DNA from: Candidatus Methanoperedens sp.
GTDB lineage: Archaea > Halobacteriota > Methanosarcinia > Methanosarcinales > Methanoperedenaceae
Assembly (NCBI GenBank): GCA_041494705.1
Contig: JBGQBI010000001.1
Coordinates: forward strand, 420,001 to 452,000
Length of the DNA stretch: 32,000 nt
Direction of reading: 5' to 3'
Part shown: in pieces, positions 1 through 32,000 of the stretch
How positions within the stretch are numbered: position 1 is the first letter of the stretch
How the letters are laid out: every line of letters starts with the position of its first letter
Position numbers and translations under genes: made by a program
The notes under the pieces: model-generated
Told to the model about the DNA's origin: nothing
The model's input: the letters and a program-made list of their open reading frames with translations, nothing else
The model's database searches: none

Positions 1-67
1 AAAACATCACTTGCACTCTCTGTTTCAGCCGCAGTGTTCATATTTAGCTCCAATATATATTTCTGGT

Positions 68-211
68 CTATAATTTTGTATCTTCTTTTGTATTTAAATC
101 TTTATTTCCTGAAATACTTTGCTCAACAATCCTTATCTCCTCTTCTGTCAGCCCATACAGCCTGTAAACTATCGTATCAATAAGCCCATTCATTGCCTCA
201 ATCCCCTTCAT
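68..211 (-). pseudogene. Orphan 47-codon ORF resembling the extreme C-terminal tail of a restriction-modification N6-adenine methyltransferase (type IIG / PglX-like)
   Basis: Hand translation of the minus strand gives MKGIEAMNGLIDTIVYRLYGLTEEEIRIVEQSISGNKDLNTKEDTKL*. The VYxLYGLTEEEIxIVE motif is the typical C-terminal tail of such enzymes. An in-frame stop lies 13 codons upstream, inside the fba 3' end, so no methylase body is present. Confidence 0.35.
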
Positions 212-243
212 AAGCGGCGCAAGTTCGCTTGCTGAGTTTTGTT

Positions 244-1380
244 TTACCTTTTAATCGCTTTCCTCACCAAACTCGCCGACCCCTTCGAACTGAACGCCCT
301 GAAGAACACAAGCGCTTCTGCATACACCATAGCCTCAATCGCTCTCTCCGTATCCTCATCCACGCTGTAAATCCTGTCAAAGAACTGTTTGATTGCGAAC
401 TTGCAGTTGCTCCCGAAAATCTGGTTGTCCTTCTTGCCCGGGTTCTTCGGGCGGTAGGTTTCAACAGTCCAGTTCCACATATCCCTGTAAAGTTCGGGCT
501 CATACACCTTCAGTACATTAAAAACGATATCCTGCCAGAAAGTAGCCACATTTCCCTTGATAATATCGCCCTTGGGGAACTCAAGGTTAATGAGTTCTCT
601 TGGCGTTCCCGTGATGCCGTGCTGTGCAATGCCCACTTTTAGATTATTATCCCTCAAAGCCTTTGCCACAGCCTTTGTCTGCGGGATATTGATTGAGACC
701 TGCTCTATCACATTCCCGCGCTCGTCATATACATTCCCGTGAACGCTCCCGTTCGCGATAGCAAGCACCTGGGGATGCACTCCGTTCTCATTCAGTGCTT
801 TTATGAACGTGACTGCCTCTTCGGGTCTTGTGAGCACAAGACCGTGCTCGTCCTTCCTTCCTATCTCACCAACCTCGACCTCAAGCCCGAACTCCTTTCC
901 CTTCATCATTTTTTCGATGTATTTCGCCAATTCTGTTGTGACCCGGATATTCTTATCAAGCTCCTCCCGCAGGTTCTTTCCCTCAAAATTAAAAAGATGA
1001 GAGGCGTCTATGGCAAAAGAAGTGTAGCCCGCCTCTATCTGGCCGTCTATCAGTTTTTTCGTATCATCCAATTCTTGAGGTTCGCCTGTCTTTATTGTGA
1101 TATGGTCTGCATGAAGCGCCCAGATGTCGCATTGCACATCAACAGCTGCTCTCCTTACCCTTTCTGAAAACGACATCGGCGTAAGCCCTGTATATCCGCC
1201 TTTAAGATCGCATTCCGAGCGCGCAAGTTCCATGAAAACCGCAGAATCCGTGTCCTTTGCAGCCCTGAAAATCCCGCGGGCGACTGTTGTAACCCGCGTA
1301 TTTGTCGCCATGACAATCATTTTCCTGCCAGCGATACTGTTTAGAATGGTAGAACCCGGAATTGGTGCGAAATTGCTCAT
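244..1380 (-). CDS. fba: Fructose-bisphosphate aldolase, class II (bacterial type)
   Basis: The ORF 244..1455 has class II FBA-like blocks (ALHADHI, AIDASH, EVEVGEIG, ANGSVHG, QHGITG). I prefer the ATG at 1380 (MSNFAPIPG...), which is preceded by AAGGAGGAT. The longer ORF would overlap the fbp 3' end. Confidence 0.85.
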   Translation of the reverse strand: MSNFAPIPGSTILNSIAGRKMIVMATNTRVTTVARGIFRAAKDTDSAVFMELARSECDLKGGYTGLTPMSFSERVRRAAVDVQCDIWALHADHITIKTGEPQELDDTKKLIDGQIEAGYTSFAIDASHLFNFEGKNLREELDKNIRVTTELAKYIEKMMKGKEFGLEVEVGEIGRKDEHGLVLTRPEEAVTFIKALNENGVHPQVLAIANGSVHGNVYDERGNVIEQVSINIPQTKAVAKALRDNNLKVGIAQHGITGTPRELINLEFPKGDIIKGNVATFWQDIVFNVLKVYEPELYRDMWNWTVETYRPKNPGKKDNQIFGSNCKFAIKQFFDRIYSVDEDTERAIEAMVYAEALVFFRAFSSKGSASLVRKAIKR

Positions 1381-1402
1381 AATCCTCCTTCCCTGATTGT
1401 CA

Positions 1403-2239
1403 TCATTGTGCCATAAACTTTTCAGCCATTTCGATTTCCTTTTTTCCTCCTGCATATATTGGAGTTAACTCATCGATAGCTTTCGGCTTGATTGACAGGA
1501 TATCAATTTTCCCATTGCTGATTGCCCCGCCTGCATCGGTAATTATTTTTCCCATCGGGTTTGCCTCAAACAATAACCGAAGCTTTCCTTTTTCTTTTCC
1601 CCGAAATCCCGGGTAGGTGAACACACCGCCTTTGTGGAGAATCTGGTGCATATCCGCGACAAAGGAGCCGGAAAAGCGCAGTTTGTAACCTTCAGCCTCA
1701 AGATTTTCGATAAACCTGGCATGCTGCGGGAGGTAATCCTTCCTGAGTGCGCCGGGTGCGTAGAGCTTGCCGTCCGGGATTTTGATATCCCGCTGCGTGA
1801 GGTTGAACATTCCCTTTTCATCCATGACAAAATCATGCACGCCGTTGCCGGTTGTCAGCGTCAGCGTGGTAAGTGGTCCGTAAAGGATGTACATTGCAGC
1901 AATCATGGTATTGCCGGGGGCTAGCACACTGCCCGGATAAATTCCGATAATCGTCCCGACCGCGAGATTCACGTCAATCAGGGAAGAGCCGTCAAGAGGG
2001 TCAATGACAACCCCGAACTCGTTTTTCGACCTCTCAATCTCGATAATGCCGGGCTGTTCTTCAGTCGCAATATACCGCACCAGCCTTGTTTTTTTAAGCC
2101 CGTTAATTAAAACTTCATCTGCCCATTTATCAAGAGCCATCTGCTCTTCGCCGTAAATGTTTTTTGTCCCTGCTTTATTCTGGCCCCGCAAGAACCCGTT
2201 CTTTATTGTTTGTCCCTGCTCGCTGAAGAACAAAATCAA
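1403..2239 (-). CDS. fbp: Fructose-1,6-bisphosphatase, class I; 5' end uncertain
   Basis: FBPase class I blocks are present: [25 protein letters not shown], and the [24 protein letters not shown] metal/sugar site. The tracked start is a TTG, but FBPase-like N-terminal sequence ([19 protein letters not shown]) continues in frame upstream to 2293-2296 with no ATG/GTG/TTG. Confidence 0.85.
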
Positions 2240-2427
2240 TTCTGATAATCCTGCATCGGTATTGGTCTGTAAAAGGAACTCTTTCAGGTTAATGCTCTCA
2301 TCCTCTTGTTTTTTGATTTCAATTTAAGCAATCAGGCTCTAAATAGTTATCGTTTTATGCCCTGCGTTATTTCATTCAAGAAAAATTTATATACCGTTGA
2401 TTTTAATAAAGAGATGGTGTTAATATT

Positions 2428-2784
2428 ATGGACATTTTCGAAAAATTGAAAATTAAAGATTACAAAGCTTTTGGTTACGGTTTGCTGATAGCAGGCTTGA
2501 TTTTGATAATATTTTCAGTCTTTTCCATGTACGGCGTTTATACCGGAGCCACACCCCCGCCATCGGTAATCAGGATGAACAGCGTCTCGATATCGCTTCC
2601 GACTAACCCTGGAAATCCGCCAGTGCAAACGGAGCTTATTTCAGGAACTGATTCAAGCAAGCTCGTAAATATGGGGATATGGTTTGCACTCATGACCTTT
2701 GTAGCCTCGGCAGGCGGAAGGATTGGGAGTCTGGGCGCCCAGTTGATTCGGGAAATAAAGGTCGAAGTGAAGCGCGAAGGTTAA
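2428..2784 (+). CDS. Small membrane protein (about 2 TM segments), unknown function
   Basis: 118-aa ORF with hydrophobic stretches (FGYGLLIAGLILIIFSVFSMYGVY and MGIWFALMTFVASAGG) and GAGATGG upstream of the ATG. No family recognised. Confidence 0.45.
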   Translation: MDIFEKLKIKDYKAFGYGLLIAGLILIIFSVFSMYGVYTGATPPPSVIRMNSVSISLPTNPGNPPVQTELISGTDSSKLVNMGIWFALMTFVASAGGRIGSLGAQLIREIKVEVKREG

Positions 2785-2810
2785 ATATCAGTCCGATAAC
2801 AAAGAAATAA

Positions 2811-3137
2811 ATGAATAACAAAAAAATAGCGATATTGGCGGCACTTGGGGCAGTTTTTTTCGCTGCGGGATTATATTCTGGCAGCAGCTCCTATGAATAC
2901 CTCGGTATCGGAACATGGCTTTCAGGCATTATATATTACACATTTTTCCGGGATTATAAGGAAGTAACATCCCTTATTCTGGGCCTTTTAATACTGCATA
3001 CCGGTGTCATCCTGCTTCTTGTTGAAAAGCTCACGCATCCGAAATTGCTTGGGTTTTTGGTCTTCACTGCCGGGATTATTGTTGTTCTGAATTCAGGTTT
3101 TTCGGATTACCTGAAAAGAAGAAAATTGAAAAAATAA
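2811..3137 (+). CDS. Small membrane protein (3-4 TM segments), unknown function
   Basis: 108-aa ORF dominated by hydrophobic helices with a basic C-terminal tail (KRRKLKK). It lies tandem to the previous membrane ORF. Confidence 0.45.
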   Translation: MNNKKIAILAALGAVFFAAGLYSGSSSYEYLGIGTWLSGIIYYTFFRDYKEVTSLILGLLILHTGVILLLVEKLTHPKLLGFLVFTAGIIVVLNSGFSDYLKRRKLKK

Positions 3138-3272
3138 TCAGCTCCATAATTTCATAATACTTCATCACATGCTTAAGCGCTGGCTACCCATAAAATATAC
3201 AACCTGATGTGAATGTAGAAAAATCTAATACTTATATTGTTGTTAAAGACGTTAAATTAAGAGGTTACTAAA

Positions 3273-4664
3273 ATGAATAAATATGATTCGATTGTGGTGG
3301 GCGGAGGTATTAGTGGATTATTATCTGCTCTGGTATTATCTAAGTCAGGAAAAAAGGTACTTGTTCTTGAGAGAAACAAGAATCTTGGTAACAATTGTAA
3401 TAGCTATGTTGTTGATGGTTATCAGGTAGATACCGGTCCACACGCTATAACCCAGTTGCGCAAGGGTGGGCCGTTAACTTATTTAATGGATAACTATTTC
3501 GAGTATATTCCGGTTTTTGTGGATTATGGAGAGTATTTTATTCGTACAGAGAACGGTTTGAAGAAAGTGCCTACTGACCTCAGCGGTTATCTGACAATGG
3601 ATATACTGCCAAGAAAAGACCGCCTTATAATTGCACAGGCATTGACAAAAATGCTGGTAATGTGGCAGTTTGGTACAGATCTCTCAAAGACATCTGTTTA
3701 TGAATGTCTTCCGTGGGACAATCTTTCATCCGCCACGGCTGATTTTACAGATACATTTTGTTATTTCTTATCCGGGAGATCGATGAAAGAGACCTCGGTT
3801 CAGAGGATGTTTGTTGGCGGTGGATTTGTTGAAGAGAGCATTCAAAAAGACATAGCTCATGAAAAGAATCAATATTATAACCTGTATGAGGAAGCTAAGA
3901 AGGTTTCTTATGTCAGCAGGTTACTAAACAATAAAAAAGTAAGCTATAATCAGTTTTATCCGCGGGACGGTCTGAAAGCCATAGTAAATGCTATATTGTA
4001 TTCGATGCCAAAGACTGTGGAGATTAAAATAAATACTGCTGTAAAAGAAATTATCGTAGAAGATAATATTGCAAAAGGAGTTTCAACCGAAGAAAATTCA
4101 TACTATGCGGACTTGATTATTTATTCAGCTTTTGTTAAAGATCTTCCGCAATACATTAAAGATTTGCCACCAAACTATATTTCAGATTTAAATAAAGTCA
4201 AACAATCAAAGACTTTGACAATATGGCTTGGATTAAGCGAAGAATTCAAAGAATTCAACTATGTAGGGGGCGAAGTATGGTTTAAGAAGAAGGCCTTCTG
4301 GGCAATGCCTATAAGCAATTACAACAGGAATTTTGCTCCCAAAGGAAAAAAACTGGTTGGATTTATGTTTTCTGTTGATGAAAATAATGATTTAGAATCA
4401 GAAAAGCGCAATGCATACGACACTATTTTACATGTATATCCCAATATAGATAAATTTATAGATATGGTTCATTATCAGATAACGACACCAGAAAAAGCTG
4501 CTATATCAATAAATGGATTTATTGCAGACACAGAGACTCCAATCAAAAACCTCTATATAGTCGGGACAGATGCAGATGATCGAAGTATGGGAGTGACCAG
4601 GGCTTCCTACTCGGTAGTGAAACTAATAAAGGTTTTGAAAAGAGAGGGATATATAGTTATATAA
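3273..4664 (+). CDS. FAD/NAD(P)-dependent oxidoreductase, phytoene-desaturase/amine-oxidase-like
   Basis: N-terminal Rossmann dinucleotide motif (YDSIVVGGGISGLLSALVLSKSGKKVLVLERN) followed by VDTGPH. The 463-aa length fits the CrtI-like family. The gene is visibly more AT-rich than its flanks and has AAGAGGT upstream of the ATG. Confidence 0.75.
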   Translation: MNKYDSIVVGGGISGLLSALVLSKSGKKVLVLERNKNLGNNCNSYVVDGYQVDTGPHAITQLRKGGPLTYLMDNYFEYIPVFVDYGEYFIRTENGLKKVPTDLSGYLTMDILPRKDRLIIAQALTKMLVMWQFGTDLSKTSVYECLPWDNLSSATADFTDTFCYFLSGRSMKETSVQRMFVGGGFVEESIQKDIAHEKNQYYNLYEEAKKVSYVSRLLNNKKVSYNQFYPRDGLKAIVNAILYSMPKTVEIKINTAVKEIIVEDNIAKGVSTEENSYYADLIIYSAFVKDLPQYIKDLPPNYISDLNKVKQSKTLTIWLGLSEEFKEFNYVGGEVWFKKKAFWAMPISNYNRNFAPKGKKLVGFMFSVDENNDLESEKRNAYDTILHVYPNIDKFIDMVHYQITTPEKAAISINGFIADTETPIKNLYIVGTDADDRSMGVTRASYSVVKLIKVLKREGYIVI

Positions 4665-4689
4665 AAAGAAAAAAACCCTTGCAAAAGGG
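4664..4689 (-). terminator. Hairpin plus T-tract terminator candidate (minus-strand sense)
   Basis: The minus-strand sense reads CCCTT-TTGC-AAGGG followed by TTTTTTTCTTTTT. It lies just downstream of the PHP gene and the oxidoreductase remnant. Confidence 0.4.
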
Positions 4690-4722
4690 TATGGAAGCCA
4701 TCTACGATGTGTAGTTGCCCCT

Positions 4723-4836
4723 CTACGTTCTGTCCTTTCCAAGAACAAGTACCCTCTTCCCGTGCTTTGAAAGTGTCAGGGCAGACATCAGGCCGCTTAT
4801 GCCTCCGCCTGCTACGATTACATCATATTCCGGCAT
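4723..4836 (-). pseudogene. Truncated N-terminal remnant (37 codons) of an FAD-dependent oxidoreductase, homologous to 3273..4664
   Basis: MPEYDVIVAGGGISGLMSALTLSKHGKRVLVLGKDRT* matches MNKYDSIVVGGGISGLLSALVLSKSGKKVLVLERNKN at 24 of 37 positions (hand alignment). It starts 13 nt after the PHP stop with a GGCGAGGT SD-like site, and only about 58 nt remain downstream before the convergent gene ends. Confidence 0.6.
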
Positions 4837-4849
4837 TTTACCTCGCCTG

Positions 4850-5542
4850 CTACAATGGTTCATCCTTATAAAAAATCTTGCTGTGGAATTCTTTTCCGAG
4901 CCTGTTAAGCCTCCGGAAGAACCCGCGAATGACCTGAATGAAGACAACATACAGGGGAGCGACCTGTCCGCCAGGGCGGGTTTTTCCCTCCCGGATGGCT
5001 GATAATACAGCTTCTTCTCCAGAATCTGTATCTATTTCCGTAAAACCAAGACCGATTGTTGCAAGCACATGGGAATCGCTTCCACCAGTTTCAGGTTTTC
5101 CAAGGAGACGTGCCATCTCTTTCGCATTCGTATTTTCACCGAATATGCATCTGGAATTGAAGGTCTCGATTGCGTCCACATCCAGACCATCCACATTGCC
5201 GATGCTTCTTATTTTGAATGGATGCGCTGCTATTACCACGCCGCCTTTTTCATGGGCAATCCTGATAGTCTCTTCCGGTGTGAGGTTTGGCTGGATATTT
5301 TCTCTTATCCCGAGTACGAGCAGATGTCCTTTCGTTGTTGAAACTTCGACAGCCGGAAGCACGAGTAAAGGCAGGCTCAATTCAAGAGCGCGGTTTCGGG
5401 CATGAAGGCTTCCTGTTACTGTATTATGGTCGCATATCGCAATCCCGTCAAGCCCTTTCTTCACTGCCTGTTTCAGTATGTCGTCGATGGAAAGGCTGCT
5501 GTCCGATGAGTGGTTTGAATGGATGTGAAGGTCAAAACGCAT
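4850..5542 (-). CDS. PHP-family metal-dependent phosphoesterase
   Basis: MRFDLHIHSNHSSDS, then GLDGIAICDHN, then AAHPF and GGSDSH, which are the classic PHP His/Asp motifs. Confidence 0.8.
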   Translation of the reverse strand: MRFDLHIHSNHSSDSSLSIDDILKQAVKKGLDGIAICDHNTVTGSLHARNRALELSLPLLVLPAVEVSTTKGHLLVLGIRENIQPNLTPEETIRIAHEKGGVVIAAHPFKIRSIGNVDGLDVDAIETFNSRCIFGENTNAKEMARLLGKPETGGSDSHVLATIGLGFTEIDTDSGEEAVLSAIREGKTRPGGQVAPLYVVFIQVIRGFFRRLNRLGKEFHSKIFYKDEPL

Positions 5543-5548
5543 TATTGT

Positions 5549-6052
5549 TTAGTAAACGGTCACGCTTTTTACGCCTTTTATCCCTGTGAGTGTATTCACA
5601 AGTTCCCCGCTCACTTTGCCCTCCGTGATTATTGTAAGTTTTGGCTCCTCTGTCAAATATGGGTCGTCCGAAACTGCCTGCCTGATTACAATCCCGTGCT
5701 CTGCCACGGCAGTCGCCACAGCGCCCAGAAGTCCTTTGCGGGCGGCGTTATCAGGTGCTATTACTATTACTCCAAGACCTAGCAGCGGCGCGACTTCCCG
5801 CAGGAATGGAATGGTCCGGACGTTCCTGAATATCTGCATAAGCGTCTTATCCGTAATGATAGTTTCACATGTAGAATCGACAACGCGCCTGTCCACTGCT
5901 ATCTCATTTGCTATCTGGGTGTGCGGTATCTCAATCATTCCTGAGACAACCCTCCCCTGCTCATTTACCTGGAAACCTCTTTCCAGCAGCATCCGGATGA
6001 CTTTTTCCTGTGCCGGATGGTTTTTGAATTTTTCCTGTATTATACTCCACAT
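5549..6052 (-). CDS. ACT-domain regulator of amino-acid metabolism (COG2150-like), N-terminal HTH-like region
   Basis: 167 aa. The N-terminal part resembles an HTH, and the C-terminal part (LGVIVIAPDNAARKGLLGAVATAVAEHGIVIRQ) resembles an ACT fold. It ends 6 nt upstream of the PHP gene, suggesting an operon. Family assignment is from memory of archaeal COG2150 proteins. Confidence 0.6.
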   Translation of the reverse strand: MWSIIQEKFKNHPAQEKVIRMLLERGFQVNEQGRVVSGMIEIPHTQIANEIAVDRRVVDSTCETIITDKTLMQIFRNVRTIPFLREVAPLLGLGVIVIAPDNAARKGLLGAVATAVAEHGIVIRQAVSDDPYLTEEPKLTIITEGKVSGELVNTLTGIKGVKSVTVY

Positions 6053-6149
6053 TATTTCTTAGTATGGTTATATTGTATACAAATGTTTTTGTATCAAAAA
6101 ATAAAAAATTGGAGGTGGAAAATCCCCCCTCAACCTGCGCTTTTCTCTC

Positions 6150-6674
6150 TCAGTGACCCCCCTCCCCCATTTTGACTTCCTGCATGCTGACATGTGCCTC
6201 TTTACGCTTCGGTTCGCTTCCTGCCTTGGTATCTTTCTTTTTCACTTTATTAGCGATATCTTTTCCAAGCCTTTTACATTCTTCAAGATCCTTTTCAACA
6301 GGTTGATATTGGATACGTAATACCGGATCTATTACATCCATGCCAAGCCCACGCATTTTTTCTGCAATCATTATAGGCGCCTCACCGCTCCATCCGTAAG
6401 AGCCGAAAGCCGCTCCAACTTTGTCTGCTACTTTTGCTTTTTCAAGGCTCTCAATAAACTTTTCCATAGGAGGCAGCATCTTATAATAGAAAGTCGAAGA
6501 GCCAATCGCAATGGCATCCGCAGCTTTTATGTCCTCCATTCTTGCTTCATGGAAATTCACGGCTTTAGCGTCAATATTCCTTGATTTTGCACCTTCTACG
6601 ATAGCATCTGCCATCGCCTTTGTGTTACCCGACGTACTGAGATATACTACTACTAATTTTGGCATATTTTTCAC
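6150..6674 (-). CDS. Flavodoxin-like protein with a basic C-terminal extension
   Basis: LVVVYLSTSGNTKAMA is an FMN phosphate-binding loop, and FGSYGWSGEA is the second flavodoxin motif. The start could be Met1 (6674) or Met4 (6665). Confidence 0.8.
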   Translation of the reverse strand: MKNMPKLVVVYLSTSGNTKAMADAIVEGAKSRNIDAKAVNFHEARMEDIKAADAIAIGSSTFYYKMLPPMEKFIESLEKAKVADKVGAAFGSYGWSGEAPIMIAEKMRGLGMDVIDPVLRIQYQPVEKDLEECKRLGKDIANKVKKKDTKAGSEPKRKEAHVSMQEVKMGEGGH

Positions 6675-6833
6675 ACCCTTGTCTATTTATCGAGATTGGA
6701 ACGATATTTTTACACTATCCCTTTCTCATAATAATGTTATATGTGATTTCAGATAAAGCTTTCGCGGTTTTGTACAAGAACAATATTGGCAGTATGGGCA
6801 AAGCACTTAAATGTTAAGCACTTTTAAAACAGC

Positions 6834-7304
6834 ATGATTGTTATCGGAATCGACCCCGGGCTTGCGACAGTGGGCTTTGGCGTCATACAAACCGAAAAAA
6901 ACAATATAACTCCTGTAAGCTATGGAGTCATAAGGACATCGGCTGAAAAACAATATCCTGAACGCCTGCTGGAAATATACACCGGGGTCAATGAGCTTTT
7001 TGGAAAATACGTACCTTCAGCGGTGGCGGTTGAAAAACTTTTTTTCAATAAGAATGTTACAAACGCCATGAGCGTGAGCGAAGCAAGGGGCGTTATAGTC
7101 CTGGCGGCAGAGCAAAATCATATACCCGTATTTGAATATACCCCGAACGAAGTTAAGCAGGCAATAACGGGTTCAGGGCGGGCGGATAAGAAACAGATGC
7201 AGGAGATGATTAAGAGGCTGTTGAACTTAGACGAGATACCAAGACCTGATGATGCGGCGGATGGGCTTTCGATTGCTTTATGTCATATAAATATAATGAG
7301 ATAA
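6834..7304 (+). CDS. ruvC: Crossover junction endodeoxyribonuclease RuvC (bacterial type)
   Basis: MIVIGIDPG (Asp7), AVEKLFF (Glu67) and PDDAADGLSIALCH; 156 aa. Confidence 0.9.
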   Translation: MIVIGIDPGLATVGFGVIQTEKNNITPVSYGVIRTSAEKQYPERLLEIYTGVNELFGKYVPSAVAVEKLFFNKNVTNAMSVSEARGVIVLAAEQNHIPVFEYTPNEVKQAITGSGRADKKQMQEMIKRLLNLDEIPRPDDAADGLSIALCHINIMR

Positions 7305-7307
7305 TAG

Positions 7308-7895
7308 ATGATTTCGCATATTTATGGTGAAATAGCGCAGTGCGGTGAAACTTTTGTGATTATCGATGTGGGAGGCATAGGCTATCAGGTGAATGTTACA
7401 AAGCCGGCAGTGCAGGAACTCATCAATAAAAAAGAAAAGGTAAAACTGTACACCCACCTTAATGTCAGGGAGGACGCGCTTACACTCTATGGATTTCTAA
7501 ACGCAAGCGAGCTTACGATGTTCAGGCTCCTTATCAGCGTGACAAGAATAGGGCCCCAAATCGCAATGAACATATTGTCTCAGATAAAAATTGAGGAGCT
7601 TGCGTCTGCAATTTTCCGCGAGGATGAAAAAGTCCTTACCAGTATTTCTGGAGTTGGCACAAAAAATGCCAAAAGGCTGATACTTGAACTCAGGGACAAA
7701 ATGAAAAAGAAAATGGAAGGATTTGTTTTCACGGGTACAAGCAATATTAATTATGACGCCGTTAGCGCTCTTGTTTCTCTCGGATTCGGACAGCGTGAGG
7801 CTCAGGAAGCGGTGGAAGCCTCATCGTCTGATATAAAAGAACGCACAGTTGAAGTATTGATTAAAGCAGCGCTTTTGAAATTGAAAGAACGTTAA
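7308..7895 (+). CDS. ruvA: Holliday junction branch-migration complex subunit RuvA
   Basis: MISHIYGEI...[10 protein letters not shown] is the OB domain and [16 protein letters not shown] is the HhH motif. The C-terminal domain III reads [16 protein letters not shown]. 195 aa. Confidence 0.9.
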
Positions 7896-7900
7896 AGAAC

Positions 7901-8887
7901 ATGGAAGAAAGAATAATAGCGCCGGTGTCGTTAAACGAAGAAAAGGAAGATACAACCATCCGCCCGACAAGGCTTTCTGAATTTATCGGGCAGAATGCAC
8001 TCAAGGATTCGCTAAAAATATTTATCGAAGCTTCAAAAAAAAGGGAAGAACCGCTCGACCACGTCCTTTTCTCAGGACCCCCCGGCCTTGGGAAGACAAC
8101 GCTTGCACACATCATAGCGCACGAGATGGGCTCGGATATAAAAAGCACCTCAGGCCCAGTGCTTGAAAAACCGGGAGACCTTGCAGCAATACTAACGACA
8201 CTCAAGAAGGGAGACATTCTATTCATCGATGAGATTCACCGCCTGAACTCTGTTATTGAAGAAATACTGTATCCTGCAATGGAAGATTTTGAAATAGACG
8301 TCATGATAGGCGAGGGACCAAGCGCCCGCTCCATAAAACTCACACTAGAGCATTTCACCCTCATAGGCGCCACAACCAGGGTAGGACTTCTTGGCTCGCC
8401 ATTCAGGGACAGGTTCGGCTTTATTTCAAGGCTTAACCTGTATTCAGTGCCTGAACTTGTGGAAGTGGTATCACGAAGCGCATCCATCCTGCAAATCCCT
8501 ATGACGCAGGAGGGGTCACTTGAGATTGCCAGGCGAAGCCGCGGGACACCACGCATTGCCAACAGGCTGCTGCGGCGCGTATGGGATTTTGCTCTCGTGA
8601 GGGCAGAGGGGAAAATCATGCAGGATGTTGCGGATGCAGCGCTAACCATGCTGGGAATCGACAGGCTCGGGCTGGATGAGCTTGACAGGCGCATCCTTAC
8701 TATAATTTCAGGGGATTTCGGGGGAGGACCTGTCGGTGTCAAGACAATTGCAATATCAGTCGGCGAAGAGGTCAGGACTATTGAGGAAGTTTACGAGCCC
8801 TACCTTATCCAGATAGGGTTTATCAAACGGACTCCCCAGGGGCGGGAGACAACGCCTGCTGCAAAGGAACATGTGGGAATTGGATAG
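7901..8887 (+). CDS. ruvB: Holliday junction branch-migration ATPase RuvB
   Basis: [11 protein letters not shown], Walker [10 protein letters not shown], Walker B ILFIDEIH, sensor [19 protein letters not shown], and the C-terminal winged helix [15 protein letters not shown]. Confidence 0.95.
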
Positions 8888-8910
8888 AAGATATTGCAGA
8901 ACTGGGTGCA

Positions 8911-8942
8911 GATATCACCGCAGAGGCGCAAAGTTCGCAAAG
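8911..8942 (+). repeat. Short intergenic repeat (TATCACCGCAGAGGCGCAAAG-type)
   Basis: GATATCACCGCAGAGGCGCAAAGTTCGCAAAG recurs in inverted orientation at 18273..18304. A partial copy (ACCGCAGATGAACG) sits at the window end, 31987..32000. Confidence 0.5.
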
Positions 8943-9007
8943 ATTTAAATTGCAAAACAGTTTTATACTTTAATCTTACATAGTAAGAGTAGTAAGAGAG
9001 GTAAGAC

Positions 9008-9241
9008 ATGCAATCTGTAATAATGAGCACGAAGGGACAGGTCATCATACCTGCCAGCATCAGGAAAAAGTATGGGCTTAAAAAGGGCGTGAAACTGATT
9101 ATCGAAGATGAGGATAGCTATATCAAAATTATTCCGAAGACGACTGACCTTACAAAACTTTGTGGTATATTGAAAGGGCACCTTGATTCTAGCTCTGTAA
9201 GAAAACAAATTGAAGAGATGCGCAAAGAAGACAGGTATTAG
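9008..9241 (+). CDS. vapB: AbrB/SpoVT-family antitoxin (VapB-like)
   Basis: STKGQVIIPASIRKKYGLKKGVKLIIEDED is a swapped-hairpin AbrB/SpoVT motif. Its stop directly abuts the start of the PIN gene (TAGATG). Confidence 0.75.
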   Translation: MQSVIMSTKGQVIIPASIRKKYGLKKGVKLIIEDEDSYIKIIPKTTDLTKLCGILKGHLDSSSVRKQIEEMRKEDRY

Positions 9242-9649
9242 ATGAACAGGATTCTAATCGATACAATGCATATAACCGACCTTCTGATAGAAGATTCTCA
9301 TTTTGAGTTGGCGCAGGCTGTGCGGAATAAAAAGATTACAGGATTGGTTTCAGTCATTACACTCACAGAATTGGTTAAGACCTCTGGCATGAAAAATAAA
9401 GACCTGATGTACAGTATCCTGTATCAGTTAATCTCTTCAGACCTTATTTTTGTAGATGTTACCCAGCAAATAGCAATACGCGCTGGTGAATTGCGTTTGA
9501 AATATGATATACCAACAGCAGATTCGCTGATTGCTGCTACCGGTATGGTTGAGAATGTCAGGCATATCCTGACGGATGATGAGCACTTTGAGGCTACGAA
9601 GAATTTGATCAAGCCGATTGATTTGAAGGCTGCGATGAGGTTGGTTTGA
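9242..9649 (+). CDS. vapC: PIN-domain ribonuclease toxin (VapC-like)
   Basis: 135 aa with the conserved acidic residues in PIN positions: ILIDT (Asp7), TLTELV, TADSLIAAT and LTDDEHF. Confidence 0.75.
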   Translation: MNRILIDTMHITDLLIEDSHFELAQAVRNKKITGLVSVITLTELVKTSGMKNKDLMYSILYQLISSDLIFVDVTQQIAIRAGELRLKYDIPTADSLIAATGMVENVRHILTDDEHFEATKNLIKPIDLKAAMRLV

Positions 9650-9701
9650 GAGTCTATATACACTCGATACAGATTATCATGGACTAAAAGGAGAAAAAAT
9701 A

Positions 9702-10202
9702 ATGGCTGAGTTTGATTCCAAAGGATTTTCAATACATGGCCTTTTGTGCTGTTTTGCTGAGATTTTGGATGAGTTAAAAGAGAGAAGTGTAGTTCGAACA
9801 CTAAATAATCCAGTTTCTGATTATGCTGAATGGCTTGTAGCTAAGAAGATGGATTTAAAACTGGTTTCCAATTCAAACTCAGGTTATGATGCCAAAGATG
9901 CGAAAGGTAACCGTTTTCAAATCAAATCCCGAAGACTTTCTCCAAAAAACAATTCGAGGCAACTTGGTGTCATTAGAAAACTTAACTCTAACGAGTTCGA
10001 TTATCTAATTGGTGTTATATTTAACAAGGACTTTATTGTTGAAGAAGCATATAAGATACCGCAAGGTGTAATTGACAAATTTGCCCCTTTCAATGAGCAT
10101 CAAAATGGGCATATTCTACATTTGCGTGGAGATGTTCTGAAAGCGCTAGGTGTAGAAAACATTACGAATATTATAAAAGATGACAATACAGCAACCGTAT
10201 AA
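9702..10202 (+). CDS. Hypothetical protein with a PD-(D/E)xK-like nuclease motif
   Basis: 166-aa ORF with a strong SD (AAAGGAG). GYDAKDAKGNRFQIKSRR resembles a D...(E/Q)xK restriction-endonuclease-fold core. It is AT-rich like vapBC. The family is not firmly recognised. Confidence 0.45.
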   Translation: MAEFDSKGFSIHGLLCCFAEILDELKERSVVRTLNNPVSDYAEWLVAKKMDLKLVSNSNSGYDAKDAKGNRFQIKSRRLSPKNNSRQLGVIRKLNSNEFDYLIGVIFNKDFIVEEAYKIPQGVIDKFAPFNEHQNGHILHLRGDVLKALGVENITNIIKDDNTATV

Positions 10203-10248
10203 TGTATAATAAGGGCTTTAAGCCTCACTTATTTATTGCCTCTATAAA

Positions 10249-11817
10249 CTACACCCCCACATCCATCTCCTCATCCGCCCTCACTTCCGGCGCCTCATGC
10301 TTCTCCTCATACTTTCTCTGCGCCTGCCACATCGCCGGGGCATCCTTGCTCCTGCCCTTCGTATCGCTCGTTAGTCTCTTTCTTATCCTCACAAGCGCGG
10401 GCGTATTTATCGCAACGCCTGAAATTATCGCCTGACCTTTCGCCAGGGATGGAAGCTCTGAAATCATGTCCCTGCTTGCAGACTCGATGCTCTGCGCAAT
10501 CTGCTGCTGGTCAGTGGGGTTGATTATCCGCATAGTTATCTGCGTCATGCATTGCGAGAGCGAATCCGCGTCAAGTTTACTCGGGCGCTGGGAAACAAGA
10601 CATACACCCACGCCGAACTTCCTGCCCTCAGAAAGTATGGTCTTGAGGATGCCCTTGGATTTAGCCTCGCCGCTGTGGGGCGCGAACCTGTGCGCCTCCT
10701 CAATGACCACAAACACAGGATAGGGAAGGAACTTGTCCACATGTGATTCATTGTACTTATTGTTCTCAGTCCCCTCACGCGCATCGAATAACCGGCGCAG
10801 CATGACAGAGGCTATCAACTGCTGATCTGTCACTTCGATTCCTGAGACGTCCATAATCGTAAGCTGTCCGACTTTGAAATAATCGGCAAGAGGAATGGTC
10901 TGGAAGTCGTCGAATATAGAGCCGTACAGTTTCCCGAACCGCCACAAGATGCCCTCTATCGTGGACTCATTAGAGGAATCCCGCAGTGCTTCTATCTCCT
11001 GCTTTAATTCATTCCGGGTGAACTTTTTCTTGCTGTTGTTTTTGAGATTGTGATATGCAGACCGGAAGAGCGTCTTCATCTTATCCGACATCGTTCCGTC
11101 GTCCATTATGCTGATAAAATCGCTAACTGAAAGGTCACTTATCCGAATTTTTATAGTCTCAGGTTTCACAGTTTTTACCTTTGGACGATACGATGACGTG
11201 ATGAATTCGGGCATATTCTGTATTTCGCCGAGCGTGGAGTATTCGCCGTGCGGGTCAAAAATCAGGACAGGAGCCATGTTGTAGGGTTTCAGAAGCTCTT
11301 CCACCAGGACTCCCACAGTGTACGATTTTCCCGCACCGGTAGAGGCGATAACCGACACATGCTGGCTTACTATATCCCTCACGGATAACACAATTTCCGT
11401 ATCCTCTCCAAAAACAGTTCCTACAAAGGCAGAGCCTGAGGCACCTGCTTTTACTTTACTGATGTCTTTCAGGACATCTGCTACTGCGCGCTCAATTTTA
11501 GCGCCGCAGGGGGGATTTGTTCTCGGATTAATGAACTCGCCCATCGCCGCATCAAAATAACCGACAACAGCGGCTGAATAAGAGTAGTATTTAAAATCCT
11601 GCGGGTCAAGACCGTAAAACCCTGAAATCTCATTGGCATCAAGTTCATTATCCAGAAGGAACTCCTGTGGATATTGGTTCAGCGGCTCGCCATGTTTTAC
11701 CCTGCACAGGATTTTTTTACCCGCTTCATGATAACATGCGAACATACCGGCAGGCAGCCGCTCACCCGATATGAAGGTGAATCCTTCCTCATCCGAATAG
11801 TTGACAGTCCCGATCAT
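10249..11817 (-). CDS. herA: HerA bipolar DNA helicase/ATPase (FtsK-HerA superfamily)
   Basis: It has an N-terminal barrel-like region, Walker A IASTGAGKSYTVGVL, LIFDPHGEY, Walker B FVVIEEAHRFAP, and GRKFGVGVCLVSQRPSKLD. It is collinear with Sulfolobus HerA as I remember it. Confidence 0.9.
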   Translation of the reverse strand: MIGTVNYSDEEGFTFISGERLPAGMFACYHEAGKKILCRVKHGEPLNQYPQEFLLDNELDANEISGFYGLDPQDFKYYSYSAAVVGYFDAAMGEFINPRTNPPCGAKIERAVADVLKDISKVKAGASGSAFVGTVFGEDTEIVLSVRDIVSQHVSVIASTGAGKSYTVGVLVEELLKPYNMAPVLIFDPHGEYSTLGEIQNMPEFITSSYRPKVKTVKPETIKIRISDLSVSDFISIMDDGTMSDKMKTLFRSAYHNLKNNSKKKFTRNELKQEIEALRDSSNESTIEGILWRFGKLYGSIFDDFQTIPLADYFKVGQLTIMDVSGIEVTDQQLIASVMLRRLFDAREGTENNKYNESHVDKFLPYPVFVVIEEAHRFAPHSGEAKSKGILKTILSEGRKFGVGVCLVSQRPSKLDADSLSQCMTQITMRIINPTDQQQIAQSIESASRDMISELPSLAKGQAIISGVAINTPALVRIRKRLTSDTKGRSKDAPAMWQAQRKYEEKHEAPEVRADEEMDVGV

Positions 11818-12329
11818 GTTTCCCTCTCAATATATTTCCGGACAAGCCTTAACATCGCGCTGCATTCAGGGAATCCTGCCTCAACCTGGCTAACCATGGA
11901 AAGAAGAACGTTACGTGGAAGTGCATCCCGGCTGGCATGAAAATACGCGACACTGGGTTTACCGTTTATGATATGGAATTGCTTTAGTTCTTCAGTTTTC
12001 AAAATATCAATCGTATCCTTCACCTCAGGCGGCGAGTCGATATTGTATTCCACGCTCCCGTTACGTATTACTCCAAGTCCGTGAATGACATAATAGCTGT
12101 TCCTGAAATCTTCATTGAATGGAGCATACTTGGGCTGCATTGAAGGTTCGATATAAGGAATCAGGTCTTCACGTATCGAATGCGTGATGTTTTTAATGAC
12201 CCCGACAATTATTCCCTCATCTTTTTCAATTTTAACGAACCTGCCGATGCGTTCCTTCTGGGCATCCGGCTGTATTTTCACGATATACGTATTCGCATCA
12301 TCAACCCTGATTATGTCTCCTAATACCAT
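11814..12329 (-). CDS. Extra operon member: stand-alone HAS-barrel-like small protein (hypothetical)
   Basis: 171-aa ORF. Its stop overlaps the herA start (ATGA), and its start lies 4 nt after the nurA stop with AAGGTGAT as SD. The N-terminus (LGDIIRVDDANTYIVKIQPD...IGRFVKIEKDEGIIVGVIKNI) follows the beta-barrel pattern seen at HerA N-termini. Confidence 0.7.
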   Translation of the reverse strand: MVLGDIIRVDDANTYIVKIQPDAQKERIGRFVKIEKDEGIIVGVIKNITHSIREDLIPYIEPSMQPKYAPFNEDFRNSYYVIHGLGVIRNGSVEYNIDSPPEVKDTIDILKTEELKQFHIINGKPSVAYFHASRDALPRNVLLSMVSQVEAGFPECSAMLRLVRKYIERET

Positions 12330-12333
12330 TGAA

Positions 12334-13482
12334 TCACCTTCTCATTGTCTTATGGAAATGCTTGGCGCTCTTATTAATCTTAATCCCGTGAGCCTTGCAG
12401 AAATTATCAAACATCCCGTAAAAAAGGTCATGCTCGTTCATCCGTATCACTGCGGCATCATGCGCCCGCATAAGTATATCGGGATAATTGCCCCGGATAA
12501 CACATAGGGCGCGAATGATATCCGCGAGCTTATCGATATCTTCTTTTTCATGTGCCCATGCGGGGAATTCAACACGCGAAGGAAGGCCGTTGCTCAGCCT
12601 CATGTAAAAAAACGCTATGCTATTCTTAAAAGGCCCGTAGTTATCCAGCACAGAGCTTGAAACATCGCCACGCTTGTCATCCCTGTCGCAGAGAAAAGCC
12701 GCTGTCCTTTCTCCCCACAAAAGATGGGAAAAAAGATGCGTATCCGAGAGCTTTGTCTTTTTCAACCCGAAGAGGAAATGCATCATAAGAGTGATGTCGC
12801 GCGGCATTGTGGTATCAATAAAACCGACAACGGTATTGCGTGTTTCCCTGGAAGCCGAGAGTAGCTTCACGATTGCATTGATGTATATCTCCCTGATATT
12901 CCTGTTAAGGACATTTATATGGGACAGGATAAGGGCGCCATCCAGGAGGACATAGAGCTTTTCATGTTCTTTCATTAGCCGTATGATGGTATCGCATTCC
13001 ATTGAAAAACGGCGCGCATCAACATATTCACTCCCGAATGAATACACGCTTGCAGCTTCAAACTCGCCGGGTGTAATGATGGAAGCTCCAGTTTCCTGTT
13101 TATAATCGCTATCGTCGGTATGCCTGTTAAATACGCTTGAGGTCTGGATTACTGCGATAGGAATCTCAAAATTCTTGTCCGAATATATCTGGCTTCCGTC
13201 AACAGCCCCCACTGCAACTCCTGAAAGGACAGAATCCACCCACTCCATCGCTTCGTGGCGGTTTTTCCAGTTAAAAGGAAAAGGATGAATGAGTTTTCCG
13301 GTTTCAAGGAATTTCGCTCCGCTGTATGGGGGAAGCCTTTCATTCATCGAAATATCGATATTCCTGAACTTTGTGAGCTCATTCCTGTACTCTTCTGTCA
13401 GTTCAGAGCGTTCAATATCATAAGAAATTATCGAATCAAGTTTGGCATCAAACTGTAAAGAGATGTTTTTCAGGTCAATCAT
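12334..13482 (-). CDS. nurA: NurA 5'-3' nuclease
   Basis: VGAVDGSQI and YVLLDGALI are NurA-domain catalytic Asp motifs. The 382-aa size and the position next to herA, rad50 and mre11 fit NurA. Confidence 0.8.
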   Translation of the reverse strand: MIDLKNISLQFDAKLDSIISYDIERSELTEEYRNELTKFRNIDISMNERLPPYSGAKFLETGKLIHPFPFNWKNRHEAMEWVDSVLSGVAVGAVDGSQIYSDKNFEIPIAVIQTSSVFNRHTDDSDYKQETGASIITPGEFEAASVYSFGSEYVDARRFSMECDTIIRLMKEHEKLYVLLDGALILSHINVLNRNIREIYINAIVKLLSASRETRNTVVGFIDTTMPRDITLMMHFLFGLKKTKLSDTHLFSHLLWGERTAAFLCDRDDKRGDVSSSVLDNYGPFKNSIAFFYMRLSNGLPSRVEFPAWAHEKEDIDKLADIIRALCVIRGNYPDILMRAHDAAVIRMNEHDLFYGMFDNFCKAHGIKINKSAKHFHKTMRR

Positions 13483-13592
13483 AAAGGGTTACGCCCCTTT
13501 ATGACGTCCCGAGTCACGCCTCGGGAGGGCGTGTTGGGGTATGCTTTGCATACCCCTTCGTTTGACAAAAACCTTCATAAAGTTTTTCATGT
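13479..13592 (-). repeat. Modular hairpin element, short copy, filling the whole rad50-nurA intergenic space
   Basis: 13479..13534 is 56/56 identical to the reverse complement of 18754..18809. It contains a GGGGTATGC-AAA-GCATACCCC hairpin. The termini supply the rad50 TGA and the nurA ATG, and a 33-codon ORF (13489..13590) spans the element. Confidence 0.85.
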
Positions 13593-15896
13593 CACAACCC
13601 TGCTTTCGCCATTGATTTTTTCGATTTTCACAACATGTCCGTATTTTTCATTGAAAGTATCATCATGAGAAATAACGAAAATCTGTTTGAAACCTTTGAT
13701 ATTCATTATCTGCTCCGAGAGGTTCTCTCTTCGTATTTCATCCATATTCTGCGTGGGCTCATCGAGAAACACGAAATCCGAGTTGGAAAGCATCTTAAGA
13801 AGCGCAAGTCGCAGAGCAAGCGCTGCCCCCATTTTCTCGCCTCCGCTTAGCTGCTGGAAATTTTTCTCCTCGCCGCTCTCGGTAATTATTATCCCGTAGT
13901 CCTCGCTCCATCGCAATTCCTGTGAGAAGTCGTCCATGATAGCGCAGTAAAGACCGTTCGCCTCTTCGCTTATCTCACCTATCAACTCAAGAACGATATG
14001 CTGTGCCGAATCCCGCAGTGTCTCGCGGATAAACTTCGCGTATTCACCGAACCTCTTCTCGTTTTCAAGCTTTGCCTCAAATTCACGTATCTTTGCAAGA
14101 TAGCTCATCATTTCAGCTATCTCTTTATCAAGTTTCAGGAACTGGCGGTCTTTTTCTTTTATTTCCACCTCAAAACCGCGAACTTTTGCCCCAAGCTCCA
14201 CGCACTCATGTTCGGCGCCCTCAAGCGCCTTTGCGCTAAAACCTAAAGCCATCCCGTCGTATAGCTTTTGGGATTCTGTAAGTGCTTTCTCTTCCTCAAA
14301 GATTGTTTTTCCAAGCCTCTCGCATTCATTCTTGTATTCCACATACTTTTCTGCAAGCGGCTGGTTCTGCACATATTTCTTGTAGACAGGTTCAAGTTCT
14401 GCGAGCTTTTTCTTCACCTCGCTTGCATCCATATCAAGAGAATTGTATTTTTCAAGCGCAGTTTTAAGTAGTGATGCCTCGCTTTCTTTTTCAGGGATTT
14501 TTTTGATTTCCCCGGATATTTTTTCAACATCCTGCGCACCTTTTTTGGCAAGCAGTTCCAGAGCCTTCATTTTACTTCGCGGGTCGCCCAGAACCTTTAG
14601 TTCTGAGTTCATGGCTTTCAGTGTGTCTTGCGCAGCCCCAAGTCTTTTCTGCGCGTCCGCAAGCTGCTCCCTGAAATATGAAGAGAAATCCGCCACTGTG
14701 CTGCACCTTATCCCTTTTATCACAGGGCAAAGGTTCTCAGTGCCGGCGATGCTCATCCTGCCTTTAATATCCTTAATCTCATTGAGCGCGACAGCATGTT
14801 CCCCTTTTATGGTTTCAAGCTTCTCTTCAAGCTCATCCTGCTTTTCCAATAGGGGTATGAGAGCCGTCTTTTCACAAGCGTTCTTTTCTATCTCGGCTTT
14901 CAACGCCTCAAGACTCATGCGTTTTTCATTCAATCCTGCAAGCTCATTTTTAATCCCGTTTAACCTGTCCTTCAGCACATCACGTTCTTTTCGCATGCCC
15001 TCAAGCTTTTCCTGCTTCTTTCTCTCTTCTTCGTATCTTTCTTTATCTGCCAAAAGTGCGGATACGGTCTTCTGTGCTTCTTCGGATTTCTTAAGCTCGT
15101 CTTTTGACTTTTCAAGAAGCTGCTTCAATCCCTCTATTTTTATGCGACCCTGCTTTATCTCATTTTCAAGCTTATCCATCGCATCCTTCTGCTTTTTGAG
15201 CGCATCCCGCCTGCCCTTAGCTACCTTCAGGGTCTCGCTGCACTCCTTCAGGATTTTCTTTATGCTCTCAATGGTCCTGTTAAGTTCATCCCTCTCAATC
15301 TTTTTTTGCTCATAATTCTCTGTCCTGATGCGCAGTTTCTCGATGTCATTCTCTATGCTCCTGACACCTTCATCTATCAGGCTCATCGCGTTCCTGAGAT
15401 TCTCGTAGGCATTCCTGTACTCGTCAACCTTGAGTATCTCATCGAATGTCTTTCTTCTCTTCGTTGGGGTATCCATGAATGCTGCCGTCAGCATGCCCTG
15501 CGGCACTCCAATAGTGTTTTCAAAAATATGCGGCAACTCATCTTCAGTGGATACAGGGAATATGTTGCTGATGAGCCAGGAGAGAACGTCTTTTTTGCCT
15601 GTGATATGGAGATTCTCTCCCTCGACACTGTATTCTCCACCGAGTTTTCTTGTAAGTATGTAAGTCAAATTATTTGCGAGAACTTCAACAGAAACCATAC
15701 CTGATTTTTCCCCGCGGCGCAGGAAGTCCGCATCTTTGTAGGGCAGGTAGTCAAACAGGACGTATCCGATTGCTTCGAGGATGGTGGTTTTCCCGTGCCC
15801 GTTCTGGCCGCAGATGCCGTTTATGCCCTCCTTGAACTCGATGGTTGCATGACGGTAGGATTTGATGTTTTTTAATTCCACGGATTTGATAAGCAT
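13587..15896 (-). CDS. rad50: Rad50 ATPase (SMC-like), short coiled coil, non-canonical hook
   Basis: Walker A GQNGHGKTT, a long Glu/Lys-rich coiled coil, signature LSGGEKMGAALALRLAL, Walker B FVFLDEPTQNMD, and H-loop ISHDD. The start abuts the mre11 stop. Confidence 0.9.
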   Translation of the reverse strand: MLIKSVELKNIKSYRHATIEFKEGINGICGQNGHGKTTILEAIGYVLFDYLPYKDADFLRRGEKSGMVSVEVLANNLTYILTRKLGGEYSVEGENLHITGKKDVLSWLISNIFPVSTEDELPHIFENTIGVPQGMLTAAFMDTPTKRRKTFDEILKVDEYRNAYENLRNAMSLIDEGVRSIENDIEKLRIRTENYEQKKIERDELNRTIESIKKILKECSETLKVAKGRRDALKKQKDAMDKLENEIKQGRIKIEGLKQLLEKSKDELKKSEEAQKTVSALLADKERYEEERKKQEKLEGMRKERDVLKDRLNGIKNELAGLNEKRMSLEALKAEIEKNACEKTALIPLLEKQDELEEKLETIKGEHAVALNEIKDIKGRMSIAGTENLCPVIKGIRCSTVADFSSYFREQLADAQKRLGAAQDTLKAMNSELKVLGDPRSKMKALELLAKKGAQDVEKISGEIKKIPEKESEASLLKTALEKYNSLDMDASEVKKKLAELEPVYKKYVQNQPLAEKYVEYKNECERLGKTIFEEEKALTESQKLYDGMALGFSAKALEGAEHECVELGAKVRGFEVEIKEKDRQFLKLDKEIAEMMSYLAKIREFEAKLENEKRFGEYAKFIRETLRDSAQHIVLELIGEISEEANGLYCAIMDDFSQELRWSEDYGIIITESGEEKNFQQLSGGEKMGAALALRLALLKMLSNSDFVFLDEPTQNMDEIRRENLSEQIMNIKGFKQIFVISHDDTFNEKYGHVVKIEKINGESRVVT

Positions 15897-17192
15897 TTAT
15901 TCCCCCATGCGTGAAAGTAAGGTCTGTTGGGGATTTTCCGTCTTATCTGTCCTGGTATTATTTTCTGAGGCACCGCTTTTTATTTTCGCAAAGCTCCATC
16001 TCAATTCTTTAAGGACTGAGTTCACTTCGACATTCGCAGCAGCCATCTTTTTCACTTCGACCATTATCTTTACGACATCATCCACATTATCCCTGTACCT
16101 CCCGTCAAGTTTTATCCGGTCTGAGAATACACGAAGCTCTATCTGCTCGCGCGTGAGCCCGCGCACGTCCCCCTCTTTGATGGCATACGGCGAATTTGTC
16201 CGCTGGAGCTTGACCTCGGACCAAAGGGGTTTAAATTGTTCGATGAGCATATCCCTGATGCGCTCCAGGTTCACATCGGATTTCGGGAAGTTCATCTCTC
16301 CATAGAGCATAAGTTCGACAAGCGGTGCCTTATCTGATTGGACTGTGGTCTCTCTTTCGATTTTTGCGTTGACTTTTGAATAAAGGTCTTCGGGAGTGGC
16401 AATATCGCTCATATCAAGCCTGATGCGCCTGACGGGACGGGTAATGGGGGATATGAGTTTCGCACCATTATCCCTGACATGATAGAACCCTTTTGGCAGG
16501 TCGTACTCGTTCAAGGACATCATTTCAATGCTGCCGGGGTTGAAAACCCATTCATCAAGTTCATATTGCGTATGATAATGCCCGAGCGCAAGGTAATTCA
16601 CTGTTTCCTTCAGAGGGAGGAGAGAATTGTATGGAATTTCCCCCGCAACTTCCTGCTTTACCTGTCCTTCCATGCCAAAGTGCATCATAAGGATGGTGAA
16701 TTTTTCTCCCCTTTCTGCATTTATTTTTTTTATCTCATCAGCTATCTCTGGGATTATGGAAGCTGTGCTTGCGCCAAGGTATTTCACCCCGAAGATGCGG
16801 AAATTATCCAGCTCGACGAAGTCGCCCATCAGTTTCACACCATTGGCTTCTTTCAGCCTTATGAGCCGGAGCAGCCCCTGTGAATTGAGTATCTCAAGCC
16901 AGCTCTTGCCGTCCTGGTGGAAGGCGAGGTCGTGGTTCCCTTCGATGGCATAGACCGCAGTGGCAGGGCTTTTCGCTTTCAGTTCAGAGAGAACCTTATA
17001 CGCCTGCTCATATGTGGGCGCGTTTATGTTCCGTTTGTGGAACAGGTCGCCTGAGATGAGGATGAACTCGACTTTGTGGTCGATGGCGTATGTTATGACT
17101 GAATGGAAGGCGCGGGCGTAGTCGCGGAAGCGCTCGATGAGTCCGTACTGGGCATATCCGAGGTGGAAGTCGCTCGCGTGCAGGAAGTTCAT
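15897..17192 (-). CDS. mre11: Mre11 nuclease (calcineurin-like phosphoesterase)
   Basis: FLHASDFHLG, SGDLFH, IEGNHD, MMHFG and LGHYH are phosphoesterase motifs I-V. It lies directly upstream of rad50. Confidence 0.9.
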   Translation of the reverse strand: MNFLHASDFHLGYAQYGLIERFRDYARAFHSVITYAIDHKVEFILISGDLFHKRNINAPTYEQAYKVLSELKAKSPATAVYAIEGNHDLAFHQDGKSWLEILNSQGLLRLIRLKEANGVKLMGDFVELDNFRIFGVKYLGASTASIIPEIADEIKKINAERGEKFTILMMHFGMEGQVKQEVAGEIPYNSLLPLKETVNYLALGHYHTQYELDEWVFNPGSIEMMSLNEYDLPKGFYHVRDNGAKLISPITRPVRRIRLDMSDIATPEDLYSKVNAKIERETTVQSDKAPLVELMLYGEMNFPKSDVNLERIRDMLIEQFKPLWSEVKLQRTNSPYAIKEGDVRGLTREQIELRVFSDRIKLDGRYRDNVDDVVKIMVEVKKMAAANVEVNSVLKELRWSFAKIKSGASENNTRTDKTENPQQTLLSRMGE

Positions 17193-17280
17193 GGGTAGTT
17201 AAAAGGGCGTCAGGGTTAAAAATGGTTGTGGGAGCGGGGTGAAAGTGATGGTTTTGTTAGACAGGTCTGATATTAATAGT
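17185..17280 (-). repeat. Copy A of the duplicated mre11 promoter/5'UTR/first 8 nt
   Basis: It aligns with 18143..18237 at 80 of 96 positions (hand alignment, 1 gap). It includes the ATGAACTT of mre11, an identical GAGCGGGGTGAAAGT core and a TATA-like CTGATATTAATAGT. Confidence 0.8.
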
Positions 17281-17282
17281 CA

Positions 17283-18125
17283 TTATTTCAACTTCCTGGT
17301 TTCTTTTTTCCCTGTGATACTGATATAATTCTCTGAGCTTACCACTTTTCTTCCTGTTTTCTTCTCAAGTTCCTTTCTTGCATTTCCTGCAATCATGCCT
17401 CCCTCTTTTGAAGAGTCGAAACACTCATTGAATCCTTTTGAGTCCCTGGATTTAGTGATTTCTGTAGTAGATTTTTCCCCGAGCATGGTGAAAATCAATT
17501 CCAGGTCGTTCATATGGTCTCTCAGGTTCTGGTTTTTATTCATCGGGTCTAAGCTTTTTATTTTTCTATGTTCCTTGATTGACTTCCCGAAAATCGCTTT
17601 AGAAATCTCATTTGTAAGGATGGCAAAATCTCTTTTTTCGTCAACTCCTCTTTCTTTCCATTCATCCGTAAGTTCCTGCCTGATAGCAATCCCCCGCAGC
17701 CTTTTTTCTATCCAGTCTTCTGGATAACCTTTGAGTTCGTAATACTCTTTTGCCCTATCCTGCGCCAGTTCGGGATTTTCTATTTCCTGTATCCTTTCGT
17801 ATCCTACTTTTGCCAGCCATCTTTTGAAGGGTTCAGCTTTTTTTGAAGGGATGGACTGGATTATCCGGAACATTGATTCGGTGTTTGCGCAATCTGTTTC
17901 GTATTTTTTGCCGTCGGATGATGGCAATTTCAGTTGTACCCAAATTGGGGACAACTCAAGTTGTTTAAATTCCCTGTCCTTGAGTTTGCCCCAGTATTGT
18001 CGTGGCGTTGGACTATCTGTTAAAGCTTCCACAACATCAACAACCGAGAAATACCACTGGTTATCATGCCATGTTCGTCGTATTTTAGCTCCTTCGAAAA
18101 CTATCAGTGCGTCTTTTGAATCCAT
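17283..18125 (-). CDS. Bro-N domain protein with DinD-like C-terminal region (DNA-damage-inducible protein D family-like)
   Basis: The N-terminus (FEGAKIRRTWHDNQWYFSVVDVVEALT...YW) matches the Bro-N pattern. The C-terminal half (RDFAILTNEI...NQNLRDHMNDLELIFTMLGE...GNARKELEKKTG) parallels E. coli DinD as I recall it. Confidence 0.65.
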   Translation of the reverse strand: MDSKDALIVFEGAKIRRTWHDNQWYFSVVDVVEALTDSPTPRQYWGKLKDREFKQLELSPIWVQLKLPSSDGKKYETDCANTESMFRIIQSIPSKKAEPFKRWLAKVGYERIQEIENPELAQDRAKEYYELKGYPEDWIEKRLRGIAIRQELTDEWKERGVDEKRDFAILTNEISKAIFGKSIKEHRKIKSLDPMNKNQNLRDHMNDLELIFTMLGEKSTTEITKSRDSKGFNECFDSSKEGGMIAGNARKELEKKTGRKVVSSENYISITGKKETRKLK

Positions 18126-18142
18126 GTTATTTCCCCTTGTTA

Positions 18143-18237
18143 AAGTTCATGGATAGTAAAGAGGGCGTTATGGTTAAAAAGGGTTAGGAGAGCGGGGTGA
18201 AAGTAATGTTTTTGTGAGATATCTCTGATATTATAGT
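18143..18237 (-). repeat. Copy B of the duplicated mre11 promoter/5'UTR/first 8 nt, now driving the Bro-N/DinD-like gene
   Basis: See copy A. The minus-strand sense ends ATGAACTTTAACAAGGGGAAATAAC-ATG. This is a 7-codon mre11-derived mini-ORF (MNFNKGK*) followed 1 nt later by the Bro-N gene ATG. Confidence 0.8.
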
Positions 18238-18272
18238 TGAGAATCTAATTTTCCAAACATATTCCTTTAACA

Positions 18273-18304
18273 CTTCGCGTCCTTTGCGCCCTTTGTGGTG
18301 ATAC
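18273..18304 (-). repeat. Short intergenic repeat, inverted partner of 8911..8942
   Basis: The reverse complement GTATCACCACAAAGGGCGCAAAGGACGCGAAG aligns with GATATCACCGCAGAGGCGCAAAGTTCGCAAAG at roughly 25 of 31 positions by hand. Confidence 0.45.
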
Positions 18305-18368
18305 GCTCCCTGCTGAATGTCAAATCCAACCGCAACTTATTTTTAGTATAATCAAATAATATATCAGC

Positions 18369-18512
18369 ATGGACATACGGCAGTGTAAGAAAGGCTGTGT
18401 GGAATGCACGCCATGTGAAGATTGCGGAGCGCCTCAGTTCAATATAAATGTGGTATGTGGAAGCTGCTTAGGTTGCGAGACCCCGCACGTCGAAATGTAC
18501 GAGTGGAAATAG
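18369..18512 (+). CDS. Small cysteine-rich protein (47 aa, 8 Cys), not in the ORF track
   Basis: Hand translation gives MDIRQCKKGCVECTPCEDCGAPQFNINVVCGSCLGCETPHVEMYEWK*. The Cys spacing is Cx3Cx2Cx2Cx2C...Cx2Cx2C. An AT-rich TATA-like TTTTTAGTATAAT sits about 20-30 nt upstream of the ATG, consistent with a leaderless transcript. Confidence 0.4.
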   Translation: MDIRQCKKGCVECTPCEDCGAPQFNINVVCGSCLGCETPHVEMYEWK

Positions 18513-18562
18513 CTGGTATTTCATATTCGATTTCCAATCGATAGTCCTTAGAGCAGGCTACC

Positions 18563-18572
18563 TTTAATATAC
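18563..18572 (+). promoter_or_regulatory. TATA-box candidate for the trmY leader transcript
   Basis: TTTAATATAC is centred about 26 nt upstream of 18593. That position is the first ATG of the hairpin element, so a leaderless transcript is possible. Confidence 0.3.
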
Positions 18573-18590
18573 GTCACGACTTTTTTGCTC

Positions 18591-18809
18591 ACATGAAAAA
18601 CTTTAAGAAAGGTTTATCAAAAACTGTTGCGTCAGTTTACACCGCGAACACGTATGGCTTCGCCATACGTAAACCTTTAAGAAAGGTTTATCAAACGACA
18701 GGTATGCTTTGCATACCTGAACACCACGTAAACCGGGGTATCGGTTTACGTGGACACGCCCTCCCGAGGCGTGACTCGGGACGTCATAAAGGGGCGTAAC
18801 CCTTTATGA
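18591..18809 (+). repeat. Modular hairpin element, long copy, immediately upstream of and including the trmY start codon
   Basis: At least five perfect stem-loops, starting at 18650, 18670, 18699, 18725 and 18784. A 21-nt direct repeat CTTTAAGAAAGGTTTATCAAA occurs at 18601 and 18675. The 3' 56 nt are identical to the nurA-proximal copy. The tracked 68-aa ORF 18593..18799 lies wholly inside the element. Confidence 0.85.
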
Positions 18810-19390
18810 AAGACTTCATAATTATCGGTCATAAAGCAGTTACAGCTCCCTTTTCCCTGAATGACCTTCCCGGCGCAGCGGGACGCATGGACATCCTGTG
18901 CAGGTGTGTTAATGCCGCGCTATTTCTTTCCCATGACTTAAGAAGAGATATCCGCGTGTATCTTATCCTCAAGGGAGAACCTGCTCCGCCGAAGCTCATC
19001 CGTTTTGACGGCCTCGCAGTCAGGTATTTGAGCCCTGATGAGAGAAGCGCAGCCTCGCTTATAAAAAAAGCCCTTGAGAAGAATGCGCAGGACTTCTGGA
19101 CAGAATCCATGCCCGGGGTGAGCATCAGGAAAGGTGATTTTGGCGACCTTTTGAGTGAACTGAACAAGAAAATAACCTATCTGAGGGAAGACGGCGAGGA
19201 TGTGCGGGGAAAGAGCTTCGAAGAGCCATTGTTCGTTCTTGGCGACCATCTTGGCATGACCGATGATGAGGAGAAATTAATCGAGGGATATAAGAATGAG
19301 GTGGTGAGCGTGGGACCCCTTTCTCTGCATGCCGACCACTGCATCACCATATTGCATAATGAGATGGACAGGGTAGAGAAACATATTTAG
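18806..19390 (+). CDS. trmY: tRNA (pseudouridine54-N1)-methyltransferase TrmY (SPOUT, DUF358)
   Basis: FIIIGHKA...DLPGAAGRMDILCRCVNAALFLSH, then LGDHLGMT, then SLHADHCITILHNEMD, matching the TrmY family pattern. It sits adjacent to pus10. Confidence 0.8.
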   Translation: MKDFIIIGHKAVTAPFSLNDLPGAAGRMDILCRCVNAALFLSHDLRRDIRVYLILKGEPAPPKLIRFDGLAVRYLSPDERSAASLIKKALEKNAQDFWTESMPGVSIRKGDFGDLLSELNKKITYLREDGEDVRGKSFEEPLFVLGDHLGMTDDEEKLIEGYKNEVVSVGPLSLHADHCITILHNEMDRVEKHI

Positions 19391-19414
19391 AACACAGCGC
19401 ATATTGAGAGCCGG

Positions 19415-20650
19415 ATGACAATTCTTGATACGGCGCGCAAAATCCTGCATGAAGGTCCCATATGCGACCACTGCCTCGGGAGGCAATTCGCAAAACTCTC
19501 GACGGGATTAGGCAACGACCAGCGGGGAAAAGCATTAAGAATCACGCTTGCAATGCTAGCAGGCGCGGAAAAGGATGATACATTGCAGGAAGAGCTTGCA
19601 AAGAGCGCCCAAAACAAATGCTGGGTGTGCAATAACCTCTTTACCCATCTTGATTCATGGGCTGAAAAAGCAATTTTGGCGCTTTCTGATTATGAATATG
19701 ACAATTTCCTTGTAGGAACAAAAGTTACAGGCTTGTTAGCGGAGAATGAAGAAATCATCTGGGCTGAAAGCGGGACAACGTTTGCCGAGCCCCTTAAAAC
19801 AGAATTGAACCGGGAAGTCGGAAAACGTGTCGAAAAAATTACGGGCAAAAAGGCAAACCTCAAAAAACCGCAAATCGTGGCGCTTCTTGACCTTGAGAAT
19901 GATTCTGTAGACGTTGAAATAAATTCTTTGTACATATACGGCAGGTACAGGAAACTCGTTCGCGGGATTCCCCAGACCAGGTGGCCGTGCAGGGAATGCG
20001 GCGGAAAGGGCTGCGAGAGATGCGACAATACAGGAAAAATGTACCAGGAGTCGGTGGATGAACTTATCAAACCACATCTTATGGCTGCCGCGCGGAGCGA
20101 GGATACTGCTTTTCACGGCGCCGGGCGCGAGGACATAGACGCGCTGATGCTTGGTGACGGCAGGCCATTCGTGGTCGAGGCGAAGAAACCGCATGTGCGG
20201 AAGATAGACCTTGAAGCGCTCGGCAGAATGATAAACAGCAAAGCAGAGGGCAAAATCGAGGTACTTGGCCTTAAGTTCGTTGAAAGCGAAATCGTTGAAC
20301 AATTAAAATCCATGAAAGCCGATAAAGTGTACCGTCTTAAAATTGTACATGGCACAACAGAGGAAAAACTTAAATCATGCATTGACATATTAAGCGGGAC
20401 TATCATCAAACAGAAAACGCCCACCAGAGTGCTTCACAGGCGTGCCGACCTTGAACGGATGCGTAAAGTTCATTCGATTGATCTGGAATCATTTGAAATA
20501 AATACCGCAGTCCTCGTTGTCAATTGTGAAGGAGGGCTCTATGTCAAGGAACTGGTTTCTGGCGATGGCGGACGTACTGTACCCAGCGTTGCTTCACTGA
20601 TCGGAAGCGAGGCAAAGGTTATAGAACTTGAAGTGATAAAAGTAGGATAA
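19415..20650 (+). CDS. pus10: tRNA pseudouridine synthase Pus10
   Basis: An N-terminal zinc motif (CDHCLGRQF...CWVCNN), a second zinc motif (CRECGGKGCERCDNTG), the catalytic block FHGAGREDIDALMLGDGRPFVVE, and RVLHRR. Confidence 0.9.
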   Translation: MTILDTARKILHEGPICDHCLGRQFAKLSTGLGNDQRGKALRITLAMLAGAEKDDTLQEELAKSAQNKCWVCNNLFTHLDSWAEKAILALSDYEYDNFLVGTKVTGLLAENEEIIWAESGTTFAEPLKTELNREVGKRVEKITGKKANLKKPQIVALLDLENDSVDVEINSLYIYGRYRKLVRGIPQTRWPCRECGGKGCERCDNTGKMYQESVDELIKPHLMAAARSEDTAFHGAGREDIDALMLGDGRPFVVEAKKPHVRKIDLEALGRMINSKAEGKIEVLGLKFVESEIVEQLKSMKADKVYRLKIVHGTTEEKLKSCIDILSGTIIKQKTPTRVLHRRADLERMRKVHSIDLESFEINTAVLVVNCEGGLYVKELVSGDGGRTVPSVASLIGSEAKVIELEVIKVG

Positions 20651-20677
20651 AATAACACTTATATTCGGAGGAAAATT

Positions 20678-20968
20678 ATGGCAAAGACCCACGGAACAAG
20701 AAGGAAATCAAGGTATAAACTCAGGAAAACAGTAAGAGAGAAAGGATTATCTCCGATAAGCAGGGCGATTCAAGAATTCGTTGAGGGAGATATTGTTAAT
20801 ATAGATCTTGACCCTGGCATCCAGAACGGAATGCCTCACCCCAAGTTCCAGGGAAGAACAGGGAAAGTTGTGAGCCAGCGCGGCCGTGCCTATATAGTCA
20901 AAGTAAAAGACGGCGGACTCATGAAAGAAGTTATCATTCTGCCTGAACATTTGACCCCACAGAAATAA
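20678..20968 (+). CDS. rpl21e: 50S ribosomal protein L21e
   Basis: [13 protein letters not shown]...[10 protein letters not shown]...[13 protein letters not shown] is typical L21e. 96 aa, with GGAGGA upstream. Confidence 0.9.
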
Positions 20969-20978
20969 AGGGTGAAAT

Positions 20979-21332
20979 TTGATGATAGTTAAGCAGATTA
21001 TCAGTGAAGATATTATGACTCTTGGTGAGGTCAGGGAATTGCTTGATGAGGTAAAAAAAGAAAGGGAAAACGAGAGTAAGGAACTCGGGTATGAGCTTCG
21101 AAAAGCGATAGCCCATGCAGAAATATTCACCAAGCTTGATTCGAAAAATTCCCGTGAGTTAATGAACGAGCTTGTGAAGCTTGAGAAAATGAAACCTGAA
21201 ATAGCAGTCCGGATAGTGGATATTCTTCCACTGACAAATGACGAATTAAGGTCGATTTATGCAAAAGAGCGGTATACCCTCAGCGAGGCAGAACTGAAAC
21301 AAATCCTGGACTTAGTGGCAAAATACACCTGA
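20979..21332 (+). CDS. rpoF: DNA-directed RNA polymerase subunit Rpo4/F
   Basis: 117 aa, with a helical RpoF-like sequence (EVRELLDEVKKERE...ELGYELRKAIAHAE). It occupies the conserved archaeal position between L21e and DUF655/KsgA. Confidence 0.75.
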   Translation: MMIVKQIISEDIMTLGEVRELLDEVKKERENESKELGYELRKAIAHAEIFTKLDSKNSRELMNELVKLEKMKPEIAVRIVDILPLTNDELRSIYAKERYTLSEAELKQILDLVAKYT

Positions 21333-21414
21333 AGCCGGTTGTAAAGTATATATACATATATTCTAATAATATTGATTGTTTGAGCAAGTAGCTAGAAATT
21401 ACTGGTGGTGTTTG

Positions 21415-22005
21415 ATGATAACATTAGGGAAAAAACCGGAAAAAGAAGATATTGCATATATACTGGATTATTTGCCTTATGGGCGTTCAGACGATTCACG
21501 CCCGATGTACCAAAAAAAGCCTCTTGCCCAGGGAGTCGGAGAAAAACATTTTGTCCTGATGGAAATGGCGCCAAAAGAAAATGTCGCGCCGAAATCCCAG
21601 GATAAAGTGTATTTAGGCGAAGGCGACCGTCCCGTGATAGACCATGTTAAAAGGCGAATCACATTTAATGAACTCAGTCATGGCGCCCAGATGGAACTTC
21701 CTTTGGTCATAGAAAAAATAGTGCTTACAAACGAAAGCAGGTTTTTGTCTTTCTTCAATGATGCCTATCCGATAACAACACGCCTGCACATGCTTGAGCT
21801 GCTGCCCGGGATAGGGAAAAAACTGATGTGGGGAATTATAGAAGAAAAAAAGAAAGGAAAATTTGCAAGTTTTAAAGAACTCGTGGAAAGGGTAAAAGGT
21901 CTTCATGCGCCTGAGAAACTGATAGCTCACAGGGTACTTGACGAATTAAAGGATGAAACTATAAAATACCGTATTTTCACCACTCCGATGCCGCCTAAAA
22001 GATAA
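21415..22005 (+). CDS. DUF655-family putative RNA-binding protein
   Basis: ILDYLPYG...VLMEM and a C-terminal HhH-like LELLPGIGKKLMWGIIEE. I prefer the ATG at 21415 over the TTG at 21376. It is the conserved neighbour of ksgA in archaea. Confidence 0.7.
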   Translation: MITLGKKPEKEDIAYILDYLPYGRSDDSRPMYQKKPLAQGVGEKHFVLMEMAPKENVAPKSQDKVYLGEGDRPVIDHVKRRITFNELSHGAQMELPLVIEKIVLTNESRFLSFFNDAYPITTRLHMLELLPGIGKKLMWGIIEEKKKGKFASFKELVERVKGLHAPEKLIAHRVLDELKDETIKYRIFTTPMPPKR

Positions 22006-22769
22006 TGAAAAGGTATAAGAAAGACCAGCATTTTTTAGTGGATGAACGGGTTCTTGACAGGATAATCGAATACGGAAAATTAAATAGCTCCGACACTGTG
22101 CTTGAGATAGGAGCAGGCTACGGCAATCTCACCGGGAAACTTGCAGGGAAAGCAGGCAAGGTGGTAGCAATTGAAGTGGATGCCGAACTTGTTGCCTCTT
22201 CTGGCAAATGGGATAACGTGGAAGTCATAATAGGGGACGCGTTAAAAATAGAATTTCCGCCTTTTAATAAAGTAATATCTAATCTCCCGTATTCGATTTC
22301 TTCTCCCGTGACATTCAAACTGCTGGAGTGTAAATTTGAACTCGGGATTCTCATGTACCAGTATGAGTTTGCAAAGAGAATGGTCGCGTTGCCAGATAGC
22401 AAGGATTACGGCAGGCTCTCAATAGCAGTGCAGTATTATGCCGATGTTCAAATTCTGGAGGTCGTGCCAAAAAGCGCGTTCAGTTCCCCTCCCGAGGTCA
22501 ATTCTGCAATAATAAAACTCGTTCCGCACCCTCCGCCCTACGATGTTGTGGATGAGGGTTTTTTTATGAAATTTATAAAGGCTGCATTCTCCCAGAGAAG
22601 AAAGAAGCTCAGGAATGCTATAATCAATAACGCAGTCCCTCTTGGAATAAGGAATATGGATAATGCATTAAAGAAATTGCCGCCGGAAATCATTGACAGA
22701 AGGGCTGAAACACTCTCACCCCGGGAACTGGCAAAACTGGCTGACATCCTGCTTTATGAAAGGATTTAA
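22005..22769 (+). CDS. rsmA: 16S rRNA (adenine1518/1519-N6)-dimethyltransferase KsgA/Dim1
   Basis: QHFLVD, the SAM motif VLEIGAGYGNLT, NLPYSISS, and FSQRRKKL. Confidence 0.9.
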   Translation: MKRYKKDQHFLVDERVLDRIIEYGKLNSSDTVLEIGAGYGNLTGKLAGKAGKVVAIEVDAELVASSGKWDNVEVIIGDALKIEFPPFNKVISNLPYSISSPVTFKLLECKFELGILMYQYEFAKRMVALPDSKDYGRLSIAVQYYADVQILEVVPKSAFSSPPEVNSAIIKLVPHPPPYDVVDEGFFMKFIKAAFSQRRKKLRNAIINNAVPLGIRNMDNALKKLPPEIIDRRAETLSPRELAKLADILLYERI

Positions 22770-22975
22770 ATACTATGAATAATAATTATAGATTGGGGTG
22801 TCTGCAGTAAACTCATTTTCTATCCAGAAAATCGTCCTATCCTATCAAAAAAAAGCAGATACCTTTCTTTTTTTATAGGAATGGCTAGAACTTTATAAAA
22901 TGTAAATTAGAATAAAAACACCGGATACAAACAGTGGGAGAAAATCTAAATACTCATAAAAGCCGTGTGTATGCT

Positions 22976-23785
22976 ATGAAAATCGCCGTGGTGTTTGACA
23001 GCGCAGGAACACTGCTTCGCATGTATCGCGTGGCAAAGAACATACATACCGGAGAATATCTGGATGAGGTTGTATCAACTGAGCTTGTCGGAAAAAAACC
23101 ATATTGCGCTCTTCTTGTAATGCAGGTGGATTCTAATAAACTGGTTAACTGCCCGCCTGAAATGCTTATTTCGGATTTTATCAGGAAATACAAAATCGAT
23201 ATAGAGGTCGGTTGTTCGAGGGCACATGTGGATAAAGCCACTGCTATATCCGTGGTTGAAAATGACACCTCGGCTACTATGAAAGACTTGCAGGATGTAA
23301 TGGCGTCTGTCAAACGGAAGTGCAAGAATATTTTCTACATGGGTGTGGGATTGGTCATCGACACTGAAACAAAAAGCATCCGGTATGTCATTTGCACCGG
23401 GGGGAAAATTTATTCCAATTCCTGTTCTGTGATTCAGGTTCTCACAGAAAAGGGAATCGGGGTATATATCGCATCCGGCGACAGCATGCGAAACCTGAAA
23501 CCTCTGGCTGCGAATGTATGTGTACCGCTTGAATGCGTACATGAGATTTCCACGCCAAGGAAAAAAGAGGAGATTGTGAAGAGATTGAAACTGCAATACG
23601 ATAAGGTGATTATGGTGGGCGATGGGATTAATGACTTGCTTGCGATGCGCGCAGCGGATTTGGGGGTGCTTTCGATACAGCAGACCGGGAAGTGCCCGCC
23701 GCTTCTTTGCGAGGAGGCGGATGTGGTGATAAAGGATATTAAGGAGATAGTTGGGGTTATTGAAGAGAGGGTTCTCAGGATTTGA
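22976..23785 (+). CDS. HAD-superfamily hydrolase, soluble P-type-ATPase-like (COG4087-like)
   Basis: Motif I VVFDSAGT, SGDS, and MVGDGINDLLAMRAADLG, a P-type ATPase style motif. I prefer the ATG at 22976 over the upstream GTG at 22934. Confidence 0.7.
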   Translation: MKIAVVFDSAGTLLRMYRVAKNIHTGEYLDEVVSTELVGKKPYCALLVMQVDSNKLVNCPPEMLISDFIRKYKIDIEVGCSRAHVDKATAISVVENDTSATMKDLQDVMASVKRKCKNIFYMGVGLVIDTETKSIRYVICTGGKIYSNSCSVIQVLTEKGIGVYIASGDSMRNLKPLAANVCVPLECVHEISTPRKKEEIVKRLKLQYDKVIMVGDGINDLLAMRAADLGVLSIQQTGKCPPLLCEEADVVIKDIKEIVGVIEERVLRI

Positions 23786-23933
23786 TTAGCAAATCAACGA
23801 CCTCGCCGTAATCGGCGTGGCATCATAGAACTGGTGCATGAGGGTTTAGAATTCGATATAGTCTAGAATTATCTTCTTTTTCTGACGGCGCCGAAGATTG
23901 TTAAAAACAGGTTGATAAAAAAGATTTATTCCC

Positions 23934-24386
23934 TTAGATGCCAGTGGTTTTAGGGATGGCGATGGTTCCTCTTTTATTCCATGAAGGGCTGAATTTTTCT
24001 ATAAGAGTGTATTCTAATCCCCTAACTAAATCGATTTTCAAATTTTCATAATTATAGTTATTTGGTGGTTTAAGGGCATATATTTCAACTATCTTTCCTT
24101 GCTCCAAACATTTTTTAATTTTTTTAATAATTTCTAAACTGGTTCCAGTATTATTTTTTTGGTGGCTGGCTCTAGATGTGTATTTTTTCATGCGCTTATC
24201 CAAAGTTCTATTTTGACTGTCGCAAATGCCGATATATTCGATGATGTCATCGACAACAAAACAATAAATAACACGCTCATCTTTAAATCGACTCAAAATT
24301 GTTTCAACGCCACTAACGTATCTTCTTCCATTTAGTTGGCATCTTCCAGCTTTAATAAAGCCGTGTTTTATTAATTCACTATTCAT
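23934..24386 (-). CDS. GIY-YIG domain nuclease-like protein
   Basis: VIYCFVVDDIIEYIGICDSQNRTLDKRMKKY matches the GIY-(10-11)-YIG...R...Y pattern. A distal LEYTLIEKFSPSWN provides the Glu and Asn. The gene is strongly AT-rich. Confidence 0.6.
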   Translation of the reverse strand: MNSELIKHGFIKAGRCQLNGRRYVSGVETILSRFKDERVIYCFVVDDIIEYIGICDSQNRTLDKRMKKYTSRASHQKNNTGTSLEIIKKIKKCLEQGKIVEIYALKPPNNYNYENLKIDLVRGLEYTLIEKFSPSWNKRGTIAIPKTTGI

Positions 24387-24415
24387 AACTTCTTTACTCC
24401 AGATTATTCAATCTA

Positions 24416-24525
24416 GTGGAAAAGTATATAAATATTTTGTTTTATGTGGAAAAAATTTAAAATTAATTTGCTCATTGATATTGATAAGTGGAAAAAAAGC
24501 AAAGATATAAATATTTAGTGGAAAT
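24416..24525 (+). promoter_or_regulatory. Divergent promoter region with four phased GTGGAAA boxes flanking two TATA elements
   Basis: GTGGAAA(A/T) starts at 24416, 24446, 24488 and 24518, giving spacings of 30, 42 and 30 nt. ATATAAATATT(T) occurs at 24426..24437 and 24505..24516, each bracketed by a box pair. Confidence 0.55.
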
Positions 24526-24539
24526 AATAGTAAAAATAT

Positions 24540-24848
24540 ATGATGCAAATAAATCTAACTGGAGAAGTTGAAAAAACACTTCCTTTATTACGAAAAGTAG
24601 CGATATTGTATTTTAACAAGAAGGGCTACAAAACAAAAGAAAAAATTGGGAAAATGATTACTCCATTATTTGGGGAGAAAAATCCTCATGATAAAGAACT
24701 AGGATGGTTGCATTATTATACGGATTTCCTATGTGAAAATGGTCTTATGAGGAGAATAGAAAAATCAGGCGAAAAAGAACATGAATTTGAGCTAACAAAT
24801 GAAGGAATAAAGATTTTAGATATTTTGACTAAATTGAAAAAAATGTAA
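24540..24848 (+). CDS. Small putative winged-helix DNA-binding protein
   Basis: 102 aa. LCENGLMRRIEKSGEKEHEFELTNEGIKIL resembles a recognition helix plus wing of MarR/PadR-like wHTH proteins. It is divergent from the GIY-YIG gene. The assignment is weak. Confidence 0.4.
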   Translation: MMQINLTGEVEKTLPLLRKVAILYFNKKGYKTKEKIGKMITPLFGEKNPHDKELGWLHYYTDFLCENGLMRRIEKSGEKEHEFELTNEGIKILDILTKLKKM

Positions 24849-24851
24849 TAA

Positions 24852-24885
24852 TTTTTTTTGGTAGAAGTTTTTTCTGTTTTTTATT
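24852..24885 (+). terminator. Oligo-T termination tracts
   Basis: T8, T6 and T6 runs lie directly after the stop of 24540..24848. Oligo-T tracts are the archaeal intrinsic termination signal. Confidence 0.4.
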
Positions 24886-24915
24886 TTCACTACAACCGAA
24901 CCATAGCAGCCATAT

Positions 24916-26022
24916 TCATCCAAGCACCTTCTCCATCACCCCAATCGCCCTTCTCAAATTCCCCTCAGAAACTGCATACGAAATCCTGATATGCCCCTTC
25001 CCGTTCTCCCCGAAAGCCGAGCCCGGAGTAACAATCACGCCTTTTTCCAGCAATTTCTGCGGCGCATCCTTATCCGCAACCTCAGGGAATGCATAGAAAG
25101 CCCCCTGCGGCTTAACGCATTTAATACCCATTGAAGCAAATCCGGAAAGTAAGATATCCCTTCTTGCCCTGAAACTCTCGCGCATCTCGCTCACGCACTC
25201 CTGCGGCCCCACAATCGCAGCCAGCGCCGCCTTCTGGGCGATTGAGTTGGCGCATGCCTGGATGTACTGGTGCACTTTCAGCATCTGCTCGATATATTCA
25301 TTCCTCGCGGCGGCATAACCGATGCGCCAGCCTGTCATGGCGTACGTCTTTGAGACTGCGTTGATTGTAATTACTTTATCAGTGAACTGCGCCGGGCTTA
25401 CATGCTCGCCCTCGTAGATGAAATGCTCATAAACCTCGTCTGAGATTATCGTAATATCATTGTCCTCCGCTATCCCTGCCAGCGCTTTAATCTCCTTTTT
25501 TGTCTGGACAGTCCCTGTGGGATTTGAAGGGGAATTGATAATCAATGCAACGGTTTTAGAAGTAATGGATTCGTTCACGGCTTCAGGCGTTAATGTCAGC
25601 GCTTCGCCAAGAGGTATGCCCACCACCTTTCCCCCCGCAATCTTTGTTAATGGCGCGTAGGATACAAATCCCGGGTCAGGTACCAGAACCTCATCACCGT
25701 TATCTACCAGTGATTGCAGCGCCAGGTGAAGCGCTTCAGAGGCGCCCGATGTGACGATAATTTCGTTTGGCTCGACTGTAAAATGGTTCTCACGCTCAAA
25801 TTTCCTGCACAGGGCTTCCCGAAGCTCGGGAATCCCGAGGTTTGCGGTATAGCCTGTGAAACCTTGATTTATTGCATCAACTGCCGCTTTTTTAATATGT
25901 TCAGGTGTGTCGAAATCAGGCTGGCCCAGCCCGAGATTGATGGCGTTCGGACCCGCGCCTTCAAACATCTTCCTGATACCAGAGATGTCAATACTCTTTA
26001 CGCGTTGCGAAAACATGAGCAT
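24916..26022 (-). CDS. Pyridoxal-phosphate-dependent aminotransferase, class I/II (aspartate aminotransferase-like)
   Basis: INSPSNPTG, SDEVYE, and SKTYAMTGWRIGY with the PLP lysine. The ATG at 26022 overlaps the upstream stop (TGATG). Alternative starts are GTG 26025 and ATG 26016. Confidence 0.85.
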   Translation of the reverse strand: MLMFSQRVKSIDISGIRKMFEGAGPNAINLGLGQPDFDTPEHIKKAAVDAINQGFTGYTANLGIPELREALCRKFERENHFTVEPNEIIVTSGASEALHLALQSLVDNGDEVLVPDPGFVSYAPLTKIAGGKVVGIPLGEALTLTPEAVNESITSKTVALIINSPSNPTGTVQTKKEIKALAGIAEDNDITIISDEVYEHFIYEGEHVSPAQFTDKVITINAVSKTYAMTGWRIGYAAARNEYIEQMLKVHQYIQACANSIAQKAALAAIVGPQECVSEMRESFRARRDILLSGFASMGIKCVKPQGAFYAFPEVADKDAPQKLLEKGVIVTPGSAFGENGKGHIRISYAVSEGNLRRAIGVMEKVLG

Positions 26023-26624
26023 CACTCAAAAACCGTATGCCTTTTCTTCAATTCCGCTTCGCTTGCCCCTGTCCTGACCATCAACTCTGATACGACTGCA
26101 TCAAGAAAAACAAGCGCGGTTATTTCAAAAATAGTCCCAAGAGGCGCAAGCTCCGGATACCCCACCATCCGCCGTTCATGATAATCCTCGTAAATGACAT
26201 CTTCTTTAGGTCTCCCCGGGACTATCACAACGATATCTGAAATCTTCCCGAGGGTTGAATCCTTATTCGAGGTTATGACCGCCAGTTTCGAACCTATTTT
26301 TTTAGCGATTCCGCCAAGGTTTGCAATGGAAGGCGTCTCACCCGAGCCTGAAACCGCGATTACGAGGTCATCGGGTTGTACTGCGGGAGTTGTAGTCTCG
26401 CCAACCACGAAAACATTAAATCCCATATGCATAAGCCGCATCGCAAAAGCCTTTGCTGCAAGACCCGACCTTCCCGCCCCCATCAGGAATATTCGCTTCG
26501 AGCATATTATTTCATCGACCAGTCTTTTAACCGAACCGGTGTCGAGTTTTGAAGAGACTTTCTTAATGTGTTTTGCAATAAGGTTCATCGATGCGATTGT
26601 AGCTTTGCATTCTTTATTTACCAT
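26022..26624 (-). CDS. phi: SIS-domain 6-phospho-3-hexuloisomerase (PHI)
   Basis: RIFLMGAGRSGLAAKAFAMRLMHMG, VSGSGET and LAVITS. The 200-aa size is typical of archaeal PHI. Confidence 0.75.
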   Translation of the reverse strand: MVNKECKATIASMNLIAKHIKKVSSKLDTGSVKRLVDEIICSKRIFLMGAGRSGLAAKAFAMRLMHMGFNVFVVGETTTPAVQPDDLVIAVSGSGETPSIANLGGIAKKIGSKLAVITSNKDSTLGKISDIVVIVPGRPKEDVIYEDYHERRMVGYPELAPLGTIFEITALVFLDAVVSELMVRTGASEAELKKRHTVFE

Positions 26625-27134
26625 TTAAACACCTTTTTCTTCTTCCTTATATTCAATCCGCTTTAATTCCCATCCATCGAGTTTCTTCAACTCGTTGAAT
26701 ATTAAAATTATCCTGTCAAAGCTTCCATCCCAGAAAAGTGTTTTTCTCACATCCTTTTCCTTAAGCTGGTTGACGATGGATTTTACGAAATGCGAAAGTG
26801 CAGATTTCTTTGAAAACGGCACATTGAAAATCGCCCTGTACCCGCCTTTGGTTCTTGCATATGATGTCAATACATATCCCATATTCTCATACTCCGGGAT
26901 TGTACTGAAATCACATATTACTTCCTGTTCATGATTTACAGAAGAATCCATCCCGGAAATCCCGAAAATGACGTCGCGAATCAATGATTCGCTTACCTGC
27001 CTGCCAAACCATAATATGATTTTGCCCGGGGTCAATGATACGGTTACATCATCCCGCCCTAACTCCACCATCGTTATATCACGCGAATCATCGAAAAAAA
27101 TTGCCTTGCCCGAATCCTCATTTACCACACTCAT
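26625..27134 (-). CDS. Hypothetical protein, first gene of the PHI-aminotransferase operon
   Basis: 169-aa ORF whose stop abuts the phi start (TAAATG). No family recognised. Confidence 0.5.
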   Translation of the reverse strand: MSVVNEDSGKAIFFDDSRDITMVELGRDDVTVSLTPGKIILWFGRQVSESLIRDVIFGISGMDSSVNHEQEVICDFSTIPEYENMGYVLTSYARTKGGYRAIFNVPFSKKSALSHFVKSIVNQLKEKDVRKTLFWDGSFDRIILIFNELKKLDGWELKRIEYKEEEKGV

Positions 27135-27171
27135 TCATCTACCTGAAACCATATAACATTTTTGAGAAAAA

Positions 27172-28023
27172 TTATAGATATTTCCCCACGAGGTCATTCA
27201 ATTTTCTCTTTGTCTCCACAGGAATCTTATCGGGCGCTGTGATTATTGCCCCTGATAATGCATTGGCGCAGATGCATTTCCTCTCAAGTGATATTCTTGG
27301 AATAGCCTCTTTTATGATATTCCGGACCGCTTCCTCGTTCTTTATGGCATTCGTAATCACGGTTTCTATAGTGACATCCTCTTCATGCCAGACATCATAG
27401 TCCGTCACCGTCGCAATCATGCTGTAACATATCTCGGCTTCACGCGCAAGTTTTGCTTCCGGAAGCGCGGTCATCCCGATAATATCAAAACCAAGACTTT
27501 GATAAACCCTTGATTCAGCGCGCGTTGAGAACTGCGGTCCTTCCATGCAGACATACGTTCCTTTTTCCTGGACTGAATATCCAAGTTCGCTTGTAATATC
27601 GGCAAGGAGGGACGACATCTCAGGACAGAAGGGGTCTGCAAAACCGATGTGAACAACGAGACCTTCATCAAAAAATGTGCTCTCACGCGTCTTTGTCCTG
27701 TCAAAAATCTGGTCAGGAATCACGATATCAAGCGGCTTGAGTTCAAGCTTCAGGCTTCCTACTGCCGAAGCGGAAATTATCCTTTTGACTCCGAGTTTCT
27801 TGAGAGCCAGGATATTGGCGCGGGAATTCAATTTGCTGGGTGATATCCTGTGCCCTTTGCCGTGCCTGGGAAGAAATGCAACATTAGTTTCCCCGAATGA
27901 CCCGATGGTGATAGCGTCAGACGGTTTTCCGAAAGGCGTATCGATTTCAACTTCCTTTACATTATCCAGCATCGAGGTATCATAAACGCCACTGCCCCCG
28001 ATTATTGCAATATCCGCCTGCAT
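27172..28023 (-). CDS. mtnP: S-methyl-5'-thioadenosine phosphorylase (MTAP, PNP family 2)
   Basis: IAIIGGSGVY, FLPRHGKGH, NILALKKLGVKRIISASAVGSL and GMT. I prefer the ATG at 28023; the GTG at 28032 would overlap the upstream stop. Confidence 0.85.
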   Translation of the reverse strand: MQADIAIIGGSGVYDTSMLDNVKEVEIDTPFGKPSDAITIGSFGETNVAFLPRHGKGHRISPSKLNSRANILALKKLGVKRIISASAVGSLKLELKPLDIVIPDQIFDRTKTRESTFFDEGLVVHIGFADPFCPEMSSLLADITSELGYSVQEKGTYVCMEGPQFSTRAESRVYQSLGFDIIGMTALPEAKLAREAEICYSMIATVTDYDVWHEEDVTIETVITNAIKNEEAVRNIIKEAIPRISLERKCICANALSGAIITAPDKIPVETKRKLNDLVGKYL

Positions 28024-28028
28024 GATTT

Positions 28029-28733
28029 TCACGCTCCCGTATATTCCCAGGTTTTTTTGCCTGAAACGGATTTTGTTCTAAGCATACCTCTTCCTGTCAT
28101 CTCATCGAGTATCTCTTCTATCCGGCCAGGCTGCGCTATTTCAAAGTTGATGGGATCAATATTATGATATTTTAAAAGTCCCGACCTGATTTTTTCAATA
28201 TCCCATTCGTCAAGTTTTTCCTTTGCCATAAGGCGCGATATGATATCTATCATATCCTCGATGAAATTCCATGGATATACAATCCAGCCCCATTCCTGTA
28301 CAACCTCGCCGCAATAATCAGGCTTGATTTCAGAAGTGTATAGATACTGGAGAACTGCGGTCCTTACCTCTTTTGGGTTTTGCTTGAGGACGTATTCTTT
28401 GGCATGGGAGATACTTTTGCCGGTATCGGTAATATCATCCACGATTAATACTCTCTTTCCTGCCACTGCGTTATCAGCCAGCGGGTATCTGATAGAGGGT
28501 CCGCTGCCTGCGTTTGCAGTACCTACATAATGTTCGATTTTAAGGCTTGTCAGGTCATTAAGACCCAGAAAATCACACAGCACCCTGCCTGCAAACCAGC
28601 CCCCCCGCGCCAGCGCGATTATCGTATCGGGCTTATATCCGGATTTCTTGATTTCATTTGCGACATGCCTGCACAGGTCATAAATATAGTCCCAGTTTGT
28701 TATTACACACTTGAATTTGTCGGGAAGAACCAT
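28029..28733 (-). CDS. Purine phosphoribosyltransferase with a C-terminal extension
   Basis: IIALARGGWFAGR and the PRPP loop VLIVDDITDTGKS. About 70 extra C-terminal residues end in a wHTH-like segment. Confidence 0.7.
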   Translation of the reverse strand: MVLPDKFKCVITNWDYIYDLCRHVANEIKKSGYKPDTIIALARGGWFAGRVLCDFLGLNDLTSLKIEHYVGTANAGSGPSIRYPLADNAVAGKRVLIVDDITDTGKSISHAKEYVLKQNPKEVRTAVLQYLYTSEIKPDYCGEVVQEWGWIVYPWNFIEDMIDIISRLMAKEKLDEWDIEKIRSGLLKYHNIDPINFEIAQPGRIEEILDEMTGRGMLRTKSVSGKKTWEYTGA

Positions 28734-28872
28734 TATTCCACCGCATCGAAAAGGTATTACTGGGACATATATTTTTTGTAATCATTTAGAACCTCATAAT
28801 AATCAGAAAGATGATGAAAATAAATAAGTATTTATACGGTAAAAGGTTATTATTATTCAGGTTGAATACCAA

Positions 28873-29643
28873 ATGGCCGAAAAAAAGCAGATTAAGACGG
28901 AAAAAACAGACTCAAAGCGGGTTCCTACTGGAATCGCGGGGTTTGATGAATTGTGTGGCGGAGGGCTGCTAAGAAACCGGACATATCTTGTGTCCGGGCC
29001 GGCAGGAGCGGGGAAAACCATATTCGGACTTCAATATATTTATAATGGGATTACAAAGTACGGAGAAAATGGCATTATTATAGCGACGGAAGAGCGTCCC
29101 GAACAAATAAGGGAAAATGTGAAAATGTTCGGGTGGGATTTTGAAGCTCTGGAGGAAGAAGGTAAATTAGCGATAGTGGACGCATGTTCTACAAAAATCG
29201 GCATACCATCGCATGAGAAATATGTCGATGTCAGGCCGTTCGATATGCGTTCGATGATGGACCAGATAATCGCGATACAGGACGAGATCGATGCAAAAAG
29301 GGCGATGGTTGACGGGACTACATCTATCGGTTTTTACCTTCAGGACCCTGCAAAGATAAGGGTTGAGCTTCTGAAATTAAGTACCACTCTTGAAATCCTG
29401 GGATTGACTTCACTCATGACATGCGAAATAGTCGATGAGAACATGCCAAGCAGGTTCGGGGTGGAGACTTTCGTTACCGAAGGAACTATTTTGATGTACT
29501 ATAAGCGTACGGACAGCGTAAGGGTACGCAGTATAGAGATATTCAAGATGAGAGGGTCAGACCATAGCAAGAACATCCATCCGTATGAAATAACCACGAA
29601 CGGCATAGTGGTACATCCTCACGAAGAAGTATATACCGCCTGA
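28873..29643 (+). CDS. KaiC/RadA-like RecA-superfamily ATPase (single domain)
   Basis: VPTGIAGFDELCGGGLLRNRTYLVSGPAGAGKT (Walker A), a Walker B-like LAIVD, and IEIFKMRGSDHS. Confidence 0.8.
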   Translation: MAEKKQIKTEKTDSKRVPTGIAGFDELCGGGLLRNRTYLVSGPAGAGKTIFGLQYIYNGITKYGENGIIIATEERPEQIRENVKMFGWDFEALEEEGKLAIVDACSTKIGIPSHEKYVDVRPFDMRSMMDQIIAIQDEIDAKRAMVDGTTSIGFYLQDPAKIRVELLKLSTTLEILGLTSLMTCEIVDENMPSRFGVETFVTEGTILMYYKRTDSVRVRSIEIFKMRGSDHSKNIHPYEITTNGIVVHPHEEVYTA

Positions 29644-29654
29644 TTTTTTTTATC

Positions 29655-30326
29655 ATGGAAAATAAACCGTTGATTGTGTTAAATTTTAAAACCTATGCAG
29701 AAAGCATGGGCGAGAAAGCGGTCAGGATGGCAAAATTCTGCGAGGAAGTGAGTATCGAATCCGGCATTGACATTATTGCCTGCCCGCAGATACCGGATTT
29801 ATACAGGGTTGCAAGTTTGGTAAATATTCCGGTTTTCGCCCAGCATATCGATGCTGCCGGCGCGGGGAGCTACACAGGGCATATTACAGCCGAATGCGTC
29901 AGGTCTGCAGGAGCAAAAGGCACACTCATTAACCATTCTGAAATAAGATTACTTTTATCTGAAATAGACGCGGCGCTCCAGTCGGCTAAAAAAGCCGGAT
30001 TGACTACGATAGTCTGTACAAATAATATCGCAGTAACTTCGGCTGCAGCGGCGCTATCTCCCGATTTTGTCGCTATCGAACCTCCCGAGCTTATAGGTTC
30101 TGGCAACCCGGTTTCAAAAGCCAACCCCGATATAGTTAGCGGGTCGGTGAGCGCCGTGAAAAAAATAAATCCCAGGGTTAAAGTTCTCTGCGGCGCCGGA
30201 ATTTCCACAGGGGATGATGTTGCGGCGGCGATTGAACTCGGTACAGAAGGGGTGCTTCTTGCTTCAGGGGTTATCAAGGCGAAAGACCCGAAGGCGGCGC
30301 TTTTTGACCTTGTGAAGAAGATTTGA
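29655..30326 (+). CDS. tpiA: Triosephosphate isomerase, archaeal short type
   Basis: LIVLNFKTY, LINHSE, AIEPPELIGSG and CGAGIS; 223 aa. Confidence 0.9.
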   Translation: MENKPLIVLNFKTYAESMGEKAVRMAKFCEEVSIESGIDIIACPQIPDLYRVASLVNIPVFAQHIDAAGAGSYTGHITAECVRSAGAKGTLINHSEIRLLLSEIDAALQSAKKAGLTTIVCTNNIAVTSAAAALSPDFVAIEPPELIGSGNPVSKANPDIVSGSVSAVKKINPRVKVLCGAGISTGDDVAAAIELGTEGVLLASGVIKAKDPKAALFDLVKKI

Positions 30327-30365
30327 TGTAATGTTTATTGCGGTGCACGTTGTCTTAATTCCTGA

Positions 30366-31973
30366 ATGAATGCAATTGAATCGGCTGGCAGGGAGCTTAT
30401 AGAACAACTCCTGCGAAAAGAGATAACAGACGAAAAAGGATTGAACGCAGCTAAAAAAGCAGCCAGCATCCGCTACAAACTTTCATCCCTTCCTGCCAAT
30501 TCCCAGATACTTGCGGCTGCAAGGAACGAAGATGAAAAAGGACGCGTTCTTGACCTTCTCCAGTTAAAACCGGTCAGGACGATATCGGGCGTGGCTGTGA
30601 TAGCCGCCATGACATCGCCTGCCCCGTGCCCTCACGGGCTTTGTGTTCCGTGCCCCGGTGGCATTGAATCGAAATTCCATTCGCCGCAGAGCTATATGGG
30701 AGCAGAACCCGCTGCGCGGCGGGCATTTGAGAATAATTTTGACCCGTATTTGCAGGTCTCATCCAGGTTAAAACAGCTTTCGCAGATAGGTCACCCGATT
30801 GGGAAAGCGGAACTTATCGTGATGGGGGGGACATATACATCCCGTACCCTGTGCTACCAGGAATGGTTCGTGAAACGCTGTATAGAGGCGATGAATGATT
30901 TTTACGGCACAGAATGGCGAAAAGCCAGGGATTATGTTTCAATAGAAGAAGTCCAATCCGCAAACGAGAGCGCCGGAATAAGGAATGTGGGGATAACCAT
31001 AGAAACAAGACCGGACTGGACTAAAAAAGAGCATATAGATACCATTCTTGAGCTTGGCGCGACAAAAGTGGAGATAGGAGTCCAGAGCACCTACGATTTC
31101 ATACTTGCAGGCATACAGCGCGGTCATACCGTCGCTGAAAGCGCAGAAGCCAATAAGAGGCTTCGCGACAGCGGAATTAAAGTCGGGTTTCATATGATGC
31201 CGGGGCTGCCCGGGGCCTCTGTGGAATCGGATTTTCGCATGTTCAGGACGTTATTTGAAGATGAGCGATTCATGCCGGATTATCTCAAAATATATCCTAC
31301 ACTGGTAACTGAAGGAACGCGGCTTCACGGGATGTGGGAACTCGGGAATTATGCGCCCCTTGAAGTGCTGGAGGCTGTGGGATTGCTTGCAAAAATCAAA
31401 TCCATCCTGCCGAAGTGGGTTCGTTTGCAGAGAATACAGCGCGATATCCCAGCATACCAGGTGCTTGCCGGGATAAGGAAAAGCAATATAAGGCAGCTTG
31501 CAAAGGAAAGGCTCCTGGAAATGGGAGGAAAGTGCAACTGCATCAGGTGCCGCGAGGTAGGGCACAGGATGCTTGAGGGATTTAAGCCAGAGAATATCGA
31601 AATGACCGTGGAAGAATATGCAGCGTGCGGCGGAAAAGAGCATTTCATTTCATTCGAGGATACGGGAAAGGATGTATTGGTCGGGTTCTTAAGACTCCGC
31701 TTCCCATGCGCGCCCCACAGGCAGGAACTACACGGCGCGGCGCTGGTGCGCGAGCTGCATGTTTACGGCTCGATGGTCCCGCCGGGTGAAAGCGCGGGCA
31801 AGGCGCAGTGGCAGCATCGCGGGTACGGGGAGGAGCTTCTGGCGCATGCGGAAGAGACTGCACACGCTGCCGGATATGAGAAAATTGCGGTGACCAGTGG
31901 CATCGGTGTACGGGATTATTACAGGAAGTTCGGATACGGGCGCGAGGGTCCGTATATGATCAAGAAACTCTAA
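30366..31973 (+). CDS. elp3: Elp3-type tRNA uridine(34) modification radical-SAM/GNAT enzyme
   Basis: The cluster motif CPHGLCVPCPGG (Cx4Cx2C), the radical-SAM core (ELIVMGGTYTS, VEIGVQS), and a C-terminal GNAT (QHRGYGEELLAHAE). Confidence 0.9.
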   Translation: MNAIESAGRELIEQLLRKEITDEKGLNAAKKAASIRYKLSSLPANSQILAAARNEDEKGRVLDLLQLKPVRTISGVAVIAAMTSPAPCPHGLCVPCPGGIESKFHSPQSYMGAEPAARRAFENNFDPYLQVSSRLKQLSQIGHPIGKAELIVMGGTYTSRTLCYQEWFVKRCIEAMNDFYGTEWRKARDYVSIEEVQSANESAGIRNVGITIETRPDWTKKEHIDTILELGATKVEIGVQSTYDFILAGIQRGHTVAESAEANKRLRDSGIKVGFHMMPGLPGASVESDFRMFRTLFEDERFMPDYLKIYPTLVTEGTRLHGMWELGNYAPLEVLEAVGLLAKIKSILPKWVRLQRIQRDIPAYQVLAGIRKSNIRQLAKERLLEMGGKCNCIRCREVGHRMLEGFKPENIEMTVEEYAACGGKEHFISFEDTGKDVLVGFLRLRFPCAPHRQELHGAALVRELHVYGSMVPPGESAGKAQWQHRGYGEELLAHAEETAHAAGYEKIAVTSGIGVRDYYRKFGYGREGPYMIKKL

Positions 31974-32000
31974 CTTTTAAATATTAACCGCAGATGAACG

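Follow-up and report, generated by a model that had tools for sequence, protein, structure and literature searches.

A complete bacterial-type ruvC-ruvA-ruvB cluster occurs in the 32,000-nt stretch of Candidatus Methanoperedens DNA analysed here (hereafter the window), in which it very probably represents a functional RuvABC resolvasome operon that is resident in the chromosome, has an ultimate bacterial origin, belongs to an archaeal lineage shared with Methanomicrobiales and was subsequently inherited vertically. RuvABC in Methanoperedens is an old, genus-wide and already annotated trait. The proteins are named in public records and, together with a 2012 report on Methanomicrobiales and a published RuvB phylogeny of Methanoperedens (see below), this makes the finding confirmatory. 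The modest addition made here consists of evidence for a Methanomicrobiales-lineage origin of the Methanoperedens copy, for a conserved chromosomal locus and for a promoter-like segment. The window offers a clean example of strong selection maintaining a complete RuvABC in some mesophilic, methane-cycling archaea, and adds a repair module to the laterally acquired genes of Methanoperedens.

The ruv genes, their products and a putative promoter

ORF calling recovered three + strand genes separated by spacers of 3 and 5 nt (Table 1), with the same coordinates as in the original prediction. All three ruv genes are present and co-transcribable by strand and spacing, and the same cluster is found in other Methanoperedens loci (L082, L086 and L087) and in Methanomicrobiales loci. 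In profile searches, the products exceeded the curated NCBIfam equivalog cutoffs, with 226.8 bits for RuvC against NF000711 (cutoff 163) and 143.8 against TIGR00228 (cutoff 100.65), 194.6 bits for RuvA against TIGR00084 (cutoff 85) and 500.2 bits for RuvB against NF000868 (cutoff 282). RuvC matches PF02075 over its full length (1-148 of 148), RuvA is composed of RuvA_N (1-62), HHH_5 (72-130) and RuvA_C (149-189) domains, and RuvB displays a RuvB_N, AAA_lid_4 and RuvB_C architecture. The motifs quoted in the original prediction were all found, with IGIDPG, VEKLFF and PDDAADGLSIALCH in the first ORF, GATTR in the third and the motif cited for the second also in place. Equivalog scores and archaeal flanks (see below) both agree with its description of a complete bacterial-type operon in an archaeal chromosome.

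Comparison with solved structures indicates that all catalytic and contact residues of the three proteins have been kept. RuvC has the catalytic residues D7, E67, D140 and D143 and the aromatic wedge F70, and its alignment with E. coli RuvC (1HJR; E=1.8e-33) matches them to D7, E66, D138, D141 and F69. RuvA combines an OB-fold domain I with a pair of helix-hairpin-helix motifs, at about 77-89 and 112-125, and with a domain III (about 149-189) that contacts RuvB; its acidic pin, E55-D56, lies in a VREDA motif (residues 53-57) that aligns with VREDA of E. coli. When aligned with RuvA of 7X7Q and 1BDX, VREDA and ALVSLGF are conserved, as is the domain III segment contacting RuvB. RuvB aligns over residues 3-327 with P. 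aeruginosa RuvB (7X7Q; E=3e-122) and contains Walker A (GPPGLGKTT, 59-67, with K65), Walker B (D110-E111), sensor 1 (GATTR, 156-160), an arginine finger (R171), sensor 2 (R218) and a C-terminal winged helix.

The three genes are under strong purifying selection, with dN/dS values between Methanoperedens species of 0.04-0.10 for ruvC, 0.04-0.14 for ruvA and 0.04-0.08 for ruvB, and with synonymous sites saturated (pS about 0.65) among four Methanoperedens lineages. Based on this selection and on homology, RuvC is predicted to cleave Holliday junctions symmetrically as a Mg2+-dependent dimer, and RuvB to form a hexamer performing ATP-driven, RuvA-dependent branch migration.

A putative archaeal promoter precedes ruvC. 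Its BRE/TATA-like element, AAAGCAC-TTAAAT, spans 6800-6812 (-34 to -22 relative to the ruvC ATG) and is followed by the A/T-rich TTTTAAAA at 6823-6830. No Shine-Dalgarno was seen before ruvC when positions 6800-6833 were read, so that the ruv mRNA may have no leader or a very short one. Nucleotide homology to Methanoperedens copies situated in other neighbourhoods begins at 6800 (L082) or 6794 (L084), and both AAAGCAC(T/A)TAAA and TTTT(T/A)AAA are conserved in an alignment of three Methanoperedens copies. An upstream segment of 35-40 nt carrying the TATA-like box is conserved and moves with the ruv operon, for which the putative BRE/TATA promoter probably yields a leaderless polycistronic mRNA.

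Table 1. Features of the ruv operon and of its surroundings (positions refer to the window)
Feature	Position	Strand	Remarks
PHP	4850-5542		left of operon
TrpY-family regulator, ACT-containing	5549-6052	-	NF053754, 214 bits vs 180
Flavodoxin	6150-6674	-	Flavodoxin_1; directly upstream of ruvC
Putative archaeal promoter	6800-6833	+	read by eye; accompanies operon
ruvC	6834-7304	+	156 aa; Holliday-junction resolvase
ruvA	7308-7895	+	195 aa; junction-binding subunit
ruvB	7901-8887	+	328 aa; AAA+ branch-migration motor
AbrB/MazE antitoxin	9008-9241	+	Pfam
PIN toxin	9242-9649	+	Pfam
DUF6998	9702-10202	+	Pfam; GC3 0.28
HerA	10249-11817		right of operon
NurA	12334-13482		right of operon
Rad50	13587-15896		right of operon
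Mre11	15897-17192		right of operon
TrmY			right of operon
Pus10			right of operon; TIGR01213, 530 bits
L21e	20678-20968		right of operon
RpoF/Rpo4	20979-21332		right of operon
Elp3	30366-31973		right of operon

Chromosomal setting

Archaeal genes occur on both sides of the operon as had been proposed, with the ACT regulator and PHP on the left and HerA-NurA-Rad50-Mre11, L21e, Rpo4, Pus10 and Elp3 on the right. The TrpY-family regulator and the flavodoxin (5549-6674), the latter absent from the original prediction, diverge from ruvC in transcription. Their orthologues (86-87% and 79% identical, respectively) are located directly upstream of ruvC in three loci of other Methanoperedens species (L086, L087 and L088), while DUF447-CitG is found downstream of ruvB in four Methanoperedens loci (L082, L084, L086 and L087). 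This defines a conserved Methanoperedens locus, with TrpY-like and flavodoxin genes, ruvCAB and DUF447-CitG, of which the upstream and/or the downstream flank is common to the species. Identities between Methanoperedens species are similar for the flanks (79-87%) and for the Ruv proteins (75-90%); the divergence of ruvCAB is on a par with that of the native genes around it. The tight operon organisation is not obligatory since ruvA-ruvB occurs without an adjacent ruvC in M. nitroreducens Mnv1 and since small inserted genes split the operon in one Methanoperedens lineage.

Between ruvB and herA, the window contains a VapBC and DUF6998 island (9008-10202) that the original prediction did not list. 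This island has a low GC3 and an outlying codon usage, and fills the spot occupied by DUF447-CitG in other Methanoperedens; it is a rearranged, lineage-specific downstream boundary lying outside the resolvasome. A functional "repair island" joining ruvCAB to herA-nurA-rad50-mre11 was also considered and was rejected, the adjacency being found only in the window's lineage.

The codon usage of the ruv genes is indistinguishable from that of the rest of the window, their pooled distance of 0.51 falling inside the range of control gene triplets (0.41-1.24), and their composition is native, in line with the amelioration that had been judged by eye. No tRNA or Rfam features marking an integration site were detected in the window. 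Location of ruvCAB on a mobile element, a Borg or a virus does not fit the housekeeping flanks, the 2.07 Mb contig or the conservation of the locus across species. Scanning viral contigs with RuvB and RuvC gave no relatives, so that no vector was identified.

Phylogeny and history

Among the matches listed, the nearest relatives of RuvC, RuvA and RuvB outside Methanoperedens belong to Methanoregula, Methanospirillum and other Methanomicrobiales, which are archaea, with identities of 70-77% for RuvB, 50-68% for RuvC and 41-62% for RuvA; bacterial sequences among the matches listed reach at most 63%, 53% and 43%, respectively. Within Methanoperedens, RuvB is 82-98% identical, and more than 100 RuvB clusters at 86-98% identity bear the name Candidatus Methanoperedens; together with the conserved locus, this points to a genus-wide, vertically inherited trait. 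Trees were built by neighbour-joining on Kimura distances, with bacteria represented by the best 80 of the matches listed in a pattern scan, so that closer bacterial relatives are possible. A clade of Methanoperedens and Methanomicrobiales was recovered with bootstrap values of 100 for RuvB, 94 for RuvA, 93 for RuvC and 100 for the concatenated sequences, and in 199-200 of 200 replicates in a second analysis. Monophyly of Methanomicrobiales alone was obtained in only 0-3 of 100 bootstraps, and grouping of Methanoperedens with Methanoregula in 183 of 200 in the concatenated tree, this grouping being weak in single-gene trees (45-130 of 200). The Methanoperedens proteins thus appear nested inside the Methanomicrobiales sequences. 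Methanocella also carries ruvCAB, on a contig (L019) whose flanks give no confirmation of an archaeal origin, and its sequences join the clade in only 0-35 of 100 bootstraps. A RuvB search of 50%-identity representatives was uninformative because the strong conservation of RuvB merges distinct lineages.

Beyond the initial surprise of finding bacterial genes in an archaeon, nothing speaks for an assembly chimera or for contaminating bacterial DNA having been binned with an archaeal MAG, the probability of which is negligible. The two ruv junctions, for which the original prediction had suggested a chimera test, are intact in an independent assembly (GCA_041489935.1, L081) that matches window positions 3823-18887 at 99.993%, with 1 mismatch in 15,065 nt. 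Identical RuvB sequences occur on five contigs, the largest of 2.07 Mb, ruvCAB is flanked by archaeal genes in at least four further Methanoperedens assemblies, the upstream flank recurs in other Methanoperedens species and, in Methanoregula, Orc1/Cdc6 and Mch are encoded directly upstream of ruvC. That a bacterium recently passed the whole operon directly to this Methanoperedens genome could be suspected from the bacterial type of the proteins, from reviews that hold RuvABC to be bacterial and Hjc to be the archaeal resolvase (PMC7776575, PMC10956419), and from the atypical toxin-antitoxin and DUF6998 island just downstream, which hints at local gene flux. Yet this scenario is highly improbable in view of the native codon usage, of the synonymous sites saturated between species that share the locus and of the archaeal relationships described above, the best bacterial RuvB among the matches listed being more distant than that of Methanomicrobiales or of other Methanoperedens. 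Of the horizontal acquisition initially proposed, the bacterial type and the ameliorated composition hold, but a recent import straight from a bacterium does not, the nearest relatives being archaeal, the clade well supported and the genes genus-wide.

The genes could also descend from a deep archaeal ancestor, for instance that of Methanomicrobia and Methanosarcinia, and have been lost many times. The well-supported archaeal clade covers two classes, Methanocella also possesses ruvCAB and other archaeal carriers may exist beyond the matches listed; this history is nonetheless unlikely, as Methanoperedens is nested in Methanomicrobiales instead of being its sister, Methanocella falls outside the clade and RuvABC was found in only 2 of 97 archaeal genomes in 2011, with many other lineages sampled (PMC3403352), which would require many independent losses. 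The original prediction had set a deep and broadly distributed archaeal Ruv clade against horizontal acquisition: an archaeal clade does exist, but it is patchy, neither deep nor broad, so that this objection holds only by half. It is also very unlikely that the genes have ceased to act as a junction resolvasome, either by decay or by being repurposed for extrachromosomal elements such as Borgs. Some lineages do have an interrupted operon or a non-adjacent ruvC, and RuvB homologues are also encoded by Borgs and by mini-Borgs (bioRxiv 10.1101/2023.08.02.551345), but purifying selection is strong on all three genes, their catalytic residues are all intact and the context is chromosomal and housekeeping, with no relatives in the viral contigs scanned. 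The sequence comparisons are best explained by genes that ultimately came from bacteria and then spread from one archaeon to another. The ruvCAB genes most likely came to the ancestor of Methanoperedens from a Methanoregula-like archaeon and were then inherited vertically in the locus defined above, whose downstream side was rearranged in the window's lineage.

Relation to known junction-processing systems

The system resembles bacterial RuvABC (E. coli, P. aeruginosa and T. thermophilus; 1HJR, 1BDX, 7X7Q and 1HQC) in its subunits, domains, catalytic tetrad, acidic pin, HhH and AAA+ motifs and gene clustering, Methanoperedens RuvB being about 60% identical to that of P. aeruginosa over its full length. 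It differs in its host, which has RadA, PCNA and Mre11-Rad50-HerA-NurA and not RecA and RecBCD, and in its organisation as one tight ruvC-ruvA-ruvB unit with an archaeal-looking TATA promoter and without a Shine-Dalgarno or a LexA/SOS context. Archaea have been reported to lack YebC, with which ruvC is usually partnered in bacteria (PMC3403352). In the same study, the RuvABC of M. boonei (Methanoregula) and M. hungatei (Methanospirillum) was read as a horizontal acquisition from bacteria (Zhang et al. 2012, PMC3403352), Methanoperedens being outside that survey. The Methanomicrobiales systems share gene order and clade with that of Methanoperedens, but the hosts are of separate archaeal classes, with Methanoperedens in the Methanoperedenaceae (ANME-2d), and the genes on either side of the operon are not the same. 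The nested topology would imply a secondary archaeon-to-archaeon transfer, which was not proposed in that report. A RuvB phylogeny of Methanoperedens, Borgs and mini-Borgs is given in a 2023 preprint (bioRxiv 10.1101/2023.08.02.551345, Fig. S8), in which RuvB alone serves as a marker tying extrachromosomal elements to their host, the origin and function of chromosomal ruvCAB being left untreated; the RuvB copy in the window is chromosomal. A paper in which Methanoperedens and the word Holliday both occur is a table of BLAST best hits for Dictyoglomus and has no bearing on the subject.

According to the bacterial paradigm, a RuvA tetramer would hold the Holliday junction open through its acidic pin and HhH motifs, two RuvB AAA+ hexamers brought by RuvA domain III would drive branch migration by pumping the duplex arms, and a RuvC dimer would then nick two strands symmetrically and resolve the junction. 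In the host, such junctions would arise from archaeal RadA after resection by Mre11-Rad50-HerA-NurA, or from fork reversal. RuvABC would be able to work after a cross-domain transfer because it recognises a DNA structure and not a recombinase, and the window provides a natural system in which to ask if bacterial machinery for junction processing is able to function within a RadA-based pathway of archaea. A broader proposal, which is conceivable although we hold it with some doubt, is that two or more classes of archaea domesticated the bacterial resolvasome, that it passed from a Methanoregula-like donor to the Methanoperedens ancestor, perhaps via RuvB-carrying Borg-like elements, and that it operates in a hybrid pathway with RadA and Mre11-Rad50-HerA-NurA, backing up or partly replacing Hjc. 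If true, this would contradict the review-level view of a purely Hjc-based junction resolution in archaea.

The archaeal systems, in which Hjc or Hje act with Hel308/Hjm or PINA, rely on a fold unrelated to that of RuvC, Hjc being a PD-(D/E)XK nuclease and RuvC an RNase H-like one. A local Hjc HMM detected no Hjc-like ORF either in the window or among 86 sequences of related loci that total 1.29 Mb. A search with a fragment of A. fulgidus Hjc reached 71 candidates, the matches listed being from Archaeoglobi and Methanobacteriales, and an 11-sequence Hjc profile returned 1087 matches, the best 120 of which correspond to these same two groups.

The three ruv genes and their host

ORF calling reproduced exactly the three predicted genes and their spacers, 3 nt between ruvC and ruvA and 5 nt between ruvA and ruvB. 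In profile searches, all three products exceeded the curated equivalog cutoffs (see table), each with a full-length Pfam architecture. When aligned to solved bacterial structures, RuvC keeps D7, E67, D140 and D143 together with the F70 wedge, RuvA its acidic pin (E55-D56), its two helix-hairpin-helix motifs and the RuvB-contacting domain III segment, and RuvB both Walker motifs (A, K65; B, D110-E111), sensor 1 (GATTR), the arginine finger R171 and sensor 2 R218. Judged from sequence, the residues required for function are complete in the three proteins.

Features of the window
Feature	Position	Strand	Description
FAD-dependent oxidoreductase	3273-4664		463 aa; phytoene-desaturase-like N-terminus
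ruvC	6834-7304	+	156 aa; NF000711, 226.8 bits (cutoff 163)
ruvA	7308-7895	+	195 aa; TIGR00084, 194.6 bits (cutoff 85)
ruvB	7901-8887	+	328 aa; NF000868, 500.2 bits (cutoff 282)
Island	9008-10202		AbrB/MazE antitoxin and PIN toxin pair (VapBC-like), then DUF6998
ORF between nurA and herA	11814-12329	-	171 aa; 4-nt overlap with herA start
Bro-N domain protein	17283-18125	-	280 aa; weak DinD-like match
GC trough	23500-25000		GC 0.30 vs ~0.45 elsewhere
ORF in GC trough	23934-24386	-	150 aa; GC3 0.29
KaiC-family ATPase	28873-29643		256 aa; RadA/RadB-like P-loop, PF06745, 256 bits

Profile matches to a TrpY-family regulator, HerA, NurA, Rad50, Mre11, Pus10, L21e, RpoF and Elp3 bear out the archaeal genes claimed for both flanks, and TrmY, DUF655 and RsmA are further archaeal neighbours. 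Because of this neighbourhood, of an identical RuvB recorded on a 2,065,243-bp contig and of more than 100 protein clusters (86-98% identity) named Candidatus Methanoperedens in public records, the window is chromosomal DNA of an ANME-2d methanotroph. No tRNA or Rfam feature was found in it.

The bacterial-type resolvasome within an archaeon is real and was correctly read, and it is already known in kind. Public records name these proteins RuvB in Methanoperedens, RuvABC has been attributed to HGT in two Methanomicrobiales (Zhang et al. 2012, PMC3403352), and a 2023 preprint gives a RuvB phylogeny of Methanoperedens, Borgs and mini-Borgs (bioRxiv 10.1101/2023.08.02.551345). Elsewhere in the Methanoperedens literature, "Ruv" denotes RuvC-like nuclease domains found in transposases or TnpB. 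Small additions made here are that the Methanoperedens copy is nested in the lineage of Methanomicrobiales, that its locus is conserved in Methanoperedens and that a promoter-like segment travels with it.

A conserved locus and its variants

In an independent assembly, a contig (L081, from GCA_041489935.1) differs from window positions 3823-18887 at a single one of 15,065 nt; it covers both junctions at which a chimera had to be considered. This match, together with the TrpY-like/flavodoxin flank found beside ruvCAB in other Methanoperedens species (L086, L087 and L088), makes an assembly artefact very unlikely. Downstream of ruvCAB, DUF447-CitG occurs in four other Methanoperedens loci (L082, L084, L086 and L087). 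These shared flanks point to an ancestral order of TrpY-like and flavodoxin genes, ruvC-ruvA-ruvB, then DUF447-CitG. The window lineage has kept the upstream side; on its downstream side, the VapBC and DUF6998 island comes first and the herA-nurA-rad50-mre11 operon after it. That ruvCAB lies close to these repair genes is specific to the lineage and probably coincidental. Since the island holds the place of DUF447-CitG, it likely arose by an insertion or rearrangement of recent date; its DUF6998 gene stands out by its codon usage and by a GC3 of 0.28, which is very low.

In one Methanoperedens lineage (L084 5370-10858 and L085), the operon is split by four small minus-strand genes, including DUF3467, between ruvC and ruvA, and by two small DUF2283-like genes between ruvA and ruvB, with all three ruv genes still under purifying selection. 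In M. nitroreducens Mnv1 (L001 9195-10993), ruvA and ruvB are separated by ca. 220 nt and ruvC is missing from the surrounding 10 kb; this lineage may have lost the gene or carry it at another place. The flanks there (ThiI, a thioredoxin-like protein and a 920-aa surface protein) are unlike those of all other Methanoperedens loci. About 8 kb downstream of ruvB, L082 carries a bacterial-type MutL homologue (18849-20576; HATPase_c, DNA_mis_repair and MutL_C), a sign that the genus may combine several repair modules of bacterial type.

Relatives and history of the operon

When GTDB species were scanned, each by one genome, the closest RuvB outside Methanoperedens among the matches listed belong to Methanoregula, Methanospirillum and other Methanomicrobiales (70-77% identity), with Methanocella at 63% and bacteria at 63% or less. 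Methanomicrobiales loci have the same gene cluster, and among the matches listed their RuvC and RuvA are also nearer to those of the window than any bacterial copy. In one Methanoregula contig (L003 6591-11002), orc1/cdc6 (574 bits) and mch lie directly upstream of ruvC, so that the contig is genuinely archaeal; a replication origin may lie near ruvCAB there.

Neighbour-joining trees with bootstraps joined Methanoperedens and Methanomicrobiales in one clade (RuvB 100, RuvA 94, RuvC 93, concatenated 100), with Methanomicrobiales alone monophyletic at 0-3. Methanoperedens grouped with Methanoregula in 183/200 replicates of the concatenated tree, and more weakly in single-gene trees. Methanocella fell outside the clade (0-35/100 bootstraps). 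Here the ruvC-ruvA-ruvB cluster, which comes from a MAG labelled Methanocella (L019 8873-11005), encodes proteins that branch among bacteria, and its flanking genes gave no domain-diagnostic matches; either the cluster was acquired independently or the contig was mis-binned.

Of 97 archaeal genomes in 2011, just two had RuvABC, those of M. boonei and M. hungatei (PMC3403352). Taken together, this distribution, the archaeal nearest relatives and the nested topology make it most economical that a bacterial operon entered a Methanomicrobiales lineage, passed later from a Methanoregula-like archaeon to the Methanoperedens ancestor, and was inherited vertically thereafter. Methanomicrobiales carriers and Methanoperedens share freshwater-sediment and wetland habitats.

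The predicted compositional amelioration was confirmed. For the pooled ruv genes, the codon-usage distance to the remainder of the window is 0.51, low within the range of 0.41-1.24 spanned by triplets of nearby genes taken as controls. Between Methanoperedens species, identity is 79-87% for native flanks and 75-90% for Ruv proteins, synonymous sites are saturated (pS ~0.65) and dN/dS is 0.04-0.14 for ruvC, ruvA and ruvB. Native codon usage, flank-like divergence and these rates show that the operon was inherited vertically under strong purifying selection throughout genus diversification. Of the proposed horizontal acquisition, the bacterial type stands; the operon, vertical in the genus and nested in the Methanomicrobiales clade, is neither a recent nor a genome-specific event.

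Expression signals, function and other window features

Where Methanoperedens copies lie in different neighbourhoods, their nucleotide homology starts no more than 34-40 nt before the ruvC ATG. Two elements are conserved in this segment, AAAGCAC(T/A)TAAA (about -34 to -22) and, from -11 to -4, a box rich in A and T, and a Shine-Dalgarno sequence is lacking; the segment fits a putative archaeal BRE/TATA promoter from which a leaderless polycistronic mRNA would be made. The very short gaps in front of ruvA and ruvB likewise fit translational coupling. By homology, RuvA tetramers would hold the Holliday junction open, RuvB hexamers would drive branch migration and a RuvC dimer would resolve the junction, on host substrates presumably arising from RadA-mediated strand exchange or fork reversal; RuvABC would be portable across domains because the machine reads DNA structure. 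The searchable literature yielded no experimental test of this mechanism in any archaeon. Hjc was not found in the window or in 1.29 Mb of related loci, which are small slices of genomes, and Methanoperedens was absent among the matches listed in two database searches for it.

The KaiC-family ATPase, which adjoins triose-phosphate isomerase, may be a RadB-type recombination paralogue. Bro-N is a phage-associated DNA-binding domain, and the protein carrying it directly follows mre11. The sole match of the ORF between nurA and herA is a weak one to HAS-barrel (E=6e-4); it could encode a HerA N-terminal module, either additional or split off, inside the herA-nurA-rad50-mre11 operon. The FAD-dependent oxidoreductase has an atypically low GC (0.36) and GC3 (0.34) versus its neighbours. 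Within the GC trough, the 150-aa ORF is without Pfam or NCBIfam match and deviates more in codon usage than any other gene of the window; the trough is possibly recently acquired DNA.

Follow-up and report, generated by a model that had tools for sequence, protein, structure and literature searches.

A hairpin-rich mobile repeat at the rad50-nurA junction of Candidatus Methanoperedens and its probable relay reading frame

The rad50-nurA junction

The window analysed here is a stretch of 32,000 nucleotides from Candidatus Methanoperedens sp., and the gene identities at the locus are backed by Pfam matches (Mre11-like Metallophos, Rad50/SMC_N, NurA, HAS-barrel and HerA). The minus-strand genes rad50 and nurA are separated by a structured spacer (Table 1), in which the rad50 TGA (13589-13587) overlaps the ATG (13590-13588) of a 33-codon ORF with the product MKNFMKVFVKRRGMQSIPQHALPRRDSGRHKGA. 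The TAA of this ORF (13491-13489) and the nurA ATG (13482-13480) share a frame, with CCC TTT between them. A sequence-only reading of this DNA had drawn attention to the ACATGA overlap, the 33-codon ORF and a TAA two codons before the nurA ATG, and all of these are present on the minus strand.

The same reading described a perfect 10-bp stem closing the spacer, and its arms (13479-13488 and 13495-13504) are indeed 100% complementary around a 6-nt loop and bury the nurA AUG at -14 kcal/mol. Besides the nurA ATG, this terminal hairpin holds stops in all three frames (TAA 13501-13499, TAA 13491-13489 and TGA 13481-13479). The CACGCC/GGCGTG and CCCGAG/CTCGGG hairpins also exist and overlap within 13507-13533. 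Folding the spacer gave a minimum free energy (MFE) of -57.4 kcal/mol, where dinucleotide shuffles gave -33.4 +/- 3.3 (z = -7.18; 0/200 shuffles as stable), a structure far beyond chance. The purine run AAAGGGG, proposed earlier as a Shine-Dalgarno (SD) sequence, lies 11 nt from the ATG, and an SD role for it is not demonstrated. A scan of the whole window against Rfam gave no match at gathering thresholds, the best sub-threshold hits being snoRNA noise (E >= 0.26), and no bacterial-type terminator or promoter was found on the sense strand of the element.

Table 1. Positions of the two element copies, their parts, the adjoining genes and the empty target sites in the window
Feature	Position	Strand	Remarks
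rad50 ORF	13587-15896	-	Upstream partner; its termination is proposed to feed the relay ORF; Pfam Rad50/SMC_N
Native ATGA	13587..13590	-	rad50 TGA overlapping the ATG that now opens the relay ORF; formerly the nurA start; the same ATGA joins rad50 and nurA in L110
Element copy A	13479..13590	-	112 nt counting the ATGA at both ends; net insertion of 108 nt relative to the empty site
Relay ORF	13489..13590	-	33 codons and TAA; homologous frame open in 77/79 distinct family members
Left-end hairpin AAAAACTTT-ATG-AAGGTTTTT	13567..13586	-	Family helix 1, with AU<->CG covariation
Hairpin 2, GGGGTATGC-AAA-GCATACCCC	13536..13556	-	Perfect 9-bp hairpin; compensatory changes in 7/8 family pairs
Optional 27-nt module	13507..13533	-	Two overlapping palindromes, CACGCC/GGCGTG and CCCGAG/CTCGGG; identical in copy B; lacking in L104, where this site holds the 80-nt form
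Terminal hairpin TCATAAAGGG-GCGTAA-CCCTTTATGA	13479..13504	-	Family signature; more than 100 Methanoperedens loci
nurA	12334..13482	-	Start codon is the right-hand ATG of copy A; Pfam NurA
Empty target near the nurA 3' end	12348..12353	-	CCATAA (plus strand TTATGG); antisense element copy there in L110
Element copy B	18593..18809	+	213 nt plus ATGA; extra hairpin modules; 68-codon relay ORF 18593-18799; fold z = -8.7
trmY-like RNA methyltransferase gene	18806..19390	+	Start codon is the right-hand ATG of copy B; Pfam Methyltrn_RNA_2, with the alignment running from profile position 1
Empty ATG start of a 200-aa ORF (26022-26624)	26622..26624	-	Orthologous start in L002 filled by an 83-nt element

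Filled and empty sites

The junction that is filled in the window is empty in a relative about 91% identical (L110), where it reads GGCATGATTGAC and the rad50 stop overlaps the nurA start. Written out, the junction in the window is GTGACATGA[AAAAC...CCCTTTATGA]TTGACCTG and in L110 it is GTGGCATGATTGACCTG; the BLAST blocks between the two break exactly at 13587 and 13482, and the N-terminus of NurA, MIDLKNISLQFD, is identical in both. All 20 other full-length nurA relatives likewise have an empty junction. As far as the comparison of sequences goes, an insertion at rad50-nurA itself is shown by these sites. It had been suggested that the spacer supplies both flanking translation signals, which needs one correction: the rad50 stop and its ATGA are native, being present in the empty site of L110, so that the rad50 signal does not come from the element. 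The right-hand ATG now serves as the nurA start.

Four filled/empty pairs were found in total, all with exact boundaries. The start of trmY is filled in the window by copy B and empty in L019, which reads TTTAATATA-21 nt-ATGAAAGACTTC; the other two pairs are sites that are empty in the window and filled elsewhere (Table 1). The three pairs besides rad50-nurA confirm both the mobility of the element and its ATG target. An ATG lies on the left flank of every copy, the antisense intragenic copy of L110 included, with three copies in which GTG stands on the left and ATG on the right. With ATG at both flanks, a 3-bp target duplication and an insertion beside an ATG, the second ATG being borne by the element, look alike. 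We had considered ATGA as the target and refined it to ATG, as the antisense copy of L110 is followed by G and an L013 subfamily copy by T. A candidate 13-nt target-site duplication (TGACATGAAAAAC, 13594-13582, and TGACCTGAAAAAC, 13477-13465) was rejected, its right copy being native nurA codons 2-6, found in every element-free relative, and its left copy the end of rad50 joined to the start of the element. The element ends, ATGAAAAACTTT... and ...GTAACCCTTTATG, are not reverse complements, and the palindromes are internal only.

A dispersed repeat family

The word “repeat” in the sequence-only reading was well chosen, as the spacer is a copy of a dispersed family. The covariance model R1 matches copy A at 63.5 bits, and copies A and B are identical over their last 56 nt. 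A signature scan of 185,579 species genomes placed the terminal hairpin in at least 109 genomic stretches, nearly all of them from metagenome-assembled genomes (MAGs) of Candidatus Methanoperedens, with no mycobacterial match. The copies occupy about 41 distinct sites before some 40 unrelated genes, are mostly single at each site (one tandem pair was seen, in L085) and are kept at the same gene in up to 7 MAGs. The 79 distinct elements range from 79 to 399 nt in 29 length classes. The terminal hairpin hardly varies and neither does its GCGTAA loop, not even between orthologous sites with flanks about 77% identical, and internal modules are exchanged wholesale between genomes that are 92-95% identical. 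Such replacement between close relatives suggests that movement, or conversion of one element by another, is still going on.

Searches for an autonomous partner in about 0.9 Mb of loci revealed no pair of left and right ends separated by more than 420 nt and no transposase; the protein matches to the relay ORF were all short (41-117 aa), with no transposase among them, and viral contigs gave no matches to the element. No earlier description was found in the literature on Methanoperedens and archaea outside subscription journals, in a search that included literal sequence strings, and the archaeal repeat family appears to be undescribed.

Hairpins as probable DNA-level signals

In the family alignment, 99.5% of cells are paired and 13 of the 26 pairs show compensatory changes, values reached by 0/500 shuffles. 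G·U pairs make up 0.4-2% of the pairs, and the MFE of the sense strand differs from that of the antisense strand by -0.22 kcal/mol. We therefore see the stems as those expected of DNA palindromes, with pairs that are nearly all Watson-Crick and the same stability on the two strands; a strand-specific RNA signature was rejected for the scarcity of G·U and the like folding of the two strands. The hairpins are most likely DNA-level signals for the enzyme that moves the element. As to the two hairpins of the optional module, earlier described as mutually exclusive and switch-like, their overlap is real, but compensated change is confined to CACGCC/GGCGTG and nothing points to switching.

Start codons and the proposed relay frame

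In some 88 of 100 copies, the element ends on the ATG that opens an ORF of 44 or more codons and is co-oriented with the gene, a share that may be inflated, as the genome search demanded a perfect terminal stem followed by A and so favours conserved start-codon copies. Long ORFs are lacking at about 12% of copies. Were the element to strike ATGs at random and to persist nowhere but at gene starts and between genes, a share of only about 21% at gene starts would be expected. The left ATG is preceded by SD motifs, by a TATA box at leaderless distance or by an upstream stop codon, and the right ATG is the gene start. No SD precedes this rebuilt ATG, which sits within the 10-bp stem.

The frame from the left ATG is open in 77 of the 79 distinct elements. 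Internal stops number 1 in 1782 codons of this relay frame, against 48/1773 and 40/1717 in the other two, and among elements of at least 100 nt the relay frame is open in 39/40, compared with 10/40 and 16/40, though the copies are related by descent and these frame statistics are not fully independent. Differences in element length are mostly multiples of three. In copy A, the left-end hairpin has one T more than the 107-nt form, which moves the relay frame from a TGA to a TAA stop. Because one module is read in either of two frames, depending on the copy (TPSRGVTRDVIKGRNPL versus HALPRRDSGRHKGA), it is openness and not the peptide that is conserved, and a functional peptide was rejected on this ground.

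The relay stop lies at a small number of distances from the gene ATG: a -4 nt overlap (ATGA, n=56), +6 nt (n=14) and +16 nt (n=7). Numbered as positions, these stops fall at +1, -9 and -19, and in two further elements the relay stops early, at -34 and -88. Copy A has the +6-nt spacing and not the commonest -4 overlap. In Haloferax volcanii, re-initiation works for overlaps and short gaps, drops by 40-60% once the gap reaches 13-14 nt and is abolished at 22-23 nt (PMC10666635). The spacings of -4, +6 and +16 nt lie inside the range measured there for termination-reinitiation. Judged by its sequence, the short ORF that is coupled to rad50 and stops just ahead of the nurA ATG is real and under selection. 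The sequence-only reading had it coupled to rad50 and suggested that ribosomes may read through to nurA; to this, the family-wide open frame and the stop positions add a strong argument for read-through via the relay ORF followed by re-initiation.

Interpretation and alternatives

Based on these observations, we consider it likely that the spacer is a 108-nt non-autonomous mobile element, a member of a Methanoperedens-specific family of modular hairpins that inserts beside ATG in fixed orientation, and that it carries a relay to nurA. The element would have landed in the ATGA overlap of the rad50 stop and the nurA start, leaving the native ATGA on its left and rebuilding the nurA start on its right with its own end, ...CCCTTTATG. 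Ribosomes terminating on rad50 would then re-initiate at the left AUG, translate the 33-codon frame and unwind the four hairpins on their way, stop at the UAA within the loop of the final hairpin, 6 nt ahead of the nurA AUG, and re-initiate there, which would preserve the coupling of nurA-herA translation to rad50 that existed before the insertion. Independent initiation at nurA may be discouraged by the terminal stem (-14 kcal/mol) and the missing SD. The relay peptide itself is probably irrelevant, and in this strain rad50 translation is probably still needed for nurA-herA expression, now by way of the 33-codon relay.

A strong fold (z = -7.2), an AUG sequestered in a -14 kcal/mol stem and two overlapping alternative 6-bp helices could also belong to a locus-specific riboregulator, that is, an RNA switch, thermometer or attenuator evolved to control the end-resection genes nurA-herA, and the sequence-only reading had raised such a device or a ligand sensor. 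We find this extremely unlikely, as identical modules stand before trmY and some 40 unrelated genes, Rfam gave no match, G·U is nearly absent, sense and antisense fold equally well, and switching between the two helices is without support, compensatory changes included; the empty junction of L110 and of 20/20 other full-length nurA relatives by itself largely refutes it. Regulation might instead act across the family, in a domesticated post-transcriptional regulon whose members spread by transposition and were kept at gene starts as an RNA-binding protein, RNase or sRNA recognises the terminal hairpin and co-regulates the tagged genes. The near invariance of that hairpin and its loop at diverged orthologous sites, the enrichment at gene starts above the neutral expectation and the persistence at the same gene in up to 7 MAGs are all consistent with a regulon of this kind. 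However, the tagged genes have no evident common function, the wholesale swapping of modules between closely related genomes looks like turnover and not conservation, the invariance may reflect the exact-match search and recent spread or gene conversion, and symmetric stems of Watson-Crick pairs only point to recognition of DNA and not RNA, so that we regard it as unlikely.

That the stems behave as DNA palindromes, that about 12% of copies lie away from long ORFs and that an antisense copy is tolerated inside the 3' end of nurA in L110 would all suit a selfish palindromic repeat that plays no part in translation, in which the hairpins are transposase or DNA-structure signals, the genes initiate alone and the open frame is a by-product. 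A by-product would not explain 1/1782 stops over 29 length classes where the other frames have 40-48, nor does this account say why modules are used in their two open frames only, why length differences are mostly multiples of three, or why the rebuilt ATG lacks an SD and lies inside a 10-bp stem, and we hold it to be very unlikely. We give almost no credence to the small ORF as a functional micro-protein (MKNF...) co-expressed with DNA-repair genes: the N-terminus MKNFKKVLSK is conserved and gene callers sometimes predict the ORFs, but the peptides range from 20 to 133 aa, one DNA module is translated in two frames, the C-termini change with the frame, and the database matches are singleton hypothetical proteins without domains.

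Beyond the insertion and the likely relay at nurA, we propose tentatively, as a possibility that we would not yet call probable, that Methanoperedens harbours an active, undescribed class of archaeal mobile element that recognises ATG (in practice start codons), possibly by a hairpin-guided single-strand mechanism, and that carries a frame-robust “ribosome relay” made up of an open ORF, a terminal hairpin, three-frame stops and a replacement ATG. If true, the relay would render insertions almost neutral whether the start is SD-led, leaderless or in an overlapping operon, and the element would be the first archaeal counterpart of the principle known from the mycobacterial MIRU, a mobile element that uses translational coupling to neutralise its own insertion. 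The family would then also provide natural, replicated evidence of termination-reinitiation in Methanosarcinales-type archaea at -4, +6 and +16 nt, leaderless starts included. For annotation, the family means that hundreds of Methanoperedens genes have long structured leaders, with hypothetical micro-ORFs and a “false” start upstream. The element could serve as a ready-made bicistronic-design cassette, and it poses the mechanistic question of which enzyme targets ATG.

Relation to known systems

The rad50-nurA element has neither the curated family nor the conserved locus and coherent gene set of a cis-regulatory RNA. Its form is closer to that of the PATEs derived from IS200/IS605 and of REP/REPIN sequences (HUH Y1 transposases), which are likewise small, non-autonomous and without terminal inverted repeats; as in PATEs, a hairpin stands at each end and insertion occurs in one orientation beside a short fixed motif, with ATG always on the left. 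No cognate TnpA, TnpB or RAYT turned up in the approximately 0.9 Mb of loci or among the protein matches to the relay ORF. IS608 uses a guide tetranucleotide geometry, for which the Methanoperedens element leaves no room, its cleavage-site motif lying inside or against hairpins. Placement differs from that of the REP/BIME-RAYT system as well, REPs sitting after stop codons and Methanoperedens copies at start codons.

With classical MITEs (Sulfolobus SM elements, Correia, ERIC; PMC10969869), the family shares multiple copies, a length below 400 bp, the lack of a transposase gene, a highly structured sequence and presence/absence polymorphism, but it has no terminal inverted repeats, targets start codons and has a built-in relay ORF; the 2024 MITE review contains no such archaeal element and none from Methanoperedens (PMC10969869). 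Rickettsia palindromic elements are also palindromic repeats tolerated in translated regions with the reading frame kept open. They are, however, in-frame segments of host proteins, whereas the Methanoperedens element is stopped in three frames within its last 26 nt and would hand over by termination and re-initiation. Overlapping gene pairs of archaea (Huber et al. 2019, 2023; PMC6728339, PMC10666635) have the same ATGA overlaps and very short stop-start distances; there, two resident genes are coupled, while in Methanoperedens the upstream “gene” is borne by a mobile insertion.

The closest known analogue is the mycobacterial MIRU, as the work of Supply et al. (1997) is relayed in a review (PMC12548453), and on that account the two share a logic, an ATGA overlap ending 56/79 of the Methanoperedens elements. 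As in a MIRU-like start-codon class, the copies lie at gene starts and are co-oriented with the gene, and their ORF begins at a native initiation signal and has a stop that overlaps or abuts the gene start (+6 in the window copy). In sequence family they stand apart: MIRUs are units of 46-101 bp in tandem VNTR arrays of a mycobacterial host, compared with mostly single copies in Methanoperedens, a different domain of life, and the signature scan gave no evident sequence relationship. Unlike MIRU, the Methanoperedens element consists of perfect, nested palindromes that covary heavily, ends in a terminal hairpin that combines three-frame stops with an ATG, and serves leaderless and SD-led genes too.

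The rad50-nurA spacer as one copy of a repeat family

While the sequence-only reading saw in the rad50-nurA spacer a possible structured regulator of nurA, we find that it is instead a copy (copy A) of a mobile, start-codon-associated repeat family. The local description itself was accurate: an ATG overlaps the rad50 TGA (ACATGA), a 33-codon ORF traverses the spacer and ends on a TAA that CCC TTT separates from the nurA ATG, and the spacer closes with a 26-nt hairpin whose 10-bp stem is perfect and whose loop has 6 nt. The 131-nt spacer region is structured far beyond shuffles, with an MFE of -57.4 kcal/mol against -33.4 +/- 3.3 (z = -7.18). Two 6-bp palindromes overlap within a 27-nt segment of copy A; this segment and the terminal hairpin recur without a single difference in plus-strand 18755-18809, as part of a second copy (copy B). 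Both copies start ACATGAAAAAC and finish CCCTTTATGA. The open ORF of copy B has 68 codons and stops at the same last-loop TAA as that of copy A, and its right ATG, the rebuilt start of the host gene, is that of a trmY-type methyltransferase gene (Pfam alignment from profile position 1).

Features of the window and of related loci (L-numbers)
Feature	Position	Strand	Remarks
ruvC-ruvA-ruvB	6834-8887	plus	
Antitoxin and PIN toxin	9008-9649	plus	
herA	10249-11817	minus	
HAS-barrel ORF, separate	11814-12329	minus	171 aa, weak HAS-barrel match
nurA	12334-13482	minus	
Relay ORF of copy A	13489-13590	minus	33 codons
Perfect 9-bp hairpin of copy A	13536-13556		
rad50	13587-15896	minus	
mre11	15897-17192	minus	
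91-nt direct repeat	17185-17275 and 18143-18233		84% identical
Bro-N-domain gene	17283-18125	minus	also in L017, L041, L076
Hypervariable stretch	18204-18329		
Cysteine-rich ORF	18369-18512	plus	47 aa
Copy B	18593-18809	plus	longer than copy A through additional hairpins; z = -8.7
Second-subfamily copy, L013	2013-2119	minus	at gene start, SD upstream
Second-subfamily copy, L037	2145-2410	minus	at gene start, SD upstream
Tandem pair, L085	about 2137-2260	minus	
Antisense copy, L110	3531-3616	minus	

When prokaryotes were scanned with one genome for each species, at least 109 stretches matched the query TCATAAAGGGNNNNNNCCCTTTATGA. Among the matches listed, nearly all lie in Candidatus Methanoperedens MAGs that come from many sites, 91 have the loop GCGTAA or its complement, and the few bacterial ones show no relation in loop or context. 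Most frequent is an 80-nt form (ATGAAAAACTTTAAGAAAGTTTTATCAAAAGAA-GGGGTATGnnnCATACCCC-TATACG-TCATAAAGGGGCGTAACCCTTTATG(A)), and further nested palindromic modules are added in forms of 107 to 399 nt. A second subfamily has identical ends and another terminal stem (CATAAAGCGAGGTGTCGCTTTATG), pieces of which are found as internal modules in long elements, suggesting that the long forms are tandem or nested insertions that later fused. At the trmY start, the elements of three genomes 92-95% identical to the window (L017, L041 and L076) measure 132, 131 and 80 nt versus 213 nt in the window, and their internal modules are largely different; judged from these loci, module turnover or replacement far outpaces point divergence there. 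The tandem pair in L085 has one common ATGA, the right end of the first element being the left flank of the next, and element ends can therefore themselves serve as insertion targets.

Insertion at ATG codons

Comparison of the window with related loci yielded four filled/empty pairs, all with exact boundaries. The metagenome contig L110, about 91% identical to the window in DNA and 93% in NurA, is empty at the rad50-nurA junction (...GTTGTGGCATGATTGACCTGAAAAAC..., in which rad50 stop and nurA start overlap); at precisely this ATGA the window is 108 nt longer, and the BLAST blocks between the two are interrupted at 13587 and 13482. The junction is also filled in L032 (107 nt) and L104 (80 nt), and in 20 more distant relatives it reads ATGCTCGAC, without the element. 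At the nurA 3' end the window is empty; in L110 the last codons contain an oppositely oriented copy (GTCTTATGGAAATGC vs GTCTTATG[AAAAACC...CCCTTTATG]GAAATGC). The window has no element at the start of ORF 26022-26624 (TAAATGG), where L002 has one of 83 nt. L019 lacks the trmY insertion, and a TTTAATATA box lies there 21 nt upstream of the ATG, a spacing from which we infer a leaderless archaeal mRNA. A 13-nt direct repeat considered as a target duplication was ruled out, being native nurA sequence.

In the antisense copy of L110 and in a copy of L013, G or T rather than A follows the right ATG, so the flank common to the copies is ATG, not ATGA. Orientation relative to the ATG is unchanged even when the element is antisense to its host gene; this points to mechanism rather than selection as the origin of the orientation. 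In L110 the antisense copy replaces the C-terminus of NurA, with ...HFHKTMRR* becoming ...HFHKGLRPFRTS* (386 versus 382 aa); the element can thus also remodel protein ends.

Among the matches listed, about 88 of about 100 oriented copies finish on the ATG that opens an ORF of 44 or more codons, and the remainder lie in 5' leaders (e.g., upstream of purA in L011) or before very short ORFs. The 87 copies with both ends available represent about 41 distinct gene starts. Just 5' of the left ATG, where the relay ORF inside the element begins, the host supplies the initiation signal, whether GGTG or GGAGGTGA at the spacing of an SD, a TATA box or an upstream stop codon. Because gene starts make up only 2.3% of all ATGs in the window, and 21% of those at gene starts or outside coding sequence, we regard the enrichment as real, though probably inflated by the exact-match search, which required a perfect stem plus A at +4.

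Conservation of an open frame and of palindromes

The coupled ORF was the best insight of the sequence-only reading, and it gains strong comparative support: the frame from the left ATG is open up to the terminal hairpin in 77 of 79 distinct elements, at any length. With the common ends left out, 33 nt on the left and 26 nt on the right, internal stops number 1 in 1782 codons of the relay frame versus 48 in 1773 and 40 in 1717 in the other frames, and among elements of at least 100 nt the relay frame is open in 39 of 40 versus 10 and 16. Since the terminal hairpin contains a stop codon in all three frames, the relay ends at one of three positions: in 56 elements the stop is a TGA that overlaps the ATG of the gene, in 14, copies A and B among them, it is the loop TAA, 6 nt upstream of that ATG, and in 7 it is a TAA 16 nt upstream; only 2 of the 79 stop earlier. 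Copy A differs from the 107-nt form by one additional T within the left hairpin; through this T the relay stops at the TAA at -9 instead of in the ATGA overlap, and the frame stays open. Variants mostly differ in length by multiples of three, and one module is read in two frames among copies (...TPSRGVTRDVIKGRNPL* or ...HALPRRDSGRHKGA*), its closed third frame never being used. What appears to be conserved is ribosome passage, not a peptide; database homologues of the relay ORF are singleton hypothetical proteins of 41-117 aa.

Pairing was scored on a model-guided alignment of 53 distinct copies of the 80-nt type, fitted to the structure and hence leaning towards it: standard pairs fill 99.5% of pair cells, two-sided changes occur in 13 of 26 pairs overall and in 7 of 8 in hairpin 2, and none of 500 shuffles and no slid control comes near these values. 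Folded independently, hairpin 2 forms perfect 8-9-bp stems in 20 of 21 different sequences. As G·U pairs are scarce (6 of 1359 cells; 67 of 3412 MFE pairs) and neither strand of the element, sense or antisense, folds better than the other, the signature reads as one of DNA palindromes rather than RNA-only structure. For the suggested switch between two exclusive helices, four elements have CACGCC/GGCGTG changed with compensation to CACGTC/GACGTG, whereas CCCGAG/CTCGGG shows single disruptions only and in the 128-nt forms is interrupted by an insert of 21 nt; no indication of alternation was seen among family variants.

Proposed working at the locus

Comparison of the loci shows an ATGA overlap, the classical geometry of translational coupling, as the ancestral rad50-nurA arrangement. 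The genes are now parted by a 108-nt element; rad50 still ends in an ATGA overlap, and nurA starts with an ATG. We propose that a ribosome ending rad50 would re-initiate on the relay ORF, melt the four hairpins by translating it, stop at the UAA (13491-13489) and re-initiate at the nurA AUG (13482-13480). Independent initiation at the rebuilt nurA start should be poor, because the AUG lies inside a -14 kcal/mol stem with no SD at a useful distance. Re-initiation in Haloferax volcanii tolerates overlaps and gaps of a few nt, loses 40-60% when the gap is 13-14 nt and ceases at 22-23 nt (PMC10666635); the stop positions of the family (-4, +6 and +16) are all within this range. At trmY the same relay would begin at a leaderless AUG.

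Neighbouring observations in the window

The HAS-barrel ORF between nurA and herA overlaps herA by 4 nt, an arrangement also present in L110, and may represent an additional HerA-like N-terminal module in a gene of its own. A few kb from mre11-rad50-nurA-herA, this archaeal genome carries a complete bacterial-type ruvC-ruvA-ruvB operon (full-length Pfam RuvC, RuvA_N/HHH_5/RuvA_C and RuvB_N/RuvB_C), probably a horizontal acquisition since RuvABC is, to our knowledge, not the usual archaeal Holliday-junction machinery. Between ruvB and herA lies a VapBC-like pair, a MazE/AbrB-type antitoxin (77 aa) whose stop codon directly precedes the start of a PIN-domain toxin (135 aa).

The 91-nt direct repeat runs from the 5' flank into the first codons (ATGAACTT) in both mre11 and the Bro-N-domain gene; it looks as if the latter was inserted upstream of mre11 along with a duplicated promoter/leader. 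The hypervariable stretch is longer by about 620 nt in L017 and L076 (about 93% identical) and by about 1650 nt in L041, between blocks that are otherwise collinear. Just 5' of the trmY promoter, the cysteine-rich ORF (CKKGCVECTPCEDCGAP...CGSCLGCETP) has no Pfam match.

Comparison with known elements

The family appears to follow the same principle as MIRU (1997 work, in review PMC12548453) and differs from it in its archaeal host, its palindromic modular build and its seldom tandem occurrence; its signature was absent from mycobacteria among the matches listed in the one-genome-per-species scan, and it is not itself a MIRU. Classical MITEs have terminal inverted repeats, which the Methanoperedens element lacks, and prokaryotic MITE reviews name no archaeal element of this kind. 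The literature covered, largely outside subscription journals, contained nothing on these repeats or their literal sequences. No partner transposase was found in the fetched loci or among protein matches to the relay ORF. In its end hairpins and its oriented insertion beside a short motif, the element is like the IS200/IS605-derived PATEs. It thus seems that a mobile start-codon-associated repeat family with a MIRU-like working, previously undescribed in archaea, is present in Methanoperedens.

What the first reader, a model, noticed from the sequence alone, without database searches (positions are those of the whole stretch)
18591..18809. Expanded second copy of the same hairpin element, again ending exactly on a start codon (trmY), with covariation and a frame-preserving 105-nt size difference
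18754..18809 is 56/56 identical to the reverse complement of 13479..13534, so both copies have the same orientation relative to the downstream gene. Both place that gene's ATG in the CCCTTTATGA stem arm, and both begin ACATGAAAAACTTTA. This copy adds several modules. It has perfect stem-loops at 18650-18670 (9 bp), 18670-18690 (9 bp) and 18725-18752 (11 bp). It also has a 21-nt direct repeat at 18601 and 18675. The shared middle hairpin differs by compensatory changes: GGGGTATGC-AAA-GCATACCCC versus CAGGTATGC-TTT-GCATACCTG. That argues for selection on structure. The open frame is kept in both copies (33 versus 68 codons, a difference of 105 nt), both ending HALPRRDSGRHKGA*. A TATA-like TTTAATATAC about 26 nt upstream of 18593 would make this ORF leaderless. 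The architecture resembles bacterial REP/BIME mosaics, but here it is fused to translation starts of unrelated genes. I do not recognise it as a described archaeal element.
Basis: partly seen in the sequence, partly recalled or inferred. Interest (0 to 1): 0.7.

Follow-up and report, generated by a model that had tools for sequence, protein, structure and literature searches.

The report
Start-codon-homing hairpin mosaic mobile element
The two hairpin-rich stretches are copies of a small mobile DNA element, so far found only in Methanoperedens archaea, that inserts exactly at ATGA start codons, rebuilds the start codon at its far end, and keeps a stop-free reading frame that probably passes ribosomes on to the displaced gene.

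Summary
It is not a two-locus duplication. A 21-mer from the shared block hit 28 loci, all in Candidatus Methanoperedens MAGs. All 30 copies, counting the two in the window, end ...GGGGCGTAACCCTTT-ATGA; 26 of the 30 ATGs open an ORF of at least 100 aa. Complete copies begin (A/G)TGA-AAAACTTTAAGAAAG.

Close relatives have clean empty sites at three loci. At trmY a TATA box lies about 21 nt upstream of a single ATGA. At an hdr operon there is one ATGA stop/start overlap. The third is rad50/nurA. Filled sites equal the empty site plus the element plus a second ATGA, and tandem copies share one ATGA. It is therefore a non-autonomous mobile element.

The reading frame from the left ATG is open in 33 of 34 copies. 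It stops either at a TAA 6 nt before the rebuilt ATG or at the TGA of ATGA. These are two frames of the same block, giving different peptides. The frame-preserving idea is therefore replaced by a relay for termination-reinitiation, which is inferred and not shown.

The hairpins covary with strict Watson-Crick pairs and no G-U, which points to constraint on DNA. The mobilising enzyme is unknown. I found no published description.

The parts
18593..18809 (+). Copy B: the complete element, including both bounding ATGA tetranucleotides (213 nt from the left ATG to the right ATG)
   Evidence: Relatives L036-L039 lack this stretch and carry a single ATGA at the site.
18593..18596 (+). Left ATGA. This is the ancestral trmY start codon and now starts the relay ORF.
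   Evidence: Alignment of empty and filled sites. The TATA-like box lies about 21 nt upstream.
18563..18572 (+). TATA-like box TTTAATATAC of the trmY promoter. It belongs to the host, not to the element.
   Evidence: Conserved at the same distance from the single ATGA in the empty sites of L036-L039.
18594..18619 (+). Left terminal hairpin TGAAAAACTTT-AAG-AAAGGTTTATCA. The TGA of the ATGA pairs with TCA.
   Evidence: MFE fold. The motif is conserved as the left end of all complete copies.
18621..18638 (+). Hairpin module AAACTG-ttgcgt-CAGTTT
18650..18670 (+). Hairpin module ACGTATGGC-ttc-GCCATACGT (GTATG class)
18671..18751 (+). 81-nt internal segment of three hairpins (18671-18689, 18699-18719, 18724-18753). 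It is absent from the otherwise 99.3% identical trmY copy in L004 and is flanked by TACGT on both sides.
   Evidence: Comparison of W+ with L004. The same segment recurs in L006, L009(-) and L011(-).
18754..18809 (+). 56-nt 3' block. It contains hairpin TCCCGAG-gcgtga-CTCGGGA (18762-18781) and terminal hairpin TCATAAAGGG-gcgtaa-CCCTTTATGA (18784-18809, -14.0 kcal/mol). The terminal hairpin holds the relay stop TAA in its loop and the trmY ATG in its 3' arm.
   Evidence: The last 19 nt are identical in 29 of the 30 copies.
18593..18799 (+). Relay ORF: 68 codons plus TAA, ending 6 nt before the trmY ATG
18806..19390 (+). trmY (PF04013). Its start codon is the right-hand ATGA.
   Evidence: E = 1.8e-66. 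Orthologues begin at the same Met.
13479..13590 (-). Copy A: the complete element (108 nt from ATG to ATG) between rad50 and nurA. Its hairpins are at 13587-13567, 13556-13536, 13526-13507 and 13505-13478.
   Evidence: The site is empty in L034 and L035, holds a minimal 48-nt copy in L033, and holds tandem double copies in L030-L032.
13587..13590 (-). Left ATGA of copy A. Its TGA is the rad50 stop codon and its ATG starts the relay ORF.
   Evidence: the upstream ORF of 769 codons ends here
13489..13590 (-). Relay ORF of copy A: 33 codons plus TAA
12334..13482 (-). nurA (PF09376). It starts on the right-hand ATGA of copy A.

Best explanation
Both stretches are copies of a non-autonomous mobile DNA element found only in Candidatus Methanoperedens. 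The element is a one-directional string of short, perfect hairpin modules. It runs from a left hairpin (AAAACTTT-AAG-AAAGTTTT) to a right hairpin (TCATAAAGGG-GCGTAA-CCCTTTATGA).

Shown: it integrates at the tetranucleotide ATGA on the sense strand of a gene start. That ATGA is either the start of a gene whose TATA box lies about 21 nt upstream (trmY) or an ATGA stop/start overlap inside an operon (rad50/nurA, hdr). The integrated element has ATGA at both borders, so the gene's start codon is rebuilt at the far end and a new target is created. This explains the tandem copies.

Shown as a sequence pattern; the function is inferred: the frame opened by the left ATG carries essentially no stop codon through the element. 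It ends either at a TAA in the loop of the right hairpin, 6 nt before the rebuilt ATG, or at the TGA of ATGA. I infer that this relay ORF carries ribosomes from the old start, or from the upstream gene's stop, through the hairpins. It would melt the -14 kcal/mol hairpin that hides the real start codon and allow termination-reinitiation there. Insertions would then not silence the host gene.

Inferred, weakest step: mobilisation is in trans by an enzyme that acts on single-stranded DNA, of the IS200/IS605 or RAYT (HUH) kind. The tetranucleotide would be recognised by pairing with the complementary TCAT at the 5' foot of the right hairpin.
For: Family and host range. The 21-mer CTCGGGACGTCATAAAGGGGC hit 28 loci, all in Methanoperedens MAGs, 12 of them in one MAG. 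There were no hits in four scans of viral contigs.

Borders. All 30 copies end ...CCCTTT-ATGA, and 26 of the 30 ATGs open an ORF of at least 100 aa (the exceptions are 28 aa, 44 aa, and two cut short by a contig end). Of the 28 copies with a visible left end, 26 begin ATGA and 2 begin GTGA.

Empty sites.
- trmY is filled in the window, L004 and L014. It is empty, with a single ATGA and the same TATA box, in L036-L039 (TrmY 80-92% identical).
- The hdr operon is filled in L007. L053 and L054 (HdrA-like protein 96% and 92% identical) are empty and show a plain ATGA overlap.
- rad50/nurA is filled in the window, L029-L033 and L038. It is empty in L034 and L035.

Tandem copies share one ATGA in L030, L031 and L032.

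Relay ORF. It is open to the junction in 33 of 34 copies. Element lengths are 0 mod 3 (TAA at -9) or 2 mod 3 (TGA at +1), and only L024 falls in the third frame. In 28 distinct interiors there is 1 stop in 898 codons in the ATG frame, against 24 in 897 and 25 in 883 in the other two frames. The two usable frames give different peptides (...HALPRRDSGRHKGA and ...TPSRGVTRDVIKGRNPL), so openness is conserved and the peptide is not.

Distance rule. In Haloferax volcanii, reinitiation efficiency falls 40-60% at a gap of 13-14 nt and is abolished at 22-23 nt (PMC10666635). The element's two used frames give -4 and +6 nt. The avoided frame gives 31 nt.

Start-codon enrichment. In 139 kb of related loci, 61 of 127 called genes start with ATGA, and there are 134 fully intergenic ATGA sites. 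Starts are therefore 31% of the non-genic ATGA sites, whereas at least 16 of 18 independent canonical loci are at gene starts.

DNA-level hairpins. In 22 variants, 6 of 9 pairs covary and there are no G-U pairs.

Turnover. Elements at orthologous loci are 98-99% identical where their modules match, while flanking third codon positions are only 60-72% identical.
Against: - No transposase or autonomous partner was found. None occurs in the window.
- The left end does not follow the IS608 layout, because there is no room for a guide between the ATGA and the left hairpin.
- Sequence alone cannot separate a 4-bp target-site duplication from insertion 3' of ATGA by an element that itself ends in ATGA.
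- The canonical copies were found with a probe that lies next to the ATGA, which biases that sample.
- In the sample seeded on an internal hairpin, 12 distinct arrays were recovered. Four sit at ATGA gene starts, one ends in ATGA before a short ORF, five are not ATGA-ended, one lies in frame inside a gene, and one is cut by a contig end. One of the start-associated arrays (L041) has its relay ORF closed after four codons.
- Copies share modules and some are orthologous, so the frame statistics are not based on independent events.
- No transcript or ribosome data were available.
- All relatives are MAG contigs, and several break inside the element.
Confidence: 0.72

Rival explanations
1. It is a purely selfish MITE-like element whose open frame is incidental. 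The hairpin modules simply happen to lack stops in the frames used, and downstream genes are translated independently of the relay ORF.
For: The 3' block is a single sequence, so its two open frames count as one observation. Modules are shared between copies, so the counts are not independent. One start-associated array (L041) has a relay ORF closed after four codons. No expression data exist.
Against: In the same sequences there is 1 stop in the ATG frame against 24 and 25 in the other two frames. Length classes avoid the one frame whose stop lies 31 nt upstream (1 of 34). The decayed copy in L038 still keeps a 60-codon open frame. The rebuilt AUG is buried in a -14 kcal/mol hairpin and there is no well-placed Shine-Dalgarno sequence (sequence).
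Confidence: 0.15
2. It is a host cis-regulatory RNA leader, that is, a structured 5' leader or uORF attenuator recruited to co-regulate the downstream genes.
For: The fold is strong (z = -9.0 and -6.6). The start codon is sequestered in a hairpin. A uORF ends at the start codon.
Against: Downstream genes are unrelated: trmY, nurA, hdrA-like, methionine aminopeptidase-like and others. Close relatives lack the element at the same genes. Rfam gives no match even at E <= 1. The antisense strand folds almost as well (z = -7.7). The stems contain no G-U pairs. The peptide is not conserved.
Confidence: 0.07
3. The mobile element is the same, but it is moved by a classical double-strand (DDE-type) transposase or a site-specific recombinase that makes a true 4-bp ATGA duplication, and not by a single-strand HUH enzyme.
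For: Identical ATGA on both sides is what a target-site duplication looks like. Sequence-specific 4-bp duplications are known, for example TTAA for piggyBac (my own knowledge). No HUH gene was found.
Against: There are no terminal inverted repeats. The first 11 nt of the left end and the reverse complement of the right end match at only 7 positions, and both terminal hairpins point the same way (sequence). Orientation is strictly strand-specific. The hairpins are perfect palindromes without G-U, as expected for folded DNA.
Confidence: 0.25
4. It is a family of small protein-coding genes (MKNFKK...) that sit upstream of other genes.
For: Gene callers report the ORFs (65 aa in L029, 60 aa in L038). 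An exhaustive search found 21 representative proteins.
Against: The same DNA block is read in two frames that give unrelated C-termini. Lengths range from 13 to 122 codons depending on module content. There are no Pfam hits. Of the 21 representatives, 19 are small ORFs of 46-122 aa and the two long ones look spurious (one checked).
Confidence: 0.03

Closest known systems
IS200/IS605-family elements and their non-autonomous derivatives (PATEs), with IS608 as the paradigm (PMC3201880)
   Same: There are no terminal inverted repeats. Both ends carry hairpins in the same orientation. Insertion is strictly strand-specific and lies immediately 3' of a fixed tetranucleotide, which stays at the left border. 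At the right end, four bases at the 5' foot of the hairpin (TCAT) are complementary to the tetranucleotide 3' of it (ATGA), like the guide and cleavage-site pair of IS608.
   Different: In IS608 the left and right cleavage sites differ (TTAC and TCAA) and lie 19 and 10 nt from the hairpins. Here both are ATGA and abut the hairpins. No TnpA or TnpB partner was found. The body is a mosaic of many hairpins. The target coincides with start codons.
REP/BIME mosaics of bacteria and their RAYT transposases (PMC3333891, PMC3733652)
   Same: The element is a variable mosaic of short palindromic units. It is multi-copy and species-restricted. The stems covary. It sits inside transcription units.
   Different: REPs lie mostly downstream of genes, pair in inverted orientation and carry an unpaired GTAG or CGTC tag. 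Here the modules run in one direction, the arrays sit on start codons, and they are bounded by ATGA. CGTC does precede the canonical terminal hairpin, but it is absent from the alternative terminal hairpins. REPs have been described in bacteria (PMC3733652 reports eight phyla, listing only bacterial ones); I did not check that paper's remarks on archaea.
Rickettsia palindromic elements (RPE), as reviewed in PMC10969869
   Same: They are palindromic, non-autonomous elements that are compatible with translation. One related array (81 nt, L049) sits in frame inside an N6/N4 DNA methylase gene without breaking it.
   Different: RPEs fuse into the host protein. Most copies here instead end their own frame with a stop and hand over to a rebuilt start codon. 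I made no sequence comparison with RPEs. The host domain differs.
Native ATGA-overlapping gene pairs coupled by termination-reinitiation (PMC6728339, PMC10666635)
   Same: The stop of the relay ORF overlaps the next start as ATGA or lies 6 nt before it. Both distances are within the range where reinitiation works in Haloferax volcanii.
   Different: Here the upstream 'gene' is a mobile insert with no conserved product. Coupling has not been measured in Methanoperedens.

Membership tests
Classical MITE (derived from a DDE transposon) | Terminal inverted repeats | tested here: not met
   The left end AAAACTTTAAG and the reverse complement of the right end AAAGGGTTACG match at 7 of 11 positions. 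Both terminal hairpins have the same polarity.
Classical MITE (derived from a DDE transposon) | Fixed-length direct repeat of the target at both borders | tested here: met
   ATGA lies on both sides, and the empty sites have one ATGA. In 2 of the 28 copies with a visible left end, the left repeat reads GTGA.
Classical MITE (derived from a DDE transposon) | Small, non-coding for a transposase, multi-copy, with insertion polymorphism | tested here: met
   Copies are 48-269 nt. At least 28 loci were found, 12 in one MAG. Three loci have both filled and empty alleles.
Classical MITE (derived from a DDE transposon) | An autonomous parent element with the same ends | not testable with these tools
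   Whole Methanoperedens genomes could not be scanned for the two ends flanking a gene. None occurs in the sampled loci.
IS200/IS605-type single-strand element (PATE) | Subterminal hairpins at both ends, no inverted repeats, strand-specific | tested here: met
   All copies have the orientation of the downstream gene.
IS200/IS605-type single-strand element (PATE) | Insertion 3' of a specific tetra- or pentanucleotide without duplication | tested here: inconclusive
   ATGA is always at the left border, which fits. The element also ends in ATGA, so a duplication cannot be told apart from an element-borne ATGA.
IS200/IS605-type single-strand element (PATE) | Cleavage site recognised by a complementary guide 5' of the hairpin foot | tested here: inconclusive
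   At the right end, TCAT and ATGA are perfectly complementary in the canonical subfamily, in L040 and in L038. Alternative terminal hairpins match at only 2-3 of 4 positions. The left end has no room for a separate guide.
IS200/IS605-type single-strand element (PATE) | Cognate Y1 (HUH) transposase | tested here: inconclusive
The sample covers only the flanks of non-autonomous copies.
REP/BIME | Unpaired GTAG or CGTC tag at one end of each palindrome | tested here: not met
   CGTC precedes only the canonical terminal hairpin (GGGA-CGTC-ATAAAGGG...). The other modules and the alternative terminal hairpins lack it.
REP/BIME | Extragenic position, mostly downstream of genes, with units paired in inverted orientation | tested here: not met
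   Canonical copies sit on start codons, and the modules follow one another in a single orientation.
Rickettsia palindromic elements | In-frame insertion inside protein-coding genes that adds a peptide segment | tested here: inconclusive
   One related array does this (L049: 27 aa inside PF01555; 46.8 bits with the insert and 51.1 bits without it). The two window copies and the canonical subfamily do not.
Termination-reinitiation coupled ORF pair (a mechanism, not a family) | The stop of the upstream ORF overlaps the downstream start or lies within a few nt of it | tested here: met
   The distance is -4 nt or +6 nt in 33 of 34 copies. The published limits are a 40-60% loss at 13-14 nt and no reinitiation at 22-23 nt.
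Termination-reinitiation coupled ORF pair (a mechanism, not a family) | Downstream translation depends on upstream translation | not testable with these tools
   This needs a reporter assay or Ribo-seq.
Rfam RNA families | Match to a curated covariance model | tested here: not met
   There were 0 matches at gathering score over the whole window and 0 matches at E <= 1 over 18540-18860.

The most novel reading that the evidence does not exclude
This would be a previously undescribed class of archaeal single-strand (HUH-type) mobile element with two properties. First, it reads its target, the start-codon tetranucleotide ATGA, by base pairing with a guide (TCAT) in its own terminal hairpin. Second, it is 'translationally transparent': it carries a relay reading frame and rebuilds the start codon, so it can colonise the first codon of essential genes and operon junctions without silencing them, and it can stack in tandem.
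Probability: 0.3. Interest if true: 0.85.

Novelty: new variant of a known kind. Interest (0 to 1): 0.7.

Why it matters
If the model holds, four things follow.

1. It shows a way for selfish DNA to live on start codons, the one place in a compact genome where insertions should be most harmful. The element would do this by exploiting termination-reinitiation. It therefore provides natural constructs, differing in relay length and frame, for testing translational coupling and leaderless initiation in archaea.

2. Its ATGA specificity, if it is set by the complementary TCAT, would be a second natural case of base-pair-programmed transposon targeting after IS608.

3. There are practical consequences. 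The relay ORFs are annotated as hypothetical proteins of 33-122 aa. Several MAG contigs end inside the element (L001, L003, L011, L012, L029, L030, L045), so it fragments Methanoperedens assemblies. Insertion polymorphisms could serve as strain markers.

4. Methanoperedens is a key anaerobic methane oxidiser, and its mobile-element repertoire is under active study.

Tried and rejected
- Rfam at gathering score on the window and at E <= 1 on the element gave nothing.
- Four scans of viral contigs with the right end, two internal hairpins and the left end gave nothing.
- An exhaustive protein search with the 68-aa relay peptide found only 21 representatives. Nineteen are small ORFs. The two long hits look spurious; the one I inspected (P0251, 1072 aa) is a repetitive, eukaryote-like protein. 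There was no transposase fusion.
- A search for a Y1 transposase in 478 kb of sampled loci found nothing.
- Terminal inverted repeats are not present.
- There is no target preference beyond ATGA. Nothing is conserved upstream, and downstream there is only the A-richness typical of second codons.
- I rejected 'frame-preserving indels' as the rule, because 17 of the 34 complete copies have lengths of 2 mod 3.
- I rejected 'always abuts a start codon' for the wider family after the scan seeded on an internal hairpin.
- I considered that the module differences are all nested insertions. The indels are flanked by short direct repeats (TACGT, ACACG, AAGGGG). At least the 48-nt L033 copy is better explained by a microhomology deletion, so the direction of change is unresolved.
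- Literature searches for a prior description (Methanoperedens with MITE, palindromic, hairpin or transposase; MITEs with start codons) found none.

Full report
**Observation**

- 18754-18809 is the exact reverse complement of 13479-13534, and the similarity continues at 90% over 73 nt.
- Both copies start ACATGAAAAACTTTA and end CCCTTTATGA on the ATG of the next gene.
- Pfam identifies the downstream genes as trmY (18806-19390, PF04013) and nurA (12334-13482 on the minus strand, PF09376). Copy A lies between rad50 (13587-15896) and nurA inside an mre11-rad50-nurA-herA cluster.
- The three stem-loops, the internal direct repeat, the 33- and 68-codon ORFs and the TATA-like box are at the stated coordinates.
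- Copy B folds into eight consecutive hairpins (-94.5 kcal/mol, z = -9.0). Copy A folds at -51.8 kcal/mol (z = -6.6). The antisense strand folds almost as well (z = -7.7).
- Rfam has no match.

**It is a dispersed family**

An exact 21-mer from the shared block hit 28 loci in the species-representative genome collection. All were Candidatus Methanoperedens MAGs, and 12 came from one MAG. Four scans of viral contigs found nothing. NurA and TrmY of the window are 95% and 92% identical to Methanoperedens proteins, so the window comes from that genus.

All 30 copies end ...GGGGCGTAACCCTTT-ATGA followed by unique sequence. In 26 of the 30, that ATG opens an ORF of at least 100 aa; in L003 and L015 it opens only 28 and 44 aa, and in L016 and L017 the ORF is cut by the contig end (52 and 487 aa seen). 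The 28 copies with a visible left end begin (A/G)TGA-AAAACTTTAAGAAAG(G/T)TTTATCAAA. Lengths from ATG to ATG run from 48 to 269 nt, because different hairpin modules lie between a constant left hairpin and a constant right block.

**It is mobile**

Three loci have both filled and empty alleles in relatives.
- trmY. The window, L004 and L014 carry the element. L037, L038, L036 and L039 (TrmY 92%, 86%, 88% and 80% identical) read ...TTTAATATA-(21 nt)-ATGA-AAGA..., with one ATGA and no element.
- An hdr operon. L007 carries the element between a CCG-domain gene and an hdrA-like gene. L053 and L054 (96% and 92% identical) show a plain ATGA stop/start overlap.
- rad50/nurA. The site is filled in the window, L029, L033 and L038. 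In L030, L031 and L032 it holds two complete elements head to tail that share one ATGA. It is empty in the more distant L034 and L035, where the start reads GTGC or ATGC.

In each case the filled allele equals the empty allele plus the element plus a second ATGA. In 12 of the 28 copies with a visible left end, the left TGA is also the stop of a long upstream ORF (63-769 codons). The other 16 are not preceded by such an ORF, and about half of them have a TATA-like box 22-37 nt upstream.

**Enrichment at start codons**

In 139 kb of related loci with called genes, 61 of 127 genes start with ATGA. There are 134 fully intergenic ATGA sites on either strand and 1484 inside genes. Starts therefore make up about 31% of the sites where an insertion would not break a gene. 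At least 16 of about 18 independent canonical loci are at starts, which gives a binomial probability of order 1e-6. No target conservation is visible beyond ATGA, apart from A-rich second codons.

There is a caveat. The canonical copies were found with a probe that lies next to the ATGA. A scan seeded on an internal hairpin (GGGGTATGCAAAGCATACCCCA, metagenome contigs) returned 12 distinct arrays:
- four at ATGA gene starts, with alternative terminal hairpins such as TCATAAAGCGA-GGTT-TCGCTTTATGA;
- one that ends in ATGA before a short ORF;
- five that do not end in ATGA and lie in intergenic DNA or near the 3' ends of genes;
- one 81-nt array in frame inside an N6/N4 DNA methylase gene;
- one cut by a contig end.

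The start-codon association therefore belongs to arrays that keep a ...TTT-ATGA terminal hairpin, and not to every relative.

**The reading frame**

Among 34 complete canonical copies, lengths are 0 mod 3 or 2 mod 3, and only L024 is 1 mod 3.
- In the first class the frame from the left ATG ends at TAA, 6 nt before the rebuilt ATG (TAA CCC TTT ATG). That TAA lies in the loop of the terminal hairpin.
- In the second class it ends at the TGA of ATGA.
- In the third frame the block has a TGA 31 nt upstream.

In 28 distinct interiors the ATG frame has 1 stop in 898 codons, against 24 in 897 and 25 in 883 in the other two frames. The same 3' block is read in two frames that give unrelated C-termini. 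What is conserved is an open path that ends at the start codon, and not a peptide.

In Haloferax volcanii, termination-reinitiation works at overlaps and very short gaps, its efficiency falls 40-60% at 13-14 nt and it is abolished at 22-23 nt (PMC10666635; PMC6728339). The element's two used frames give -4 and +6 nt, and the avoided one gives 31 nt. The rebuilt AUG sits in the 3' arm of a -14.0 kcal/mol hairpin.

I infer that a ribosome translating the relay ORF opens this hairpin and reinitiates at the real start. Insertions that break the relay would then be removed by selection on the host gene. This step is inference, because no transcript or ribosome data were available. The counts are also not fully independent, because modules are shared between copies.

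**The hairpins**

In 22 variants of the GTATG hairpin class, 6 of 9 pairs carry compensatory two-sided changes and 99% of cells are paired. None of 500 shuffles reached the observed covariation score, and no pair changed on one side only, so there are no G-U pairs. The variants were harvested from predicted hairpins, which favours paired cells.

The complete absence of G-U fits constraint on folded DNA or on a palindromic duplex better than constraint on an RNA leader.

Elements at orthologous loci are 98-99% identical where their modules match, while third codon positions of the flanking genes are 60-72% identical. Module content also differs between orthologous copies. The window's trmY copy has an extra 81 nt flanked by TACGT relative to L004. 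L014 lacks a 25-nt hairpin flanked by ACACG. L033 is a 48-nt remnant joined at AAGGGG. This pattern indicates recent activity, re-insertion or gene conversion, together with microhomology deletions.

**Mobilisation**

No transposase is encoded in the window. The relay peptide is not fused to any. None was found in 478 kb of sampled flanks, although that test was weak.

Several features resemble IS200/IS605-type single-strand elements as described for IS608 (PMC3201880):
- there are no inverted repeats;
- polarity is strict;
- both ends carry hairpins in direct orientation;
- a fixed tetranucleotide sits flush with the left end;
- TCAT and ATGA are complementary around the right hairpin;
- the hairpins are perfect at the DNA level.

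The geometry differs, however, and the identical ATGA on both sides is equally what a 4-bp target duplication would give. I put the HUH reading at about 0.3.

**Comparison and novelty**

The element works partly like four known things: a PATE or REP (hairpin-based and non-autonomous), a BIME (mosaic), an RPE (compatible with translation), and a native ATGA-coupled gene pair. It fails defining features of classical MITEs (no inverted repeats) and of REP/BIME (no consistent tag, wrong position, one orientation). Searches of the open literature, including a 2024 review of prokaryotic MITEs, found no element that targets start codons and rebuilds them, and none described in Methanoperedens.

I rate it a new variant of a known kind, namely small non-autonomous palindromic mobile elements. 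It has an unusual and testable strategy.

Noticed in passing
window 17185-17275 and 18143-18233: A 91-nt direct repeat (84% identical) brackets the Bro-N domain gene (17283-18125, minus strand). The first copy contains the mre11 start. L038 has no Bro-N gene and only one copy of this sequence, so the Bro-N gene looks like a cassette inserted upstream of mre11 with duplication of the mre11 5' region.
   Followed up: partly
window 18369-18512 (+): A 47-aa ORF with eight cysteines (MDIRQCKKGCVECTPCEDCGAPQFNINVVCGSCLGCETPHVEMYEWK) is conserved upstream of trmY in L037 and L038. It is probably a real small metal-binding protein gene.
   Followed up: partly
window 6834-8887 (+): Bacterial-type ruvC, ruvA and ruvB genes sit in this archaeal genome a few kb from the herA-nurA-rad50-mre11 cluster. 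A RuvB homologue is also present near the cluster in L038.
   Followed up: no
window 10249-12329 (-): HerA is encoded as two adjacent ORFs: a 171-aa ORF with a HAS-barrel domain and a 522-aa ORF with the DUF87 ATPase domain. The same split (171-173 aa plus 520-538 aa) occurs in seven of the eight relatives examined (L029-L033, L035, L038); L034 lacks both ORFs. It is therefore a conserved arrangement and not a frameshift.
   Followed up: partly
L049 1096-1671: An 81-nt three-hairpin array of the same family is inserted in frame inside an N6/N4 DNA methylase gene. It is bounded by TCA on both sides and adds 27 residues. Removing them raises the Pfam score from 46.8 to 51.1 bits.
   Followed up: yes
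L007 around 6818: The hdrA-like gene downstream of the element has an in-frame TAA at codon 631, where 1017-1025-aa homologues have Glu (...KEMTELYDGKK...). This is a nonsense mutation or a sequencing error in that MAG.
   Followed up: partly
L001, L003, L011, L012, L029, L030, L045 (contig ends): Seven contigs from different assemblies end inside a copy of the element, so the repeat appears to break Methanoperedens MAG assemblies.
   Followed up: no
L031, L033-L036, L038, L039 (139 kb): 61 of 127 called genes (48%) begin with ATGA, so the element's target is unusually common at gene starts in this genus.
   Followed up: partly
window 24001-25000: There is a sharp drop in G+C to 0.30, against 0.38-0.52 elsewhere. 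It spans ORFs 23934-24386 (minus strand, no Pfam hit) and 24540-24848. This may be foreign DNA.
   Followed up: no
L003 7600-7890 (-) and L043: Some arrays continue into a different repeat type (for example CCGTGTCATC(C/T)GTGTTC...), which suggests further related repeat families in these genomes.
   Followed up: no
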